Shown in pieces: positions 1 through 64,000 of a stretch of DNA of 64,000 nt (positions are counted from its first letter, which is position 1; every line of letters begins with the position of its first letter). The DNA comes from Candidatus Latescibacterota bacterium (lineage in GTDB: Bacteria > Latescibacterota > UBA2968). The notes under the pieces are model-generated. The model saw only the letters and a list, made by a program, of their open reading frames with translations. It searched no databases and was not told the origin of the DNA. Made by a program: the position numbers and the translations under genes. The stretch is from positions 1,344,001-1,408,000 of the forward strand of contig OZ242311.1 in NCBI GenBank assembly GCA_965207885.1, written 5' to 3'.

Positions 1-1
1 G

Positions 2-187
2 CAGAGTACGGGACAGGGCCATCCGCGATATCAGCCCATATCCGAGGAAGGTCCAGATCACCGAAAAATTTTCTTTATTGAAGTAACCCTTCAGGGCAAT
101 CGATTGGGCGAAGGACAGGGGCGCAGTAAAAAAGAAGCCCAACAGATGGCCGCAAAAGACGCGCTCAGACATCTGGGCCTGCACTAA
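2..187 (+). CDS. rnc: Ribonuclease III, C-terminal dsRNA-binding domain (partial, runs off window start)
   Basis: Own translation of frame 2: ...GHPRYQPISEEGPDHRKIFFIEV...GEGQGRSKKEAQQMAAKDAL..., the RNase III dsRBD signature (GPxH...F, G.G.SKKEA.Q.AA..AL); stop TAA 185-187. Confidence 0.85.
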   Translation, partial: QSTGQGHPRYQPISEEGPDHRKIFFIEVTLQGNRLGEGQGRSKKEAQQMAAKDALRHLGLH

Positions 188-189
188 CC

Positions 190-1029
190 GTGACACAATA
201 CGATCCCCCCAAATGGCGTTTCCTGAATACCCAACATGGAAACGCCTTTTTTAATATGGCAGTAGATGAAGCCCTCGTGCGCTCGATAGCAACAGGTGCT
301 CGGCCCGCATTTCGCGTTTACGGGTGGCAACCGCCCGCGGTCTCCTTTGGATATGCACAGCGCATCAGCCGCGAAGTCGATGCCCAAAAAGTTCGCGAGC
401 GCGGTATCGACATTGTCCGTCGTCCCACCGGTGGCCGCGCTGTCTTGCACTGGAACGAACTGACCTACAGCGTTGTCTGCCCTGCCGACAATCCCGTGAT
501 GGGGGGCAATATCAACGAAGCCTATCGCAAAATCAGCGAAGGCCTCCTGGCGGGTATTCGCGCTCTCGGCGTCGATGCGACCTTTGAATCCCGTCGCCAA
601 ACACAGCCCTCACCGCGCGGCAAAGAACTCACCGCGCCCTGTTTTACCAGTACGGCGCAATACGAAGTCACATTTAAGGGGCGCAAACTCATCGGCAGCG
701 CGCAACAGCGCATCGGTACAATGCTCTTGCAACACGGATCACTCCTGCTCGGCGCAGAGCACAAACAAATCGCCGACCTTCTGCCCGGCGACAAACCAGG
801 CCTACAAAAGCGTTTTGCACGCGAACTCGACCGCCACACCACCTCGCTCTCTGAAGCTCTCGCATACCCCATCAATTTCGACACGGCGGCCACAGCCATC
901 CGGCAAGGCATTCAAAATACCTTTAACATCCAACTTGTTGAAGCCTCACTCAGCGAAACAGAAATCGCCGAAACCCAACGCCTTATCGCCGAGAAATACG
1001 CAACCTATGAATGGAATGACAAGTATTGA
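190..1029 (+). CDS. Lipoate-protein ligase A / LipM octanoyltransferase family protein
   Basis: NMAVDEAL, VRRPTGGRAVLH, ELTYS, GRKLIGSAQ, LLQHGS motifs of the BPL_LplA_LipB family; no C-terminal LplA extension. Confidence 0.9.
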   Translation: MTQYDPPKWRFLNTQHGNAFFNMAVDEALVRSIATGARPAFRVYGWQPPAVSFGYAQRISREVDAQKVRERGIDIVRRPTGGRAVLHWNELTYSVVCPADNPVMGGNINEAYRKISEGLLAGIRALGVDATFESRRQTQPSPRGKELTAPCFTSTAQYEVTFKGRKLIGSAQQRIGTMLLQHGSLLLGAEHKQIADLLPGDKPGLQKRFARELDRHTTSLSEALAYPINFDTAATAIRQGIQNTFNIQLVEASLSETEIAETQRLIAEKYATYEWNDKY

Positions 1030-1438
1030 TTCTTCAAAGGCCTGGACCTCGCATCCCTTGCGCGAAGAGCCTTTGGCAAAATCTGTTTTACTCGTGCTCA
1101 TCATCCTGGGCGTCGCGTTTATTGTCGGCGTGAGCTTTCAGAGCATCTCTTTCGCCTTTCTTTCACTCGCATTGCTCACCGCGGCGATGACCCGCTATTT
1201 TTTCACAACGCGCTATGTTATCGACCCTCGCGGTTTTACCATTTCACATATCGGTATGCGCAGGCAGTATTTGTGGACAAATTTTCGCCGCGCCGCACGC
1301 CATCCCAACGGCGTCTTCTTAAGTCCTTTTGCCAAACCGCATCGCCTCGACACATTTCGAGGTCAATTCCTGCGCTCGAAAAACCCCGCTGAGATCTACC
1401 ATGTCGTCCAAAAACACATCGCTATTGACCCGACTTAA
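1016..1438 (+). CDS. Small membrane protein (2 TM helices plus short soluble domain), unknown function
   Basis: 3' part of ORF 575..1438; ATG at 1016 overlaps the ligase 3' end; two hydrophobic helices followed by a beta-rich tail. Confidence 0.7.
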   Translation: MTSIDSSKAWTSHPLREEPLAKSVLLVLIILGVAFIVGVSFQSISFAFLSLALLTAAMTRYFFTTRYVIDPRGFTISHIGMRRQYLWTNFRRAARHPNGVFLSPFAKPHRLDTFRGQFLRSKNPAEIYHVVQKHIAIDPT

Positions 1439-1754
1439 AAATTATTGCACCCATGCCTTTGCCGTTTCTCCCCCCGAAAGTGCTATCACTGAAGACGATG
1501 AAGTTCTCGCCGAAAAAGCCGCCGCCTTCATCGTGAGGCGCAGACTCACAGCGCCAGCTATTATGTTACTTGAAACCGGGCGACCCTTTAACTATATTGG
1601 CAGCCAACTTTTGACTTTTTTGTCGCCCTTCGTATCCATCATCTTCTCCTCAACAGCCGAGTTTGACCGCTTCACGCGCTTTCTGGAAAAACGGGAAAGC
1701 ATTCCCTGCCTCATTCGCCATATTGAAACCCTGGAAAACAAAAACCATGGATAA
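1401..1754 (+). CDS. Hypothetical protein
   Basis: ORF 1329..1754 with likely ATG at 1401; overlaps both neighbours, which suggests translational coupling. Confidence 0.65.
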   Translation: MSSKNTSLLTRLKNYCTHAFAVSPPESAITEDDEVLAEKAAAFIVRRRLTAPAIMLLETGRPFNYIGSQLLTFLSPFVSIIFSSTAEFDRFTRFLEKRESIPCLIRHIETLENKNHG

Positions 1755-3534
1755 ACTCGACGTCATCATCGCTACCGATTGCGGCAGCACCACGACCAAA
1801 GCCATCTTGATAGAAAAAAAGGGCGATGTCTATCGCCAGACCTATCGAGGCGAAGCACCTACCACAGTTGAAGCCCCCTATGAAGACGTCACGCGCGGCG
1901 TACTCAACGCCATTCAAGAAGTCGAAGAACTCTCTAACAGACAAATTCTCGACGGCGAAACCATCATCACACCCGCAGAAGATCATCGCGGGGTTGACAT
2001 CTACATTTCTACCAGCAGCGCAGGCGGCGGTCTGCAAATGATGGTCGGCGGCGTCATTCAGGCCATGACCGGCGAAAGCGCACAGCGCTGCGCCCTCGGC
2101 GCAGGCGCAATTGTCATGGACATTCTCGCGTCCAACGACGGGCGGCAGCCCCACGAAAAAATCGAACGCATTCGCCAGTTGCGCCCCGATATGGTGCTCC
2201 TTTCGGGCGGCACAGATGGCGGCACCATTTCGCACGTTGTCGAACTGGCCGAATTCATTTCGGCAGCCGACCCCAAACCGCGATTTGGATCGGGATACCA
2301 ACTGCCCGTCATTTACGCTGGAAACAAAGATGCCGCGCAGGAAATCGAACGCACCCTGGGCGACAAAACTGCCCTCACCATCACGGAAAACATCCGCCCC
2401 ACGCTCGAAGAAGAAAACCTTGGACCAGCTCGCCACGTGATCCACGACCTCTTTCTCGAACACGTCATGGCGCAAGCACCGGGCTATCGAAAACTCATCT
2501 CCTGGACAGGCGCACCCATCATGCCCACGCCCGGCGCAGTTGGCCTCATGATGCAAACCGTATCCAAACAACAAAATATCAATGTCGTGGGCGTTGACAT
2601 AGGCGGCGCCACCACCGACGTATTCAGCGTCTTTGACGATATCTTCAACCGCACGGTATCTGCCAATCTCGGCATGTCCTACAGCGTATCCAACGTACTC
2701 GCCGAAGCGGGCCTCAACGATGTCATGCGCTGGGTGCCTTTCAAAATCGACGAAGCCGACCTGCGAGACCGCATCAAAAACAAAATGATCCGCCCCACCA
2801 CAATTCCGCAAATGCTCGAAGAACTTCAGGTCGAACAGGCCATTGCCCGCGAAGCCTTGCGCCTGGCCTTTATCCAGCACCGTGCACTGGCCGTGGGTCT
2901 CAAAGGCGTACAGGCAGAGCGCACCCTGTCCGATGTATTCGACCAATCCGAAGGCGGCGAAAGCCTCATCAAAATGCGCGACCTCGATCTCCTCGTCGGA
3001 AGCGGCGGCGTTCTATCTCACGCTCCGCGTCGAATGCAAACAGCCGCTATGCTCATTGACGCCTTCCAGCCCGAAGGCATCACGCGCCTCGCCGTTGACA
3101 GCATCTTTATGATGCCACACCTCGGCGTGCTTTCATCGGTCAACGAAATCGCCGCCACGCAGGTTTTTGAACGCGACTGCCTCATTTACCTCGGCACCTG
3201 TATCGCACCCATCGCCCAGGGCAAAATCGGCACGCCCTGTGCGCAATACGAAATCGGCCTTCCCGACGGAACCCAATCGGGCACCCTGAATATTGGCGAT
3301 CTTCTACATTTCCCGCTCGAAGCAGGTCAGGAAGCACACCTCACCTTACAGCCCGAGCGCAACACAGACGCAGGTGCCGGGCCGGGCCGAGAACTGAACA
3401 CCACAGTCAAAGGGGGCACCGCCGGGCTGATCCTTGACGGACGCGGGCGCCCCATTGTATTTGCCGAAAATCAATCCGAACGCGCCGATCAAATAAGCCA
3501 GTGGAGCGAGACCCTCGACCTCTATCCCCGGTAA
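1747..3534 (+). CDS. glmL: GlmL/MutL-like (glutamate/methylaspartate mutase reactivase family) ASKHA ATPase
   Basis: ATDCGSTTTK (phosphate-1), SSAGGGL, LSGGTDGG, MPTPGAV, VDIGGATTDVFS (phosphate-2) and GSGGVLSHAP motifs; ATG at 1747. Confidence 0.85.
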   Translation: MDKLDVIIATDCGSTTTKAILIEKKGDVYRQTYRGEAPTTVEAPYEDVTRGVLNAIQEVEELSNRQILDGETIITPAEDHRGVDIYISTSSAGGGLQMMVGGVIQAMTGESAQRCALGAGAIVMDILASNDGRQPHEKIERIRQLRPDMVLLSGGTDGGTISHVVELAEFISAADPKPRFGSGYQLPVIYAGNKDAAQEIERTLGDKTALTITENIRPTLEEENLGPARHVIHDLFLEHVMAQAPGYRKLISWTGAPIMPTPGAVGLMMQTVSKQQNINVVGVDIGGATTDVFSVFDDIFNRTVSANLGMSYSVSNVLAEAGLNDVMRWVPFKIDEADLRDRIKNKMIRPTTIPQMLEELQVEQAIAREALRLAFIQHRALAVGLKGVQAERTLSDVFDQSEGGESLIKMRDLDLLVGSGGVLSHAPRRMQTAAMLIDAFQPEGITRLAVDSIFMMPHLGVLSSVNEIAATQVFERDCLIYLGTCIAPIAQGKIGTPCAQYEIGLPDGTQSGTLNIGDLLHFPLEAGQEAHLTLQPERNTDAGAGPGRELNTTVKGGTAGLILDGRGRPIVFAENQSERADQISQWSETLDLYPR

Positions 3535-3563
3535 GAGAAAGGCCATAATTTAAATTTATTTTC

Positions 3564-3591
3564 TTGTAAAGTAACCCACGCATTGTATATT
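3564..3591 (+). promoter_or_regulatory. Possible internal sigma70 promoter (TTGTAA-N16-TATATT)
   Basis: AT-rich 85-bp gap upstream of ORF 3620; GTAACCCA repeated at 3571 and 3601. Confidence 0.35.
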
Positions 3592-3619
3592 CCGTTATCC
3601 GTAACCCAGGTATTACTCT

Positions 3620-4738
3620 ATGGCACACGCATACACACCCGGTCTTCGCGTTACCCCACAGACCCTTCTTCAACGCCAGCGCCAACTCCCCCTCAAAGGT
3701 GAAGTCGTCGTATCACAAGGCGATAGCGTGACGCGCGATCAGGTCGTTGCCCACACGCACTTGCCCGGCAACGTCACCACTCTCAATCTGGTCAATATCC
3801 TGAGTTGCACACCAGAAGAATTGCCCAATTACATGCTCAAACGCGAAGGCGACCCCGTCGAAGTAGGCGAACCCATTGCCGAAACCCGCCCCTTCATCAA
3901 ATGGTTCAAAACCACCGTTAAAGCACCTATTAGTGGCACCCTTGAAAGCATCTCCAAAATCACTGGACAGGTCATCTTTCGCGCCCCTCCGCGCCCCGTT
4001 CAGGTACAGGCATACATCGATGGCAACATAGTTGAAATCCTGCCCGAAGAAGGCGTCATTGTCGAAACCACAGGTGCATTTGTGCAGGGCATCTTTGGCG
4101 TAGGCGGTGAGACCTGGGGACCTCTACACGTCATCTCCGAAGAGCCAGATCAAATATTAACCCCCGACCAAATCGACGACTCGTGCGCGGGAAAAATCGT
4201 CGTAGGCGGCAATTTGCTCACTCTCGATGTGATCGACAAAGCGCGGGAAATCGGCGCCGTTGGCATCATTGGCGGCGGCATCCGCGACGCCGACTTGCGC
4301 GACCTGCTCGGTTACGACCTCGGCGTAGCCATCACCGGCACCGAAAATATCGGCCTCACCGTCATCCTCACCGAAGGCTTTGGCTCCATCTCAATGGCGC
4401 ACAAAACCTTTGGCATACTGAGCGAAAACAACGGCAAAGAAGCCTCTGTCTCGGGCGCCACCCAGATCCGCGCAGGTGTTCTGCGTCCCGAAATCATCAT
4501 TCCAGAATCCAGCATCCACGAACAAACCGAAGAATCCGATCATCCGGGCCTCATCGAAGGGGCACTCTTGCGCGTGATTCGCGCGCCCTATTTTGGTCAG
4601 GTGGGCAAAGTCACGGCACTGCCACCCGAATTGCAAACAGTCGAATCCGAAACCCATGTGCGCGTACTCGAAGTCGAATTTGACAATGGCGAACGCGCCA
4701 CTGTCCCGCGTGCCAACGTCGAACTCATCCAAGAGTAA
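3620..4738 (+). CDS. GlmL-associated hypothetical protein with lipoyl/biotinyl-like barrel-sandwich segment and C-terminal KOW-like domain
   Basis: EGDPVEVGEPIAE...VKAPISGTLESI hybrid-motif pattern; Gly-rich alpha/beta core (VQGIFGVGGE, GIIGGG, TEGFG); C-terminal LRVIRAPYFGQVGKV. Confidence 0.75.
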   Translation: MAHAYTPGLRVTPQTLLQRQRQLPLKGEVVVSQGDSVTRDQVVAHTHLPGNVTTLNLVNILSCTPEELPNYMLKREGDPVEVGEPIAETRPFIKWFKTTVKAPISGTLESISKITGQVIFRAPPRPVQVQAYIDGNIVEILPEEGVIVETTGAFVQGIFGVGGETWGPLHVISEEPDQILTPDQIDDSCAGKIVVGGNLLTLDVIDKAREIGAVGIIGGGIRDADLRDLLGYDLGVAITGTENIGLTVILTEGFGSISMAHKTFGILSENNGKEASVSGATQIRAGVLRPEIIIPESSIHEQTEESDHPGLIEGALLRVIRAPYFGQVGKVTALPPELQTVESETHVRVLEVEFDNGERATVPRANVELIQE

Positions 4739-4760
4739 ACGACCCATCGGGAGATTGCGT

Positions 4761-5966
4761 ATGAGATATTTTTTAACTTGCATCACACTCGTGCTCTGCA
4801 CGGCACAGGTGTATGCACAACAACCCACCGGTGTCAAAGCAGAAGACACCCCCAACGACTCGGGAGGCAGCATCACCGTTGTGTGGAACCGCGCAGAACT
4901 TCCCGACGGTGCAATGTATAAAATTGTAGTCAGTGAATCGGAAACCGGTCCTTTTCACCCCGCAGCCAATATCGACCCATCGGGCAACCTGCAATCCAGC
5001 GATCCAGGCACTTTTGGGCATGGCGAAGAAACATCCCAAATGCACTTTGCCAAAATCGCTGAATATACTGATCCCACCGATCCGTCTAAAAAGATCGCCA
5101 TCGAAAACGGCAAAACCTATTATGTACAGGTTATATCCCTATCTCCCTCTGGCGAATCATTTCCCTCTGCAGTCGCAAGCGCAGAAGCGTCTGAAAATTT
5201 ATTCAACTTCCTCAAAACCAATAATTTCATCATCGGCACGATCTTCTCCCTCATCATTTTAGGCGGCATTTTCCTCGCCCAAAAACGCGAACTCTTCATC
5301 CGCCGCATCGCCGGTCTCGAAGCCCTTAACGAAGCCCTCGGTCGCGCAACTGAAATGGGCAAACCCGTGCTTTTTGCACACGGATTGCATCCCATGGGTA
5401 GTGTTTCTACCATTGCGGCGATCAATGTTCTCGCGCGCGTGGCAAATCGCACTGCCGAATTTAACACCGAATTGCGCGTGGCCAACAATGATCCCGTAGT
5501 AATGGCTGTGAGTCAGGAGGTCGTCAAAGAATCCTATCTCAACGCAGGTCGGCCCGATGCCTACTCAGAGGACATGGTCTTTATGGTTGCCACCGAGCAA
5601 TTCAGCTATGCCGCAGCTCTCGACGGCATGATGGTGCGCGACAGACCAGCTACCAATATCATGATGGGCTATTTCTACGCAGAATCGCTCTTGCTGGCAG
5701 AAACAGGTGCTTCCATAGGCGCAATCCAAATCGCGGGTACTGACTCCTACACCCAACTGCCCTTTTTCATTACCACCTGTGACTATACGCTCATGGGCGA
5801 AGAACTCTATGCGGCAAGCGCGTATCTCGCCCGCGAACCCAAATTGCTGGGTAGCCTCAAAGGTCAAGACATCGGCAAAGCAGTGCTCTTAATCGTCATG
5901 ATTTTGGGCACGATCCTGGCGACTCTTGGAAGTCAAACACTCACGCATATTTTCACGGCATATTAG
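4761..5966 (+). CDS. Exported FN3-domain / DUF6754-like membrane protein
   Basis: Signal peptide from ATG 4761; FN3-like segments (PTGVKAEDTPND.G.SITVVW, NGKTYYVQV); TM helix, then IRRIAGL.A..EA.GRATEMGKP, QIAGT, QLPFF.TTCDYTL.GEELYAASAYL; C-terminal TM. Confidence 0.75.
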   Translation: MRYFLTCITLVLCTAQVYAQQPTGVKAEDTPNDSGGSITVVWNRAELPDGAMYKIVVSESETGPFHPAANIDPSGNLQSSDPGTFGHGEETSQMHFAKIAEYTDPTDPSKKIAIENGKTYYVQVISLSPSGESFPSAVASAEASENLFNFLKTNNFIIGTIFSLIILGGIFLAQKRELFIRRIAGLEALNEALGRATEMGKPVLFAHGLHPMGSVSTIAAINVLARVANRTAEFNTELRVANNDPVVMAVSQEVVKESYLNAGRPDAYSEDMVFMVATEQFSYAAALDGMMVRDRPATNIMMGYFYAESLLLAETGASIGAIQIAGTDSYTQLPFFITTCDYTLMGEELYAASAYLAREPKLLGSLKGQDIGKAVLLIVMILGTILATLGSQTLTHIFTAY

Positions 5967-5980
5967 CAGAGGATTCTTTC

Positions 5981-6637
5981 ATGCTTTTTTTAAGACGTAC
6001 TCTTCCGCTAATCATCGCCTTTGTCCTGGGTATGATTGGCATTCTCGTTTTCTATATCCCATACAGCGGTGCTCAAAGTCTCGAACAAGAATTGGCAACA
6101 TGGGATCGAATTGTCGCTGCCTTTGCTATGATATTGGGCATCTATAGCCTGATGCGATTGCACTGGAACCGCGTTCAACGCCAGCAAGCTGCATGGGGAT
6201 ATAGTTTCCTGGTATTCGTGGGTTTTGTAATTACAACTCTCTTTGCAATCTACAATGATGGTATAGGTCCATTCGAGCCACAGGTACTCAATTCGGGACC
6301 TTTTGACTGGATGTATAAATACGTCCAGGTACCTGCCGATGCCACCATGTTCTCCATACTCGCGTTTTTCATCGCCTCGGCAGCCTATCGCACTTTTCGA
6401 GCCCGCACGCCCGAAGCGGCAATCCTGCTCGTATCCGCCATTATCGTGATGATCGGCCGTGTACCCATTGGCGCGTCAATTTACCATGGACTTCCCGAAA
6501 TTGCCCAGTGGATGATGGATGTGCCCAATCTGGCAGCCAAACGCGGCATCTTGCTCGGCGTCAGCCTTGGTGCTGTCGCCACGGCATTGCGTATCATCTT
6601 TGGCATCGAACGCTCTTATCTCGGCGGAGGTGAATAA
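5981..6637 (+). CDS. Polytopic membrane protein, unknown function (GlmL cluster)
   Basis: About 6 TM helices; ATMFSILAFFIASAAYRTFRAR and ALRIIFGIERSYLG; TAATG overlap with the next gene. Confidence 0.8.
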   Translation: MLFLRRTLPLIIAFVLGMIGILVFYIPYSGAQSLEQELATWDRIVAAFAMILGIYSLMRLHWNRVQRQQAAWGYSFLVFVGFVITTLFAIYNDGIGPFEPQVLNSGPFDWMYKYVQVPADATMFSILAFFIASAAYRTFRARTPEAAILLVSAIIVMIGRVPIGASIYHGLPEIAQWMMDVPNLAAKRGILLGVSLGAVATALRIIFGIERSYLGGGE

Positions 6638-7467
6638 TGAAAGAATTTTTGCTCAATATCGACCGCCGCATCATCTTCATTTTTGTCGCGCTCGGCATCA
6701 TCATTCCATCGTTGGCAGCCGTGCGCCTGCCTATTCCCATCACAAAAGATGTGAAAGCGATTTACGACACCATCGAAGAAGTGAGTGCAAAAAACGGCAC
6801 CATTCTCATCTCCTTTGACTACGGTCCCGGCTCCATGCCCGAAGTACAGCCCATGGCCCTTGCAGTTTTGCGCCACTGTTTTCGCAAAAATGTCAAAGTT
6901 GTTGGAATGTCTCACTGGCCAACTGCTGTGGGGCTTGCACAAGAAGCATTTGATACCGCATCAAAAGAATTTGTCACACAATACGGTGAGGATTATACGT
7001 ATCTGGGTTATAAACCGGGTGGGGGTTCTCTGGTCATCAATATGGGCAGAAACTTTCACGATGCATTTCAAAAAGATTTGCAAGGTAGCGATACGACCGA
7101 ATTACCTGTCACCAAAAACATAAAGGGATTGGCGGACTTCGACTATGTGATCTGCCTGGCATCGGGCAACACACCCGATGGGATATGGATACCTTTCGGG
7201 CAAGAACGCTACAAATTCAAATTTGGCATTGGCTGTACTGCTGTTATGGCACCCGATCAATACCCCTATTTGCAATCGGGCCAAATGAACGGCATGATGG
7301 GCGGATTGGCCGGTGCCGCCGAATATGAAACCCTGATTGAAACATCGGACAAAGCCACCGCAGGCATGGGTGCACAATCCTTTGTTCATCTCATCATCAT
7401 CGCCTTCATCATATTGGGCAATGTGATGTACTTCCTCTATGGCCGCCAGAAAGGGGGCGTCCAGTGA
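6637..7467 (+). CDS. Membrane-anchored protein, unknown function (GlmL cluster)
   Basis: N- and C-terminal TM helices around a soluble domain; YPYLQSGQM.GMMGGLAGAAEYE motif. Confidence 0.8.
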   Translation: MKEFLLNIDRRIIFIFVALGIIIPSLAAVRLPIPITKDVKAIYDTIEEVSAKNGTILISFDYGPGSMPEVQPMALAVLRHCFRKNVKVVGMSHWPTAVGLAQEAFDTASKEFVTQYGEDYTYLGYKPGGGSLVINMGRNFHDAFQKDLQGSDTTELPVTKNIKGLADFDYVICLASGNTPDGIWIPFGQERYKFKFGIGCTAVMAPDQYPYLQSGQMNGMMGGLAGAAEYETLIETSDKATAGMGAQSFVHLIIIAFIILGNVMYFLYGRQKGGVQ

Positions 7468-8195
7468 AACGCGATCATATAATTTTTATTGCCTTCTTGT
7501 TCCTCTTTGCCGCCATCAATATTTACCTCTTTGGCTCAGACAAGCTCTCTCTGGATTGGGCCGGCTTTGGCATATTTATTGCGGCTGGCATTACCCTGTC
7601 GCTTTACAGCTTTCTCTACGAAGACAACCCCCTCTTCAAATTTGCCGAAAATCTCTATGTAGGAGTCGCAGCCGCGTACACGCTCACACAGGTCTGGTAC
7701 AACGTGCTTTTGGTCGATGTCGTGAATCCCCTCTCCGAACTCGGCAGCGAAAGCATGAACAACTTGTGGCTCATTGTCCCCACATTGCTCGGTTTCTTTA
7801 TGCTCACCCAACTCTCCTCAGCAAAATTTAGCTGGCTCAGTCGTATCGCATTCGCGTTTGTGGTTGGCCTGGGATCGGGGCTGGCTATTCCGCGCACCAT
7901 TGCGGCCAATGTTTTGGCTCAACTAGAACCGACCATGCAACCCATAACAGCCACCTGGGCTGGATTAGACCTCTTCATTATTCTGGTCGGTGTCGTTACA
8001 GTACTCGTGTATTTCTTTTACTCTGTCGAACACACTGGCCCCGTGGGCGTGGCGTCCAAAATCGGTATCTGGTTCCTCATGATCTCGTTCGGTGCATCAT
8101 TTGGCTACACCATCATGGCGCGTCTCTCGCTGCTGATTGGGCGCGTCGGATTCTTACTTGAAGACTGGCTCGTGCTCGAATTGCCTCTATTTTGA
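7464..8195 (+). CDS. Polytopic membrane protein, unknown function (GlmL cluster)
   Basis: About 7 TM helices; YSFLYEDNPLFKFAENLYVG and FLMISFGASFGYTIMARLSLLIGR; GTGA overlap with previous gene. Confidence 0.8.
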   Translation: MKRDHIIFIAFLFLFAAINIYLFGSDKLSLDWAGFGIFIAAGITLSLYSFLYEDNPLFKFAENLYVGVAAAYTLTQVWYNVLLVDVVNPLSELGSESMNNLWLIVPTLLGFFMLTQLSSAKFSWLSRIAFAFVVGLGSGLAIPRTIAANVLAQLEPTMQPITATWAGLDLFIILVGVVTVLVYFFYSVEHTGPVGVASKIGIWFLMISFGASFGYTIMARLSLLIGRVGFLLEDWLVLELPLF

Positions 8196-8280
8196 TTTGG
8201 GGAGCAGCGCGTGTCCATTCACTCATTGCAAAAAAACGGGAACGTTCAAACCTGTATAGAAGTCCAAAGAAAAATCTTAC

Positions 8281-9243
8281 ATGCCCAATTCCGTGCTGAC
8301 AGTTGACAACCTCCAAACGCATTTTCACACAGACAGCGGAACAGCGAGGGCGGTAGATGGTGTATCATTCACACTCAACAAGGGCGAAACTTACGGCCTT
8401 GTTGGTGAATCGGGGTGCGGAAAAAGTGTTACTTCGCTGTCAATCATGCGATTGGTACCTCATCCTGGCCGCATTGAAGGTGGGCATATTTTTTTTCAAA
8501 ACCGAGACCTGGTATCCCTTTCGGATACCGAAATGCGCGACATACGCGGCAATGACATTGCCATGATCTTTCAGGAACCCATGACCAGCCTCAACCCGGT
8601 TTACACCTGTGGGTTCCAGATTGATGAAGCCGTGAGGCGGCATCAGGGATTAGAAAAAACAGAAGCGCGAAAAAAAACAGTTGAAATGCTCCACCTCGTG
8701 GGCCTGCCCGATCCCGAGCAACGCGCAAACGAATACCCGCACCAATTATCGGGCGGACAACGCCAGCGCGTCATGATCGCCATGGCCCTCTCGTGCAATC
8801 CCAAAGTGCTGATAGCCGACGAACCCACAACAGCACTCGATGTCACTATTCAGGCGCAAATCCTGGACCTGTTGCGCGACTTGCAACAACAACTCGGCAT
8901 GGCCGTCCTGCTCATCACACACGATTTGGGTATTATTGCCGAAGCCGCCGATCAGGTCGCGGTCATGTACGCAGGCAAAATTGTAGAAACCGGACCATCA
9001 GATGCGATCTTTCACAACCCCAGGCATCCTTACACGCAGGGTTTACTCGCATCAGTACCCCGTCTGGATATCGCGAATAATCGCCTCAGAACCATTCCGG
9101 GCACAGTGCCCGAAGCCACGCGATTTCCACCGGGATGTCGATTTGCAGATCGATGTGAAAAAGTCGATTCAATTTGCAGGGAAACCACACCGCAACTGCA
9201 ACCAATTGACGGCGATCACCAGACCGCATGTTGGATGGCATAA
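8281..9243 (+). CDS. oppD: Oligopeptide/dipeptide ABC transporter ATP-binding subunit
   Basis: GESGCGKS Walker [31 protein letters not shown]-terminal HPYT...GCRF..RC oligo_HPY domain. Confidence 0.92.
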
Positions 9244-10205
9244 GGCGAGAAATAGTGCTTCTTCAAGTTCAAAAACTAAAAAAATACTACCCCATTTCTC
9301 AGGGACTCTGGGGGCGCAACGCCGGGCATGTCAAAGCAGTAGATGACGTGAGCTTCGATATCTCTCCCGGCGAAACCCTCGGCCTGGTCGGCGAATCCGG
9401 ATGCGGAAAAACCACAACGGGACGCGCTATCTTGCGCCTTATTGATGCAACATCAGGCACCGTGCGATTCAAAAATACCGACATCCTCTCCCTGGGAAAA
9501 AAACAACTTCGAACACTGCGCCGGCACATGCAAATCATCTTTCAGGACCCTTACGGATCGCTCAACCCCCGTCTCACCATTGGCGGCATCCTCTCGGAAC
9601 CCCTGAAAATCCACGGCGACAAAACAAAAGATCGAGTCGCCGACCTGCTCAACACCGTGGGCTTATCTCCTGACGTCGCCCGCCGATATCCGCACGAATT
9701 TTCCGGTGGACAGCGACAGCGCATTGGCATTGCCCGCGCATTGGCTGTAAAACCGCAATTCATTGTCGCGGACGAACCCGTGTCTGCACTCGACGTATCG
9801 ATTCAGGCACAAATTGTAAACTTGCTCCAGGATTTACAGACACAGTTCGGCCTCGCCTATCTCTTTATCGCGCACGACCTGAGCGTGGTCAAACACATCT
9901 CCAACCGCGTGGCAGTCATGTACCTGGGCAAAATTGTCGAACTGGCAGAAAGCCAGGAACTCTACGACAATCCGCAGCATCCCTATACACGCGCATTGCT
10001 CTCATCAATCCCCATACCCGACCCGCGCGTCAGGGGATCGCGCACCATTTTAACAGGCGATGTGCCCAGCCCGGTCAACATACCTTCGGGTTGTGCATTT
10101 CATCCGCGCTGTCCCGAAGCAACGCCGGACTGCGCCCACCGCAAACCCGAACTCTTAGACATCGAACCCGGTCACAGCGTGGCCTGTATCTTGCGGCACA
10201 ACTAA
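9228..10205 (+). CDS. oppF: Oligopeptide/dipeptide ABC transporter ATP-binding subunit (start may be GTG 9255)
   Basis: [66 protein letters not shown]. Confidence 0.92.
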
Positions 10206-10253
10206 GGCGCAGAACCCGTGTGCCAACTCACCCACTATTTCAAGGAGTCATAA

Positions 10254-13200
10254 GTGAAGGTCTTCAAAATATTAACGTTGCTGTGCCTCACCGGCCTCAT
10301 ATCCCACACCGTCCAGGCACAGCCCCCCTCTTTAGGTCCCGCCAAAGCCATTGGGGTTGACCTCGCCAATACCCCGCTGAACCGTCCGTCTCCCGATCAG
10401 AAAAGCTACACCTATTGGAAGCCCGAAACAGCCGACGGCTTTTTTCCATCGCTTTTGGGACTGCGTACGGCTGGCGCTCAAATGATCCGCACCAGATATT
10501 TCAATATCTACTTCTCTACAGCCGAAAAAACCGCCCGTCACATTGCCGATTTCTGCGATGAGGTTCTCTCGAATCTCATGCGCCATTACCCCACCTTTGT
10601 CGATCGCATTGCACCCATCCACGTCGTCGTTGACGATCAGGCGGATTATCTGGGCAATGCCTTTGCCGTGTACAGCGCCAATTACATCCACTTTTGGACC
10701 AACCCCATCGACTGGGAAATCCGCGGCACCAGTGACTGGGTACGCAATGTTTTTGTCCATGAACTCGCCCACATCGTAACACTGAAAGCCGCCTATAAGG
10801 GCTTGCCATTCCAAATTGGCATAGTCAACGCCTCTCGCGCCAATGAAAATCCCGATTTCAGCTTTACACTTGGCCTGTATCACCTCGCTGTCAACTCGGG
10901 TTTTGCCGAAGGCATCTCGCAATACGAAGCCACCGAATACGGCGACGACCGCTGGGACACACACCGCGATATGCTCCTGCGCATGGCCGCGCTCGAAAAT
11001 GACTTACTCTCCCTCCCCAGCATGGGGCAACTCGGCGGCAAGGGCAATTTCCACGGCGAAATGGTCTATAATCAGGGATATGCCATGCTCAACTACATTG
11101 GCGAACGCTTTAGTCCGAGTGTCGTCAGACAGATCTTTGAACACAGACCCATTATCAACTTCAACTCCTCGCTCAAAAAAGCCACTGGCGTATCGGCCAA
11201 ACAACTCTACCGCGACTGGAAAGCGCATATCGAAGAACAATACAGCGCAGTTCAAAGCGACATCCAAGAAGCCGGCGAACGCGAAGGCGAATTGATCGTC
11301 GATAGGGGCAATTTGGACTATCACCCGGTCTATTCCCCGCAAGGCGACAAGCTGGGCTTTATCTCCAACGACGACAGCGACTATTTCATCACCGAACTCA
11401 AAGTGATGGATCTCACCACCAAAAAAGTCACAAAAATAGCCGACCGCGTCGATAATCGCTTTGTCTGGACAGCCAGCGGCGACAGCCTGATGTACATCAA
11501 AGCCGTAGGCGCGCGTTGGGACATCTTCACCTATGACATCAAAACGAAAAAAGAAACCCGCGTCACCGTTGGTCTGCGCGGCAAAGACCCCACCCTCTCC
11601 CCCGATGGCAAACAAATCGCCTTTGTAACCATGAGAGATGGCACGGCGAACATCGGCCTTGTAAACACCGACGGCACCGATGTGCGGTACCTCACAAATA
11701 ACAACGACGCCACACAGTATTTTGGCCCAAAATGGTCGCCCGACGGCAAACACCTGCTCTTCAGCATATTCCGCACGGGCGAAGACCGCGACATTGCCAT
11801 CATCGACGTGAATGCCACAACCTGGGAAAAGAAAAAAGGCCGGCGTTCGCTGGAAAAAAAAGAAGTTGACACACAACTCGACAGCCTCCAGCAGGCAAAA
11901 GCCGACAGCCTCAAGGCATTTCCCGACAGCCTCGCCTATGCCAACAATGCCAACTTCAAAGCCATCGTACACTCCACAGCCGACGAACGCGATCCCGTCT
12001 GGCTGCCCGATGGCAGTGGATTTGTCTTCAGTTCGGACCGCACGGGCATCTTCAACCTCTACACCCACGACATGGCCACCGGAGAACAAAAGCAACTGAC
12101 CAATGTTGTGGGCGGCGCGTTTTTGCCCACGATATCCCCCGACGCCAAAGACGTGATCTACGCAGGGTATCATGCAGCGAACTACAACCTCTACCGCATT
12201 CCCCTATCCGAGGCCGTTGCCGTTGATCCCCCCGAGGGTATTGCGCGAGACTATGCCGAAATTTACACCGGCAAATCCATCACCGACCTTCACGACATCG
12301 GAAGGTATTCCACGCGCCTCGTCTCCTACGGCATCACACCCATCGCATTGCTGGGCCCCACATTTATCGGCAACCGATTCGGCCTGGATCAAATCAGCGC
12401 GGGTGTTCAATGGGCCTGGGGCGACCTGCTCGGCAGCGACGTTTTTGTAACCACCGCCCTGATCGGCAAAAACTTCAGACGGCAACAAGACTTCAACTCG
12501 GAATTCGCCTTCTACTACCAGAACAGCCTCACCCCCATTCTATCTGAACAAAGCACCTATGTCCCCCGCATCTTCTTTGGAGGCAGCAGGCAAACCATCA
12601 ACAGCATCGTGGATTTGGGTACCGTCCAAACCGTGCGCGATACACTGACCGGCACATTGATCACTCAAAACGACGAAGGACAACAGGTTTTAATCCCCAA
12701 TGTCACGCAGCACTTAGACCTCACGGTCACAGAAGAAGACGATTTTAAGGATGTATTCTCCGATTTTACGGTAGGCGCCGAAATGGGGGTAGGCCGCGGA
12801 CACTATTTCAGTCTGGCCTATGGCTACCGCAAGTATTCTGAAAACCTGCACGCCGTTCAGGTCCTCCACGACAGCTCTCGCGTCTTTCAGACCAATTTGG
12901 GGACAGGTGAGGTTGAAGACATCACCGATCAGATTCCCGGTCCGGGCTATGCATCGCAGGAAACCCTTCTCGACGATTTTCTCTACAAAGAACTCGACTT
13001 CTTCAAAAGTAACGAATGGATGGGCGGTTGGAGCTACATCACCCTCAAACCCGCCACCGACCTCTACATCAACCCATCGGGCGGTCGCGCATTATCCTTC
13101 CGCTATCGGCGCATCAACGCAACCGTGATAGATTCGCTGGCCCGCACGCCAGATCTGAACGAGGACTTTGTCCCGGATGCAATCGGCGAAGACCTGTCAC

Positions 13201-13829
13201 CCGCATTTTTCCGGGGCGATAAAGTCAACGTGGGATTCAACGAATACATCGCCTCCTTCAATGAATTTATCCCGCTCGTTGGCCGCTCAACACTCGCCCT
13301 ACAGGTCTTTGGAGCCTACAAAGACAGCTACGTTAAAGAAGTACAACAAGAAGGCGGCACATTTGAAGGCGTATTCTATTACCCCCTGCGCTATTATCTC
13401 GGTGGTCTGGGCACCTTGCGCGGCTATCCGTATTTCACAATCGCAGGCGGCAAAGCCCTCTTTGGTCGCACCACGCTGACCCTGCCCATCTTTAAGCACA
13501 TCGGTGCGGAACTGCCGCCCCTCTTTTTTGACAAAGTTTACGCCTCGCTCTTCTTTGAGTTTGGCGGCACATCCAATGCCGCCAGCATCGGCGATATTTT
13601 TGACGTAAATGAAGAAGTACACAGTGGGCGGTGGGACAAATTCAAAGACTCTTTCCTATTCGACTACGGCGCCGAAATTCGATTCCAGGTGTTTTCACAT
13701 TACCGCTTGCCCATGTTCGGCTATTTCATAGTTGCCCGTCCCACCAAACTCGAAGTCCCGTCCCGCAACAATCCCGACATTATCGAAGAAGTAAGCGGGA
13801 TGCGATTCTATTTTGGCCTGTCATTGTAA
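10254..13829 (+). CDS. Outer-membrane protein: gluzincin-like peptidase domain + TolB-like (PD40) beta-propeller + BamA/TamA-like C-terminal barrel
   Basis: Signal peptide; HELAH (HExxH) followed by FAEG; repeated P..SPDGK propeller blades; YYLGG...LRGY loop-6-like motif; C-terminal amphipathic strand RFYFGLSL. Confidence 0.75.
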   Translation: MKVFKILTLLCLTGLISHTVQAQPPSLGPAKAIGVDLANTPLNRPSPDQKSYTYWKPETADGFFPSLLGLRTAGAQMIRTRYFNIYFSTAEKTARHIADFCDEVLSNLMRHYPTFVDRIAPIHVVVDDQADYLGNAFAVYSANYIHFWTNPIDWEIRGTSDWVRNVFVHELAHIVTLKAAYKGLPFQIGIVNASRANENPDFSFTLGLYHLAVNSGFAEGISQYEATEYGDDRWDTHRDMLLRMAALENDLLSLPSMGQLGGKGNFHGEMVYNQGYAMLNYIGERFSPSVVRQIFEHRPIINFNSSLKKATGVSAKQLYRDWKAHIEEQYSAVQSDIQEAGEREGELIVDRGNLDYHPVYSPQGDKLGFISNDDSDYFITELKVMDLTTKKVTKIADRVDNRFVWTASGDSLMYIKAVGARWDIFTYDIKTKKETRVTVGLRGKDPTLSPDGKQIAFVTMRDGTANIGLVNTDGTDVRYLTNNNDATQYFGPKWSPDGKHLLFSIFRTGEDRDIAIIDVNATTWEKKKGRRSLEKKEVDTQLDSLQQAKADSLKAFPDSLAYANNANFKAIVHSTADERDPVWLPDGSGFVFSSDRTGIFNLYTHDMATGEQKQLTNVVGGAFLPTISPDAKDVIYAGYHAANYNLYRIPLSEAVAVDPPEGIARDYAEIYTGKSITDLHDIGRYSTRLVSYGITPIALLGPTFIGNRFGLDQISAGVQWAWGDLLGSDVFVTTALIGKNFRRQQDFNSEFAFYYQNSLTPILSEQSTYVPRIFFGGSRQTINSIVDLGTVQTVRDTLTGTLITQNDEGQQVLIPNVTQHLDLTVTEEDDFKDVFSDFTVGAEMGVGRGHYFSLAYGYRKYSENLHAVQVLHDSSRVFQTNLGTGEVEDITDQIPGPGYASQETLLDDFLYKELDFFKSNEWMGGWSYITLKPATDLYINPSGGRALSFRYRRINATVIDSLARTPDLNEDFVPDAIGEDLSPAFFRGDKVNVGFNEYIASFNEFIPLVGRSTLALQVFGAYKDSYVKEVQQEGGTFEGVFYYPLRYYLGGLGTLRGYPYFTIAGGKALFGRTTLTLPIFKHIGAELPPLFFDKVYASLFFEFGGTSNAASIGDIFDVNEEVHSGRWDKFKDSFLFDYGAEIRFQVFSHYRLPMFGYFIVARPTKLEVPSRNNPDIIEEVSGMRFYFGLSL

Positions 13830-13846
13830 AGCCATCTCTCGCAATC

Positions 13847-13881
13847 AAGTGCCCCGCCTTATAAACCGGTGGGGCACTTTT
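13847..13881 (+). terminator. Intrinsic terminator-like hairpin
   Basis: AAGTGCCCC...GGGGCACTTTT immediately after the stop at 13829. Confidence 0.65.
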
Positions 13882-13897
13882 CGCTGTTCTAACGCTT

Positions 13898-14764
13898 ATG
13901 CTCCAACTCATCCACGCGATGCGCCCGCGCGAATGGGTCAAAAATGTCTTTGTATTGGCCGCACTCGTTTTTACCAAACGCATTTTTGAACCCAGCGACC
14001 TCCTGCAAGGCAGTCTGGCCTTTCTCTGTTTCTGCCTCATATCTGGCGCAGCGTATCTTTTCAACGACATCCGAGACAAAGAAAACGACCACCAGCATCC
14101 TCTAAAACGCAACCGCCCGATAGCTTCGGGTGCTCTCCGCGTCTCTGTCGCCGCCATCGCCGCTGTTCTCCTCGCCCTGACCGCCCTGATCGGGGGATTT
14201 TATGTGCATCCCCATTTTGGCATCGTCCTCCTTATCTATGCAGTAATGAACATCGCCTATACGCTGTACCTCAAACACATCGTCATACTCGATGTGATGA
14301 TCATTGCCGCGGGATTTCTTCTGCGCGCCATCGGCGGTGCAGTGGCGATTCAGGTCGCCATTTCCTCCTGGTTCATCCTCTGTACCATGCTACTGGCTCT
14401 TTTCCTCGGCTTTGCCAAGCGCCGGCATGAACTCGCCCTGCTCGAAGGAGATGCCAGCGCCCACCGCCGCATCCTCGCAGAATATTCCCCACAATTTCTC
14501 GACCAGATGATCGCCATCGTCACAGCCGGCGCACTGGTATCCTACGCACTTTACACCATGTCGCCCGAAGTCATTGAAAAACTCGGCACCAAATACCTCA
14601 ACCTCACCATACCCTTTGTGATCTACGGTATGTTGCGCTACCTCTATCTCATCTACAAAAAAGATGGGGGCGGCAACCCCACCTCCACTGTATTAGGCGA
14701 TATCCCTCTCCTGATCGCCTGCGCCCTGTGGTTACTAACCCTGGGTGTAATACTCTACGTCTAA
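13898..14764 (+). CDS. UbiA family prenyltransferase (decaprenyl-phosphate phosphoribosyltransferase-like)
   Basis: MRP.EWVKN, YLFNDIRD..ND.QHP.KRNRPIASG, KRRHEL; multiple TM helices. Confidence 0.88.
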   Translation: MLQLIHAMRPREWVKNVFVLAALVFTKRIFEPSDLLQGSLAFLCFCLISGAAYLFNDIRDKENDHQHPLKRNRPIASGALRVSVAAIAAVLLALTALIGGFYVHPHFGIVLLIYAVMNIAYTLYLKHIVILDVMIIAAGFLLRAIGGAVAIQVAISSWFILCTMLLALFLGFAKRRHELALLEGDASAHRRILAEYSPQFLDQMIAIVTAGALVSYALYTMSPEVIEKLGTKYLNLTIPFVIYGMLRYLYLIYKKDGGGNPTSTVLGDIPLLIACALWLLTLGVILYV

Positions 14765-14893
14765 CCTCTCAGCCGCTCTGTCACTGAATCAGTTTTTATT
14801 TTCACCCCTGCACGCGGGCATTGTGAAAAGACTTCGTATTTTGTATTTTGAACCCCTGATCGTTTTTAATCCCTTCACACAAGGAGTTCCCGA

Positions 14894-16462
14894 ATGCCAG
14901 AGCGACCAAATATTTTGCTGATTATGAACGACGATATGGGCTATTCTGATATTGGATGTTACGGAGGTGAAATCCACACGCCAAATTTAGATCTACTTGC
15001 TGCCAATGGGTTGCGATTCACCCAATTTTACAACACAGCGCGGTGCTGCCCTACGCGGGCATCGCTGCTCACGGGATTGCACCCCCATCAAGCCAGTGTG
15101 GGACACATGATGGATGACCGGGAATACGAAGGGTATCGGGGCGATCTGAACTTTAAGAGCGTAACCATTGCCGAAGTACTCAAGACCGTGGGATATGCGA
15201 CCTATATGAGCGGCAAATGGCATATTACGCGGCATACAGATGCAGACGGTCCCAAACACAGTTGGCCCTGTCAGCGCGGATTTGATCGCTTTTTTGGCAT
15301 CATTACCGGTGCCGCCAATTATTGGAAGCCACAAACACTCACACGAGACAACGAGCAAATTACAGTGGATGAATTTCCAGAGGATTTCTTTTTGACCGAC
15401 GCCATCAGCGATCAGGCAGCGGATTATATCCGCGAACACGCGCAGACAAACGGAGATCAGCCATTCTTTTTATATACCGCATATACCGCACCCCATTGGC
15501 CCCTGCACGCGCATGATGAAGATATTGCAAAATACAAAGACCGTTTTGCCGCGGGATGGGATCAACTGCGCGAAGAGCGTTTGGCGCGCATGCGCGAAAT
15601 GGGCATCTTGAAACCCGAATGGGGACTGAGCGACCGCGACCCTTCTCAAGTGCCCTGGGAAGAAGCCGATCACAAGGCGTGGCAGCAACGGCGCATGGAA
15701 GTCTATGCCGCACAAGTCGATCGCATGGATCAGGGCATTGGGCGCATCGTCCAATCCCTCGAAGAGACCGGGCAACTGGACAACACCCTGATCGTATTTT
15801 TAGCCGACAATGGGGGATGTGCCGAAGAGCTGGGAGGCGGCATGAGACGCAGCGCGATTGCACCGGCCACCACGCGCAATGGACGGCCAGTCCAACGCGG
15901 CAACGATCCAAACATCATGCCGGGTGACGAAACCACGTACCAGAGCTACGGCGTACCCTGGGCCAATGTATCCAACACGCCATTTCGCCTGTACAAGCAC
16001 TGGGTTCACGAAGGCGGCATTGCAACGCCCTTTATCGTACACTGGCCCGCTCATGTAACAGATCACGGCACATTGCGCGAGCAACCCGGCCAGCTTACCG
16101 ATGTCATGGCAACCTGTCTCGATATATCGGGCGCCGAGTATCCCGAGACCTATAATGGACACGAGATTTTGCCACTCGAAGGTACATCGCTGACACCGAT
16201 CTTTGATAACCAGGACAACGGCAAAGAATATCTGATCTGGGAACACGAAGGCAATGGCGCAGTTCGCAAAGGCAAGTGGAAACTGGTCAAGCGCTACCCG
16301 GGCGATTGGGAGCTATACGATATTGAAGCCGACAGATCGGAACTCGACGATCTGGCAAATGACAATCCCGATGTCGTATCCGAACTCGCGGCAATTTACG
16401 ACGCCTGGGCAGAGCGTTGTGGGATTGAGCCCTGGGCCAATATCCTCGCAAAGCGCGGGTAA
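14894..16462 (+). CDS. Arylsulfatase (FGly-dependent)
   Basis: PNILLIMNDDMGYSD, CCPTRASLLTG (CxPxR), GKWH, APHWPL, ADNG. Confidence 0.93.
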   Translation: MPERPNILLIMNDDMGYSDIGCYGGEIHTPNLDLLAANGLRFTQFYNTARCCPTRASLLTGLHPHQASVGHMMDDREYEGYRGDLNFKSVTIAEVLKTVGYATYMSGKWHITRHTDADGPKHSWPCQRGFDRFFGIITGAANYWKPQTLTRDNEQITVDEFPEDFFLTDAISDQAADYIREHAQTNGDQPFFLYTAYTAPHWPLHAHDEDIAKYKDRFAAGWDQLREERLARMREMGILKPEWGLSDRDPSQVPWEEADHKAWQQRRMEVYAAQVDRMDQGIGRIVQSLEETGQLDNTLIVFLADNGGCAEELGGGMRRSAIAPATTRNGRPVQRGNDPNIMPGDETTYQSYGVPWANVSNTPFRLYKHWVHEGGIATPFIVHWPAHVTDHGTLREQPGQLTDVMATCLDISGAEYPETYNGHEILPLEGTSLTPIFDNQDNGKEYLIWEHEGNGAVRKGKWKLVKRYPGDWELYDIEADRSELDDLANDNPDVVSELAAIYDAWAERCGIEPWANILAKRG

Positions 16463-16479
16463 GTAAAAAGGAAAAAACC

Positions 16480-17235
16480 ATGACACCGACAGATATCACA
16501 GATGAAATGCTGGCAACATACCGGCGCGATGGCGTCATAAAAATCCCGCAGATCATCTCACCGGATGAAGTTGCAAAATTTCGTCAGGCATCTCTGGATA
16601 TACTGGAAGCCATGCCAAAAGATCCAAACCGTCCATTTAACCAAAAAGTGAATGTATGGCGAGAAGACGAAGTATTGCGAAACTTGACGCAACACCCAAA
16701 TGTCGGCGCAGTCGCAGAAAAAATTGCGGACGTGCGATTGCGGATCTGGCACGATCACATCCTGGCAAAAATGCCAGAACTCGAAGTACCGACAGCATTC
16801 CATCAAGACCTGGTGAAATGGCCCTATGATCGCAATTCCAATGCCCTATCGGCGTGGATCGCGCTACAGGATACCCCCGTAGAAATGGGATGCATGTCAT
16901 TTGTACAGGGATCGCACGAAATGAAAGACATACCGGACATGGCGACAAATAACCAGGAGGGATGGCGGGAATTCGCACCGGAAATCGCGTGGCGCACCAG
17001 GGTAACGCACCCGCTTCAGGCGGGGGATTGCACATTTCATCACGGAATGACATTTCACACCGCGGGACCGAATCAGACAGATAATTGGCGGGTGGGATAC
17101 GTGATAATTTTCGTCGATGCAGCAGCAAAATACACCGGCAAAAAACATGTCGTCACAGATCCCCTGGAATTGGCACCCGATACATTGCCGCCAGATGATC
17201 ATTTTCCACCCGTAGTGAAATTTTATGGAGACTGA
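16480..17235 (+). CDS. Phytanoyl-CoA dioxygenase (PhyH) family Fe(II)/2OG dioxygenase
   Basis: FHQD, SAWIAL, GCM.FV.GSH, AGDCTFHHGMTFH.AGPN...R. Confidence 0.88.
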   Translation: MTPTDITDEMLATYRRDGVIKIPQIISPDEVAKFRQASLDILEAMPKDPNRPFNQKVNVWREDEVLRNLTQHPNVGAVAEKIADVRLRIWHDHILAKMPELEVPTAFHQDLVKWPYDRNSNALSAWIALQDTPVEMGCMSFVQGSHEMKDIPDMATNNQEGWREFAPEIAWRTRVTHPLQAGDCTFHHGMTFHTAGPNQTDNWRVGYVIIFVDAAAKYTGKKHVVTDPLELAPDTLPPDDHFPPVVKFYGD

Positions 17236-17238
17236 AAA

Positions 17239-18657
17239 ATGAGCACCCCCAACATAATTTTAATGATGTGCGACGACCTGGGATATGGCGACGTGGGATT
17301 TAACGGGAACGAAGTAATCAAAACGCCAAATTTAGACCGCCTGGCGAGCAATGGGATTCGGTTCACGCGATTTTATGCGGGAGGACCAGTGTGTTCCCCA
17401 ACGCGGGGAACGTGTTTGACCGGGCGACACTATTTTCGATATGGCGTAACACATGCCAATCGCGGACACTTGCCCACACAGGAAATAACACTGGCACGAA
17501 TGTTAAAATCCTTCGGCTATGCGACCGGACACTTTGGCAAATGGCATCTGGGAACCCTGGACCCGAATTATTCGGGCAAACCCAATCGCAATCCAGCGCG
17601 CAATTACGCCCCACCCTGGGATCGGGATTACGATGCGTCTTTTGCCACGGAATACGCGGTTCCCACCTGGGATCCAGCAGTAGATATTAACCAGAGATCC
17701 GGAAAGCGTTTGGACCGTCCCTGGGCCTCTCCGTACTACGAAAATGGAAAACTGGCAACGGAAAATCTGGAAGGATGCGACTCCCGGGTATTGATGGATC
17801 GCGCAATACCATTTATCGAACAAGCTGTTGAAAATGGTGAGCAATTCCTTACGACAATCTGGTTTCACGCACCCCACAGCCCCGTCGTTGCCGGACCGGA
17901 ATATCGCGCAATGTACGCCGAATACAGCGAAGATGAGCAGCACTATTACGGCTGTATCACCGCCATAGACGATCAGGTGGGGCGGTTGTATCACGCATTG
18001 GAAGCATGGGGCGTAGCCGACAACACCATGATCTGGTTCTGTTCGGACAACGGCCCCGAAGGCCGCACAGGTCAAAGTGGCCGCAGCCGGGGATCAACAG
18101 GCGGATTACGTGGACGCAAACGATCTTTGTTTGACGGCGGCGTGGGCGTACCCGCGCTATTGCACTGGCCAGGTCATGCAGAACCCGGGCGCACAGTGGA
18201 AATGCCGTGCAGCACACTGGATTACTTCCCCACAATCGCCGAGGTCATGGGATATGAAATGCCCGATAATCGCCCCATTGACGGCATCAGTCTCCTGCCC
18301 GTGATTGAAGGAAACATGACAGAACGTCCCGTTCCCATTCCATATCGATTCAACAGCGGAAAAAACTCAATGTTTGGCGCCCCGACCATCTCAAGGATCG
18401 ACAATCGCTATAAATGCCTGACCAATTTATCGAGCGACGGCAGTGAAGATCTGTGTTTTGACATGATTGAAGACCGCGCAGAAACGATCAATTTGGCGAA
18501 CGAGCAACGCGAGCGGATGGGACAAACCCGCGAGACCCTGCGCCAATGGCTCCGCTCCTGCGAAGCCAGCCACAACGGTGGGGATTACGACGAGGCTTAT
18601 GAACCCGTCGCGCCATTTGAAGAAGTCACCGGAGACTGGCCTGGAAGAAGAAATTAG
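17239..18657 (+). CDS. Sulfatase
   Basis: PNIILMMCDDLGYGD, VCSPTRGTCLTG, GKWHLG, SDNGPE. Confidence 0.92.
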   Translation: MSTPNIILMMCDDLGYGDVGFNGNEVIKTPNLDRLASNGIRFTRFYAGGPVCSPTRGTCLTGRHYFRYGVTHANRGHLPTQEITLARMLKSFGYATGHFGKWHLGTLDPNYSGKPNRNPARNYAPPWDRDYDASFATEYAVPTWDPAVDINQRSGKRLDRPWASPYYENGKLATENLEGCDSRVLMDRAIPFIEQAVENGEQFLTTIWFHAPHSPVVAGPEYRAMYAEYSEDEQHYYGCITAIDDQVGRLYHALEAWGVADNTMIWFCSDNGPEGRTGQSGRSRGSTGGLRGRKRSLFDGGVGVPALLHWPGHAEPGRTVEMPCSTLDYFPTIAEVMGYEMPDNRPIDGISLLPVIEGNMTERPVPIPYRFNSGKNSMFGAPTISRIDNRYKCLTNLSSDGSEDLCFDMIEDRAETINLANEQRERMGQTRETLRQWLRSCEASHNGGDYDEAYEPVAPFEEVTGDWPGRRN

Positions 18658-18666
18658 AGGTATTGA

Positions 18667-19905
18667 ATGGCAACTCAATTTGGCGATGAACGCGATTGGT
18701 TTTTGGAAAAGCGATTTGGTATGTTCGTCCACTGGGGAATTTACGCAATCCCCGGATGGCAAGAACAGCATCAATGGCGCGGACGCATGCCCGCAAATGA
18801 ATACGTGAAATTAGCCGAGCAGTGGAATCCCACAAACTTCAATCCCGACGCGTGGTTAGATCTCGCAGAAGAAGCCGAGATGCAATACATCATCGTCACA
18901 ACCAAACACCACGATGGATTCTGCTTGTGGGATACAGCGCACACGGCATTCAACACAATGAATACGCCGTACGGAAAAGACCTGATGGCAATGCTCGCCG
19001 ATGCGTGTCACAAGCGCAACTTCCCCCTGGGCTTTTATTATTCAATTGCCGACTGGCACCACTCCAATTACCCCAATCAGGGACGACATCACGAACTGCC
19101 CCAACCCAAGCCTGGAGATGATCCCGACTTGATGAAATACCTCGAATTTCTGAAGGCGCAGGTATGGGAATTGTGTACCCATTACGGAAAATTGCACGCA
19201 TTCTGGTGGGATATGAACGTGGATGAACACTTCGATCCATCTATCAACGCGATGATTCGGTCGCTACAACCCGCGGCAGTAATCAACAATCGGGGATTTG
19301 ACCCCGGTGATTTTGGAACGCCCGAGCGCGATCATGTGCAAGGCATAGATACCCAGCAGTCATTTGATCGACTGACCGAAGCGTGTCAGTCCGTGGGAAT
19401 TGAAAGCTGGGGCTATCGGGTAGATGAGGATTATTATACAGATCGCCATTTGATACGGAGCATTGATCGGTATCTCGCGCGCGACGCAAACTACTTACTC
19501 AACGTAGGCCCCAAACCCGACGGCACAATTCCAGACGCATCCAGAGGCATCTTGAAACGCATAGGAAAATGGTATCGCGCAGTAGAAGAAGCGGTCAAAG
19601 ACGTAGAACCCGCGTCGCACTTAACGCGCAATCGCGATATACTATTAACGCGCCGGGACAATGTGATCTACGTACACCTGGTAAACGACCCGCGAACAAG
19701 CGGCGTAAAACTCGACCCAATCGCAATCGCACCAAAGAAAGCGACCCTGCTAAACACAGGTGAACCTGTGGATTTTACCGTGGATCTGGTACCGACCAAT
19801 CACATAGAACACAAACCCTATTTGAGGTTACAGAACTTGCCAGTAAATGAACTGGTCAATACCGTAATAGTAGTAAAACTCGAATTTGACGAAGTAATTG
19901 AATAA
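18667..19905 (+). CDS. Alpha-L-fucosidase (GH29)
   Basis: WF...RFGMFVHWGIY, TTKHHDGFCLW, WWD nucleophile region, INNR, LLNVGP..DG. Confidence 0.92.
   Translation: MATQFGDERDWFLEKRFGMFVHWGIYAIPGWQEQHQWRGRMPANEYVKLAEQWNPTNFNPDAWLDLAEEAEMQYIIVTTKHHDGFCLWDTAHTAFNTMNTPYGKDLMAMLADACHKRNFPLGFYYSIADWHHSNYPNQGRHHELPQPKPGDDPDLMKYLEFLKAQVWELCTHYGKLHAFWWDMNVDEHFDPSINAMIRSLQPAAVINNRGFDPGDFGTPERDHVQGIDTQQSFDRLTEACQSVGIESWGYRVDEDYYTDRHLIRSIDRYLARDANYLLNVGPKPDGTIPDASRGILKRIGKWYRAVEEAVKDVEPASHLTRNRDILLTRRDNVIYVHLVNDPRTSGVKLDPIAIAPKKATLLNTGEPVDFTVDLVPTNHIEHKPYLRLQNLPVNELVNTVIVVKLEFDEVIE
18679..18707 (+). repeat. 29-bp direct repeat copy 1 (5' end of fucosidase gene)
   Basis: TTTGGCGATGAACGCGATTGGTTTTTGGA; 28/29 identical to 20042..20070. 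Confidence 0.85.
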
Positions 19906-20021
19906 AGTGCAAGGTGGGATGACTTAGGTGTATTGCGGGTGAGCAAGGACTTGATATAACTCAGAACTTCCTCGGCAATATGTATTAAAAAAGAAGAGCA
20001 GTTTGTGCGTCCAATCTATTT

Positions 20022-20044
20022 GTGCAACCAACGGTTGCACTTTT
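20022..20044 (+). terminator. Terminator-like hairpin downstream of fucosidase
   Basis: GTGCAACC-AAC-GGTTGCAC-TTTT. Confidence 0.55.
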
Positions 20045-20070
20045 GGCGATGAACGCGATTTGTTTTTGGA
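20042..20070 (+). repeat. 29-bp direct repeat copy 2, overlapping RBS of hydrolase gene
   Basis: TTTGGCGATGAACGCGATTTGTTTTTGGA, then GAAAATC and ATG at 20078. Confidence 0.85.
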
Positions 20071-20077
20071 GAAAATC

Positions 20078-20800
20078 ATGTTTGGCGACATTCGAAATAA
20101 AAACGGTGAAAAATTGGATTATGCTTTTCATAGTGGAAATGCCGAAAGCAAACACATCGTAGTCTTAGGCCATGGCGTAACCGGCAACAAAGACAGGCCA
20201 TTTCTGGTCGCGCTGGCACATGCACTGGAAGCCGAAGGACTCAACGTCCTGCGTTTCTCTTTCGCAGGTAATGGAAACTCAGAAGGTCGGTTTGAGGACG
20301 CAACCATAACAAAAGAAGTAGAAGACCTGGGTTCAGTCCTGGATGCCCTAAATGGACATACAATTTGTTATGCCGGGCACAGTATGGGAGGTGCCGTAGG
20401 CGTATTGCGGGCGAGCACAGATACGCGCATTCAACATCTCATCTCGTTGGCAGGCATGGTAGATACAAAGGGATTTGCGCAGCGCGAATTTGGAGATGTC
20501 ACCCCCGACAAAGGCAACATGTGGGATGACCCGGATTGCCCGCTATCCAGCGCGTATATGGATGACCTGACAGCGATTGACACAGTAGTAGATCGCGCGT
20601 CTCAAATCTCGGTCCCGTGGTTGCTCGTACACGGCACAGAAGACGATGTAGTGCCCCTTGAAGACTCCCAGACAATATTCGAGCAAGCCAACGAACCAAA
20701 AGAACTGGTAGTACTACCCGGTGCAGATCACGTATTCAGCGATGACGCAACCCCCGCCATGATACAGGCCGTTATAAATTGGATTGCAAAACAGGAGTAA
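20078..20800 (+). CDS. Alpha/beta hydrolase
   Basis: HGVTG, GHSMGG (GxSxG), LVHGTEDDVVP, GADH; ATG at 20078 after GGAG. Confidence 0.88.
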   Translation: MFGDIRNKNGEKLDYAFHSGNAESKHIVVLGHGVTGNKDRPFLVALAHALEAEGLNVLRFSFAGNGNSEGRFEDATITKEVEDLGSVLDALNGHTICYAGHSMGGAVGVLRASTDTRIQHLISLAGMVDTKGFAQREFGDVTPDKGNMWDDPDCPLSSAYMDDLTAIDTVVDRASQISVPWLLVHGTEDDVVPLEDSQTIFEQANEPKELVVLPGADHVFSDDATPAMIQAVINWIAKQE

Positions 20801-20802
20801 TA

Positions 20803-21840
20803 ATGTCTTCTAAAACATACCGAGCCGCGGTAATCGGCCTGGGAATGATCGGCGGAGCAGATCAAGTCTCAGGAGATGTATTGGGTCAGCGCGTGGACAG
20901 TATGGACGGCACGCATACTTTTGCGTATCAAAACCATCCGCGTATCGATCTCGTGGCCGGATCAAGCCGCGACCAGGGGCGGCGCGAGCGCTATGAAGCG
21001 CGCACGGGTGCTGTAACTTATGAGAGTTGGCACACAATGATCGCCAACGAAACACTCGATATCGTCAGCATAGCGACCTACACCCCTACCCACGCGGAAA
21101 TTGCCATAGCCTGTGCCGAACGTGGAATTCCCGTCATCTACTGCGAAAAACCCGCGGCAACCACGGTGGTAGATGCCCAGCGCATGCTCGAAGCACAAAA
21201 ACACGGATTATTGGTCTTCAACCATCAGCGAAGATTTGATCCCAATTACCGCCGGCTCAGCGCGCTAATTGCCGAAGGAAAACTGGGCACACTTATTTCC
21301 GCTTCTCTCCAATGGCCGACGGGGCGATTGGGCAATGTGGGAACCCATGCGATTGATGCCCTCTTGATGCTCACCGGGCATCGCGTCCAATCAGTCTCTG
21401 CAACGCTTGATCTGGCTGGAAAGCCAGATTGTCGCGGCGATGAATTTCGCGATCCCGGAGGATGGGGCGTCATGCGTATGAACGATGGGCTAATGGTTAC
21501 AGTGAGCGCACCCGATTATTCCACCGCACCGCCGCGCACGGAAATTAACGGACATAAGGGACGGGCAATTATCGAGGCAAAAGGCATCACACTCGAATAC
21601 TGGACTGGTGAGACAGAACATTGGCCGCCCCATAAGGATAGTGTTTCAGGGATGGACCGCGCCGTATCGGAAATCGTCGCCTGCCTAGACGATCGCGTCC
21701 CATTTTCTTATAACCCGGAAGAAGCTGTCCATACACTCGAAGCCATTGTCGCTTTCCACGCTTCTCATAACAAAAACGCAGCCTATGTTGATCTACCCCT
21801 ATCGGGCAGTGACCGCGAGATAGTTGTGTTAAGTGGATAG
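20803..21840 (+). CDS. Gfo/Idh/MocA family oxidoreductase
   Basis: AVIGLGMIG Rossmann motif, CEKP, NHQRRF, GTHAID; ATG 20803 after AGGAG. Confidence 0.9.
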   Translation: MSSKTYRAAVIGLGMIGGADQVSGDVLGQRVDSMDGTHTFAYQNHPRIDLVAGSSRDQGRRERYEARTGAVTYESWHTMIANETLDIVSIATYTPTHAEIAIACAERGIPVIYCEKPAATTVVDAQRMLEAQKHGLLVFNHQRRFDPNYRRLSALIAEGKLGTLISASLQWPTGRLGNVGTHAIDALLMLTGHRVQSVSATLDLAGKPDCRGDEFRDPGGWGVMRMNDGLMVTVSAPDYSTAPPRTEINGHKGRAIIEAKGITLEYWTGETEHWPPHKDSVSGMDRAVSEIVACLDDRVPFSYNPEEAVHTLEAIVAFHASHNKNAAYVDLPLSGSDREIVVLSG

Positions 21841-21908
21841 AGATAGCTGTTGTATGAATTAATATGAATTAAATAGTAGGAGCACAGCAGGGATAAAACG
21901 GAGGTGCC

Positions 21909-22103
21909 ATGAAATTTACACGTATTACAACTGATCCCAACGTATTTGGCGGTAAGCCTTGTATTCGAGGGATGCGCTTTCCCGTGTCGCGTCTTTTGGG
22001 ACTTCTGGCATCTCACGAAACCGAAGAAACCATACTCAAGGCATATCCCTATTTAGAGGCAGAAGACATACACGAGGCATTGCAATATGCAGCTTTTAAA
22101 TGA
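21909..22103 (+). CDS. DUF433 family protein (putative antitoxin)
   Basis: RITTDPNVFGGKPCIRGMRFPV...EETILKAYPYLEAEDI.EALQYA; GGAGG RBS. Confidence 0.9.
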   Translation: MKFTRITTDPNVFGGKPCIRGMRFPVSRLLGLLASHETEETILKAYPYLEAEDIHEALQYAAFK

Positions 22104-22116
22104 ATGAAAGGAATAT

Positions 22117-23298
22117 ATGCCAATCATTGGAACACCGCTTTCACCCACCGCAACCAAGGTACTCATGTGTGGCTCTGGCGAATTGGGAAAAGAAGTTGTC
22201 ATTGAACTCCAGCGCTATGGCGTTGAAGTAATCGCCGTAGATCGCTACGCCAATGCGCCCGCGATGCAAGTAGCACACCGGTCGCACGTCATTACCATGC
22301 TGGATGGAGCTGCCCTGCGCGAAGTCATAGAAAAAGAACAGCCCGACTTAATCGTGCCCGAAATTGAAGCAATCGCCACAGACACACTCGTCGAATTGGA
22401 AAAAGAAAGATTCACAGTAATCCCAACAGCCAGAGCGGCCCGACTGACAATGAATCGCGAGGGCATTCGCAGATTAGCTGCCGAAGAACTGGGCCTAAAG
22501 ACCTCGCCTTACCGGTTTGCGTCGAATTTGGAAGAATACCGCGCAGCAGTTCGGGAAATCGGCGTACCGTGCGTCATAAAGCCAACCATGAGTTCATCGG
22601 GCAAAGGGCAAAGCACCGTAAAAAATATGGCAGACGCCGAAAAATCGTGGACCTATGCACAGGAAGGAGCGCGCGGAGGTGCAGATGCGGTCATCGTGGA
22701 AGGCTTTGTGGATTTTGATTATGAAATTACGCTATTGACCCTGCGCCACGAAGGAGGCACGAGTTTTTGCGCGCCAATAGGGCATCGACAGGTAGATGGC
22801 GACTATCACGAATCGTGGCAACCACAGCCAATGAGCGAGGCCGCACTTGCAGAATCACAACGGATGGGCAAAGCAATCACCGACGCGCTGGGCGGCCGCG
22901 GCATATTTGGCGTGGAATTATTCGTAAAAGGCGACGACATCTACTTCAGCGAAGTATCACCCCGACCACACGACACGGGCATGGTAACCATGATATCACA
23001 AGACCTGTCTGAATTTGCCCTGCATGCGCGGGCAATCCTGGGATTGCCAGTGCCAAACATCAAACACCACGGTCCCTCTGCCTCGCATGTAATCCTGGTA
23101 GAAGGACATTCGCAACAGGTGCAATTCGGCAACCTGAGCGCAGCACTCACCAAACCCGATACAGAAATCCGCTTATTTGGCAAACCCGAAGTACAGGGAG
23201 AACGGCGAATGGGAGTCGTCCTTGCAAGAGGCGCGTCATTGGAAGAAGCGCGCGAAAAGGCAAAAGCGGGAGCAAAGGCGGTCAGTATCGCACTTTGA
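22117..23298 (+). CDS. purT: Formate-dependent phosphoribosylglycinamide formyltransferase
   Basis: IGTPL...ATKV...[56 protein letters not shown]. Confidence 0.97.
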
Positions 23299-23319
23299 GA
23301 AAATCTCTTATGATGTATT

Positions 23320-24517
23320 CATAGTACACGACAAAAAATAAAAGACCTGTGAAAAAAGCTAAAAAGAGTTAGGTTTGAATGTCCCAAGACAAACCTTTCT
23401 CATCTTAACAAGGCACAGGTCTATGTCTCCTGAAACTATTGAACTTCAAACGATTATGCAAGGATATTTTCACTGGCATAAAGCCCGAATAACGTTTACC
23501 GCTGCGTTCATATTGTCGCTGATAAAATTGCGTAGCGTCAATTTTATGAAACTGGCAAACGCACTCAATGGAACCGTCAAGCAGAAATCTAATTATCGTC
23601 GTATCCAACGCTTCTTTGCCCACTTTGCCTTACCCTATGCGTGTGTGAGACAATTGATCTTGCACTTATTACCTATAAAGTCGGATTTTATAGTCTCAAT
23701 AGATCGCACCAATTGGAAGTTGGGAAAATTCAATATCAACATCCTAACCGCAGGCATTATCTATGAAGGGGTCGCCTTTCCTATCTGTTGGCACTTGTTA
23801 AAAAAACGGGGCAATTCCAATAGTGATGAGCGTATCCATTTGATGCAAGAAATGCTCAACTGCATCTGCAAATCGCATATCCGCGTTGTCGTCGCAGACA
23901 GAGAATTTATTGGAAGAGAATGGTTTAGGTGGTTAGACACACAAAATATACCCTTTGTTATTCGCATCAAGGAAAACGCTCTTGTCTCATCAGGCGGTAG
24001 AGAGATCCCCATAAGAAAACGGTTTGAAAATCTTAATATCCATCAGCAGGTCAACTTGTGCAAACGCCACCGCGTTTATGACCTGCCTGTATATCTGTCT
24101 GCACTAAGATTGAAGGACCAATACCTCATTCTTGCCAGCAACCAAAAAGGTCAAGCCGCATTGGATACCTATAAAAAACGATGGGGCATTGAAGTCCTTT
24201 TTGCCAATCTTAAAAGTCGAGGATTTAATCTGGAAGAGACCCATCTTATACATCAAGACCGCATTGAGAAACTCATCGCGCTTTTGGCCATTGCCTGCAT
24301 CTGGGCGCATATCATCGGCGAATGGATAGCAAAAACAAATCCTTTGACGATCAAAAATCACGGGCGGATGGAGAAAAGTCTCTTCCGATATGGGTTGGAC
24401 TATTTGCAGTATGTCCTGCTCAATATAAACCAACAAACCCAACAGTTCCTCATATGCATTCGTTTACTGAGTAATCCGCCACTGTTTAAAACAATTTAAG
24501 TTTTGTCGTGTACCATG
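23320..24517 (+). mobile_element. Complete IS4-family insertion sequence (ISAba1/IS10-group-like), 1198 bp
   Basis: IRL CATAGTACACGACAAAA (23320-23336) and IRR TTTTGTCGTGTACCATG (24501-24517), 16/17 match; 8-bp direct repeat GATGTATT at 23312-23319 and 24518-24525. Confidence 0.92.
23423..24499 (+). CDS. IS4 family DDE transposase
   Basis: YRRIQRFF, IDRTNWK, KRGNS, ADREFIG, Y..RWGIE..F..LK.RGFNLE, S.FRYGLD; likely ATG 23423. Confidence 0.93.
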   Translation: MSPETIELQTIMQGYFHWHKARITFTAAFILSLIKLRSVNFMKLANALNGTVKQKSNYRRIQRFFAHFALPYACVRQLILHLLPIKSDFIVSIDRTNWKLGKFNINILTAGIIYEGVAFPICWHLLKKRGNSNSDERIHLMQEMLNCICKSHIRVVVADREFIGREWFRWLDTQNIPFVIRIKENALVSSGGREIPIRKRFENLNIHQQVNLCKRHRVYDLPVYLSALRLKDQYLILASNQKGQAALDTYKKRWGIEVLFANLKSRGFNLEETHLIHQDRIEKLIALLAIACIWAHIIGEWIAKTNPLTIKNHGRMEKSLFRYGLDYLQYVLLNINQQTQQFLICIRLLSNPPLFKTI

Positions 24518-24527
24518 GATGTATTAT

Positions 24528-24559
24528 AAAACTGCCGTGCTTATTGCGCGGCAGTTTTT
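24528..24559. terminator. Bidirectional terminator between convergent genes
   Basis: AAAACTGCCG(TGC)TTATT(GCG)CGGCAGTTTTT; A-run and T-run on either side. Confidence 0.75.
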
Positions 24560-24561
24560 GT

Positions 24562-25767
24562 TTAAGATAGAATCAGTTGCGCAACAGCATCCTCATTAAG
24601 CGCAATACCCAAACCGGGTCCTTCACTCAGCGTAATATGCCCATTTTCAAGCGACAAAGGTTCTGTAAGAAGCTCGTTGCCAAAAGGCCCGCGCGCAAAA
24701 CCACTGGGACATTCAGAGATAAAGCAATTGGGAGTCGCCGCGCCGACATGCAGACCCGCCATGAGATGAACAGGAGTACTCGTACTCACATGAGACGCCC
24801 ATGAGACGCCAAAAACATCGGCTAATTGTGCGATACGCAACGTCTCAGAAATGCCCCCAGCCCGACAAACATCGGGAAGAATGAGATCGCATTCCTCGTT
24901 CAGCAACCGGTCTCGCACAACATAGCGGTTGCAGTCCGTCTCCCCAACAGCGATTCGAACAGAAGTCGATTGGGTCAGCTGCCGATACCCCTGATGGTCT
25001 TCGGGAAGCAGAGCATCTTCAAACCATTCTACATTGCCGAGATCTTCGAGCAATCGGACAAAGCGAAGAGCATCTTTAATATCGAATCCGCCGTGCGCAT
25101 CAACAAGCAACTTGCCGCGATCTCCCACAGCGCGGGACATCTCGCTGACAACGTGCATTTGTTCGTCTATCGTCCCTCGTCCACAGGACGTTTTCACCAC
25201 AGAAAAGCCTTCATCCAGAACCCTTTCAATCCCCTCGCAACGAGATTCAATAGTCTGACCCGGCGTCCCCGATGAATACACGGGAATTTGCAAGCGATAA
25301 GCACCGCCGAGCAACCGCCAGATCGGTTCATTGTAGTACTTCCCGCGTATATCCCAAAGCGCGATATCGATCCCCGCAATCGCCTCCAGCGTAAACCCCT
25401 GCGTATGAGAGCGCAGGCGCATCGTCGAAAACATGCGCTCCCACAAAACGTCGATTGAGCGCGGATCCTCCCCGATGAGCACAGGACACAACAGATCTTC
25501 AACAATCGTTTTGACAACGCGGGGCGCAGCCGGAGCGTGGGCTTCGCCAATACCCTCAATACCGTTATCTGTACGCACGCGAATAAGCGCTGTTGATCGC
25601 CCCGAAGGATAGACACAGAGATGTCGCGTATCGGCTCTGCCGGGAAAGATCTGTGTGGATTGGGGCGCGACTTGCGGAAATTTTAATCCTGCGGTATCTT
25701 CATATTGCGTCGCACCCTGCTGGCGAGCGGTGGAGAGAATATCGCAGGTAATAGCGGTAATTTTCAT
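24562..25767 (-). CDS. Mandelate racemase/muconate lactonizing enzyme family (enolase superfamily)
   Basis: VRTDNGIEGIGE, AIAGIDIALWDIRGK....PIWRLLGG, LLVDAH, WFED, GE, PD....GG, GPGLGI. Confidence 0.9.
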   Translation of the reverse strand: MKITAITCDILSTARQQGATQYEDTAGLKFPQVAPQSTQIFPGRADTRHLCVYPSGRSTALIRVRTDNGIEGIGEAHAPAAPRVVKTIVEDLLCPVLIGEDPRSIDVLWERMFSTMRLRSHTQGFTLEAIAGIDIALWDIRGKYYNEPIWRLLGGAYRLQIPVYSSGTPGQTIESRCEGIERVLDEGFSVVKTSCGRGTIDEQMHVVSEMSRAVGDRGKLLVDAHGGFDIKDALRFVRLLEDLGNVEWFEDALLPEDHQGYRQLTQSTSVRIAVGETDCNRYVVRDRLLNEECDLILPDVCRAGGISETLRIAQLADVFGVSWASHVSTSTPVHLMAGLHVGAATPNCFISECPSGFARGPFGNELLTEPLSLENGHITLSEGPGLGIALNEDAVAQLILS

Positions 25768-25825
25768 TTGCGGCTCCTGGGGTGTGTTATCGTGGAATAT
25801 GTCGAAAAATAAAAATAGGACGGAA

Positions 25826-25842
25826 ATTTGCTATTAGCAAAT
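25826..25842. promoter_or_regulatory. Palindromic operator candidate in divergent promoter region
   Basis: ATTTGCTA-T-TAGCAAAT, perfect 8-bp inverted repeat between divergent starts at 25767 and 25875. Confidence 0.4.
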
Positions 25843-25874
25843 CTCTGTCAAAAAAATATTAACAGGAGGTAGCC

Positions 25875-27236
25875 GTGGCCGAACAATCACATTTATTAAA
25901 CGACGAGGCGATATTGCATTTCATAGCGCGTGGATATTGCGTCGTCAAAACCAGTGTTGCGCCGCATATCCACGCACAAATACTGACAGACGCAAAAAAA
26001 GCTCTGGCAGAGGGAAACCCGGGCAATGACATATTACACGCCGCACCGGGATTGCGCGAAATTTTTGACGACGAAGCAATGATCGGTGCGCTATCGAGTA
26101 TCCTCGGCGAATCGTATGTCATGCACTGCCACAGACATTGCCATCGCAATACCGCGGGTACAGAAGGCCGAAATTTTCACCAGGACGGATCAACGCGCCG
26201 ATTCGCCGGCTGGAGCCGACCCTGGCGACGTCACCATCGCCCCCGAACTGTAATGGCAATTTGTTATCCGCACCAGACGCCGATTGAAATGGGCCCCACT
26301 GGCGTGATACCCGGAACGCAATATTACAGTGCCAAACCCAAAAATGAGTTCGATTACGAATTCCCATTTGCGGTTGTCGATCCCGGCGATGTATTGCTCG
26401 TACATTTTGATTTGTTCCATCGCGTATCCAGCAACACAAGCAATCGTGATCGGTACATGATGAAATTTTTGTTCAAGCGCACAGAAGAGCCAACAGCACC
26501 GAATTGGCATGCCGCATCGGATTTCGATCCCGATTTCGACACCCTTGCCCACCGGATAAAACCCGACCATCCATCCGACGTCTTATTGCGCCATCCCCTC
26601 GTATGGGAATTTATGTGGCGCTGGATGCGCGGTGAACCCCTGCCCGAGTGGGGTGATGACGCACCCGTCTCCGTGGATGACATGATGCACAACCTGAACA
26701 GCGATGATCCAGGTATTGTGCTAAATGCGACATACGCACTGGGGAGATTGGGCAAACGCGCAGTACCCGCATTGATGGACGTATTGCTGGGACCAGATGA
26801 AGCACTTCGAGAGCAAGTACCCGCGGCACTATCAGCAGCAGGTGGCCACGCGGTAGATCCACTCGTCCAGGCATTGACACATTCGGATGACTGGGTGCGC
26901 GCAACGGCTGCGGATACCCTGGGCGACATTGGCTTACCAGCCCTCGACGCGCTACCCGCTATTCGCAACGCACTTTCAGACCGGGACGACTGGGTGCGCC
27001 ACAATGCCACGCGCGCATTGACCATCTGGAGCAAAGCTGCTGAAATCGCCCGCGATGACTTGCTCACAGCACTAAAAGACGCCGAGCCTTTTGTCGGCTT
27101 CAACGCGCTAACAGCTCTGGAACACATGGACAGCGTTGACGATATACAGGTACTGCCATTGTTAAAAACAATGCAAAACCACAAACACAGCCGACTGCGC
27201 TACCAGGTAAACGAAATGCTACAACGCGTAGCCTGA
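25875..27236 (+). CDS. PhyH-family dioxygenase fused to HEAT repeats
   Basis: FHQDG, MGPTGVIPGTQY, GDVLLVHFDLFHR...N...R; C-terminal repeats (LTHSDDWVRATAADTLGDIG, LSDRDDWVRHNA..AL). Confidence 0.85.
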   Translation: MAEQSHLLNDEAILHFIARGYCVVKTSVAPHIHAQILTDAKKALAEGNPGNDILHAAPGLREIFDDEAMIGALSSILGESYVMHCHRHCHRNTAGTEGRNFHQDGSTRRFAGWSRPWRRHHRPRTVMAICYPHQTPIEMGPTGVIPGTQYYSAKPKNEFDYEFPFAVVDPGDVLLVHFDLFHRVSSNTSNRDRYMMKFLFKRTEEPTAPNWHAASDFDPDFDTLAHRIKPDHPSDVLLRHPLVWEFMWRWMRGEPLPEWGDDAPVSVDDMMHNLNSDDPGIVLNATYALGRLGKRAVPALMDVLLGPDEALREQVPAALSAAGGHAVDPLVQALTHSDDWVRATAADTLGDIGLPALDALPAIRNALSDRDDWVRHNATRALTIWSKAAEIARDDLLTALKDAEPFVGFNALTALEHMDSVDDIQVLPLLKTMQNHKHSRLRYQVNEMLQRVA

Positions 27237-27255
27237 CCGAACGTTAAGGAATACA

Positions 27256-28083
27256 ATGCCTTCCAAACGCGAACAGCTAATTCAAGATGGATTCTGTGTA
27301 TTTGAAAATGTGCTCACCCCCGAAATGGTTGAGCGGACAAACGCGGTGTCCAATCGCCTGTTAGACGCGCAAGACGCCGAGTACTTTGAAGCACAGAAAT
27401 CAACGGGAAGTTTGATCAGTATTTACAATGATGATTTTTTTGCCGAATTGGTCACATGGCCAAAGGCACTAAATGCTTTGCGAGAAATGGGCTTTGATCA
27501 CCCTACCTTTTCATCAGGCTATATAATCAGCAAACCCCCGCATAGCCCATCCCTGTTCTGGCATCAGGACTGGTGGGGATGGAATGATCCCATCAGCTAC
27601 GAACCCCTGCCACAGCAGGTATTTTTGATGTATTATCTCGTAGATACCTCGCGTGAAAATGGATGTTTAAGGTTAATCGAAGGTTCGCATTTGAACCGAC
27701 ATCCCCTGCACGACATAACTCCCGAGGCACACACCGAAGATTTGCGGCGCGTATCCGATCCGGACCATCCGGCCTATCAGTCGTATCCCGACGAGCGGGA
27801 TGTTCCCGTGCGTGCTGGCGATCTGGTCATCGGCGATTCGCGGTTATTGCACAGCGCACACGCCAATAAAACGGATCAGCGGCGGACAGTCATCACACTT
27901 TGGTACCACCCGATATACAACGAACTGCCCGACGGCATGCGCGCCCGCCTGGCGAACCGGCACCCCATACCAGATCACTGGTCTGAAGACGCCGCCCGCA
28001 AAATCGCGCCCCTAATGCCCGTTTACGAAGGCAATAGCGAAGAACTCGAATGGAATCGTGTCCCAGGCCCGGCGTTGGTGTGA
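27256..28083 (+). CDS. PhyH-family Fe(II)/2OG dioxygenase
   Basis: FWHQD, ENGCLRLIEGSH, AGDLVIGDSRLLHSAHAN...RR. Confidence 0.88.
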   Translation: MPSKREQLIQDGFCVFENVLTPEMVERTNAVSNRLLDAQDAEYFEAQKSTGSLISIYNDDFFAELVTWPKALNALREMGFDHPTFSSGYIISKPPHSPSLFWHQDWWGWNDPISYEPLPQQVFLMYYLVDTSRENGCLRLIEGSHLNRHPLHDITPEAHTEDLRRVSDPDHPAYQSYPDERDVPVRAGDLVIGDSRLLHSAHANKTDQRRTVITLWYHPIYNELPDGMRARLANRHPIPDHWSEDAARKIAPLMPVYEGNSEELEWNRVPGPALV

Positions 28084-28113
28084 TGAGCTAAAACCACTAT
28101 AAAAGACAAAAAC

Positions 28114-29166
28114 ATGAAAATCGCCGCTCTCATCTCCGGTGGTGTCGATAGTTCGGTGGCTTTGAACATATTAAAAAACGAAGGCCACGATCTGACGGCA
28201 TTTTACTTAAAAGTATGGCTCGAAGACGAACTCGCTTTCTTAGGGGAGTGTCCCTGGGAAGCCGACCTGAAATTTGTCCGTGCCGTATGTGATCAACTCC
28301 ATGTACCACTGGAGGTAATCTCCTTACAGTCGGAATACCTCGAGCGCGTGGTATCTTATGCACTCGACGAATTGCACGCTGGACGCACACCCAGCCCAGA
28401 TATATTTTGCAACCAGCGGATCAAATTCGGCGCATTCTTTGACCACATAGACAGCAGCTATGAAAAAGTGGCAACCGGACACTACGCCCAAATCGCACAG
28501 AGCAACGGAACTTATCATCTAAAACGCGCACCCGACCCCATCAAAGATCAGACCTATTTCTTATCTGGCATGTATCAATCACAGGTCGCGCGGGCATTAT
28601 TTCCCATCGGAAACATGATGAAAAGCGAAGTGCGCCAACTCGCGCGAGATTTTAACCTGCCAAATCAAGCGCGAAAAGACAGCCAGGGAATATGTTTCCT
28701 GGGCAAAATCAGATATCCAGACTTTATCGCATTTCATCTGGGCGAAAAAAAAGGCGATATTATCAACAGAGAAACCGGACAAATCCTGGGACCTCATCGA
28801 GGCTACTATTATTACACAATTGGACAGCGGTATGGCTTGGGATTGAGCGGAGGACCCTGGTACGTCGTGCAAAAAGATATTGAGCGCAACATCATCTATG
28901 TATCCCACGCCACGAAGCACAAGAACACATCGCGGAACCAATTTGTCGCCACAAAACCCAATTGGATAGCAGAACCACCTGACAAAACCGCCCTGCAATT
29001 GAAACTGCGTCACGGCCCAGAATTGATCAACTGTGAAATCGAAGCAATGAATAACAACCGCTTATCCGTAACCATAGCAGAAAAAGATTCCGGCATTGCA
29101 CCCGGACAATTCGCTGTATTTTACGATGGCGACCTCTGTCTCGGCAGCGCGGTAATTGACCACTGA
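28114..29166 (+). CDS. mnmA: tRNA 2-thiouridine(34) synthase
   Basis: SGGVDSSVA, GRTPSPDIFCN..IKF, ATGHYA, KDQTYFL, DSQGICF, YTIGQR, PGQFAVFY. Confidence 0.96.
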   Translation: MKIAALISGGVDSSVALNILKNEGHDLTAFYLKVWLEDELAFLGECPWEADLKFVRAVCDQLHVPLEVISLQSEYLERVVSYALDELHAGRTPSPDIFCNQRIKFGAFFDHIDSSYEKVATGHYAQIAQSNGTYHLKRAPDPIKDQTYFLSGMYQSQVARALFPIGNMMKSEVRQLARDFNLPNQARKDSQGICFLGKIRYPDFIAFHLGEKKGDIINRETGQILGPHRGYYYYTIGQRYGLGLSGGPWYVVQKDIERNIIYVSHATKHKNTSRNQFVATKPNWIAEPPDKTALQLKLRHGPELINCEIEAMNNNRLSVTIAEKDSGIAPGQFAVFYDGDLCLGSAVIDH

Positions 29167-29180
29167 AACGGGAGAGCACA

Positions 29181-29930
29181 ATGAGCATTGAACAGGCGCG
29201 TGCTGCCGTTGAATCCGGCGATGTACATACCCTGAAAAAACTGATAGCAAAAGATCCGCAACTGGTCAATAAAACCACATCGGACAATCCCCGCACACTT
29301 CTGCACACACTCTGCGACTATCCCGCGCACAGACCCAGAGGCCGCGAATCCGCAGAAATTTTGATACGTTCAGGCGCAAATGTAAATGCGCGGGCAAAAT
29401 TCGAGGGAAAAACCGACCCTGGCGAAACACCCCTGCATTGGGCAGCCAGCAGCGACGATGCGGAAATGATTGAAATACTTCTCGACAGCGGTGCAGAAAT
29501 CGACATCGATGGCGGGAATATTGCAAACGGCACACCGCTCTGGGAAGCCGTGATATTCGGCATGCAAAACGCAGCGATAAAACTAATCCAGCGCGGGGCA
29601 ACCTGCAACCTGATGATCGCTGCTGGCGCGGGGCAACTCGATCTCGTTGAGAAATTTTTCGATAAGGAAGGCAATATAACCGATACGGCGGGCGTCCTGC
29701 CCGGATGGTCGGAACCACGATCTGCGCGAGATTGTATCGACAGTGCCTTCGGAATGGCCTGCCGCAATGGGCACCTCGAAACCGCCAGATGGTTGCTGGA
29801 GAAAAAACCGGATATCAACCGCAAAAATCCCGTTGGCGAAACGCCTCTGGATCAAGCTGTGGACAGAAAACACACCGAAGTTGCGAACTGGTTGATGACA
29901 ATTGGCGCGAAACGATCCACGAACTTATAA
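29181..29930 (+). CDS. Ankyrin repeat protein
   Basis: GETPLHWAA, GTPLWEA, GETPLDQA and GANVNA repeats. Confidence 0.9.
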   Translation: MSIEQARAAVESGDVHTLKKLIAKDPQLVNKTTSDNPRTLLHTLCDYPAHRPRGRESAEILIRSGANVNARAKFEGKTDPGETPLHWAASSDDAEMIEILLDSGAEIDIDGGNIANGTPLWEAVIFGMQNAAIKLIQRGATCNLMIAAGAGQLDLVEKFFDKEGNITDTAGVLPGWSEPRSARDCIDSAFGMACRNGHLETARWLLEKKPDINRKNPVGETPLDQAVDRKHTEVANWLMTIGAKRSTNL

Positions 29931-29956
29931 TGCCATCGCATTGAAGGAAACCTAAC

Positions 29957-30901
29957 ATGAACAAAGTAGGACTGGTTCAGCATCCCGATTTTCAAAAACA
30001 CGACACGGGAGGCGCGCATCCCGAGCGACCCGAGCGCTTACAAACACTACATGCCCATCTGGACGCAACGGGACTGACAAAAGACCTCATAACACTCGAA
30101 CCCCGACATGTCGATACATCCTGGTTGGAAAAAGCGCACACCCCCGAACATATTGCAAACGTAAAATCTCGATGTACACAAGGCATCACGTACATGGACG
30201 ATTTTGACACCAGAATCTGTCCACTATCTTTTGACATAGCCCGACTCGCTGTTGGCGCGACATTTGAAGCCATTGACGCGGTCATGGACGTGCGTGTACA
30301 CACGGCTTTTTGTGCCGTGCGTCCCCCCGGGCACCATGCCGAACGCAATCACGCAATGGGATTCTGTCTATTTAGCAACGCGGTCATAGCCGCGCGATAT
30401 ATACAAGAAACATATTCCCTTGAACGCGTGGCAATTGTAGATTGGGACGTGCATCACGGCAATGGCACACAGCACATATTAGAAACCGACCCCTCGGTAT
30501 TCTTCTTTAGCATCCACCAATACCCCCATTATCCCGGCACGGGACGGGCCGACGAAACCGGTATTGGCGCAGGAGAAGGATTCACACTAAATGCACCCGT
30601 GCCCGCAGGCAGCGATGACGCAATGTACTTGCGCATATTCGACGACGTATTCTTGCCCGCTATGCACGCATTTAAACCGCAATTTGTCATTATCTCCGCT
30701 GGATTTGACGCGCATCGGTCCGATCCCTTATCGGCCACTCAAGTGACGGAATCCGGTTTTGCCGAAATGACAAAGCGCGTAATGACTGTCGCACGAGATC
30801 ACGCAGCAGGAAGACTAATCTCTCTCCTTGAAGGTGGATATGATCTAGGCGGCCTCGCGCGCAGCGTCGAATCTCATATAAAGGAACTAATGAATGGGTA
30901 A
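29957..30901 (+). CDS. Histone deacetylase family protein
   Basis: HPERPERL, VRPPGHHA, GFC, DWDVHHGNGT, SAGFDAH..DP, LEGGY. Confidence 0.95.
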   Translation: MNKVGLVQHPDFQKHDTGGAHPERPERLQTLHAHLDATGLTKDLITLEPRHVDTSWLEKAHTPEHIANVKSRCTQGITYMDDFDTRICPLSFDIARLAVGATFEAIDAVMDVRVHTAFCAVRPPGHHAERNHAMGFCLFSNAVIAARYIQETYSLERVAIVDWDVHHGNGTQHILETDPSVFFFSIHQYPHYPGTGRADETGIGAGEGFTLNAPVPAGSDDAMYLRIFDDVFLPAMHAFKPQFVIISAGFDAHRSDPLSATQVTESGFAEMTKRVMTVARDHAAGRLISLLEGGYDLGGLARSVESHIKELMNG

Positions 30902-31781
30902 TACGAAAAAAATTGTAGCATTTCAAGGTGAACGCGGTGCATTCAGTGAAATGGCCGCGCGCTCGTACTTTGGCAAAGATGTCGAAGTCGTACCACAACG
31001 CAATTTTGCCGCCCTCTTCGCAGCTATCGAACACGAAGAATGTACGCACGGCATGGTACCCATTGAAAATTCATTAATGGGCAGCATCCACGAAAATTAC
31101 GACCACCTGTCAGCGCACCATTTACAGATCGTCGGCGAACTAAAATTGCGCATTGTACACAACTTGATTGTAAATCCAGGCGTGAAATTAAAAGACATCC
31201 GCTATATCTATTCGCAAGCACCTGCCCTGGCTCAGTGTACACAATTCACTGCATCTCTATCGCAGGCCGAAACAGTTATGACCTCCGATACCGCAGGAGC
31301 CGTAAAAGCTTTGAAAACATCGGGCGCACGCGATGCGGCTGCAATAGCGAGTGCCCAGGCAGCCTGGGATTACGATCTGGAAATTTTGCAGGCGGGCATT
31401 GAAGACGACCATCAAAACTACACGCGATTTTTAGTCGTCACATCCGAAGCGCTATCACCTGAAAATCCAGACATCCAGATGCCCGCAAAAACATCGATCG
31501 TATTCGCCATGAAAAATGTGCCCGGCGCATTATTTAAAAGTCTGAGCGTATTTGCATTGCGCGACCTCAACCTGCTCAAAATTGAATCTCGCCCCCTTGC
31601 GGGCAAACCCTGGGAATACGCCTTCTCACTCGACTTTGAGGGCCATATCCGTCAAGAACCCTGTGCCCGCGCCATTGAACACCTGCGCGAAATCGCCACC
31701 TTTGTAAAAATCCTCGGTTCTTATCGACAAGGGGACATGGTCGAAGGCAAAGTTTGGAAAGACGAAAAACGTAAAACGTGA
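30894..31781 (+). CDS. pheA: Prephenate dehydratase with ACT domain
   Basis: FQGERGAFSE, PIENS..GS, ALAQC, DTAGA, NYTRF, KTSIVF, LLKIESRP, LGSY. Confidence 0.93.
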   Translation: MGNTKKIVAFQGERGAFSEMAARSYFGKDVEVVPQRNFAALFAAIEHEECTHGMVPIENSLMGSIHENYDHLSAHHLQIVGELKLRIVHNLIVNPGVKLKDIRYIYSQAPALAQCTQFTASLSQAETVMTSDTAGAVKALKTSGARDAAAIASAQAAWDYDLEILQAGIEDDHQNYTRFLVVTSEALSPENPDIQMPAKTSIVFAMKNVPGALFKSLSVFALRDLNLLKIESRPLAGKPWEYAFSLDFEGHIRQEPCARAIEHLREIATFVKILGSYRQGDMVEGKVWKDEKRKT

Positions 31782-31812
31782 AAGCCCTCTCACCTTCTTT
31801 TAAGGATTCTAC

Positions 31813-33939
31813 ATGGCAAGCCAAAGATACGAAAATCTGTATGCACAAATAGAAACCGCACTGCGAGAAAAACCAAAACGCACACAGCTTTACAACGCAG
31901 TCAAACGGGCGCGAGATGCACGGCGCACGGCAATTGATATCTTGCCACAAGGAGAGGCATTTCGCAAAGAAGTCCGCGACATCAAAGTGCGGTGTCTGCA
32001 CAAGCTGGACGACCTGGTAAATCAATTTGCCGCGAAAGTCGAATCGCGCGGGGCAAAGGTCTTCCTCGCAAAAGACGGTGCTGCTGCGATTGACTACATC
32101 TTAAAGCTATCAGCAGAGAAAAACGCCGAGACCGTGGCAAAATCAAAATCGCTAACAAGCGAAGAAATCGAAGTCAATCACCCGATGGAAGACGCGGGCT
32201 TAGAAGTAATTGAGACCGACCTTGGCGAGCTTATTATTCAAAAAGTCCACGAAAAACCATTCCATCTGGTATTTCCCGCTGTCCATAAAACCGCAGTTGA
32301 AGTAGCCGAAATATTTAAAAAAGAAACAGGTGAGGACGTCCCCAACGATGTGGATGCAATCATGAGAATCGTGCGCAAATACCTGCGACCAATTTTTCTC
32401 AACGCCGACATCGGCATGACAGGCGCAAATGTAGGCGTAGCCGAATCGGGCACAATCCTGATCGAGACCAACGAAGGCAATGCCCGTCTGGTATCGAGCA
32501 TACCCGATGTACACATCTGCATTATGGGACGCGAAAAAGTAGTGGAAACAGTAGAAGATGCGCTGCAAATGATGCTGGCACATCCGGTCAGCGCTGTCGG
32601 TCAACACACGACAACCTATGTAACGTGGATGAGTGGGAGATCACCTCTGGGGCAGGGCGAGGGACGCGCACCGCGAGAATCGCATATCATCATCCTGGAC
32701 AATGGTCGCACCAGGATGCAAGAAGACCCCCTATTCTCGGACGCACTCAACTGCATCCGCTGCGGTGCCTGCATGAATATCTGCCCGACATACGGCGTAG
32801 TCGGCGGCCATGCATTTGGATACATATACCCCGGACCGATTGGCATACCCTGGACAGCTGAAGTCCACGGCGTGGATAAAGCCGGCGACTTCGCGCCACT
32901 GTGTATCTCGTGTGGATTGTGCAAAGAAATATGCCCCGCAGAAATCGACATCCCAATGATGATAGCCGGAGTAAAAGACCGCGACAGCGAAGCCAATCCG
33001 CATCCGCGCGTCAACAAAATGCTGATGGCCGCTGAAAAAGCCGCAAAAATGAGCAGCTTGACAGCACCCATATCCAATTGGATGATGGACATTGGACTAG
33101 TGCGATGGGCAATGGAAAAAGTGATGGGCATTGATCGGCGACGCCAGCTACCCAAATTCAGCCGAAAAACACTCGTAAAACGCTTCGCAAAACGCGGGCC
33201 TTCTCCCGTATCGAACCCCGTTCGCAAAGTGGCCTTTTTTACAGATCTGTTTGCCAATTACAACGACCCCGACCTGGGAATGGCGGCAATTGAACGCCTG
33301 GAAGCACTCGGTTGCGAAGTCATCATCCCCCCGCAAAAAAGCAGCGGATACCCCTATATCGGCTACGGCGACCTGAAAAACGCGAAAAAAATTGCACGCG
33401 AAAACGTGGATCTCCTCCTCCCCTATATACAGCAGGGCTATGAGGTCGTTGCAACAGAACCCACAGCAACGTATTGCCTGAAAATTTCATACCCCAAATT
33501 ACTCGAAAAAGCAGACGACGCCGTCTCTGTCGCCGAGCACACGTATGAGTTTTTCGAGTTCATCTCTCTACTCGAAAGCAATATTTCAGATGAAGAGCAA
33601 AATACTCTACGAGGACGCGCATTTGGATTCCACATCCCCTGCCACCAGCGTCCTCTGGGATCAGGGGAACACGCAATGGCATTCTTGCGCCAGCGCGGTG
33701 CAAACGTCGCCCTCATAGAAACGGGCACCTGCTGTGGTATGGCGGGAACATTTGGCCTGAAAGCCGGACCACTCGGTTACGAACTCGCACAGGCTGTTGG
33801 AGAACCGCTCTTCGAAGGCTTCCGCGAAGCCAATATAGAAGCCATCGTAACAGAAAGCAGCGTGTGCGCCATCCACCTGTCAGAAGGAACCGAACTCGAA
33901 GTCTGGCATCCCTTAAACCTGCTTCGCCTCCTGGAATAG
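31813..33939 (+). CDS. LutB/LldF-like LUD + 4Fe-4S protein fused to CCG (GlpC/LutA-like) domains
   Basis: KSKS...EEI, ETDLGE, TNEGN, CIRCGACMNICP, YPGPIG, CISCGLCKEICP; C-terminal PTATYC, HIPCHQR, CCGMAGTFG. Confidence 0.85.
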   Translation: MASQRYENLYAQIETALREKPKRTQLYNAVKRARDARRTAIDILPQGEAFRKEVRDIKVRCLHKLDDLVNQFAAKVESRGAKVFLAKDGAAAIDYILKLSAEKNAETVAKSKSLTSEEIEVNHPMEDAGLEVIETDLGELIIQKVHEKPFHLVFPAVHKTAVEVAEIFKKETGEDVPNDVDAIMRIVRKYLRPIFLNADIGMTGANVGVAESGTILIETNEGNARLVSSIPDVHICIMGREKVVETVEDALQMMLAHPVSAVGQHTTTYVTWMSGRSPLGQGEGRAPRESHIIILDNGRTRMQEDPLFSDALNCIRCGACMNICPTYGVVGGHAFGYIYPGPIGIPWTAEVHGVDKAGDFAPLCISCGLCKEICPAEIDIPMMIAGVKDRDSEANPHPRVNKMLMAAEKAAKMSSLTAPISNWMMDIGLVRWAMEKVMGIDRRRQLPKFSRKTLVKRFAKRGPSPVSNPVRKVAFFTDLFANYNDPDLGMAAIERLEALGCEVIIPPQKSSGYPYIGYGDLKNAKKIARENVDLLLPYIQQGYEVVATEPTATYCLKISYPKLLEKADDAVSVAEHTYEFFEFISLLESNISDEEQNTLRGRAFGFHIPCHQRPLGSGEHAMAFLRQRGANVALIETGTCCGMAGTFGLKAGPLGYELAQAVGEPLFEGFREANIEAIVTESSVCAIHLSEGTELEVWHPLNLLRLLE

Positions 33940-33998
33940 AGCACATCCTGTCCTCAAAATGAAGACAGTTTCAAAAATAACTTGCATTTTAACAGAAG

Positions 33999-34018
33999 TG
34001 TATTATATTAGTAATACA
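33999..34018 (+). promoter_or_regulatory. YtrA/GntR-type operator overlapping promoter
   Basis: TGTATTA-N6-TAATACA inverted repeat overlapping a TTGCAT(33982)-N16-TATATT(34004) promoter just upstream of the GntR gene. Confidence 0.7.
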
Positions 34019-34045
34019 GTAATTCACCTATTGAGAGAATACCTC

Positions 34046-34441
34046 ATGTTGATCTCGATTGACCACCATAATGGCATACCCGTTTTTCGCCAGATTATCG
34101 ACCAGGTAAAATTCCACGTAGTCAGCGGGCTACTCGCGCCGGGTGACGAATTGCCCTCGACCCGCGCATTATCGGGACAACTGGGACTCAACCCAATGAC
34201 AGTAAGCAAGGCATACAGCCTGTTAGAAGCAGAGGGATTGGTCGAGCGGCGACGTGGACGACCCTTAACTATAAAACCCTTAAAAGATCAGATCGTACAC
34301 GCCGAAAAACTGGCACAACTCAAACCACAACTCACGCAATTGGCAACAATGGTTCGGCAGTTGGGGGTTGATCGGACGGAAGTCGTAGATCTTTTCCACT
34401 CCATCTTAGATACTCTGGAGGAAGACAATCATGACACATGA
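34046..34441 (+). CDS. GntR family regulator, YtrA subfamily
   Basis: IP.FRQI..Q, L.PGDELPSTRALS..LGLNPMTVSKAY..LE.EG; short C-terminal helical domain; followed by an ABC ATPase; ATG 34046. Confidence 0.9.
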   Translation: MLISIDHHNGIPVFRQIIDQVKFHVVSGLLAPGDELPSTRALSGQLGLNPMTVSKAYSLLEAEGLVERRRGRPLTIKPLKDQIVHAEKLAQLKPQLTQLATMVRQLGVDRTEVVDLFHSILDTLEEDNHDT

Positions 34442-35321
34442 CCAGACATCTGTATTTGAAGCCACATCACTGACCAAAAAATTCGGTAACACCACAGCGC
34501 TCAACTCCGTAACGCTCTCTCTTGGGGCGCATCGCGTAATTGGATTGATCGGACGCAATGGCGGGGGCAAAACCACCTTAATTCAGCACATGATCGGCCT
34601 GTATTTGCCCACAGAGGGCACGTGTAAAACACTGGGACGTGCATGCGATCAATTGGGAGCAAACGAACTTTCGCGCATAGGCGTGGTACACCAGGAAAAC
34701 CGCTTTTTTGAATGGATGACCGTCGAACAGCATCTGCGCTACGTATCCTCATTTTACGAAACATGGGACCGCGACCTGGAAGCGCATCTGTTGCGCGAAC
34801 TCGAACTGGAAACCTCCGCGCGCGTGGGCAACCTATCTTCGGGTAACATGCAAAAACTGGGAATCATTCTGGCAGTGTGTCATCATCCCGAGCTATTGAT
34901 CTTAGATGAGCCAGTCAGTGGCCTGGACCCCATTGCCCGCGAGACACTGTTGAAATTTCTAATGACACTTCTGGCTGAAGATGAAAACACAATCGTGATC
35001 TCCTCCCATATTCTGCGGGACATCGAAAAAATAGTAGATTGGGTCGTATGCCTCGACGAAGGGACAATCAAAGCCGACAAATCACTGGACGACCTGCACC
35101 AGACTTATGCAAAGTGGACAGTCACAGGAAACAATCTACCCCAGCAATTTTCTGAACCTTATATCCTATCACAAACAGTGAACGGAGTACAGGCACAATT
35201 AATAGTCAATCAGACCCTGGGCAATGCAGATCAATTCAAGCGGACTTATCAGGCTAATATCACCAGTCAGTCCCTGAACCTCGACCAGCTATTTCCCATC
35301 CTGATTCGGGAGGGCGCATAA
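34431..35321 (+). CDS. ABC transporter ATP-binding protein (YtrB-like exporter)
   Basis: GRNGGGKTT, LSSGNMQK, LILDEPVSGLDP, ISSHIL. Confidence 0.92.
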   Translation: MTHDQTSVFEATSLTKKFGNTTALNSVTLSLGAHRVIGLIGRNGGGKTTLIQHMIGLYLPTEGTCKTLGRACDQLGANELSRIGVVHQENRFFEWMTVEQHLRYVSSFYETWDRDLEAHLLRELELETSARVGNLSSGNMQKLGIILAVCHHPELLILDEPVSGLDPIARETLLKFLMTLLAEDENTIVISSHILRDIEKIVDWVVCLDEGTIKADKSLDDLHQTYAKWTVTGNNLPQQFSEPYILSQTVNGVQAQLIVNQTLGNADQFKRTYQANITSQSLNLDQLFPILIREGA

Positions 35322-36787
35322 TGGGTATTCTTCCATTTTTCACATTTTGGCGAAGCCCTGTTTACATTATCATCGCCTCTTGTGTAGGCTGGTTTCTCTT
35401 CCAAAACGCGTTGGCTTCCCACGCACATCGGTTCTCTGTATTCTTTTTATTTTTCTTTATTGAACTTTACGGTGGAATTATCGGCGATATTGTAGGAGAG
35501 AACCAGCATCGGATGCTCACCTGGACCCTACCACATTTTCGCAAGCGTCTGATGATCTGGTCAATAATTGTCGGACTATTTTCCGTTGTAGCGTGGACGA
35601 TTGTGCTGACTTATGCACCCCTCAATGCGTCCTGGTCAACGATTTTGCTCCTGAATATGTGCCTCTATTGTTTGGGATTTACCCTTTTTGGGGGGTGGAG
35701 TTTAGATACTAATCGCCCCGGGTTGATTTACAAGTGTCGAGCCCCCCTCTCATTGCTGGTGTTGGCATTAGCCTATTTGTGGCAAGAGGTGCTCGCTTTT
35801 GGAGAGCAACAAAAGTTGGGATTGGCTCTCATCGCATTCGCCATCACAATTGGAACTCATTATTTCGCCTTTAACCAGACAGCTTTTCGCAGTAGGCCAT
35901 TTTCTTTTTTCGTTGGTTCATTCTACTCGGGTTTTGATCCTCAAACCCGGGAGATTCAAAAGAATGCAATGAAGATGCGAAAGACGAGTACCAGGGTATG
36001 GCATCTCGATCACATCGGTACAGGCATCTACAATTGGCTGCGTGCCGGTCAGTATGAAAATTCTGGTCTGGGCGGGTGGAGATGGCCACTTTCCGCGCTC
36101 AGCGCAGCATTGGTAATGGTATTCATTTTTTTTAGCATGGAGACGAATTTCTTAGGATTGTTGGGTCAATCTCCCTACGATTTTGAGACCGTCTCGAAAA
36201 TGATTTATCACCTGATCTTTTATTTTAACCAGTTAGATCCTAAGATCGCCATTAATATATCGTTTTCTGTGTGCTTCGGCATTTATATGTTTATTTTTTT
36301 CCCTGCCTTTTTCTTAAAAAGAGGGTATGTCTATCCGCTTTCTCGCACCCAGCGGATGCGGATTCAGTATTGCGGTTTGCTGGTGCAAAATATTTCTTTT
36401 ATTGCCGCATCTATTCTGGTGTTGGGCGTTCTGGGCATCCTATCTGGAGCAAAGGTTGGGTTTGTGTCTGAAGGAAATATTTCTCTGGGAATACTTCGCG
36501 TTTTTGGATGGGCAGTGGTTCTGATACCGATATTTCAGTGGTTGCAAGTCAAATATGACCTGTATGAATTTCAAAGAATGCGGGGATATCGGTGGAGGTT
36601 CGCTCTTGGGTTACTGCTCATGATTTTGGGTATTGGAATCGGTAGTTTTACCAGTCTGATGCGTATCTGGTATCCCGACCTAGCACTGACCTATGAAGCG
36701 CCGGTTCTTTTGGTCTGTTTTATTCTTTTGCAATGGTTCCTGTTGGCCCGGCTCAAACGGTATTATGCCACACAGGACCTAATTTAG
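35321..36787 (+). CDS. Putative ABC exporter permease (about 12 TM), copy 1
   Basis: TAATG-coupled to the ATPase; highly hydrophobic; ends RLKRYYATQDLI. Confidence 0.75.
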   Translation: MGILPFFTFWRSPVYIIIASCVGWFLFQNALASHAHRFSVFFLFFFIELYGGIIGDIVGENQHRMLTWTLPHFRKRLMIWSIIVGLFSVVAWTIVLTYAPLNASWSTILLLNMCLYCLGFTLFGGWSLDTNRPGLIYKCRAPLSLLVLALAYLWQEVLAFGEQQKLGLALIAFAITIGTHYFAFNQTAFRSRPFSFFVGSFYSGFDPQTREIQKNAMKMRKTSTRVWHLDHIGTGIYNWLRAGQYENSGLGGWRWPLSALSAALVMVFIFFSMETNFLGLLGQSPYDFETVSKMIYHLIFYFNQLDPKIAINISFSVCFGIYMFIFFPAFFLKRGYVYPLSRTQRMRIQYCGLLVQNISFIAASILVLGVLGILSGAKVGFVSEGNISLGILRVFGWAVVLIPIFQWLQVKYDLYEFQRMRGYRWRFALGLLLMILGIGIGSFTSLMRIWYPDLALTYEAPVLLVCFILLQWFLLARLKRYYATQDLI

Positions 36788-36815
36788 ATTTAACCTTATC
36801 AACAAGGAAGAAGAG

Positions 36816-37654
36816 ATGACGTATCCAAATCTAAAGCAGTCTATTTGGCTGCTGGTATTATTGGTCCTGATTAGCGCAGGTTTGGGGATACCGGTTGCGA
36901 TCCTGGGAACGATTATTGACCAGCCGTTACACAAAAGTCCTTATGCTATCTGGCCAGTGACACTGGTGAGTTTTGTTTTGGTCGTACACTATGTTTTGCG
37001 TCGAACCGATCGAACCTGGGCTTCGTGGTCTGATATCATGCCCATAAAAGCCATTTCGTGGCAATTGCTACTGCCACTTGTGGTATCTATCCTTGGATTG
37101 CTGATCGTCTCTCTGGAATTGGGAAAAGTGATGATGTCTTTGGCCCCAACGCCGAGGGGGTGAAGGATACACTCCGTGGGTTGGTCGGCAAAAAAACCTC
37201 TTATTGGTTGGCCTTTTACGGCGCGGTGATTCAAACACCTATCATAGAAGAGGCACTTTTTAGAGGCATTATTGTAGGTGGTTTATTGGCGTATTGGTCA
37301 AAGTATCAGGCCGCAATTTGGTCGGCAATTTTGTTTGGCATATATCACTTGAACCCCGCGCAATTTCCCGTAGCCTTCATATTGGGGCTTGTATTCGCAT
37401 GGTGGATTATTCAAACGAGATCTTTATTACCTTGTATCCTGGGACACGCATTGAACAATTTTCTGGCTATTACATTAGCACGGTCGGGAATACCGGGCTT
37501 TAAAAATCCAAAGGCTCTGATCTTTCTGCCGTGGTGGGTGGTCGTGTGTGCCGTACTATTGGCCGCGATTGGGTTATGGTGGTTTTATCAAATAGCAAAA
37601 CGCGAAGAAACAGAACATCTTGAAGCGGAAGTTGAACCCGAGAGACATTGTTGA
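36816..37654 (+). pseudogene. CPBP/CAAX (Abi) intramembrane metalloprotease, split by a 1-nt frameshift
   Basis: N-terminal TM part (36816..37163) stops at CCGAGGGGGTGA; the overlapping frame continues GVKDTL... with PIIEEALFRG, FGIYH and HALNN CPBP motifs; one extra base near the G5 run (37156-37160) restores a single ORF. Confidence 0.8.
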
Positions 37655-37764
37655 AATTTCTAATGACACTTTTGACCGAGGACGAAAACACAACCGTGAT
37701 TTCGTCACATCATGCACTAAACCTCGACCAGCTATTTCCCATCCTGATACGGGAGGGCGCATAA
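37639..37764 (+). pseudogene. Internally deleted remnant of the ABC ATPase gene 3' end
   Basis: Own translation RETLLKFLMTLLTEDENTTVISSH-HA-LNLDQLFPILIREGA* matches two separated segments of 34431..35321. Confidence 0.85.
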
Positions 37765-39248
37765 TGGGTGTTCTGTCGTTTTTCACATTTTTGCGAAGCC
37801 CTGTTCACATTATCATCGCATTTTTTGCATGCCTGTTACTCGCTCATGTCTCCTGGACTGCCGACAGAGATCAGTTCTTTGTGTTTCTCGTATTTCTGCT
37901 ATTCTTCTTTAGTGGATTTTGGGGCTATGCTATCGGAGGTATTGTAGCAGAGAACCAGCATCGGAAGCTCACATGGACCCTGCCGCATTTTCGCAATCGT
38001 CTGATGATCTGGTCGATAATTGTCGGACTGTTTTCCGTAGTGGCGTGGACGATTATGCTGACATTCGCCCCCCTCAATGCGTCCTGGTCAACAATCTTGC
38101 TAATAAACTTGGGCTTTTATTGTTTCGGATTTGTCTGTACAGCGGGTTGGGATTTTGGTGTTTATCATTCTCTGTTGATCCAGGCATGTCAGACCATATT
38201 AATTTTTTTATTTCTCATATTGGCTTTTTTTTGGCAAGAGGTACTCGCTTTTGGAGAGCAACAAAAATTGGGGTTGGCTCTCATCGCATTCGCCATCACA
38301 ATTGCGGCTTATTATTTTTCGTTTAAGCAGACAACTTTTCGGAGAAAGCCTCTTTCCTTGTTATGGTCACTGCACTCGGTTTTTTATCCTCATATCTGGG
38401 AGATGTGGAAAAGGGATGCAATGAAGAGGCGAAAGCCGAGTACCAGGGTATGGCATCTCGATTACATCGGTACAGGCATCTTCAATTGGCTACGTGCGAG
38501 CCGATATGAAAATAGTGGTGGCACGCTATGGCTATGGCTGCTTCCCGGGTTTAGCGCAGTATTGGCAATGGCGTTCTATTCCATTGGCATGATGACGAAT
38601 GGATTCGGGATATTGGATCGGTCTCCCTACGATTTTGAGACTGTATTGATAACGATTTATCACATGATTTTTTATTTCGACCGGTTGGCCCCCAAGATCG
38701 CCATCAATATATCTCTTTCAGCGTTTTTCGGCATTTGGATATATACGGTGTATGTTTGGAGTCATCCTTTTTTCTTAAAAAGAGGGTATGTTTATCCGCT
38801 TTCTCGCACCCAGCGGATGTGGATTCGGTATTGTGGTTTTCTGGTGCAAAATATTTCTTTTTTTATAGTATCTATTCTGGTGTTGGGCGTTCTGGGCATA
38901 CTGGCAGGGGCAAAGGTCGGGTTTATGCATGAAGGGGATATTTCCTTGAGAATACTTTGTGTCTTTGGGTGGACAGTGGTTCTTTGGCCGATGTTTCAGT
39001 GGTTGCAAGTCAAATATCACCTGTATGAATTTCCAAGAACGCGGCGACAAGTATGGGGGATGGCTTTTCTGTTCTTGATCATGATTTTGGCTTGTGGAAT
39101 CGCTGGTTTTGCTGCTCTGATGCGTAATCTGCATCCCGACCTGGCACTGACCTATGAAGCGCCGATCCTTTTCGTCTCTTTTCTTCTCTTGCAATGGCTC
39201 CTATTGTCTCGGCTCAAACGGTATTACGCCACACAGGATCTGATTTAG
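37764..39248 (+). CDS. Putative ABC exporter permease, copy 2 (paralog of 35321..36787)
   Basis: Long shared stretches (ENQHR.LTWTLPHFR, WQEVLAFGEQQKLGLALIAFAITI, FFLKRGYVYPLSRTQRM, RLKRYYATQDLI); ATG 37764 after the same GGGAGGGCGCATA leader. Confidence 0.8.
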   Translation: MGVLSFFTFLRSPVHIIIAFFACLLLAHVSWTADRDQFFVFLVFLLFFFSGFWGYAIGGIVAENQHRKLTWTLPHFRNRLMIWSIIVGLFSVVAWTIMLTFAPLNASWSTILLINLGFYCFGFVCTAGWDFGVYHSLLIQACQTILIFLFLILAFFWQEVLAFGEQQKLGLALIAFAITIAAYYFSFKQTTFRRKPLSLLWSLHSVFYPHIWEMWKRDAMKRRKPSTRVWHLDYIGTGIFNWLRASRYENSGGTLWLWLLPGFSAVLAMAFYSIGMMTNGFGILDRSPYDFETVLITIYHMIFYFDRLAPKIAINISLSAFFGIWIYTVYVWSHPFFLKRGYVYPLSRTQRMWIRYCGFLVQNISFFIVSILVLGVLGILAGAKVGFMHEGDISLRILCVFGWTVVLWPMFQWLQVKYHLYEFPRTRRQVWGMAFLFLIMILACGIAGFAALMRNLHPDLALTYEAPILFVSFLLLQWLLLSRLKRYYATQDLI

Positions 39249-39512
39249 ATTAAGTAGATTGATAAATCAAGTCGGATGGTGTAGTGATTGCGATGCGTTC
39301 AACTCAAATCTCGTAGAACAAAAAGCATAATTCTTGTATAATTATGCATATATGCATTTGTTTTCTCATAGGTTTTTTAATTTTTTATACACGGTGATAG
39401 CATTTAATAACTTGCAGCGTGCCGCCAGGGTTACGACAATAAGAGACACGAAGTATTGGCGTATCCATTATTTTGCACACGTATGTATTCCTATACCTGA
39501 AAAATAACGTGT

Positions 39513-42500
39513 ATGTTTGAAAACGGAACGATTCTCGACAACAAATACCAAATCCAAGCGCACCTGGGAACCGGGGGCATGGGCGAAGTCTATCGGGTGT
39601 TAGACCTGGAGCAAGGCCAGGAGTGCGCGCTCAAAATTTTGAATACCATGGTGGATCAGAAGGCTGTGTACCGCCGTTTTCACAGAGAATTTCAAGTATT
39701 GAACAGATTTCAGCACCCGCGCCTGGTGCGCACATACACCTGGGGCTTTGCCGAGGAGCGTCCCTATTTTACAATGGAATATTTGCCCGGAAAGACATTG
39801 GAAAAAATAATTGCCGATCGTACACATTCAGGGCAATTCCGGACGTCTCACTTTTTCGATTTGATACAACAAATTGCTGAAGGGTTGGCTTATATCCACG
39901 CGCAGGGTGCGGTGCACCGCGATCTCAAACCATCCAATATTATGGTTTTGAAAACAGAAAAGGGGATTGAGACCACGATCCTGGATATGGGACTGGCAAA
40001 ACTCAGGCATCTGCATAGCGTTTCCATTACGCAGACGGGCACAGCCATTGGCACGGCAGAATATATGTCGCCAGAGCAGGGTAAGGGCTTGTGGGTGGAC
40101 CATCGGTCAGATCTATACTCATTGGGCATAATTTTATACGAGATGCTCACGGGCGCACCGCCATTTTCTGGACAAAATCCAATATCCGTTATTATGAAGC
40201 ATATTCGAGAGTCACCGCCACCAATAGGTGAAGCCCATGTCGAGATTCCTACCCAGACGCAAGAAATTGTGCTGAGGTTGCTGGCAAAGGAACCTGTTGA
40301 TCGTTATCAGTCAGCAGAGGAATTGTTGCAGACCTTAAATGATGTGGCACCATTGAAGTTTGTGCTATCCGATGACGAGCAGCGCGATGTGCATAGAAAA
40401 GTGATGCGGCCGCAATTTATCGGGCGCGAATCCGAGATGAAGATGTTGCGCACGATGTTGCAGGATGTACAGGCTGGCGAGCAACGTGTGGTTCTGATCT
40501 CCGGTGAGTCTGGTGTGGGAAAAACGAGACTTATTGAGGAACTATTGGGCGATGCTTTGATCCATGATTTTCTGTGTTTGAAAGGGGCGAGCCAGGAAGA
40601 AGGTGGACAAATATACGGTGCGTTGATTGATGCTTTTCAAGGGAAGGTGGATTTGGTGGCAGAGTTACCCGACCCTGCAGAATCGGACAAGTTTTCTGTT
40701 ATGGAGCGTTGGTTGCAATTATTAAAACGTCTGCGACAGAAACAGCCCATTGTGTTGTGTTTGGAAGATATTCAATGGCTTGATGAATTGACCCTGGAAT
40801 TTTTGCAGTATGTATTGCGCGATCCAGAACCCTGCCCATTTTTGTTATACCTGACCTGTCGATGGTCTAACCTGGAACCCCTTCCAAAGGAAATTGAAAA
40901 ATTTATACACAGCAATGAACTTGCTAAGGCGACCCGGATCCAGTTGGAAAATCTACCCCGTGAAGAGGTGGGATATTTAGCGGCGTCCATGTTGGGTGAA
41001 ATATCCATACCACGAGATGCATTACAATCCCTATTCAGAGAAACAGGTGGACAACCCCTGTTTGTGGTGGAGGCTGTGAGGGCACTGGTGAGTGCCGATG
41101 TGGTTCGACAGAATGTGTCTGGCGATTGGCAGTGGGGAGAATTTCCAGAAACTTTGTTATCCAATGATTTTTCAGAGATTTTGTACAGACGTATAGCTAC
41201 TCTGCCTGCGGTACAACAGCGAGTGCTGGAATACGCGTGTGTTTTTCTGAGTGATTTTCCTTTTGAATTATTGGCTGCGGTTTGGCGCAGCGATGAGTTA
41301 GAATTGCTGGATGTACTGGACGAATTGATTGCAGAAGGGCTTTTGACAGCTTGTGGAGAGGATGAAGATCAATATCGATTTTCGCAGGAATTGTGTCGGC
41401 GGGCAATTTATGATCGCATGCAATATGTAAGACGGCGCCTATTACACCGAGAAATTGGCAATGCTTTGGAAAAGACGGAAGATGCAGAAGAACTGACGGA
41501 AGAATTGGCGGATCATTTTGCGGCGGCGGAAGAACGAGATAAAGCTATAAAATATATGCGCCTATCAGGCAAAAAAGCATTGGAAAAACACGCTTATCGC
41601 CAGGCAAGAATGCGGTTTGAGAGTGTCCGAAAGTGGACACCAGATGACGCTTTTGAATCACCTGCAGATACGATCATTTTTTTATGCGATTACGCAAACG
41701 TTTTACGTTGCTGTAGTCAGCACAATAGCGCACTGAAACTTTTAGACGAGGCAAAGGCGTTATTGCCTGCTGATCGCAAAGATTTAAAGGCGCGTATTTT
41801 AAATGACTTGGGTGAGATTCGTAGCGTAACTCATCATGGAGAAATTGCCGAAGAATATATGCTGAAGGCATTACAACTTTATCGTGAACTTGGTGATCTC
41901 GATGGGGAAATTCAGGCATTGGGAATTTTGGCTTATTTGTGCGACGTTTCTGGCCGGCACGAAGAAGCGATTGCATATATGCGTCGAGAAATAGAGAAAC
42001 GTCGTGTGCTGGAAGATCCGCAACAGAACACTTTTATACAAGGGCGGGAAGGTCAAGCTGCATTAATGGGATTTCGATTTGAGATAGCTAAGGGGTACTT
42101 GGAAACTGCTGTAAAGGCCTTTAAGCAACCTGGTCTGGAGCACCATCGCCTTTGGGCACTTAACTTGCTTCCAAGAGTGTATTTTTTTCTGGGTAATCTC
42201 AACCGGGCGGAAGCCATTTGCTATAAAGTCATTGGTGAGTGGCAGAAGCGAGGCGTTGTGTACTCGGAGGCAGTGAATCTTCTCTGGTTGGGAGAATTGG
42301 CACTGGAACGCGGTGATTTTGTCGAGGCATTGGAATATGCCGAGATCTCGATAGAGCGATTTTTGCAAACACCGCGAAAAGATTATGTCTATCGCGCTTA
42401 TGCGATTGCGGCAACGGCTACCGCGGGAATGGAAGATACAGAAGCAGCACTCGAATGGGGAGAAAAAGCCAGTGAAGGTGTACAGCAAACATCGAGCATG

Positions 42501-44333
42501 TACACGGGCATATTACCCTTGGTGCACTGCGGTATTGGTGTTGCTTTCGCCCAGGCAGGGCGGACTGCTGAGGCTGAAGAGGCTTTTAAGCAGGCGATTG
42601 AATGCCGGAGAGAATCCAAAGGCGATCACTGGGCGCGTGCATTGCTGATGGCAGGGGAGTTTTATCTCCAGCGCGATGATATGACAAGAGCTACGGAGTA
42701 TCTCGAAGCGGCAAAACAGGCGTTTGAAGAAATGGAAATGTCCTATTTTTTGGAGAAAACACAGGTGCTATTAAATCAATTATCTCACGACAAAGATGGC
42801 CGCGGCAATAATGTCGCACCCAGTTCTGAGATTTCAGTCGATACGTTGTCTGTTGATCGCTGGCGCTTGCTTTACGATGTGAGTCGGGAATTGACCACAG
42901 AGCGCGATGTCAAAGTGTTGTTGGATCGAACTTTGGGTAATTTACTGGCTGTTTATCCCGCAGAGCGAGTACTTATTGCAGTGAAAAATGAGACTCCAAA
43001 AAGCTTTGTGGTTGATGCAGTCCGTTACCACAATGTAGAAGCAGATGATGCGGAAGCACTGAGTCGGGGTATTATTCGTCGGGTTATTGAGACAAATGAA
43101 CCCATTTTGAGCGTTGATGCACAGGCAGACGACAGGCTAAATCAATATCAGAGCGTGATGGACTACAATATCCGGTCTGTATTGTGCGTATCCCTATTTC
43201 ATGTTAGCGAAGGTGTAATGGGTGCCCTGTATGTGGATCATCGCAGTATTGGCAACGCATTTTCTGAAGCAGATCAGACGTTTTTGCAGGCATTTGCGAA
43301 TCTGGTGGGGGTGGCACTGGTCAATGCGAAGATGTACGAACAATTAGAAGATAAAGCGCGATATTTGCAGCACCAAGTCGAAAGACGGTACCAGCTTGGC
43401 GATCTGGTCGGGCAAAGCGATGCGATGCAGACCATCTACTATCTTATCGAACGCGCTTCACAAAGTGATATACCCGTGCTTGTGCAAGGCGAAACAGGTA
43501 CGGGCAAAGAATTGGCTGCCCGTGCTATACACTACAATAGCAGACGCAAAGACCAGCCATTTTTGTCTCAAAATTGTGCTGCATTTTCGCCAGAGTTGTT
43601 GCAGAGCGAGTTGTTTGGGTACAAAAAAGGCGCATTTACAGGAGCGACTGAAGATCATAAGGGGATTTTTGAGGCGGCCAATGGGGGTACGGTTTTTTTA
43701 GATGAAATCGCCGATGCCTCGCCACAGTTGCAAAGGAGTTTGTTGCGGGTGTTACAAGAAGGAGAGGTGCGGCGTGTGGGAGAAACAGAGGATCGCGCAG
43801 TGGATGTACGCATTATTGCGGCGACCAATCAAGACTTAAAAAAAGAAGTAGAAAACAGATCCTTCCGTGAAGATTTGTATTACCGGTTGCATGTGATTCA
43901 GATCGATATGCCGCCTTTGCGAAAACGCATTGAAGATGTGCCATTATTGGCCGAACATCTGCTCACCCGAACAAAAGAAGAGTCAAACAAGTCGGTTGGA
44001 GGGCTGACAGTGGGTGCAATCAGGGCGCTCACAAGTTATGACTGGCCGGGCAATGTGCGCGAGTTGGAAAATAAGGTTCGACTTGCGGTTACATTGGCAG
44101 AAGAAGGTGGTGAAATCACGTCCGATTTGTTTTCAGAAGCTGTCGGTCACGCGGTGTCAGGTGCCTCTGTCGAATATCAAAAGCGTTTACGAGATCGTGT
44201 TCAGGAATATGAGAAACGGTTGATTATGGATGCGCTCGAGAAATGCGAGGGCAATATTACGCATACGGCTAAAGAACTGAGGATAACGCGTGCTGGCCTA
44301 CAAAAAAAGATCAATCGTTTGGGGTTGAAATAG
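39513..44333 (+). CDS. Hanks Ser/Thr kinase - AAA/STAND-like ATPase - TPR - GAF - sigma54 activator (bEBP) - Fis HTH fusion
   Basis: GTGGMGEV, HRDLKPSN, DMGLA, YMSPEQ; FIGRE..ISGESGVGKT, LEDIQW; helical repeats; GAF (IRSVLCVSL...GALYVD); GETGTGKE, ELFG..KGAFTGA, FLDEI, FREDLYYRL, WPGNVREL; C-terminal HTH. Confidence 0.92.
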   Translation: MFENGTILDNKYQIQAHLGTGGMGEVYRVLDLEQGQECALKILNTMVDQKAVYRRFHREFQVLNRFQHPRLVRTYTWGFAEERPYFTMEYLPGKTLEKIIADRTHSGQFRTSHFFDLIQQIAEGLAYIHAQGAVHRDLKPSNIMVLKTEKGIETTILDMGLAKLRHLHSVSITQTGTAIGTAEYMSPEQGKGLWVDHRSDLYSLGIILYEMLTGAPPFSGQNPISVIMKHIRESPPPIGEAHVEIPTQTQEIVLRLLAKEPVDRYQSAEELLQTLNDVAPLKFVLSDDEQRDVHRKVMRPQFIGRESEMKMLRTMLQDVQAGEQRVVLISGESGVGKTRLIEELLGDALIHDFLCLKGASQEEGGQIYGALIDAFQGKVDLVAELPDPAESDKFSVMERWLQLLKRLRQKQPIVLCLEDIQWLDELTLEFLQYVLRDPEPCPFLLYLTCRWSNLEPLPKEIEKFIHSNELAKATRIQLENLPREEVGYLAASMLGEISIPRDALQSLFRETGGQPLFVVEAVRALVSADVVRQNVSGDWQWGEFPETLLSNDFSEILYRRIATLPAVQQRVLEYACVFLSDFPFELLAAVWRSDELELLDVLDELIAEGLLTACGEDEDQYRFSQELCRRAIYDRMQYVRRRLLHREIGNALEKTEDAEELTEELADHFAAAEERDKAIKYMRLSGKKALEKHAYRQARMRFESVRKWTPDDAFESPADTIIFLCDYANVLRCCSQHNSALKLLDEAKALLPADRKDLKARILNDLGEIRSVTHHGEIAEEYMLKALQLYRELGDLDGEIQALGILAYLCDVSGRHEEAIAYMRREIEKRRVLEDPQQNTFIQGREGQAALMGFRFEIAKGYLETAVKAFKQPGLEHHRLWALNLLPRVYFFLGNLNRAEAICYKVIGEWQKRGVVYSEAVNLLWLGELALERGDFVEALEYAEISIERFLQTPRKDYVYRAYAIAATATAGMEDTEAALEWGEKASEGVQQTSSMYTGILPLVHCGIGVAFAQAGRTAEAEEAFKQAIECRRESKGDHWARALLMAGEFYLQRDDMTRATEYLEAAKQAFEEMEMSYFLEKTQVLLNQLSHDKDGRGNNVAPSSEISVDTLSVDRWRLLYDVSRELTTERDVKVLLDRTLGNLLAVYPAERVLIAVKNETPKSFVVDAVRYHNVEADDAEALSRGIIRRVIETNEPILSVDAQADDRLNQYQSVMDYNIRSVLCVSLFHVSEGVMGALYVDHRSIGNAFSEADQTFLQAFANLVGVALVNAKMYEQLEDKARYLQHQVERRYQLGDLVGQSDAMQTIYYLIERASQSDIPVLVQGETGTGKELAARAIHYNSRRKDQPFLSQNCAAFSPELLQSELFGYKKGAFTGATEDHKGIFEAANGGTVFLDEIADASPQLQRSLLRVLQEGEVRRVGETEDRAVDVRIIAATNQDLKKEVENRSFREDLYYRLHVIQIDMPPLRKRIEDVPLLAEHLLTRTKEESNKSVGGLTVGAIRALTSYDWPGNVRELENKVRLAVTLAEEGGEITSDLFSEAVGHAVSGASVEYQKRLRDRVQEYEKRLIMDALEKCEGNITHTAKELRITRAGLQKKINRLGLK

Positions 44334-44344
44334 ACGTTGAACAG

Positions 44345-44467
44345 GTGCATCCAACTGTATGCAGTAGTGCATCCAACTGTATGCACCTATCTATCCTTAT
44401 ATAATTCAAATAGTTATATTGATTTTCTTTAAATAAACGATTTAGAGGTGCATCCAATTGTATGCAC
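44345..44467. promoter_or_regulatory. Three palindromic upstream activator sites GTGCAT-N8-ATGCA(C/G)
   Basis: GTGCATCCAACTGTATGCAG (44345-44364), GTGCATCCAACTGTATGCAC (44367-44386), GTGCATCCAATTGTATGCAC (44448-44467); the first two are 22 bp apart. Confidence 0.8.
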
Positions 44468-44531
44468 TTTCGCCAGAATTTCCCAAATTTAGCATAAATG
44501 ATTTTTTAATTTTATCTCTTTGCTTTTCAAT

Positions 44532-44560
44532 CACTTGAGCACATTCAAGTGCTTTTTTTT
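44532..44560 (+). terminator. Terminator-like hairpin upstream of sigma54 promoter
   Basis: CACTTGA-GCACAT-TCAAGTG-C-TTTTTTTT. Confidence 0.5.
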
Positions 44561-44576
44561 GTGCTGAGACGATTTT

Positions 44577-44592
44577 GGGCACGGATCTTGCA
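44577..44592 (+). promoter_or_regulatory. Sigma54 (-24/-12) promoter
   Basis: GGGCACGGATCTTGCA compared with consensus TGGCACG-N4-TTGCW; GG (44578-9) and GC (44590-1) are separated by exactly 10 nt. Confidence 0.85.
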
Positions 44593-44647
44593 ATATGGAA
44601 AGGGCAAACAGTTATGGCGCAGGTTTTTTCCATTAAAGGAGGATAAC

Positions 44648-44827
44648 ATGACAACACGACGCAAGTTGACTTTGATTAATGGAGCAATAGATGCGAAAGG
44701 AGATATTCAAATATACCGATTCACGAATAGCCTTGAAATTGGGGGATGTCCATCTGGTTCGCCGGTTGTTCCTCCTGTCCCCTTTCCCGATGATGACGAT
44801 TGGGACGATTTTGAACAGGCTGAGTGA
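44648..44827 (+). CDS. Putative RiPP precursor peptide (59 aa, single Cys, Pro-rich/acidic core)
   Basis: AAGGAGG RBS, ATG 44648; MTTRRKLTLINGAIDAKGDIQIYRFTNSLEIGGCPSGSPVVPPVPFPDDDDWDDFEQAE; lies between the sigma54 promoter and the rSAM gene. Confidence 0.8.
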   Translation: MTTRRKLTLINGAIDAKGDIQIYRFTNSLEIGGCPSGSPVVPPVPFPDDDDWDDFEQAE

Positions 44828-44850
44828 TTTAATTTTAGGGAGTGTTTGAC

Positions 44851-46287
44851 ATGCTGTGCATTCAGAGATGCGAAATGCATCTTTTTCATACTGAAGAGCA
44901 AAAACAGCCGATTGTCTATCAGGTTGAGACTGGTCTGTTTTTTGCACTGGATACTCTTTTTCAGTCGATTTTAGAGTGCTGTGAGGGGATGTCTGCTTCA
45001 CAGGTTGTCCAGAGGTTGACCAATCAATACGAGGCAGAAGAAATTGTCGAGGCCATTGAGGAACTGTCTCAAGTGGGTTTGATTTCGGATGGTGCTTTGC
45101 CCCTAATATCCAATGTGCCGACGACAGAAGGGGTGGCAGCCTGTGGGGTTTCGCAGACAGATCGTTTGCAGGTGTCCTTGCACGTTTCGCATACGTGCAA
45201 TATTCAATGTGCGTATTGCTTTGCCCACGGTGGAGATTATGGCGGTAAGGCCATGCTGATGCAAATAGATGTTGCCGAGCAAGCCATACGCTGGATTGTC
45301 ACCGAGGCTCAGGTATTCGGACGGTGCCAGATTGATTTTTTTGGCGGAGAGCCGCTTCTGAATTTTCCATTGATGCAGGAGCTTGTTCCGTTTGCCAAAT
45401 CCCTATCAGCGCGATTGGGGGTGCAGGTTGGTTTTGGCATTGTGACCAATGGCACGTTGTTGACTGATGAGATGAGGCAATTTTTGGTTGATGAAAATTT
45501 TCAGATTAAGGTCAGCCTGGATGGGGGGCGTAAAACACAGGACCGCATTCGCAAGTTTCACAATGGTTCTGGGACTTATGATGTTGTGGCAAAGAATGTG
45601 GAGAAACTGACTGCTGAGGTGCCTGAGCGCGTGTATTTGCAGGCTGTTATGACAGCTTATGATATGGACGAGGATCAGATTGCCGATGCGTTGCGTTCTC
45701 TGGGTACTGAAAACGCGCTTGTTGGTCCGGCTGTTGTCTCTCCCGATGCGCCTTATGCGATTGGGGAAGAACACATACCCGTTTTGAAGGAACAAATTCA
45801 CAAGCGGAGTAGGCGTGCGCTCAAAGCTATTTTAAGCGGTGAAGAGAGTGAAGATAAAGAGTTTGATCCGCGGATTCAAAAACTTTTGACGCGCCAAAAA
45901 TCCTGTCATGGGTGTCTGGGTGGTAAGCAGTATCTGGCTATTGCAGCAGATGGGTCGATTTATTTTTGCTCGAGTTTGGCCGATGCGCCCGAGTTTAAGA
46001 TGGGTGATGTGTTTGCGGGTATTGATCGCGAAAAGCAGCAGCATTTTGACGCGCAGTTCAATGTGAATAATCGCCCTGAGTGCAAGACGTGCTGGGCGCG
46101 CAACTTATGTGGTGGCGGGTGTCTTTGGGAGGCGCGGACAACAACGGGTGACCCAATGTATCCAAATCCAGTTTCTTGTGAACAGACGCGTTATCGCTAT
46201 GAATTGGCGATGGAGATGTGTATGGAGATTGCAGAAGCGGATGCGTCTTTGTTACAGCGACGATATGATCTGGAAGTGGTATCATAA
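44851..46287 (+). CDS. Radical SAM/SPASM peptide maturase with N-terminal RRE (ranthipeptide CteB/PapB/QhpD-like)
   Basis: N-terminal PqqD-like segment (...EEIVEAIEELSQVGLI); CNIQCAYC; FFGGEPLLN; VTNGTLL; VSLDG; SPASM GCLGG...ADGSIYFC...CKTCWARNLCGGGC...C; ATG 44851 after AGGGAG (alternative GTG 44842). Confidence 0.9.
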   Translation: MLCIQRCEMHLFHTEEQKQPIVYQVETGLFFALDTLFQSILECCEGMSASQVVQRLTNQYEAEEIVEAIEELSQVGLISDGALPLISNVPTTEGVAACGVSQTDRLQVSLHVSHTCNIQCAYCFAHGGDYGGKAMLMQIDVAEQAIRWIVTEAQVFGRCQIDFFGGEPLLNFPLMQELVPFAKSLSARLGVQVGFGIVTNGTLLTDEMRQFLVDENFQIKVSLDGGRKTQDRIRKFHNGSGTYDVVAKNVEKLTAEVPERVYLQAVMTAYDMDEDQIADALRSLGTENALVGPAVVSPDAPYAIGEEHIPVLKEQIHKRSRRALKAILSGEESEDKEFDPRIQKLLTRQKSCHGCLGGKQYLAIAADGSIYFCSSLADAPEFKMGDVFAGIDREKQQHFDAQFNVNNRPECKTCWARNLCGGGCLWEARTTTGDPMYPNPVSCEQTRYRYELAMEMCMEIAEADASLLQRRYDLEVVS

Positions 46288-46404
46288 GCAAAGAAGTTCT
46301 GATGAAAAACTGGTATCCAATACGGCATCCAAATAGGGATTAACACTCTGTTAGATGCCATTTATTTTGTTTCTTTGGGTGGGAGTCTCGACAGATTGTT
46401 GGTG

Positions 46405-47397
46405 ATGGGAGAAATATATCAATCAAAAAAATCCGGCCTCAATAAATGGCCGCTCATTGGACAGCATTCCTCACTCTTAGACGTGCAAAAGCGCGCGTAC
46501 CGCGTGGCAAATAGCGAATTGCCCGTCAACATCAGTGGAGAAACTGGCACGGGTAAGGAATTGCTCGCCCGTTATGTTCACGGCATTAGCCACCGCAACA
46601 GGGGACCATTTGTAACCGTTGACTGCGGTCTGCTCTCTTCTGAAATGTCGCGCAGCGAGTTATTTGGACATGTTCGAGGTGCTTTTACTGGCGCCAGCCA
46701 AACGCGCATCGGACTGGTTGAATCTGCCCAAGGCGGTACGCTATTCCTCGATGAAGTAGGCGAATTGCCTGCCAACCTTCAGTTGCAATTGCTACGCCTG
46801 GTACAGGAACAGGAATTTCGTCGCGTAGGCGAAGCATCCATGCGCCGGTCCAACGTGCGCCTGATCACTGCGACACACTGTAACTTGAAAAAAATGGTGC
46901 GAAAAGGGACTTTCCGAGAAGATCTCTATTACCGCTTAACTGTCGTACCTCTACATTTGCCACCCTTGCGGAAGCGACTGAGCGACTTGCCTCTTTTAAT
47001 CACGCATTTTTGCAAAAGTATGAAAGAATACAATCGCGCATTTTCCCCCGAAGTAATTCAAAGGATGTCGCATTACGCCTGGCCCGGCAATGTTCGGGAA
47101 CTACAACACGAAGTCGCCCGATTGATGGTCATGAGCGAAGGTAAAATTATCCGCGTATCCGATCTGCACCCTCGCATTCGAGGATCCAAAGCCGAGGTCG
47201 ATGTATTTGACCTCCCGTTTAAAGAAGCCAGACAACTGGCGAACAGCCGGTTTATGCGGGAGTATCTCGACAGAGCCTTGAAGCGAACACAGGGCAATGT
47301 AACCCAGGCAGCGCAACAATGCGGGATTGGCCGACAGTATTTCCAATTGCGCATGTCTGAATACGGTCTAAAGTCGGCATCTTACAAACAGAAATAA
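46405..47397 (+). CDS. Stand-alone sigma54-dependent activator (AAA+ and Fis HTH, no sensory domain)
   Basis: GETGTGKE, ELFGHVRGAFTGA, FLDEVGE, FREDLYYRL, WPGNVREL, GNVTQAA; AAA domain begins within about 20 aa of the start. Confidence 0.88.
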   Translation: MGEIYQSKKSGLNKWPLIGQHSSLLDVQKRAYRVANSELPVNISGETGTGKELLARYVHGISHRNRGPFVTVDCGLLSSEMSRSELFGHVRGAFTGASQTRIGLVESAQGGTLFLDEVGELPANLQLQLLRLVQEQEFRRVGEASMRRSNVRLITATHCNLKKMVRKGTFREDLYYRLTVVPLHLPPLRKRLSDLPLLITHFCKSMKEYNRAFSPEVIQRMSHYAWPGNVRELQHEVARLMVMSEGKIIRVSDLHPRIRGSKAEVDVFDLPFKEARQLANSRFMREYLDRALKRTQGNVTQAAQQCGIGRQYFQLRMSEYGLKSASYKQK

Positions 47398-47476
47398 TAC
47401 CTCACGGTGTACTAAAAAAACGTCAATGGAAAAATCCATTGACGTTTTTCTTTGCAGGGTGTTTCTTGAGCGTATC

Positions 47477-50400
47477 ATGCAATACATCGCCGACATACAC
47501 CTGCACTCGCGTTTTGCCCGCGCAACCAGCAAAACCCTGAACCCCGAAAACCTGTATCGGTGGAGCCTCATCAAAGGCCTGACAGTAGTAGGCACCGGAG
47601 ATTTCACCCATCCGGTATGGTTTGACGAACTGCGCGATCAACTCGAACCCGCCGAAGAAGGGCTATATCAACTGCGATCAGACCTCAGGCGAGGTATAGA
47701 CGCCGAGTTGCCACAAGCCTGTCGCGGACAAATGCGGTTTGTGCTCTCGGTCGAAATCAGTCTCATATACAAAAAGAACGACAAAACCAGAAAAATACAT
47801 CACGTCGTCACAATGCCGAGTTTTGACGCTGCGGCGCGATTAAATGCCCGACTCGGCGCAATAGGCAACCTGAAATCCGACGGACGCCCCATTCTTGGCC
47901 TGGACAGCCGGGACCTGGTAGAGATCTGTCTGGAAGCCTGTGACGAGGTACTCTTCATACCCGCGCACATCTGGACCCCTCATTTTGCTGTCCTGGGCGC
48001 GAGTTCCGGGTTTGACACCCTGGAAGAATGTTTTGAAGACATGCTCCCCCACATCTTCGCCGTAGAAACCGGCCTATCCTCCGACCCACCGATGAACTGG
48101 CGCCTATCCATGCTGGACAACTACGCAATCGTCTCCAATTCAGACGCGCATTCCCCACAAAAACTCGCCCGCGAAGCCACCTGCTTTAACACAGACCTAT
48201 CATTCCGCGGAATGTATAACGCATTAAAAGACCGCGACCCAACGCGCTTTACGGGCACCCTGGAATTCTATCCCGAAGAAGGCAAATATCACTTTGACGG
48301 ACACAGAAAATGCGACATATGCTGGAAACCCGTACAAACCCTCGACGCAGACGAAATCTGCCCGGTATGTGGCCGCAAATTGACCGTTGGCGTACTCCAC
48401 CGCGTTGAAAAACTCGCAGACCGCGCAGAAGGCGACCGCCCCGACGTGGTAATGCCCTTTGAAAACCTGATCCCACTGCCGGAAATCATCGGCTCAGTCC
48501 TCCAGGTGGGACCCACCAGCAAGCGCGTACAAACCGTGTACGAACAAATGCTATCAACACACGGAGCAGAATTGAAAATCTTGCGCGAACTGCCCATCGA
48601 AGAAATCGCCAAAACAGGAGACTTCCTCATCGCCGAAGGCATTCGACGCATGCGCGAAGGGGAAGTTCACATAGACCCGGGATACGACGGCGTGTACGGA
48701 AAAATTCAAGTCTTCTCCGACGAAGACCGCGCACGCCTGAGCGGGCAGGAAACGCTGTTTCACATACCAGCCGGGGAGCCTTCGAAAGAGAAAGCAGAGA
48801 ACGCGAGCCTGGACAAGAGCACAGAAAACTCAATAGCCAAAGATTCTTCTTTCACACTTCCCACTTCACTCTTCCCACTTCTCGACCCCCACCAGCAAGC
48901 AGCCGTAACAACGGAAAAAGGTCCCGTCATCGTAACAGCGGGACCCGGCACCGGAAAAACCCGGGTCCTCACCCATCGCGTAATCGACTTGATCCAAAAC
49001 CGCGGCGTATCACCCGCTTCTGTGATGGCCGTAACATTCACCAATCGCGCCGCAACTGAAATGTGGGAACGGATCGTATCCCTATCCTCAGGAGGCGAAG
49101 AACTGGTCCCCATGCGCGTGGGCACATTCCACCGCCTATCACTGGACCTCCTGCGAGAATACGCCCCCGAGCGAATGGGCGCAATAGCTGACCGAGGAGA
49201 AGCCCGCACCGTCTTACAGGAAGCAATCGCCGACATCGACACCGAAACATCGGTCGATGACGCCCTCTCCCAAATCTCGCTATGCAAAGCTACAGGACAG
49301 GAAATACCCGACATCACCGACACCGAACTCCAAACCATTTACACCAATTATCAACATCGCCTCACCACTTATGGCCTGATGGACTTTGACGACATCTTAC
49401 TCATACTCCACGACGTACTCTCCGGTGACATTTTACAAACAATCCAGGCGCGATTTACCCACGTACTCGTCGATGAATTTCAGGACGTCAACGCCGTACA
49501 GTACGCACTGATTCAAAAACTGTCCGGAGATGGATCGGGCCTCTTCGTCATCGGCGATCCCGATCAAGCCATCTACGGTTTTCGGGGCGCGAGCGCGGGA
49601 TATTTCGCGCAATTAAAAGCGGATTATCCCGGATCAAACGAAGTAATCCTGCAGCACACATATCGCTCCACCCCACAGATCATCTCCGCAGCATCCAGCC
49701 TGCTTCGCGGACGATCGTATGTCCCCGTGCGAGAAAATGGCCCAAATCTGAGAGCCTTATCCACACCGGGCGAAACCGGCGAAGGCATCGCCATCGTAGA
49801 AGAAATCTCCCGAATGGTCGGCGGTGCAGACTTATTGCAAGCCAACGAAGAAGGCAAACGCAGCCTGGACGACTTCGCCGTATTATTCCGTACCGGACGA
49901 CAAGCAGACGCCCTGGAAACGTGCTTCTTACAGGCCGGGATCCCCTACCGCGTCGTCGGGCAGAAAAGCTATCTGGACGCAGCTTCGGTACAGCACGCCC
50001 TATCGTTTTTTAAGTGCGTCCTGAGAGATATTTCCAGTGCCCCAACCACCAGAGATATAATCGACCTCCTCTCCATCCCCGCATTTGACCCTGGCAGAGA
50101 AGCGCGCGCAACAATGCGTCGTCAGGCTCAAAACACCGCGCTATCTGACACTGTACAGGAAAAATTGGACGCCGCGATGGAAGCCGTAGATCGCTTCCGC
50201 AATGAAACATCTCACCTATCGCCTTCCGAACGCATAGCAAAATGGGCAGAAGAATTTGCGACATCAGACGACATCGACATCGAACGACTGAGCCTGTTGG
50301 CTCAAGGCGTGGATTCCATCGCAGAGCTATTGGAAATCATCACCCTGGGACAGGATGGCGACTTTGTGCGTCGTGGAAAAATTGCGCGGCCCGAAGCCGT

Positions 50401-50707
50401 CACACTCATGACCTTGCATGCGTCCAAGGGCCTGGAATTCCCCGTGGTATTTATCTGTGGGGTTGAGGAAGGATTAATCCCGCACGCCAATGCGGATATC
50501 GAAGAAGAGAAACGCCTATTTTTCGTCGGCATAACCCGCGGACAAGACGAAGTGATCTTGACCCGCGCCCGAAGCCGCAGGCGATTTGGCGAACGCATCG
50601 CGCCCAAAATATCGCGCTTTGTAGCCGACATCCCCGAAGAAGTGATCGACTTTGTCGATCTGCGAACCGAAAGACGCAAACCCGCCGAACAACTATCCTT
50701 ATTTTAA
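47477..50707 (+). CDS. Endonuclease Q (PHP) domain fused to UvrD/PcrA-like SF1 helicase
   Basis: ADIHLHSRF..ATSK, GTGDFTHP, PAHIWTP, SNSDAHS, EGKYH.DGHRKC, CPVCG...TVGV; then AGPGTGKT, TFTN.AA, VDEFQD, IGDPDQAIYGFRGA, YRS, TLHASKGLEF, EEKRLFFVGITR; ATG 47477. Confidence 0.9.
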   Translation: MQYIADIHLHSRFARATSKTLNPENLYRWSLIKGLTVVGTGDFTHPVWFDELRDQLEPAEEGLYQLRSDLRRGIDAELPQACRGQMRFVLSVEISLIYKKNDKTRKIHHVVTMPSFDAAARLNARLGAIGNLKSDGRPILGLDSRDLVEICLEACDEVLFIPAHIWTPHFAVLGASSGFDTLEECFEDMLPHIFAVETGLSSDPPMNWRLSMLDNYAIVSNSDAHSPQKLAREATCFNTDLSFRGMYNALKDRDPTRFTGTLEFYPEEGKYHFDGHRKCDICWKPVQTLDADEICPVCGRKLTVGVLHRVEKLADRAEGDRPDVVMPFENLIPLPEIIGSVLQVGPTSKRVQTVYEQMLSTHGAELKILRELPIEEIAKTGDFLIAEGIRRMREGEVHIDPGYDGVYGKIQVFSDEDRARLSGQETLFHIPAGEPSKEKAENASLDKSTENSIAKDSSFTLPTSLFPLLDPHQQAAVTTEKGPVIVTAGPGTGKTRVLTHRVIDLIQNRGVSPASVMAVTFTNRAATEMWERIVSLSSGGEELVPMRVGTFHRLSLDLLREYAPERMGAIADRGEARTVLQEAIADIDTETSVDDALSQISLCKATGQEIPDITDTELQTIYTNYQHRLTTYGLMDFDDILLILHDVLSGDILQTIQARFTHVLVDEFQDVNAVQYALIQKLSGDGSGLFVIGDPDQAIYGFRGASAGYFAQLKADYPGSNEVILQHTYRSTPQIISAASSLLRGRSYVPVRENGPNLRALSTPGETGEGIAIVEEISRMVGGADLLQANEEGKRSLDDFAVLFRTGRQADALETCFLQAGIPYRVVGQKSYLDAASVQHALSFFKCVLRDISSAPTTRDIIDLLSIPAFDPGREARATMRRQAQNTALSDTVQEKLDAAMEAVDRFRNETSHLSPSERIAKWAEEFATSDDIDIERLSLLAQGVDSIAELLEIITLGQDGDFVRRGKIARPEAVTLMTLHASKGLEFPVVFICGVEEGLIPHANADIEEEKRLFFVGITRGQDEVILTRARSRRRFGERIAPKISRFVADIPEEVIDFVDLRTERRKPAEQLSLF

Positions 50708-52008
50708 ATACCGAGCATCTCGTGTACCACGTTGTGAATGCGGTCTTCCGTATCTTCAACAAAGGGACCCGTGCGCTTCCAGTGTTGCTGATTGAACCAG
50801 ACCTCGTAGCCCCCTTCTGGAATCTGGCGTTTAACGGGAATATAACCAACAATATCATTTGTATAAGCCGCCACCAGAAGATTCTCAAAATAAGGCGCCA
50901 ATTCTCTTTTCAAACGCAACCCGTGCTCCACATTCATCTCAGCAGCAAGCCCGACAATAGCCAGCGCATCGCCAAAACGCATAGTCTGGATCTCAAACGG
51001 AAAGCTGGTCGCAACCGGAATATTGTTTTCAACGCTCTCGAACAAATGTCGCGCCCAGGCCCGTACATAGTCCGAACCGGCATCCAGACTGGACTTGACC
51101 AGATCCATATCAATGGGTTCGGTCTCTATATTCAGCACCGTCTGCGCAATAGAAATCGGACCGCTTATGTGCCGCAGGTCCTGCGAAGCGAGTACACGGA
51201 TAACAGACTCACCCAATTCGACACCAATATCGCGGATCTCATCGACCTCCCGCTGAACAAAAACATTTGATGCAGGATCGACGGGCTTCGTCTTCTGATC
51301 TCCGGCACAGCCCTGCAGGAAACAAGTCGCGACATCGGGATACACCGCTTCGATATGGTCGTAAGCAAAACACACATAATCCCCCCCAATAAGCGTCCCG
51401 CTGCGGCTGGTGGGATGACAGGCATAAGAAAAAATAACACATCGCAACTCGCCCTCGGGAGATTCCACTGCAATAACCGGCACATCGTGGTCGTGAGGCG
51501 CTTTCAAAGAGGGTACCCACGCCACACCGCCCTTTCCATCTGGCTTTCGACGGGACCTCGCGATATCGCAACTCCCCGTACCAAAACGAAGACGCGCAGA
51601 AGACCTTACATCCCAGGCTACTTTTGCACAACGCGCGACATTTTCAAAAAGATCTTCGAGATAATCGTCGTCCAGTTCCCCGTGCCGCTCCCTGTCCATC
51701 TCCCGGATACAGGGGCCACAATGCGTATGCGAACCATTGAGAATAATATGCGCCGGATCAATACCCGTAGCCGCGTTAATCCTGCTTCGTACCTCTTCTG
51801 TGCGCTCGTAAAAACCCAGAATCTCGGCACCGACGATAAGCAACGGTGTCTCGCCGTCATCTATCGCAACCGCCGTAGCCTTCAAAGGATGATAAACCTC
51901 AGTAGAAGGCTCTTGCCGCGCCGCGAACCCGGCCAGATAAATCCCCACGGGCGGGGTAATATCGACCGTGCCGACGCCGACTTGATAGGTATGATTGGAC
52001 GATGACAT
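50704..52008 (-). CDS. Neutral/alkaline ceramidase N-terminal domain family hydrolase
   Basis: DITPP.G..LAGF, SHTHCGP, YACHPTS, GGDY, FLQGCAGD, GYIP...EGGYE. Confidence 0.8.
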   Translation of the reverse strand: MSSSNHTYQVGVGTVDITPPVGIYLAGFAARQEPSTEVYHPLKATAVAIDDGETPLLIVGAEILGFYERTEEVRSRINAATGIDPAHIILNGSHTHCGPCIREMDRERHGELDDDYLEDLFENVARCAKVAWDVRSSARLRFGTGSCDIARSRRKPDGKGGVAWVPSLKAPHDHDVPVIAVESPEGELRCVIFSYACHPTSRSGTLIGGDYVCFAYDHIEAVYPDVATCFLQGCAGDQKTKPVDPASNVFVQREVDEIRDIGVELGESVIRVLASQDLRHISGPISIAQTVLNIETEPIDMDLVKSSLDAGSDYVRAWARHLFESVENNIPVATSFPFEIQTMRFGDALAIVGLAAEMNVEHGLRLKRELAPYFENLLVAAYTNDIVGYIPVKRQIPEGGYEVWFNQQHWKRTGPFVEDTEDRIHNVVHEMLGI

Positions 52009-52020
52009 AACATATATTCC

Positions 52021-53154
52021 CTATAAAAATCGCGTAATTTGATACGCATCAATCTCTGTCTCGAGATCTTTCCTCAAAACCAGATCCGCGATGAGTTTTC
52101 CGCTATAAGGACCGAGTTGCAAGCCCGTGGGACCGTGCCCGGTCGCGAGATAAATATTTCGAATATTTGGAACGCTCCCCAGCACCGGCAAATGATCCTC
52201 CGTGTACGGACGCAGCCCAACCCGAATCTCCCGAACCTCTGCCTGCGCCAGACCCGGCGCCACCCGCAGAGCTTCAGCGAGAACCTCGAGCACCCCCGCG
52301 GCAGTCGTGCGCGCCTCAAAACCGGATCCAGTCTCCCGCGTAGCCCCCACAACCACGCGACCATCCGGCCACGGAACCATATAGTGACCCCGCACCGCAC
52401 TGATAATGGGCCATGACGACGTATCCGTATCGCCCAGACCCAAATGAATAATCTGACCGCGCTGCGGTTCAACCAGAATATGAACGCCAAGCTGATCTCC
52501 GAACGCCTGTGACCATGCCCCACCCGCGATCACAACCTTACCCGCAGAGACAGTTTCTCCACCTGTTATAACGCCCGTAACCGCATTATCCTGGATCAAC
52601 AACTGTTCAACCCCAGCGTGTTTAACCGCAAGACCCCTCGCTTCCGCGGCTCGATGCAAAGCAGCCGACAGAAGCCGACCATCCACGCGGGCGGCATCGC
52701 GGTAGAAAATCGCACCACGCACATCTCCCAGAGCGGGAAAACGCCTGCGCGCCTCGTCCGAAGAAATCTCGTACAAATCTTCCTCAGCCGGTTCACCGCG
52801 TTGATCCCGGCGATTAAAAATGTGTTGCCGCGCAATAGCAAAGGAATCTATTTCGTCGTACGAAACAGCGACGAGCATCATCCCACAAGTTGCAAAACCC
52901 GTCTCCTCATCCTGCTCCGCCTGCAAATTATCCACCAATTTTGGATAATATTCGGAAGCAAACGCAGCAAGACGCAACCAGGGACCTGGATCGCGGGTAT
53001 TGGTAGCGGGCGAAAGAATACCCGCACCAGCATCCGTAGCGCGCCCCGCATCCCTCCGGTCAACGAGCAGAGTCTTTGCACCGTCGCACACCAGATGATA
53101 CGCGGCAGAAATCCCGACAACACCACCGCCGATAACAATAGCGTCATAACTCAT
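52021..53154 (-). CDS. FAD-dependent oxidoreductase, D-amino acid/glycine oxidase family
   Basis: VIGGGVVG, ATDAGAG, IAGGAW, PQRGQ, GLRP, ATGHG..GL..GP. Confidence 0.9.
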   Translation of the reverse strand: MSYDAIVIGGGVVGISAAYHLVCDGAKTLLVDRRDAGRATDAGAGILSPATNTRDPGPWLRLAAFASEYYPKLVDNLQAEQDEETGFATCGMMLVAVSYDEIDSFAIARQHIFNRRDQRGEPAEEDLYEISSDEARRRFPALGDVRGAIFYRDAARVDGRLLSAALHRAAEARGLAVKHAGVEQLLIQDNAVTGVITGGETVSAGKVVIAGGAWSQAFGDQLGVHILVEPQRGQIIHLGLGDTDTSSWPIISAVRGHYMVPWPDGRVVVGATRETGSGFEARTTAAGVLEVLAEALRVAPGLAQAEVREIRVGLRPYTEDHLPVLGSVPNIRNIYLATGHGPTGLQLGPYSGKLIADLVLRKDLETEIDAYQITRFL

Positions 53155-53185
53155 TTTTTATCATCTCTTTCAGTATTATGAACGT

Positions 53186-54028
53186 TCATCCCCCCAAACC
53201 CCATATCTCAGCCGCAGTCCCGCCCAGAATGCGTTCTATATCCCCATCCGTCAGAAAGGGCAACCCCTCGCGAATAAGACGCAGTTCATCAGCAAGCGTG
53301 GGCCACTTGTGCTTGACCCGGTGATACCCGGGATAACCAGTCCCCCAGACCGTACGCTGAGCAGTAAAAACCGCCAGCGCCGCCTCAATATAGGGATGCA
53401 CATCTTCGTACGGATGAACTTTTTGCGAACGCCCAGCCACATCCGAAAGTTTAAAAAACACATTGTCAAAACGCGCCAGATCCAGAACAGGCTGATATTT
53501 AGCAAGCGGACGATCTATCTGCGGGTACCCCATATGGTCTAAGATAAGAACAGTATCCGGACACCGCTGAGCAATCGCAGCGACCTGATCCGCATCCTCA
53601 GGCCGCAAATGAAACTGGATAACAGCGTCGAGCGCCGCGATCTCTTCCCACATCGGACCGTTCTGCACCGTAAGCAGAATCTTTTCATCGGGATAGTACA
53701 TCGGATGCAAACGGAACCCAACCAGACCGCGCTCCCGGATCCAGTAACGCACCTGCTCGGCATTGTCGGGATCCTGGGGATCAACAAGACCATGCCCGAC
53801 AAACCGATCCGGATACCGAATCACCGAATCCGCAATATAACCATTATCCCACGTGGACCAACTCGTCTGCACGAGCACCGTCCAATCCACCCCTTCGGCA
53901 TCCATATCAGCCAAAAGTTCCTCAGCCGTACCTGGCTCATCCGGATAGCTATTCCACGTCGGCGCAGTGGGACCAACCGGATACTTATCCGAAATTTCCC
54001 AAATGTGAACGTGCGTATCTACAATCAT
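53186..54028 (-). CDS. Amidohydrolase_2 family protein
   Basis: IVDTHVHIW, DN.Y, GFRL, ILDHMG, FKLS, VWGTGYP. Confidence 0.88.
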   Translation of the reverse strand: MIVDTHVHIWEISDKYPVGPTAPTWNSYPDEPGTAEELLADMDAEGVDWTVLVQTSWSTWDNGYIADSVIRYPDRFVGHGLVDPQDPDNAEQVRYWIRERGLVGFRLHPMYYPDEKILLTVQNGPMWEEIAALDAVIQFHLRPEDADQVAAIAQRCPDTVLILDHMGYPQIDRPLAKYQPVLDLARFDNVFFKLSDVAGRSQKVHPYEDVHPYIEAALAVFTAQRTVWGTGYPGYHRVKHKWPTLADELRLIREGLPFLTDGDIERILGGTAAEIWGLGG

Positions 54029-54048
54029 AAAAAAGTCCTATAAGAAGC

Positions 54049-54071
54049 AAAAGCCCGATAGAATCGGGCTT
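54049..54071 (-). terminator. Intrinsic terminator after Rpn gene
   Basis: AAGCCCGAT-AGA-ATCGGGCTT with an A-run on the + strand 5' side (T-run on the - strand). Confidence 0.65.
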
Positions 54072-54114
54072 ATTCATATAATTTGCGGGATGTGCATAAT
54101 TCCATATAACCGCG

Positions 54115-54996
54115 TCACGCATCCAACGCTTGCTCAAACGCCTCAAGACTGGACACCTGAATCGCCGTACGATGCAACTTCTTCAGGCGTTGCAAATCTT
54201 CAATAGCGGCAATGCGAGCAGATAAGGGATCTGTTTCAGGTAGATCGAATCGAATTTCCAGCACCTCGATGATATCGGCAATAGCGCGGTCTCTCTCCCC
54301 GCGCTCAATGCCCTGCTTCATAATGTATTGTGTAAACGATGACTCGCGCATAATGGCATCCATAAGACCCTCCTGTAATAGAATACGATTGATCAGTATC
54401 GGATCATACTCTAACCCACTCAATATCATCAACCTGCCCAAAAAGTCAACCTTTATTGATTCATCCACCCGCAACGCATCCGTCGCGTCAACACAGTGAC
54501 GCAACCACGCCTCTGAATTTATCCCAACAGGATGTTTCATCAAGGGGACGAATGGAAACAAGCCCGAAGGTCCGCCATCAAGAATATCCTGTCCCTCTAT
54601 TTCACTCAGCCGAATCACTGTGTATTCTATCAAAACGTCACGGCCGGATATTTCATGAATAAAGTGTCCCGGATCGCGCCGACCTGCACTGCGCCGCAAG
54701 TAGATCACACTGGAGTAAATCGGCAGGTCGTGACGCTCAATCGCACGTATAATATAGCCCGCCATGCGGAGCGGCATAGATGGATCGTCAATCGTTTGAA
54801 ACTCGTGATGCACCAATGCCTCCTTGCCCGCAATATGGACGCGGATAAGGCTATCGGTATGTCGTGTATCAACCGTGCTTTGCTCCGTATCGAGTATGTC
54901 CAGGACTTCTACATCGTCCTGTTCAAGCGTGAGGCGGATAAAGTCTTTGGGATAGGTCTGGATCAGATCTTTGGAGACAGAGTCATATTCGGCCAT
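54115..54996 (-). CDS. Rpn family recombination-promoting nuclease / putative transposase (PD-(D/E)XK)
   Basis: YD...K.L, TDSL, HHEFQ, MPLRM..Y, VIYL; C-terminal GIERGE...VLEIRF...L..L tail. Confidence 0.8.
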   Translation of the reverse strand: MAEYDSVSKDLIQTYPKDFIRLTLEQDDVEVLDILDTEQSTVDTRHTDSLIRVHIAGKEALVHHEFQTIDDPSMPLRMAGYIIRAIERHDLPIYSSVIYLRRSAGRRDPGHFIHEISGRDVLIEYTVIRLSEIEGQDILDGGPSGLFPFVPLMKHPVGINSEAWLRHCVDATDALRVDESIKVDFLGRLMILSGLEYDPILINRILLQEGLMDAIMRESSFTQYIMKQGIERGERDRAIADIIEVLEIRFDLPETDPLSARIAAIEDLQRLKKLHRTAIQVSSLEAFEQALDA

Positions 54997-55331
54997 GTGG
55001 AATGCCCTGAGTCTGATGGGTGAATTTTACACGCAACAGTCAGACCCTGAGCAAATATCAAGCCAACATCTCAGAATTGAGCGATACATTGTATGGACAG
55101 AAGCTCACATATCCTCATCAGGCTTTTAATATGCTATATTGCGCCTTAACTTAAATGTAAGGATCGCCTTTGGAGGCACAGACAAACCGAACGCAGCGGG
55201 ATACAAAAGTGTACGTTTTGATCCATGAACGATGGGGTATCGTGAAAGATTTTTACATTTGAAAAATAGCGACCTGCCGCGCTGTGCTTAATGGCTTTTT
55301 TTAGGAATTGGCTGATGGCATATTTGAAGGC

Positions 55332-55502
55332 TTATTTTGATTTAGATAGTGTTAGTGTCACATCTCTCACTGCCAGTAAAAACGCCTCTATATCCCCATT
55401 TTGCTCATAATCCTCAAGCGCAACGGAAAGATATATCTTCGCGCCTTCTGGATCACGTAGCTGCTCAATATGATAGTCTTTGAAGTTTAGATAGTTACTC
55501 AT
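55332..55502 (-). pseudogene. Truncated addiction-module antidote protein (HI1420-like N-terminus)
   Basis: From ATG 55502: FKDYHIEQLRDPEGAKIYLSVALEDY...DIEAFLLAVRDV, ending before the expected HTH. Confidence 0.6.
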
Positions 55503-55535
55503 TTTTGGACTCTGTTGAGTTATGCTCTCTAAAAC

Positions 55536-55571
55536 AAAAGCCCGCTGGATGTGCATCCCATCGGGCTTTTT
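55536..55571. terminator. Terminator closing the phosphorothioation operon
   Basis: AAAAGCCCG...CGGGCTTTTT with A/T runs, about 50 bp downstream of the DGQHR gene stop. Confidence 0.75.
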
Positions 55572-55621
55572 CATTCTTGATGTTTCTTTACTATATTGTG
55601 CAGAAATTTCAGAACTTCGGT

Positions 55622-56890
55622 TTAGTCGTATAGCCTATCCGGAAGATTGACATTTGATCGTTCCTCTTCTGGAAAGTGACTGGCGTAAAAGTCTTTTAGA
55701 TTATCAAGTTCCGATTTCGAGAGCGACTCACCTAAGTAGTAAGCAATAAACCTCGATGCGAAATTTATCGCCTGCGTACCGCTGACGATTCTCGATCCGT
55801 TCATTAGAATACGTTGCCACATTGGGTTATCAATCCCCCAATCAACTTCATTGACTCGCTGAAGGATATCATTCCAAGAAAACCGTGATCCGTCAGATTT
55901 ATCTGCCGCCTTCAATCGAACGACCGCGAGCATTAATGCCCGCTGGCAAACCGGTTTGCCGAGAAGCAATGTATCTCTGATCTCCTTTCGTTTCTCATCT
56001 CCGCTATCCTCTTTATCCACCAACGCAGCGTGATATGTTGTTATGCCATTCGAGAGCTTTTCCCAATATTCCTTTGCTAGGTTCCGATAAAGTACTCGTG
56101 TCGCCGGATCAGGTAGAGTTTGGGTCTCTATCTTACCAAATGTTTCTGCGAGTACGGACTTAGTTGACTCGTAAATTGTTGACAAAGTTGTGAAGTAATG
56201 TGCAGTTTTTGACAAAGTGTTGGATCGATAGTTGACAAGACGACTTCCGATAACTTCGTTCGCGATCTCCCTCGAAATAACAGAGATAATATCATCGTCT
56301 GCAGTAATCAGATTCTCTGCCTTGGTTGTAGCCTTTGCGTATCGATTTACCTTATTGAAGATTTTTCGCCCTTTATACGGGTCATCATGTTTAATTAAGA
56401 TTAGCAAGACATCATCGTTAGCCAATTCTTGGTTTGGGCTGAATTCTTCTATTGGTCTATCCTTCTCGTCCTTACCGGACAGAGCGAATTGGATTGCGGC
56501 AAGTCTATGTTGACCATCCAATGGAACCAACAGCTCACCGCCTGAGAGTATGAGAAACCCAAAGGATTTCGCCGCTGTCTCGTAGAGTGTCGGAACCTCA
56601 TGCAGTATTTTGTTCGCTGGCTCAAATTTCATCTCTTCCGCATTAATTACGGCAACGATTAGTGCCCCAAAAAATTGATCTGAATCGGTAGCGAGATAGG
56701 GCGCGATTTGTTTCTTAACTCGATTATAGTTAATCTCCCGCTGAAAGCGTTCTTCAAGATCAAGTTCTCCCCAGTTAGGAATTTCTCTTGGTATAGTGAG
56801 CTGGTTTTTAACGTCGTTCGCTTTCATAGTAATCATAAAATAGTCGGTTGAACCGAACCGCCCTTTCATAGCGGGATGTACGCTAGCCAT
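55622..56890 (-). CDS. dndB: DndB-like DGQHR domain protein (ParB-like fold)
   Basis: PAMKGRFGSTDYF, FQREIN..RV...IAPYL, FFGALIVA, LDGQHRL.AI, R.IF..VNRYAK. Confidence 0.85.
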   Translation of the reverse strand: MASVHPAMKGRFGSTDYFMITMKANDVKNQLTIPREIPNWGELDLEERFQREINYNRVKKQIAPYLATDSDQFFGALIVAVINAEEMKFEPANKILHEVPTLYETAAKSFGFLILSGGELLVPLDGQHRLAAIQFALSGKDEKDRPIEEFSPNQELANDDVLLILIKHDDPYKGRKIFNKVNRYAKATTKAENLITADDDIISVISREIANEVIGSRLVNYRSNTLSKTAHYFTTLSTIYESTKSVLAETFGKIETQTLPDPATRVLYRNLAKEYWEKLSNGITTYHAALVDKEDSGDEKRKEIRDTLLLGKPVCQRALMLAVVRLKAADKSDGSRFSWNDILQRVNEVDWGIDNPMWQRILMNGSRIVSGTQAINFASRFIAYYLGESLSKSELDNLKDFYASHFPEEERSNVNLPDRLYD

Positions 56891-57266
56891 GTGTTTTCCT
56901 CCAATTAGTTGATTTTGGCGTGTAGTCTTGATACCGATCTTCGTTCGTTATTGGTTGTAAAAAAAGAATAAGTGACTTTTCGAGATCGTCTATTTCTGTC
57001 TCTTCACATCGAAGGTATATGAATTTGACGTCTCCATCTAGTGCTTTAACCCAAAGAGATAGCTTCGCGTTGTGGGACCCATTATAGTGTTGTGTCAATC
57101 GCTCCTGTACACCCTGATCAGTAGATTTCCCCACATAGACGAAGTCATGGTTGTGATAAAATATGTAGACACCTATCGTTTTCTTTGGAATATCCAATAT
57201 GTTCTGTAAAGTAAATCGTCTTCCGTTGTTTCTGAGTTCTCTTGAGAAGTTATTCGGGAACAGCAT
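56883..57266 (-). CDS. GIY-YIG nuclease family protein
   Basis: IGVYIF...FVYVGKS...ERL.QH...E..LI...P..N pattern; overlaps the DGQHR gene start by 8 nt. Confidence 0.8.
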   Translation of the reverse strand: MLFPNNFSRELRNNGRRFTLQNILDIPKKTIGVYIFYHNHDFVYVGKSTDQGVQERLTQHYNGSHNAKLSLWVKALDGDVKFIYLRCEETEIDDLEKSLILFLQPITNEDRYQDYTPKSTNWRKTHG

Positions 57267-57347
57267 TTCGTTTATCCTGACGATACATAAAAGTTACTCC
57301 ATACTATTTCAGGCACTTAGAAACCAAAGTAAACTTATACTGACAGA

Positions 57348-58160
57348 CTATAAATGACAAATCGCGCAACCCTCAGTCTCATCAATCACGGGCAAGTCTC
57401 TGAGAGGTTGATCTACAATATCATCCAGGGTTTTCCCATCCACCCAGGTAAATTTCTTCCCATCCTTCACCTGTTCGTATTCTTTGGCCTTCTCGAACAG
57501 ATCAGGATGTTCTTCTTTCAACCTCTGCCACTCCCCAATCTGCTGATAAAAGCAAAAGTAACACCCCGACCGTGACCGCCACTTGTAATACTCAGGCAAT
57601 CCCAATCCAGACTCTTCCAGAATCTGTTTAATATCCGATAGGCCAAGCCCATCATCCTTAAACGGATAAACCGGAATAATATTAGGCTGTTGAGAAATCG
57701 AGGGGGGTTTTTTTGCGATGTACCCATCCCGGTCTTCATCGTCGCGGATACCAATATAACTATATGCCTGGCTATCACCAACATAATCCTCAAAAGGTTC
57801 AATTTTTAACACGCGAGTACACCACCGTGATCTCGGGCTGGGCAAATAGCCGCCGTATATTTCATTCAAATACATATCAAACGGATTGCGCCCGGGTTTC
57901 TTCTCCACCTTTAAGCCGTCGAGCGCGTTCAAATGCACGATTTTCACGCCTAACAAGGCTTCCAAACGCTCCAGGTATTGATATGTCTCATCCAATTCGC
58001 ATCCGGTATCACAAAACACATACTCTGCACGGATCTCTGGATAATACTGACGCATATAAATCGCCAATGCAGCAGAATCTTTCCCGCCCGATACACTAAC
58101 AATGTGGCGCATCTCGGGATTATCCTGCAAGCTTGCCAGTGCTTCCTTGAGCGTTGCCAT
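57348..58160 (-). CDS. sspD: PAPS reductase-family ATP pyrophosphatase (SspD-like)
   Basis: VSVSGGKDS, FCDTG.E, P....RWCTR.LKI.PF, IGIR.DE, RSRSGCYFCFYQ, C-terminal CAICHL. Confidence 0.8.
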   Translation of the reverse strand: MATLKEALASLQDNPEMRHIVSVSGGKDSAALAIYMRQYYPEIRAEYVFCDTGCELDETYQYLERLEALLGVKIVHLNALDGLKVEKKPGRNPFDMYLNEIYGGYLPSPRSRWCTRVLKIEPFEDYVGDSQAYSYIGIRDDEDRDGYIAKKPPSISQQPNIIPVYPFKDDGLGLSDIKQILEESGLGLPEYYKWRSRSGCYFCFYQQIGEWQRLKEEHPDLFEKAKEYEQVKDGKKFTWVDGKTLDDIVDQPLRDLPVIDETEGCAICHL

Positions 58161-61100
58161 TTTCCGTCTCCCCTGTTAGTTGCTCCGAAATTAAAGCGTG
58201 AGCCTGCTCTTCCCCCACCAAATCTTTTAGACGACCGATCAATTCACCAATCCTCCCACTTACGAGAATGGCAAGACCTTGAACGGCTTCCCCATTGTCT
58301 TTCATATTCGCATCTGCGGACAGAGCAGATTCCTCTATACGTCGCACCACATTCTGAACTTCACGATCAAAATTCGCGATCGTGCTGTCATCCCACCGCG
58401 ATGTGGTTTTACCCGATAGCAAACTCGCCAGCGAATCTAAAAACAAAGCATCGGTCTCATAAGGCATCCGCATTCGAGACAGCAACCCCTTTGCAACACC
58501 ATCTGTCAACTGCATCACAAATTCTCGCGGAAAACACTCTGCCCAACGCCTCGCGCACTCGCGGATATTATCTTCTCGACCTCGCACCCCAATAGAAATT
58601 GCACGACGCAATGAAGTTGCAGCGTGTTTGCGAAAAATACCCACTACATCATCCAACTCTTGCTTATGCGTTACCAGAGCATTCAAAAATGCATCGCAAT
58701 CATCCAATGAATAGCCCAATAGCGCACCGGGAATCCGTTCAAACAGCAACTGCACGGGGTCCGACGACCGTTGAATCGCTGCCTGAAAACGACGTGCTCG
58801 TTCAGATACTTGCTTTGTCGTCAATGCAGCCGGGGGCAATTGCGCCTTCCATGCTTCCAGTGCATCGTAACACCGACGTATGAGATCGCCATCGGGCATC
58901 TGCCCTACGTGTTCGCCAGCAAAGCACTGATAAAACCCGAGCAAATAGTCGCGTTTGGACGTATCTATATCCAGCACAATCAATTGATAGTGATCTGGCT
59001 CGCGGCACAACTGCTCGATAACAGATGGCAATACATCGGCCACGTATTTACCCTCGTACGCCAAAGATAATGCACTCGGAAATGCCTTTAAGCCCGTCCC
59101 AAATAGAATGGGCAACAATCCAGCGCGAACCCCATAAGGCGGTGCCATAAGCGTATTGAAAAATCCCTGAATATCCTTCGGCTCTTTTGCAGGTGTTGTC
59201 AAAAATACGCGAACCTCATCCCAAACGCCTCTTAGCCCTTCGTCTTCTACTTCCTCGGACATCGCATAACGCCAGCGTCCATCATCGTCTTCTCTATATA
59301 ATCCTGTGTGCAACAACACCGTACGGAACATGGACGCATCCGGGTAATTACCCTCTATGCCCAGCATCTCCTGACCTGACCTCTCCAGCACACCGAGCAA
59401 CAGTTTTTTGCGGGAGTTCACAATGGTGGCTGCAGGCTTGTTACGCACGATGAGTTCATTATTGATCTTTGGCGTCAGAGGATATACTTGCTTTGCGATC
59501 TCAGATAAAGCACTGCGCAACGCGCTCGGACTCTGCACATCAAGCTCTGCCCCACGATAAAACCATCGTGGACCATTGGGCGCAGGATGCACGAGCCGAT
59601 CAATCAAACGCTGCATAAGCCCGCGCGCATCATCGGCCATCTGATGTAACTCGGGCACTACGAGAGGATCGGAATCGACAAGGTCGGCATCAAATTGCAT
59701 TTGGGACAGACACCAAACCTCAAGCGCGGCTTCAAACAGCGGTAGAGGTTCTCTCGGAATTGCCAGTATCACGCGGTCGTGATCCGAATGATTGCGTGCC
59801 GTATCCTCGGCATAATCCAACTCGCTATGTGTCTCAGCCGTTACATAAACAATTTTGCCATCACTCGCATCTTCAACATAATCTGTTTGAAACTCCGGAC
59901 TCAAAAATCCTCGTAAGGTACTCTGGTTTTGAAATTCACCGACAAAATACCGCCGAATACAAAACTCGTCATTATAACGCACAGGTCGCCAGGCGGGAGG
60001 ACGCACTTCTTCCGTCAGAAATTCCCATAACTCAAAGGTATCGCGATATCGATTCTTCTCTTCTTCCAATCGCCCCCGCAAATCCATATCCGTGCCATGC
60101 CACACAGCCACTTCATCACTGTGCTTGCGGTGGAGCAGCAACTTATGCTCAATCAAGCGATCAATTGTTGCAGTTTCACGCTTTGATTCAATATACCCTT
60201 TCAGGGCAAATTCCAAAAGGTCACGACCCGCACGTGACCGCTCTCCACTCGTGCCCAACCCCAACAAACACGCTATTTTCAACGCACTGACAGCATCTTC
60301 GTCGTGACCGACCTTTGTCAACGCACTTTGTGTTTCCAACCACTGCCGATACGTCCCCCCCACAGCAGAATCTGCACGCATATCTGGAGAGAAAAAATCG
60401 TAAAGCGCGTCGGGTTTCACAAAGGACGTAAAATCTACCTGGTAGAGAAAACTAAATAACGTGCGTTCATTTTGCGCCACACGCGCTGAAAGACGAGGCA
60501 ACAAATACAACGCAACAGGCTCAAGCGGACAAGAAAGTACAAATAAATCTGCCAATTCCTTCCTGGTAAAATCAGAAAAAATATCCAACTCACGGCACTG
60601 ATTAACAGCCCTTTGAATCGCTTTTTTGTCGATCTTATCGAATTGTGATCGGGCAGATACGGCTTCAGCAATCAGGCGATAAATCTCTTTGCTGTCATCG
60701 ATATACTGAATGGTCTGAAAACGCCCCTCAATTTTTCGCCATTCGGTTCGCACCGCCTGCGGCATACTACCTGCATATTGCAACAACTCCTGGTGCAACA
60801 ATAGCCCGAGTGTCACGGGAATGGCCTTAGACCGACTCACGAACTCGGCCAACGACTGAATTTCACTCAAAGCAGCGGAACGCCCTTCGGAAATCAATGA
60901 CTCAATATGGCGTCCAAACTCATCCCACAAAATCACAATCCGATCACAGCCTGATGCAAGCGCCTTATCCCGGACCGCGGCGAGCAATTCTATTGCCTGA
61001 TCAATCGTCTCACACGGCATGGCGTCAATCGCACGCGCTTGACGACCGAGCTTGATACGCCACATCCCCTTGAGTGCGGCATCTTTCAGGCTCGTACTTA

Positions 61101-61467
61101 AATCCCGACAATAGCCCTGCAATGCCAGCACAAGCCCATTGTCTTTCGCTTTGCGACGTTCTTTGGAAAACTTACCCAAATCTGGACTAACCACCTTCAA
61201 CTTGTCTTCAACAGTAGATAGTGTTTCATCGGCATCGGGACGATTTTCAACCAAATGCAACAAATAGGTCGCTGTAATTGATTTCCCCGTTCCATAGGGT
61301 GCGACCACAAAAAAGGCGCGATCAGGCATCTGTCCCGCGAGTGCCTTGAGCAGCGATACACTCTTCCCCGTTGGGCGATAGTGAGACACCCGCTCGGGAT
61401 AATTGGCATCGTATTGGATATTGATAGAGCGCAAAAACGCTTCAGCAGTCTGTTCATTATGCGGCAC
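58120..61467 (-). CDS. sspC: Large P-loop ATPase (SspC-like)
   Basis: FLRSINIQYD, APYGTGKS Walker A, ILWDEFGR Walker B, LLHQ, EW.KIEGRF, QNERTLFSFL, PPYGVRAG; sits between DUF4007 and PAPS reductase genes. Confidence 0.8.
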   Translation of the reverse strand: MPHNEQTAEAFLRSINIQYDANYPERVSHYRPTGKSVSLLKALAGQMPDRAFFVVAPYGTGKSITATYLLHLVENRPDADETLSTVEDKLKVVSPDLGKFSKERRKAKDNGLVLALQGYCRDLSTSLKDAALKGMWRIKLGRQARAIDAMPCETIDQAIELLAAVRDKALASGCDRIVILWDEFGRHIESLISEGRSAALSEIQSLAEFVSRSKAIPVTLGLLLHQELLQYAGSMPQAVRTEWRKIEGRFQTIQYIDDSKEIYRLIAEAVSARSQFDKIDKKAIQRAVNQCRELDIFSDFTRKELADLFVLSCPLEPVALYLLPRLSARVAQNERTLFSFLYQVDFTSFVKPDALYDFFSPDMRADSAVGGTYRQWLETQSALTKVGHDEDAVSALKIACLLGLGTSGERSRAGRDLLEFALKGYIESKRETATIDRLIEHKLLLHRKHSDEVAVWHGTDMDLRGRLEEEKNRYRDTFELWEFLTEEVRPPAWRPVRYNDEFCIRRYFVGEFQNQSTLRGFLSPEFQTDYVEDASDGKIVYVTAETHSELDYAEDTARNHSDHDRVILAIPREPLPLFEAALEVWCLSQMQFDADLVDSDPLVVPELHQMADDARGLMQRLIDRLVHPAPNGPRWFYRGAELDVQSPSALRSALSEIAKQVYPLTPKINNELIVRNKPAATIVNSRKKLLLGVLERSGQEMLGIEGNYPDASMFRTVLLHTGLYREDDDGRWRYAMSEEVEDEGLRGVWDEVRVFLTTPAKEPKDIQGFFNTLMAPPYGVRAGLLPILFGTGLKAFPSALSLAYEGKYVADVLPSVIEQLCREPDHYQLIVLDIDTSKRDYLLGFYQCFAGEHVGQMPDGDLIRRCYDALEAWKAQLPPAALTTKQVSERARRFQAAIQRSSDPVQLLFERIPGALLGYSLDDCDAFLNALVTHKQELDDVVGIFRKHAATSLRRAISIGVRGREDNIRECARRWAECFPREFVMQLTDGVAKGLLSRMRMPYETDALFLDSLASLLSGKTTSRWDDSTIANFDREVQNVVRRIEESALSADANMKDNGEAVQGLAILVSGRIGELIGRLKDLVGEEQAHALISEQLTGETENGNAQGSTGKLAG

Positions 61468-62371
61468 GACGGTCTCCTCGTTCCAAATCTGCGTAATAGT
61501 TCCGCAACCAATCGAGAGGTTTTTTCTTAGTCACTCGAATCATACGACTACCAGCCAGGCCAGCAATCTGAATCTCCCGCGCCCCCAGAGTGGCTTCAAC
61601 CTGTGAGGTTAAGTCAAACAACGATTCACTTGTCAACACAAATGCTCGCCCGGGGCCACCGGGTTGTCGCGCAGCCTGAAGTAGCGGAATATCTACGGTC
61701 CCCTCACCTTCAGTCAAGTCTGGAAAAGCCTGAGCCAGAGCATAACCAAACAAATGAGGAGGCACATCCTTCATACCCTGATGTAATTGATAATATCCCG
61801 ACATCCGAAAATGGTTCAACAACCCCAATTCGACAAATGGACATTCCCGCGCTTCTTCTGGATCATCGTGCTCAACGGGAATCACGCGTCCATAGCTGGC
61901 CAGCATACATGCGAGATCGCGTTCCAAAGTCGATGTCCTGGGAGAACGGACCCCCGACATAAGCACATGCCGGCGTAAACTCTCCAAGCACACCGACCGA
62001 TCAAATCGGTGCAAATTAAAATGGTTGAAGAACCATTTCCAAGTATATACCTGTGTCTTGGGGGCAACCAGATTTAGATGCAAAGCCCACCATGTCCCTG
62101 CTTCATTAAAATAGCGATCACGCTCATAAATAAGCCTACCAAGTTCTGTTTCTTCCAACGGGGACTGACGCCCATTACCTGTCACGCGCTCAGCCAATCC
62201 CGTTACCACCAGCCAATGACGAATAGAACGAGACATATTTTTTCCAACGCCGAGCCAATCGGCAACATATTCATCATATAGCAACTCGGGATCCTCAATG
62301 AGTAGCTTAAGCCCTTTGTGAAGCCATCCCTCTCGAATTGCAAAAGTTTCGTGTCCACTAAATTTCATCAT
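61457..62371 (-). CDS. sspB: DUF4007 family protein (SspB-like)
   Basis: FSGHETF.IREGWLHKG, LGVGKNM..SIRHWL, D.Y.....T.W.LH, CPF.ELGL. Confidence 0.85.
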   Translation of the reverse strand: MMKFSGHETFAIREGWLHKGLKLLIEDPELLYDEYVADWLGVGKNMSRSIRHWLVVTGLAERVTGNGRQSPLEETELGRLIYERDRYFNEAGTWWALHLNLVAPKTQVYTWKWFFNHFNLHRFDRSVCLESLRRHVLMSGVRSPRTSTLERDLACMLASYGRVIPVEHDDPEEARECPFVELGLLNHFRMSGYYQLHQGMKDVPPHLFGYALAQAFPDLTEGEGTVDIPLLQAARQPGGPGRAFVLTSESLFDLTSQVEATLGAREIQIAGLAGSRMIRVTKKKPLDWLRNYYADLERGDRRAA

Positions 62372-63549
62372 CCCACCTCTGCTGAAAGCGACAACCGTCG
62401 CCGACTAAACCTCCGCAATTGTTCACACAACCACGCCAGATGTGCAACCGTATCATCGACATCTTCAACCGTATTAAACTCCGAAAAACTAAATCGGATA
62501 CTCGCATAAGCCTCGGATTCAGACAGGCCCATAGCTCGCAACACATACGAAGGCTCGGGTCGCTGATTGGTACATGCCGAACTCTGTGAACAGCGAATCC
62601 CTTCCTGGTCCAACCGTGCCACGAGTGCCTGACCATCCACATCTCGAAAAAGCAAATTCGTCGCATTGCAAACTCGCATATCGGGATCGCCATTGATCTC
62701 GACATCGGGCACGCGATCAATGACTGATTGCTCAAAATCATCTCGAAGCGAAGCCATAAGCCCCTGTATATCCTCTAATCGCTCCAACCGCAACTGAGCC
62801 GCGGTTCCCATGCCAATAATACCCGGCACATTCTCCGTCCCTGGTCGCAACCCACCTTCTTGCGATCCGCCCCAAAGCAATGGCAATAACTCTTTGGACG
62901 ACCTTACATAAAGTGCCCCAATTCCCTGTGGCCCGTGGAATTTGTGCGCTGTAAAAGTTAAAAAATCAATGGGCAGTTCTGTTATAGAAACGGGCAGTTT
63001 ACCAACAGCCTGCGCCGCATCAGTGTGAAATAACACCCCTCGAGATTGACAAAGCCGAGCAACCCGCTCAATGGGCAAAATCGCGCCTGTTTCATTATTC
63101 ACCCACTGCACAGAAACCAGATCAGTATCTGGCGTAATAGCCTCATCCAATGCTTCCCAAGCCAACTGCCCGCAACGATCCACCGGAACAGATACCACTT
63201 CAACGCCTCTTGCGCCGAGATAGTCACACATCTTCACAATTGACGAGTGTTCTACGGTCGTCGTCACAATGCGAACCCGTTTTTCGGTTGGGGCACGTTG
63301 AACAACAGAATTAAACACCGTGTTATTTGCCTCCGTTCCACTCCCCATAAACACAATCTGATCGGCCTCAGCCCCCACCAACTGTGCAACGGCTTCACGC
63401 GCTGCAACCATTGCTTCGCGCACCCGATCACCAGCCGAATGTGCGCTCGACGGATTGCCAAAATCCTCGCCCATTACACGCATCATTGTTTCGCGCACCT
63501 CGGGCAAAGGCTTTGTTGTCGCATTATTGTCTAAATACACTTCTCTCAT
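62368..63549 (-). CDS. sspA: Cysteine desulfurase (SspA/DndA/IscS-like)
   Basis: YLDNNATT, GNPSS.H, GTEANN, EHSS, NNETG, HTDAAQAVGK, TAHKFHGPQG, R.GTEN, SQSSAC, PSYVL.AMG; ATG 63549; ATGA overlap with DUF4007 gene. Confidence 0.88.
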   Translation of the reverse strand: MREVYLDNNATTKPLPEVRETMMRVMGEDFGNPSSAHSAGDRVREAMVAAREAVAQLVGAEADQIVFMGSGTEANNTVFNSVVQRAPTEKRVRIVTTTVEHSSIVKMCDYLGARGVEVVSVPVDRCGQLAWEALDEAITPDTDLVSVQWVNNETGAILPIERVARLCQSRGVLFHTDAAQAVGKLPVSITELPIDFLTFTAHKFHGPQGIGALYVRSSKELLPLLWGGSQEGGLRPGTENVPGIIGMGTAAQLRLERLEDIQGLMASLRDDFEQSVIDRVPDVEINGDPDMRVCNATNLLFRDVDGQALVARLDQEGIRCSQSSACTNQRPEPSYVLRAMGLSESEAYASIRFSFSEFNTVEDVDDTVAHLAWLCEQLRRFSRRRLSLSAEVG

Positions 63550-63640
63550 GATCAACTCTCATTAAAAGCAAAATTCGTACCAAAAATCGAAACTTTTTCT
63601 AAATCCCTGTAAATTTTCGATCTAAGACCACCGACAAATT

Positions 63641-63907
63641 TCAGACCCTGGACAAATCAGAGCGGTTATGGTTAAAAAGTTTCAACTGATTTGCATCGGA
63701 TTGATCAATAGGTTCAATTCGATTGGCAAACTGGCGAATCTCTTCCGCCTCAGCAGAAGTGAAGAGAATTTGCCGACCACGATACCGATGTCCAGCAGGA
63801 ACTTTGCCTTCATTCCGCCATCGCCAAAGCGTTTGGCGCGACACATTCAAAGCATCTATGACCTCGGTTGCTGAATAATAGGTGATACTGTCAATCTGAA
63901 TCGGCAT
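63641..63907 (-). CDS. Small winged-HTH DNA-binding protein (excisionase/AlpA/MerR-like)
   Basis: YYSATEV...LNVSRQTLWRWRNEGKVP...R.RGRQILFT..E pattern. Confidence 0.85.
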   Translation of the reverse strand: MPIQIDSITYYSATEVIDALNVSRQTLWRWRNEGKVPAGHRYRGRQILFTSAEAEEIRQFANRIEPIDQSDANQLKLFNHNRSDLSRV

Positions 63908-64000
63908 ATCGATGTCTCGCAGTGTCTTAAAGCGTTACGTATGTCTCTTTATGTAACATGCAGTTCTATGCTAAGACTCAAATATGCTACTGTCAACAAC

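Follow-up and report, generated by a model that had tools for sequence, protein, structure and literature searches.

A conserved single-cysteine peptide gene paired with a radical SAM/SPASM maturase gene behind a sigma-54 promoter motif in a sponge-associated Latescibacterota bacterium

The window considered in this work, a stretch of 64,000 nucleotides from the genome of a sponge-associated Latescibacterota bacterium, contains a cassette of three genes on the forward strand. A giant regulator gene (positions 39513 to 44333, 1,606 aa, recognized by its Pfam domains) is followed by a peptide gene (44648 to 44827, 59 aa, defined by its open reading frame and its conservation) and by the gene of an RRE-radical SAM/SPASM maturase (44851 to 46287, 478 aa, supported by HMM, structure and alignment matches). 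The interval that separates the regulator gene from the peptide gene contains a terminator-like hairpin with a T run (44532 to 44554, forward strand, a consensus match only) and a sigma-54 promoter motif of the -24/-12 type, GGGCACGGATCTTGCA (44577 to 44592, forward strand), located 71 nt before the ATG of the peptide gene. A ribosome-binding site, AGGAGG (44637 to 44642, forward strand), ends 5 nt before that ATG, and AGGAG(G/A) precedes every precursor listed. This agrees with an earlier note on this DNA, which had described a 59-aa ORF with a perfect ribosome-binding site directly before a radical SAM gene. The maturase starts at the ATG at 44851, with an alternative GTG at 44842, and ends at 46287; 23 nt separate the precursor stop from the maturase start.

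The genes that follow the maturase encode a sigma-54 activator (46375 to 47397) and a UvrD-type helicase, and the claim of a transcript lacking a peptidase or an exporter stands. Different genes follow the two paralogous cassettes described below. Two neighbors were considered as parts of the cassette and rejected: the downstream 340-aa activator, which shares 41% identity with the C-terminus of the big regulator and is missing at the paralogous loci, and an Rce1-like protease encoded two genes upstream of the regulator gene, which is not seen at those loci either. No dehydrogenase genes were visible among the listed neighbors of the cassettes. In RNA libraries made from sponges, contigs of two studies extend over the maturase gene; one of them runs through positions 44720 to 45190, from the 3' end of the precursor gene into the maturase gene, although DNA carry-over is possible in both cases. 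The same libraries leave 44170 to 44571 uncovered and barely cover the 5' part of the precursor gene.

The precursor/maturase pair is real and conserved. The genome has three paralogous cassettes, each directly downstream of a gene for a kinase-STAND-TPR-GAF sigma-54 activator of about 1,600 aa and each beginning with a sigma-54 promoter motif, and the number of cassette copies per genome is two to three. The maturase clade is present in 25 of 168 Latescibacterota genomes. Within the genus, the small ORF occupies the same position at all 21 distinct places examined, and it precedes the maturase at every intact locus examined in four clades, despite a diverged core; the small ORFs that were to be looked for beside maturase homologues were thus found before all the close ones. 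A protein collection yielded 101 precursor clusters at 90% identity (E <= 1e-9). Among 20 distinct genes, residues K6, L7, L9, N11, G12, I20, P45, F46 and P47 are invariant while being encoded by two to three synonymous codons each. Because of its several copies, its fixed position, the 101 clusters and the synonymous changes at invariant residues, the precursor ORF is more than a chance reading frame. Family members in the phylum came mainly from a genome search across Latescibacterota, whereas a scan of genome contigs gave three family loci among 80. A scan of metagenome contigs with the family alignment returned, among the matches listed, only SCIFF-type maturases at about 30% identity and no family member, and a search for relatives of the precursor of the next clade found four proteins only.

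The precursor consists of a leader of about 33 residues with the motif R-R-K-L-T-L-I-N-G, the cysteine Cys34, a hypervariable stretch (residues 35 to 40) and a conserved segment in which V41-P42-x-x-P45-F46-P47 is invariant and is followed by an Asp run (48 to 51) and an acidic tail. The pattern C-x(5-6)-[VI]P-x-x-PFP plus the Asp run is kept in 101 of 101 precursors. In accordance with the single-Cys core described before, the window peptide has exactly one cysteine, C34; this is also the case in 85 of the 101 precursors, all of which retain the conserved Cys, and a Cys is conserved in the precursors of the other clades as well. The spacer between the Cys and the VP is six residues long in 99 of the 101 precursors, while 81 of the 101 spacer sequences are distinct. 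A spacer that is fixed in length and free in sequence fits a ruler or a ring constraint. Among the 99 six-residue loops, 72 open with C-x-P and 14 contain C-x3-D, that is, an Asp at +4. The conserved Asp run is placed further on, 14 residues past the Cys, and is found only in the genus of the window: the core of the next clade reads C-x-W-P-x-F-P-x-L-P-P-P, other clades have L-S-C-[DY]-P, and no residue that could act as acceptor is shared by all clades. A polar acceptor conserved at a distance of 13 to 14 residues from the Cys (as Asp in the genus and as Thr or Ser elsewhere) was considered and discarded, since one precursor (P0372) has Lys there.

No Pfam or NCBIfam model matches the precursor, and the ESM Atlas held no usable match for it. 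Other details of the earlier note did not hold for the peptide. The leader had been called SCIFF-like, but when 20 precursors were aligned as a profile to 39 SCIFF precursors with hhalign, the probability was 3% over 12 columns, which correspond to the S-x-E-x-G-G-C junction alone, and the SCIFF precursor model (TIGR03973) did not match the window precursor at E <= 1. A cyclophane at Trp52 had also been proposed; Trp is missing in 13 of the 101 precursors and is not a defining site. As for a link between Cys34 and Ser38, the latter residue sits within the hypervariable loop.

The maturase falls, by sequence, in the thioether-forming group of CteB, SCIFF, QhpD and PapB enzymes, where it forms a clade of its own. 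Every one of its best NCBIfam matches is a Cys-thioether maturase, and every curated family cut-off is missed: SCIFF (TIGR03974) with 266.7 bits against 425, QhpD (TIGR03906) with 263.9 against 453, and PapB (NF047865) with 229.1 against 340, the precursor having no C-x3-D repeat; the Nif11-type model gives 250.8 bits. Three family members (P0006, P0222 and P0223) score 242 to 279 bits with TIGR03974. Much lower values were obtained with the models for the anaerobic sulfatase maturase (TIGR03942, 112.8 bits against a cut-off of 349.45), YhhB (NF041707, 88.3 against 445) and FxsB (TIGR04269, 73.4 against 370). The closest solved structure is that of CteB (5WGG), with an E value of 4e-62 over maturase residues 20 to 454. 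In a FastTree phylogeny of a thinned set, the family is one clade with an SH-like support of 100 and a branch length of 0.51, apart from the SCIFF-labelled clade, and when 1.84 billion representatives were searched with a profile, only four scored 482 to 797 bits, ahead of a continuum that begins at 393 bits. The enzyme thus groups neither with sulfatase maturases nor with any named class, as the earlier note had expected, and the proposal of a new RiPP-type precursor/maturase pair is supported in the sense of an unnamed pair. We found no description of the family in the literature, where the supplementary tables of RiPP surveys might list it, and antiSMASH-type rules already tag "ranthipeptide" clusters in Latescibacterota MAGs, according to an excerpt of PMC12993501.

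Pfam recognizes the Radical_SAM, Fer4_12 and SPASM domains in the maturase. The putative N-terminal RRE region (about residues 20 to 90; 44908 to 45120, forward strand) is assigned from its alignment with the N-terminal domain of CteB from residue 20 and from a weak PqqD/RRE match at residues 22 to 75, of 19.8 bits and under the gathering score of 23.4. The radical SAM motif C116-x3-C120-x2-C123 (45196 to 45219, forward strand) is unchanged in all 41 sequences of the alignment and matches C104, C108 and C111 of CteB, and the SPASM region (45904 to 46179, forward strand) contains seven cysteines that are invariant in the same 41. The radical SAM and SPASM cysteines match the RS, AC1 and AC2 ligands of CteB one-to-one: in the alignment, C355, C373 and C424 correspond to the ligands of auxiliary cluster 1, and C411, C414, C420 and C443 to those of auxiliary cluster 2, the roles of the CteB residues being taken from an excerpt of PMC10177961. 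An extra cysteine, C352, lies beside the first auxiliary cluster (C-H-G-C) in 30 of the 41 sequences, including the clade with the C-x-W-P core, while a Cys among the six positions that precede the first SPASM Cys was found in only 2 of 184 parsed neighbors, one of which is a misparse. From its position, C352 could be a fourth ligand of auxiliary cluster 1, in which case the open iron site thought to be used by CteB, PapB and Tte1186 for the substrate thiol would close.

A structural model of the precursor and maturase complex reached an ipSAE of 0.87, compared with 0.00 for the best of three controls, a value that may reflect likeness to the solved CteB-peptide complex. Of the solved complexes, 58 of 80 reach the calibration mark for such models, as do 2 of 110 mismatched pairs; in the runs, at least 60% of the contacts agree and the partner pLDDT is at least 49. 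The model places leader residues 5 to 14 on enzyme residues 28 to 34 and peptide residues 39 to 43 near C355, C373 and C424, but C34 is not placed with confidence.

The regulator combines Pkinase (residues 12 to 273), AAA_16, a STAND-type NTPase (301 to 440), TPR (about 850 to 1072), GAF (1134 to 1269), Sigma54_activat (1298 to 1464) and the Fis-type HTH_8 (1565 to 1602). In the three cassettes of this genome and in the next clade, a protein of the same architecture is encoded immediately ahead of the precursor. The N-terminal part of the regulator resembles TIGR03903 (TOMM kinase/cyclase) with 288 bits, under the cut-off of 705.75. Identity among the three paralogous regulators is 66 to 96% per 100-residue bin and is lowest in the TPR part. 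The sigma-54 motif was found upstream of the precursor in 27 of the 30 places examined: in the genus it lies at -58 to -80 at each of the 21 distinct places, and the next clade has it in the form of GGTAC/GGCAT variants at all six places, with none in the three places of the most distant clades. The genome encodes rpoN (424 bits, cut-off 277), and the exact sigma-54 consensus occurs 26 times in it, compared with 2 for a reversed control. The earlier note mentions neither the regulator nor the sigma-54 promoter, nor the paralogues of the cassette.

We judge it somewhat more probable than an even chance that the locus is a self-contained, sigma-54-controlled RiPP cassette, in which a giant activator leads to expression of precursor and maturase, the leader binds the RRE, and one C34 thioether macrocycle is formed. 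The 1,606-aa kinase-STAND-TPR-GAF enhancer-binding protein would sense a signal and activate sigma-54 RNA polymerase at 44577 to 44592, and the resulting transcript would carry the 59-aa precursor and the maturase. The leader segment R-K-L-T-L-I-N-G (residues 5 to 14) would add a strand to the N-terminal RRE of the maturase, and the enzyme would link C34, the only conserved cysteine, to a residue in V-P-x-x-P-F-P-Asp by one intramolecular thioether, thereby closing a macrocycle around a six-residue loop of fixed length and hypervariable sequence. Any later processing or export would be carried out by unlinked genes. Judging from the sequences, a single Cys34 thioether macrocycle is the most likely product. 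A more speculative extension, which we regard as decidedly improbable, is that the three genes form an autoregulatory circuit, where the cyclized peptide, with its acidic aromatic tail, is detected by the TPR/GAF part of the giant activator of the cassette, intracellularly or after release, the paralogues, which would differ in their hypervariable loops, serve as separate channels or "pherotypes" of sponge symbionts, and C352 gives a fully ligated first auxiliary cluster and a thioether or other mechanism unlike that of CteB and PapB.

Other chemistries were weighed against the thioether. SPASM enzymes of other clades form three-residue cyclophanes, and a C-C (cyclophane-type) or other non-sulfur cross-link at F46-P47-x48, with Cys34 as a cluster ligand, an anchor or an unrelated residue, would suit the aromatic-Pro motif, which besides the Cys is the only one that three of the four clades have in common: all 101 precursors of the window's genus contain P-F-P, the next clade has W-P-x-F-P, and g12/g13 have [FY]-P. 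It would also suit residue x48, where a beta-CH is present throughout, as D, N or A and, in the other clades, as I, L or V. The g3 candidate (L105) has no aromatic-Pro, and Trp52, the site of the other candidate ring, is missing in 13 of the 101 precursors. The YhhB and FxsB scores are also far from the 229 to 267 bits of the thioether families, and the invariant Cys and its fixed spacing to the VP would be left unexplained, so we consider such a cross-link unlikely, while granting it some weight. Less probable still, and less so than the autoregulatory extension, is a Cys that is itself modified without a cross-link, for example to a formylglycine-like aldehyde, by an enzyme whose auxiliary cluster 1 is fully Cys-ligated via C352. 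The first auxiliary cluster of anSME is fully ligated, and the sulfatase motif is C-x-P-x-R, which the C-x-P start of most loops loosely recalls; in addition, C352-x2-C355 provides an eighth SPASM-region Cys in most members and almost never in neighbors. Against this, the anSME model scores far below its cut-off, anSME structures align over residues 112 to 251 only, the C-x-W-P clade has C352 as well, so that the C-x-P resemblance is not general, and the precursors, unlike sulfatases, have no Arg at +4.

Two further explanations concern the pair itself. The small ORF might not be a substrate, its pairing with the maturase being positional and the peptide acting alone, for example as a small acidic regulator, and its acidic aromatic tail could indeed be a protein-binding motif; we find this very improbable, given the presence of the ORF before the maturase at every intact locus in four clades and a complex model that puts the leader on the RRE. 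Least probable of all is that the maturase is a plain member of a named family (SCIFF, PapB-type ranthipeptide or QhpC/QhpD) and nothing new. The top HMM matches do belong to the SCIFF, QhpD and PapB families, and the "ranthipeptide" labels on Latescibacterota MAG clusters (PMC12993501, in excerpt) point the same way, but the cut-offs are missed widely, the precursor matches no curated model, the family has its own clade in the FastTree phylogeny, and its four top representatives stand above the continuum.

If the thioether chemistry of the preferred reading is confirmed, the family would be ranthipeptide- or sactipeptide-like, with a minimal single-Cys design and a Pro-rich ring of fixed size and free sequence, and it would offer a natural scaffold and a simple substrate for studies of acceptor choice by SPASM enzymes. 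The C-H-G-C variant at the first auxiliary cluster is a natural test of the open-iron-site model, and the fixed link to a kinase-STAND-TPR-GAF activator, in several copies in an uncultured sponge symbiont, gives a handle on the purpose of the peptide.

The cassette represents a branch without a name of its own within a familiar type of modified-peptide system. With CteB/CteA and Tte1186/Tte1186a (SCIFF, of the ranthipeptide class; 5WGG and 5WHY) it shares the arrangement of a putative RRE, radical SAM and SPASM, the aligned RS, AC1 and AC2 cysteines, a precursor gene directly upstream, a G-G-C junction between leader and core and, as predicted by the complex model, a leader that binds the RRE as a strand. 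Tte1186 also forms a single cross-link, as stated in an excerpt of PMC10177961. The window maturase differs from these enzymes in its identity of only about 30 to 33%, in its extra C352 and in a leader whose homology is undetectable; its Pro- and Asp-rich core has one Cys, compared with six in about 45 residues in SCIFF peptides, and, unlike SCIFF, the cassette is coupled to sigma-54 with a giant activator, and a genome has two to three copies of it. PapB/PapA (freyrasin) is similar in having a thioether-forming SPASM enzyme, for which Asp is the acceptor of the Cys cross-links (PMC10177961, in excerpt), and an Asp run is kept in the window's genus; PapA, however, has six C-x3-D units, whereas that spacing is confined to a minority of the loops here and the Asp run lies well past the Cys. 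QhpD/QhpC, from the maturation of quinohemoprotein amine dehydrogenase, corresponds to the second-best model, and QhpD forms Cys-Asp and Cys-Glu thioethers with rings of several residues, according to an excerpt of PMC13692751; the candidate substrate in the window is instead a 59-aa peptide with one Cys, and its listed neighbors do not include dehydrogenase genes. Finally, TOMM/NHLP systems with TIGR03903 also place a giant Ser/Thr kinase, NTPase and TPR protein beside a RiPP cassette, but the output of the regulator in the window is a GAF, sigma-54 activator and HTH module in place of a cyclase, and the RiPP chemistry is different.

The precursor ORF (59 aa, 44648-44827, + strand) carries an AGGAGG motif 5 nt ahead of its ATG, and the 478-aa maturase ORF (ATG at 44851, stop at 46287, + strand) begins 23 nt after its stop codon. 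This bears out the earlier note's description of a small ORF with a strong ribosome-binding site ahead of a radical SAM gene, and the peptide sequence and its lone cysteine (C34) are as given there. Pfam assigns Radical_SAM, Fer4_12 and SPASM domains to the maturase, matches PqqD/RRE weakly at residues 22-75, and has no match to the 59-aa peptide. In the organism's own genome, a single 6.23-Mb contig, the peptide gene occurs three times (68-100% identity), each time followed by a maturase gene (92-100% identity). At E <= 1e-80 the maturase occurs in 25 of 168 genomes of the phylum set and, within the genus, in 15 of 20 other genomes, with 1-3 copies apiece. Similar small ORFs beside maturase homologues, which the earlier note proposed to look for, are present at the equivalent position in all 21 distinct genus places examined. 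Since the invariant precursor residues use 2-3 synonymous codons each among 20 distinct genes, selection acts at the protein level; the gene pair is real.

A large protein collection yielded 101 precursor clusters, 53-83 aa long. After C34, the window's peptide reads P-S-G-S-P-V, V-P-P-V-P-F-P, four Asp, W-D-D-F and an acidic terminus, and the pattern C-x(5-6)-[VI]P-x-x-PFP is found in 101/101 precursors, at least three consecutive Asp in 99 and exactly one Cys in 85. The leader, M-x-T-R-R-K-L-T-L-I-N-G..., is well conserved in an alignment of 86 of the 101, the 15 with odd ends being left out. The loop between Cys and V-P is hypervariable in sequence (81 distinct sequences among the 101 precursors) and fixed in length (six residues in 99, five in two). 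More distant clades keep the leader I/V-N-G and one Cys with different cores: C-x-W-P-x-F-P-x-L-P-P-P in nine sequences, L-S-C-[DY]-P...[FY]-P... in two, one of them with a frameshift, and P-S-L-S-C-S-Y-N-G-H-N-F in one. At loci L103 and L117 (G037:C2), a frameshift splits the precursor between leader and core. The leader had been called SCIFF-like, a likeness that did not hold: 20 distinct genus precursors compared profile to profile with 39 SCIFF precursors, taken from 77 SCIFF-maturase loci, gave a probability of 3%, with an alignment of only 12 columns around S-x-E-x-G-G-C. At the sequence level the resemblance is one of junction motif, and homology is not demonstrable.

Directly upstream of the peptide gene lies the gene for the 1606-aa regulator (39513-44333, + strand), in which Pfam recognises Ser/Thr kinase, AAA_16 (STAND-type NTPase), TPR, GAF, sigma-54 activator and HTH domains; the same architecture precedes the peptide at both other copies in this genome and in the next clade, that with C-x-W-P cores. 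Between the two genes are a terminator-like hairpin (44532-44554) and a sigma-54 -24/-12 element, GGGCACGGATCTTGCA (44577-44592). The element stands 58-80 nt ahead of the ATG at 21/21 genus places, recurs as GGTAC/GGCAT variants at 6/6 places of the next clade, and was found at none of three places in the most distant clades. The genome encodes rpoN (424 bits, cut-off 277), and the exact consensus TGGCACG-N4-TTGCW occurs 26 times in it, versus 2 for the reversed control, which suggests a sizeable sigma-54 regulon; several of its sites have a common spacer, GGATA. Because the genes downstream of the maturase differ among the three copies, the conserved unit consists of activator, promoter, precursor and maturase, with no peptidase or exporter, as had been noted before.

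Around this unit, 46375-47397 (+), right after the maturase gene, encodes a 340-aa sigma-54 activator with AAA+ and HTH only and no sensor domain; it shares 41% identity with the C-terminus of the big regulator and is absent at the two paralogous loci. It is followed at 47426-50707 (+) by the gene for a protein of 1093 aa whose UvrD helicase domains are confined to residues 486-1048; the first ~480 residues have no Pfam match at E <= 0.001. Two genes upstream of the regulator gene, 37058-37654 (+) encodes an Rce1-like (CAAX/CPBP) intramembrane protease, of a type that often accompanies peptide systems; none was seen at the paralogous loci. The other two cassettes of this genome, L114 (G000:C1:5327000-5345000) and L115 (G000:C1:1879000-1897000), have flanking ORFs that, by their N-terminal sequences, may be IS transposases, and Pfam recognises nothing in the proteins encoded next to them downstream (235 aa, 302 aa). 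Elsewhere, L103 and L117 encode, besides a second, weaker rSAM/SPASM protein after the maturase, an RRE-like protein that weakly matches heptosyltransferase (37.5 bits). In the next clade, L118 (G050:C15) also has a second, more divergent rSAM/SPASM gene after the family maturase (9897-11378; QhpD model, 194.9 bits), with glycosyltransferase-like ORFs beyond it.

Every top NCBIfam match of the maturase is a Cys-thioether maturase: SCIFF (266.7 bits, cut-off 425), QhpD (263.9, cut-off 453), Nif11-type (250.8, cut-off 518.7) and PapB (229.1, cut-off 340). The sulfatase maturase model scores 112.8 (cut-off 349) and cyclophane-former models under 90. All these curated cut-offs are missed; the enzyme falls with neither the sulfatase maturases nor any named class, and none of 18 top representatives reaches any curated cut-off. 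The nearest solved structure is CteB (5WGG/5WHY; E 4e-62, maturase residues 20-454). Identity drops from matches at 40-93% to 33% or less, in SCIFF maturases; when 1.84 billion representatives were searched with a profile, four scored 482-797 bits and the others formed a continuum that starts at 393 bits, with 5586 at E <= 1e-30. FastTree, a quick method run here with half of the rows left out (it covered 21 of 41 rows from the family, two representatives, 63 of 126 neighbours and 8 SCIFF-labelled proteins), recovers the family as a single clade with SH-like support of 100 on a branch of length 0.51, separate from the clade that carries the SCIFF labels. Public phylum labels of the relatives conflict, several MAG proteins being assigned to Gemmatimonadota/Gemmatimonadetes and others to Latescibacteria/Latescibacterota. 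Locus L119 (G071:C1, 8366-9355) is a 329-aa maturase remnant with the N-terminal part missing, and is probably a pseudogene.

The window's protein was aligned with 40 of its 51 closest matches, leaving aside 11 fragments or entries from short contigs; C116/C120/C123 and C355/C373/C411/C414/C420/C424/C443 are conserved without exception in the 41 sequences. These cysteines align with CteB C104/108/111, C344/362/413 and C400/403/409/432, described in PMC10177961 as ligands of the radical SAM cluster and of the first (AC1) and second (AC2) auxiliary clusters, respectively. An extra cysteine, C352, lies three residues ahead of the first AC1 ligand (C352-H-G-C355; 45904-45915) in 30/41 family enzymes and has a counterpart in at most 2/184 neighbours. 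The same source reports that PapB and Tte1186 use an open iron site for substrate; C352 could be a fourth AC1 ligand, the C-x-x-C closing such a site.

Complexes were predicted from maturase and precursor alignments with SAM and three 4Fe-4S clusters included. The ipSAE values were 0.87, 0.87 and 0.86 (best of three controls, 0.00), at least 60% of contacts agreed between runs, and partner pLDDT was at least 49; the calibration mark is met by 58/80 solved complexes and 2/110 mismatched pairs. The models pair leader residues 5-14 with enzyme residues 28-34 and put peptide residues 39-43 near C355, C373 and C424, C34 being positioned without confidence. This prediction supports precursor binding to the maturase, but may mirror likeness because a CteB-peptide complex is already solved.

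In the mechanism we propose, the activator, on some cue, would open the sigma-54 promoter, the leader would dock onto the RRE, a 5'-deoxyadenosyl radical would take hydrogen from a residue in the invariant V-P-x-x-P-F-P-Asp block, and the sulfur of C34 would close a single thioether ring around the variable loop. Such a ring is somewhat probable, given the enzyme's relationship to thioether maturases, the single Cys that never varies and the fixed length of the spacer; we go no further because no acceptor residue is conserved across clades and because of the extra C352 in 30/41 enzymes. Cys is common to all distant cores, and an aromatic-Pro motif is present in every one except the P-S-L-S-C core. 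A non-sulfur cross-link at that motif is unlikely, and Trp52, advanced earlier as a possible cross-link site, cannot be the defining one, being replaced, mostly by Arg, in 13/101 precursors and also at locus L087. Chemistry at the Cys alone seems less likely still.

Runs labelled as sponge or marine metagenomes contain 0.27-0.42 of the window's sampled words, and in the sponge RNA libraries of two studies there are contigs that cover the maturase gene. One of them (run X18, record 3) joins the 3' end of the precursor gene to the maturase gene over 44720-45190, which is compatible with co-transcription of the two genes; such contigs may be DNA carry-over and cannot rank expression. Our literature searches found no description of the precursor/maturase family, which supplementary tables of RiPP surveys, outside their scope, might list; for sponge Latescibacterota MAGs, PMC12993501 gives generic antiSMASH 'ranthipeptide' and 'RRE' calls. 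The enzyme type and its logic are already familiar; what is new is the precursor family, its single-Cys Pro/Asp-rich design and the C-H-G-C site, together with the link to a giant activator and the hypervariable loops present in several copies.

Follow-up and report, generated by a model that had tools for sequence, protein, structure and literature searches.

A GIY-YIG nuclease and DndB-like protein pair as a putative restriction arm of an SspABCD operon in a Latescibacterota bacterium

Which proteins could act as the restriction partner of an Ssp-type phosphorothioate (PT) operon that carries no known effector gene? According to the accessible text of Wang et al. (2021, PMC8092258), 2,211 of 2,678 sspBCD clusters are without sspE or sspFGH; further restriction partners were proposed there. 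Such an operon is present in a Candidatus Latescibacterota bacterium (GenBank assembly GCA_965207885.1, contig OZ242311.1), in a stretch of 64,000 nt (positions 1,344,001–1,408,000) referred to below as the window.

A preliminary description of this DNA had claimed a seven-gene unit on the minus strand, and all seven ORFs were found (Table 1). The genes follow the order HTH, SspA, SspB, SspC, SspD, GIY-YIG and DndB-like protein (DndBl), with a hairpin terminator behind them, which confirmed the co-directional SspABCD + GIY-YIG + DndBl unit. Judged from profile matches, all four components of the SspABCD writer are present. SspC matched no Pfam family in the Pfam profile search; its translation shows a GTGKS Walker-A-like motif, and that of SspD an SGGKDS motif. 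By coordinates, the genes overlap at four junctions, SspA/SspB (4 nt), SspB/SspC (11 nt), SspC/SspD (41 nt), and GIY-YIG/DndBl (8 nt); gaps of 85 nt and 81 nt separate HTH from SspA and SspD from GIY-YIG, respectively. The terminator-like hairpin lies approximately 46 nt past the DndBl stop codon, and the 111-nt fold of positions 55515–55625 has an energy of −26.6 kcal/mol (z −2.9). A simple terminator scan missed it, since that scan does not allow a loop of such length. An Rpn-like transposase-type gene and an IS4-type transposase border the island.

Table 1. Features of the SspABCD, GIY-YIG and DndBl unit, in window coordinates
Feature	Position	Strand	Details
Sigma-70-like promoter site 5' of HTH gene	63968..63996	-	TTGACA-17-TAGCAT, 10/12 matches; consensus match only, the region having 9 such sites vs. 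a shuffle mean of 12.5 (fewer)
HTH_17 (MerR/excisionase-like) protein, candidate operon regulator	63641..63907	-	88 aa; Pfam HTH_17 1.6e-9
SspA cysteine desulfurase	62368..63555	-	395 aa; PADLOC SspA 6.8e-130; Pfam Aminotran_5 6.8e-74
SspB (DUF4007)	61457..62371	-	304 aa; Pfam DUF4007 4.4e-61; PADLOC SspB 2.7e-118
SspC P-loop ATPase	58120..61467	-	1115 aa; PADLOC SspC 1.2e-172 across residues 9-1046
SspD PAPS-reductase-like PP-loop protein	57348..58160	-	270 aa; PADLOC SspD 2.9e-94; Pfam PAPS_reduct 6.7e-13
Stand-alone GIY-YIG nuclease, proposed cutting subunit	56883..57266	-	127 aa; Pfam GIY_YIG_2 1.7e-8
DndBl (DGQHR/DndB-like, ParB-fold), proposed sensor/NTPase subunit	55622..56890	-	422 aa; Pfam DndB 5.5e-39
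Intrinsic-terminator-like hairpin + U-run	about 55530..55571	-	9-bp G+C-rich stem, then UUUUGUUUU

Searches for known effectors were negative. As had been claimed, no DUF262-HNH, DndD/E, DndFGH, or PglZ gene was present among the ORFs of the unit (Pfam, PADLOC, and TIGRFAM profiles). No candidate for SspE, SspFGH, or PglZ was detected downstream of the unit inside the window or within 20 kb beyond base 64000, and the PADLOC SspE model PDLC02786 had zero matches across the whole genome. The PADLOC SspE models matched neither the GIY-YIG protein nor DndBl, and the former matched no PADLOC family at all. A complete writer with no known Ssp effector nearby and no PDLC02786 match in the genome counts in favor of the last two genes being the restriction arm. 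In six congeners, sspABCD was orthologous (SspD 86–90% identical), and HTH orthologues with 86–92% identity preceded sspA in three of the six genomes. The slot after sspD was variable; it contained a PbeA-like gene with an ABC ATPase, divergent GIY/DGQHR pairs, or unrelated convergent genes. A close DndBl homologue was found in only 1 of 18 same-genus genomes searched.

The GIY-YIG protein appears to be an intact nuclease. Residues Y44, G46, R56, H60, E96, and N108 were invariant in an alignment of 30 homologues (mean identity 29%), by which the catalytic residues are intact. The AF2 model (pLDDT 89.3) matched the UvrC GIY-YIG domain 1yd2 (E 2.6e-4, target-normalised TM 0.73, rmsd 2.9 Å, 91 columns), and this structure match of the model confirmed the GIY-YIG fold of the 127-aa protein. 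I-TevI and T4 EndoII were also returned by the fold search. A profile search yielded 267 clusters at E≤1e-10; the best 150 proteins listed were 79–258 aa long, and the family is therefore one without a DNA-binding domain. None of these 150 was long enough for a GIY–DndBl fusion. The closest solved fold being the nuclease domain of UvrC, together with weak NCBIfam matches to UvrC and Cho and a mention of PT oxidation and repair in the accessible text of PMC12914056, could point to a maintenance module incising by oxidised or damaged PT linkages, UvrC/Cho-like, for their replacement. We regard this as very improbable: the loci showed no genes for repair partners, the hypervariable slot after sspD is shared with PbeA-like restriction-type genes in the congeners, and a sporadic cassette distribution fits defence better than maintenance.

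By profile scores and identity, DndBl is a member of a separate DGQHR clade and not a canonical DndB. It scored 98.8 bits against the DGQHR model TIGR03187 (cut-off 58.85) and only 82 bits against the DndB equivalog TIGR03233 (cut-off 328), and its identity to annotated dndB genes was 20–23%. The DGQHR motif (residues 125–129) was invariant in the homologue alignment. In two loci with full dndBCDE clusters (L077 and L082), wider-clade relatives of DndBl stand beside bona fide DndB. The term "Ssp/Dnd hybrid", used initially, was thus overstated, since DndBl is not a borrowed Dnd component. The preliminary description had also offered the alternative that the protein is only a transcriptional repressor, with the GIY-YIG gene as an unrelated neighbor. 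DndBl does carry the DGQHR domain and matches Pfam DndB, and DndB represses transcription in Salmonella (accessible text of PMC4507180 and PMC10853773). This alternative was weakened by the low equivalog score, the low identity, and the coexistence with true DndB; moreover, DndBl is strictly adjacent to, and predicted to bind, a catalytically intact nuclease, and it is the last gene of a unit headed by an HTH gene. A repressor-only role is therefore highly unlikely. The AF2 model of DndBl (pLDDT 82.4) had zero Foldseek matches at E≤0.001. Its N-terminal half weakly resembled ParB-like PadC, BrxU, and sulfiredoxin (Z 5.0–5.3), the best VIA Z of 5.3 lying below the caution level of the tool (8). 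Because the structural matches were non-significant, the ParB/SspE-like fold proposed for DndBl rests on Pfam and TIGRFAM profiles together with these weak structural similarities.

Co-folding of the two proteins predicted that they bind each other, with a score of 0.65 against 0.00 for the best control. The runs scored 0.71, 0.65, and 0.00, and contact agreement between runs was at least 0%. Among solved complexes, 58 of 80 attain the mark applied, compared with 2 of 110 mismatched pairs, a calibration that is approximate here because custom alignments were used. Partner pLDDT was at least 71. The predicted interface brings DndBl residues 249–271 and 327–340 together with GIY-YIG residues 3–9, 38–42, 68–76, and 101–113, and contains the nearly invariant G252 and G334 of DndBl and W72 of the nuclease.

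The pair is a conserved cassette linked to PT writers. In the search with the GIY profile, 51 of 80 related loci of approximately 20 kb had the nuclease gene directly 5' of DndBl and in the same orientation; elsewhere in these loci it was found only in L022 (after DndBl) and L038 (2.8 kb upstream). A writer gene (SspD, DndC, or a divergent PP-loop protein) was present in 47 of the 51 pair loci, usually directly upstream; the four others comprised three short or edge contigs and one degraded pair (L014). Conservation beside sspD, on which the initial interpretation depended, was evident in 22 other loci, where the pair comes after sspBCD and directly after sspD. It followed a short DndC and a DndI/SspE-like (DUF262+DUF1524) gene in 20 loci, a divergent PP-loop gene in four, and canonical dndBCDE in one. 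This linkage to four kinds of writer fits a reader of their shared product better than a subunit of any one writer. In L004, L030, L046, L052, and L053, the pair stood apart as a convergent transcription unit; in L004, it is fused in frame, the sole natural fusion, which is of MAG origin and possibly an assembly error. A quick tree of DndBl separated an Ssp-linked clade (21 rows) from a DndC-linked clade (22 rows) with 100% SH-aLRT, a split that speaks for prolonged co-residence with the writer. DndC is followed directly by DndBl, with no GIY-YIG gene, in L026–L028 and L031, which belong to the same clade as pair-bearing loci (three of these four loci are in the tree); DndBl can therefore persist without the nuclease.

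These data also bear on the proposal that the pair stands "in place of SspE". No SspE was indeed detected here; however, the 20 loci with a DUF262+DUF1524 gene, and PbeA/PbeC-like genes adjoining the pair in some Ssp loci (among the matches listed), argue against simple substitution. The PADLOC scan covered flanking ORFs of the other Ssp-type loci, and a lone SspE, F, G, or H is possible beyond the matches listed. In loci with such neighbors, a restriction role of the pair would be redundant.

The frequent position directly behind a writer gene is also what an accessory of PT writing would show, with DndBl as a putative NTPase limiting or positioning PT insertion, an elaboration of what DndB does, and the GIY-YIG protein supplying or processing nicks at target sites. 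The arrangement of DndC directly followed by DndBl is consistent with such a role, and the short-DndC loci, which have no DndD/E or SspB/C, might need another targeting protein. Reportedly, the DndB-like DpdB ATPase takes a direct part in 7-deazaguanine insertion. Canonical DndB controls PT frequency (accessible text of PMC4507180 and PMC10853773). We nevertheless consider a writing accessory rather unlikely, because congeners keep orthologous sspABCD but lack the pair, which occurs with four unrelated writer architectures and as a separate convergent unit in five loci, and because wider-clade relatives coexist with true DndB. Furthermore, minimal sspBCD and dndCD sets write PT without such a pair, and SspB is already the Ssp nickase, as described in the accessible text of PMC12914056.

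A further possibility is a selfish or PT-independent nuclease cassette (homing-like, addiction, or abortive-infection) that gathers in defence islands by PT genes. GIY-YIG domains are typical of homing endonucleases, and the return of I-TevI and T4 EndoII by the fold search agrees with this. The G+C content of the pair was 0.09–0.23 below that of the adjacent ssp genes in all 16 Ssp-type loci examined; the flanking transposase-type genes and the rarity of DndBl within the genus point in the same direction. We find this distinctly unlikely, given that the same-orientation linkage to writers extends across many phyla, that the sole full-length writer-less locus (L014) holds a degraded pair, and that the tree of DndBl splits by writer type.

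Among the closest known systems, SspABCD–SspE (Xiong et al. 2020; accessible text of PMC9646914 and PMC11662687) shares the writer, namely SspA, SspB (DUF4007), SspC, and SspD, and may share the general plan of a ParB-superfamily NTPase/sensor working with a small metal-dependent nuclease, their genes following directly on sspD. In contrast to SspE, the sensor here is of the DGQHR/DndB family and not DUF262 (GmrSD_N 17.5 bits, cut-off 33.2), the nuclease is GIY-YIG and not DUF1524/HNH, and the system has two polypeptides where SspE is a single one. IscS–DndBCDE–DndI (Tang et al. 2024; accessible text of PMC11662687) places a PT-sensing ParB-like NTPase and nickase on a Dnd writer. DndI is a single DUF262-HNH protein. 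The window has no DndI-like gene; in the 20 related loci mentioned above, DndI-like genes occur alongside the pair, which does not replace them. Canonical DndB, the regulator of dndBCDE, has in common with DndBl the DGQHR motif, a ParB/Srx-type N-terminal half, and the association with PT genes, whereas DndBl is longer (422 aa vs. 358 aa for the DndB ORF of L077), is encoded last and not first, and is coupled to a nuclease. The type IV enzymes GmrSD and BrxU (accessible text of PMC4619093; 7p9k) resemble the proposed effector in that a ParB-like NTPase and a nuclease together form a unit that senses modification; GmrS and GmrD also exist as two separate proteins, and BrxU was among the best, though weak, structural matches of DndBl (Z 5.1). 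They differ in both sensor subfamily and nuclease superfamily, and they attack modified DNA, whereas the writer associated with the pair modifies the DNA of its own host. Krishnan et al. (2024, PMC10853773) listed URI (GIY-YIG) nucleases among Dnd-associated nucleases, interpreted those at the borders of Dnd neighborhoods as boundary or back-up effectors, and considered SspE the equivalent of DndB; the accessible part of that article describes no obligate GIY-YIG + DGQHR pair or link to sspBCD.

We favor, with a probability of about 55%, the reading that the pair is a two-subunit, PT-aware putative nuclease and the restriction arm of the SspABCD operon. It draws on which genes are present and in what order, the conserved pairing and its association with writers, intact nuclease residues, predicted binding, non-identity with canonical DndB, and the variable slot after sspD. 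The locus would then be a defence island of the PT restriction-modification type with a presumed anti-phage role. SspABCD would write PT into host DNA, as expected from family membership and the functions described in the accessible text of PMC8092258 and PMC12914056. The last two genes, which are translationally coupled, would encode a two-subunit effector: DndBl, a DGQHR protein of putative ParB/Srx fold, may bind DNA, hydrolyse NTP, and read the PT status, by analogy with the related DUF262 domains of SspE and DndI. The minimal GIY-YIG protein, having no DNA-binding domain of its own, would dock on the C-terminal helical domain of DndBl and nick or cut DNA without the host PT pattern. Control could run in either direction, by activation at PT, as in SspE, or by release or inhibition at PT, as in DndI. 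The pair thus probably belongs to the restriction partners that sulfur-based DNA immunity has so far been missing.

The operon consists of seven co-directional ORFs on the minus strand (55622-63907). Neighboring genes overlap at four junctions, and the stop of the GIY-YIG gene and the start of the gene for DndBl, the DGQHR/DndB-like protein, share 8 nt. A sigma-70-like site lies 5' of the HTH gene, and beyond the stop of DndBl there is a G+C-rich hairpin plus a U run. The operon was described correctly in the preliminary description. All four components of the SspABCD writer, the gene set predicted to install phosphorothioate (PT), were recognized by profile, and a GTGKS motif is present in the SspC translation. 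The HTH gene was not conserved across 80 distant DndBl loci (E<1e-4). SspD was found in 44 of 168 genomes of the same phylum (PADLOC PDLC02782, E<=1e-20); for comparison, sspBCD clusters are reported in about 3% of representative genomes (PMC12914056).

Features of the operon and its borders (positions in the window unless a locus is named)
Feature	Position	Strand	Length	Profile match or remark
HTH_17 protein		minus	88 aa	Profile match
SspA cysteine desulfurase		minus		PADLOC SspA 6.8e-130; Pfam Aminotran_5 6.8e-74
SspB (DUF4007)		minus		Pfam 4.4e-61, 207 bits vs cut-off 27; PADLOC SspB 2.7e-118
SspC P-loop ATPase		minus	1115 aa	PADLOC SspC 1.2e-172 over residues 9-1046; no Pfam family
SspD PAPS-reductase-like PP-loop protein		minus		PADLOC SspD 2.9e-94; Pfam PAPS_reduct above cut-off
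GIY-YIG protein	56883-57266	minus	127 aa	Pfam 1.7e-8; no PADLOC family
DndBl	55622-56890	minus	422 aa	Pfam DndB 5.5e-39; TIGR03187 98.8 bits
80-aa ORF	55332-55574	minus	80 aa	Start inside terminator hairpin
293-aa ORF	54115-54996	minus	293 aa	No Pfam family; downstream of operon
IS4-type transposase	L002:3921-5036			Upstream side

The window lies on one 6.2-Mb contig (positions 1344001-1408000). Past base 64000, the next 20 kb hold genes for a MacB/FtsX permease, an IS4-type transposase, PBP1, a TPP enzyme, and sugar-nucleotide metabolism. Known PT effectors were absent by Pfam from eight ORFs of this stretch and from eight ORFs downstream of the operon; the possibility that sspE, sspFGH, or pglZ lies just past base 64000 was thus not borne out among the larger ORFs. 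The ORFs neighboring the operon had other Pfam assignments (e.g., ABC permease, transposase, PBP, amidohydrolase). PADLOC SspE matched none of the eight ORFs scanned at the operon, and the SspE model PDLC02786 had no match anywhere in the genome. The genome contains one DndB-family gene, one SspD, and two DUF262 ORFs (PF03235), which lie approximately 0.4 Mb and 1.7 Mb away, unlinked to the operon. Downstream, the 80-aa ORF may not be a real gene, and the 293-aa ORF was placed by the protein atlas with clusters of Rpn-family recombination-promoting nucleases/transposases (score 0.97, a lead only); metabolic genes follow further on. Together with the IS4-type transposase, these two ORFs suggest the border of a mobile island. 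On the plus strand, a 1093-aa UvrD-type helicase (47426-50707), with an N-terminal region of about 485 aa lacking a Pfam match, is convergent to the metabolic genes that part it from the Ssp island. A 1606-aa protein (39513-44333, plus strand) combines Ser/Thr kinase, AAA_16/STAND-like NTPase, TPR, GAF, and sigma-54 activator domains. Its neighbors, in a region that includes 46375-47397 (plus strand), are a radical SAM/SPASM gene and another sigma-54 activator.

The GIY-YIG protein belongs to the GIY-YIG superfamily by its motif strands, Arg/Glu/Asn residues, and alpha/beta fold, and scored 35.0 bits with Pfam GIY_YIG_2 (cut-off 22.4). In an alignment of 30 GIY proteins with a mean identity of 29% (A2), Y44, G46, R56, H60, E96, P105, and N108 were invariant, and conservation was almost complete at G32, Y34, and W72; the conserved residues are presumably catalytic, their roles being carried over from UvrC and I-TevI. 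The structure model (pLDDT 89.3) matched the N-terminal nuclease domain of UvrC (Foldseek E 2.6e-4, target-normalised TM 0.73) and, more weakly, R.Eco29kI, T4 EndoII, a 5hmC-specific restriction enzyme, and I-TevI. UvrC was also the only match of the profile to PDB sequences (E 0.056). We regard a role of the two proteins (hereafter, the pair) as a PT repair module as highly improbable. The protein is a catalytic domain alone and would therefore need a partner to reach DNA.

DndBl belongs to the DGQHR family by scores above the cut-offs (TIGR03187, 98.8 bits vs 58.85; PF14072, 134.6 bits vs 29.1). The D125-G-Q-H-R129 motif and the FNKVN and TADDD motifs were invariant in an alignment of 23 sequences (A1). 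DndBl is not a canonical DndB: it scored 81.9 bits with the TIGR03233 equivalog (cut-off 328) and was 20-23% identical to the products of annotated dndB genes. Nor does it have the architecture of SspE, in which one polypeptide carries DUF262 (DGQQR) at the N terminus and DUF1524/HNH at the C terminus, since GmrSD_N reached 17.5 bits (cut-off 33.2) and GmrSD_C was absent. Two loci, L077 and L082, each have a true DndB (400 and 493 bits, TIGR03233) along with DndC, DndD, and DndE, and in addition a DndBl-type paralogue at the 3' end. These paralogues lie in the sister clade of the DndBl tree, and a nuclease lies beside the L082 copy only. Since true DndB and a DndB-like paralogue occur together, the regulator DndB does not make the wider lineage of the window protein redundant. 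In Yuan et al. (2026, PMC12914056), DUF262 is noted beside dndC, and DndB is regarded as a regulator that is not essential. Given the co-occurrence with true DndB, we give very little weight to DndBl being a plain repressor.

In the DndBl model (pLDDT 82.4), the N-terminal half is alpha/beta and the C-terminal half helical. Its profile had no match to PDB chains at E<=1, and Foldseek of the model returned nothing at E<=0.001. Weak structural matches of the N-terminal half, all below the caution level of the tool, were PadC (Z 5.3, rmsd 6.1, 127 aligned), BrxU (Z 5.1), and sulfiredoxin (Z 5.0, rmsd 3.6, 89 aligned); they are consistent with a possible ParB fold of this half. The C-terminal helical half had no convincing structural match. 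The C-terminal part of DndB has been called HEPN (Makarova et al., 2013, PMC3632139). Alignment A1 contains no invariant His past residue 168, and the Rx4-6H site therefore seems absent from DndBl. DGQHR/DndB-like N-terminal regions were also present in longer proteins adjoining Ssp genes at L047:11435-13309 (624 aa) and L090:4855-7149 (764 aa), whose C-terminal parts have no assignment.

Co-folding of the two proteins with alignments A1 and A2, as proposed in the preliminary description, passed its controls, with a score of 0.65 (runs 0.71, 0.65, and 0.00) against 0.00 for the best control. Of 80 solved complexes, 58 attain the mark applied, as do 2 of 110 mismatched pairs, a calibration that holds only roughly here as the alignments were custom-made. 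At least 0% of contacts agreed between runs, and partner pLDDT was at least 71. The predicted interface joins residues 249-271 and 327-340 of the DndBl C-terminal helical domain to residues 3-9, 38-42, 68-76, and 101-113 of the GIY-YIG protein, and holds the nearly invariant G252 and G334 (DndBl) and W72 (GIY-YIG). No solved complex of this type is known to us, and a memorized structure is therefore an unlikely source of the passing score. By these models, the GIY-YIG protein is predicted to bind DndBl.

More than 1,200 DndBl relatives of similar length exist. From a one-genome-per-species contig scan with A1, the best 80 of 139 relatives were taken as the set of loci. According to the A2 profile, a GIY-YIG gene lay immediately 5' of the DndBl gene on the same strand at 51 of the 80 loci; four of the 80 had no sequence upstream of DndBl. 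Its only other occurrences in these loci were in L022, where it follows DndBl on a short contig, and in L038, at 2.8 kb upstream. The pair proved to be conserved next to sspD in other genomes, with 22 loci showing sspB-C-D and then the pair. A further 20 of the 51 pair loci had it behind a cysteine desulfurase, a short DndC (384-398 aa; PADLOC DndC 1e-107 to 1e-113), and a DUF262+DUF1524 protein matching PADLOC HEC-06/Orf5 and, more weakly, SspE; DndD/E and SspB/C were absent from these 20 loci. At four loci, the pair stood behind a divergent 344-aa PP-loop-like protein, and at one, behind canonical dndBCDE with a dnd-associated methyltransferase. The other four lacked a writer (three short or edge contigs and one degraded pair). 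The pair was convergent to the writer genes in L004, L030, L046, L052, and L053. Only in L004, from a Pseudomonadales MAG, were GIY-YIG and DndB-like parts fused in frame (9602-11269, 555 aa), convergent to sspBCD and adjoining a GajB-like helicase gene; the fusion may have arisen once, as a rare event, or else reflect faulty assembly. A search of proteins of 740-2110 aa, a range that would miss a fusion of about 550 aa, returned no fusions, and none of the best-scoring 150 GIY-profile proteins listed exceeded 258 aa.

Clusters of cysteine desulfurase, short DndC (384-398 aa), a DUF262+DUF1524 (DndI/HEC-06-like) protein, GIY-YIG, and DndB-like genes (e.g., L035:5448-11278) were carried by L024, L025, L029, L030, L032-L036, L038, L040, L043-L046, L048, L049, L051-L053, L055, and L056. 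Many of the hosts are apparently sponge-associated MAGs. The short DndC had no sequence match among solved structures. Judged by gene content, the five-gene cluster may be a minimal PT system; without DndD/E or SspB/C, such clusters would point to a minimal PT writer.

For a quick maximum-likelihood tree, 70 full-length DndBl rows were used, those matching fewer than 370 query residues or with ORFs outside 380-480 aa having been dropped. One clade of 49 rows (99% SH-aLRT) comprised all GIY-linked proteins except L073, L078, and L082, and contained an Ssp-linked group of 21 rows (88%) and a DndC-linked group of 22 rows (100%). Variants without GIY-YIG (L026-L028) are nested in the DndC-linked clade, suggesting secondary loss. 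Host phyla were thoroughly mixed in the tree. Among 26 loci picked for intact spans (16 Ssp-type and 10 DndC-type), the G+C content of the pair was below that of the adjacent writer genes in 25, every one of the 16 Ssp-type loci showing a gap of 0.09-0.23; the window values were 0.427 for the pair (55622-57266) and 0.493 for the writer (57348-63555). Phage and plasmid collections contained no copy of the window's DndBl clade and only distant DndB relatives (20-28% identity). We consider a PT-independent selfish or abortive cassette quite unlikely.

The window's SspD subtype occurs in nine other genomes of the genus, and a close DndBl in one of 18 same-genus genomes searched (G018; 46% identity, DndC-linked type). 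Six of the nine congeners (L089-L094 = G001, G015, G002, G090, G006, and G011) were examined, three with fragmented contigs being left out. Compared to the window, SspA and SspD were 81-92% identical, whereas SspB and SspC were just 59-65% identical, a sequence divergence that suggests diverging target specificity. In G001 and G006, sspD is followed by a PbeA-like gene (PLD + SF2 helicase; PADLOC PbeA ~1e-195) and an ABC ATPase. G011 has a divergent GIY-YIG (143 aa) and a DndB-like protein (477 aa, 26% identity) before PbeA-like and ABC ATPase genes. In G015, a 235-aa protein, GIY-like only at an hhalign probability of 52%, precedes a 764-aa protein whose N-terminal domain is of DGQHR type (hhalign 96.5%) and a PbeA-like gene. 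G002 and G090 carry convergent genes of no known function and a gene for a HerA-like ATPase. This is what one would expect of a restriction slot: the writer is conserved, its neighbor is hypervariable, and a restriction module already known to be associated with PT is among the variants. Among 105 ORFs flanking 20 Ssp-type loci, PADLOC detected PbeA (four members), HNH (four), PbeC (two), and type IV REase (two); SspE, SspF, SspG, and SspH were not among the 25 of 123 PADLOC families listed, although single members may be present. PbeA- and PbeC-like genes lie 3' of the DndB-like gene at L015:11567-16295, with a sigma-70 region 4 protein in between, and L021:13502-18252 holds three ORFs matching the L015 Pbe-region ORFs in size and position, which were covered as part of the pooled flank scan.

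We consider the pair a candidate two-subunit PT-aware nuclease forming the restriction arm of SspABCD, a non-orthologous analogue of SspE/DndI, with a probability of about 55%. It would combine a ParB-superfamily sensor/NTPase with a small nuclease. In SspE, PT stimulates the NTPase and leads to nicking, while in DndI, PT triggers release, protecting self DNA (PMC11662687); the pair may follow either of these two logics. Against the restriction-arm reading, the pair stands beside DndI-like genes in 20 loci, Pbe-like genes accompany it in others, and DndBl variants without GIY-YIG exist. A writer accessory or PT-limiting role appears to us unlikely.

A broader version of the nuclease reading is tentative: the pair might be a writer-agnostic PT reader-nuclease, a portable two-gene restriction cassette for at least four PT writers. 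These would be SspABCD, canonical DndBCDE, the minimal DndA + short DndC with a DndI-like gene, and the divergent PP-loop enzyme. Krishnan et al. (2024, PMC10853773) place URI/GIY-YIG nucleases at the borders of Dnd neighborhoods and equate SspE with DndB. Our literature search found no description of an obligate GIY-YIG + DGQHR pair on Ssp, though supplementary tables may list such neighborhoods. The pair would be an undescribed candidate effector module within the known frame of PT-based restriction-modification.

According to Wang et al. (2021, PMC8092258), a known restriction partner is missing in 2,211 of 2,678 sspBCD clusters, with 83.9% given as the share lacking one, and they ask whether further partners exist or the systems are truly orphan. 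With the pair as its sole candidate effector, the window operon offers a clean case, and a conserved, compact two-gene candidate makes the orphan-partner question directly testable. If the writer-agnostic reading is true, the pair would explain part of the large 'orphan' sspBCD class, and DndBl would be a third ParB-superfamily way of reading backbone sulfur, the first with a GIY-YIG nuclease. Should the pair prove to read PT, it would reveal the way in which a DGQHR ParB fold recognizes backbone sulfur and would add a GIY-YIG enzyme to the PT toolbox, e.g., for PT-site mapping.
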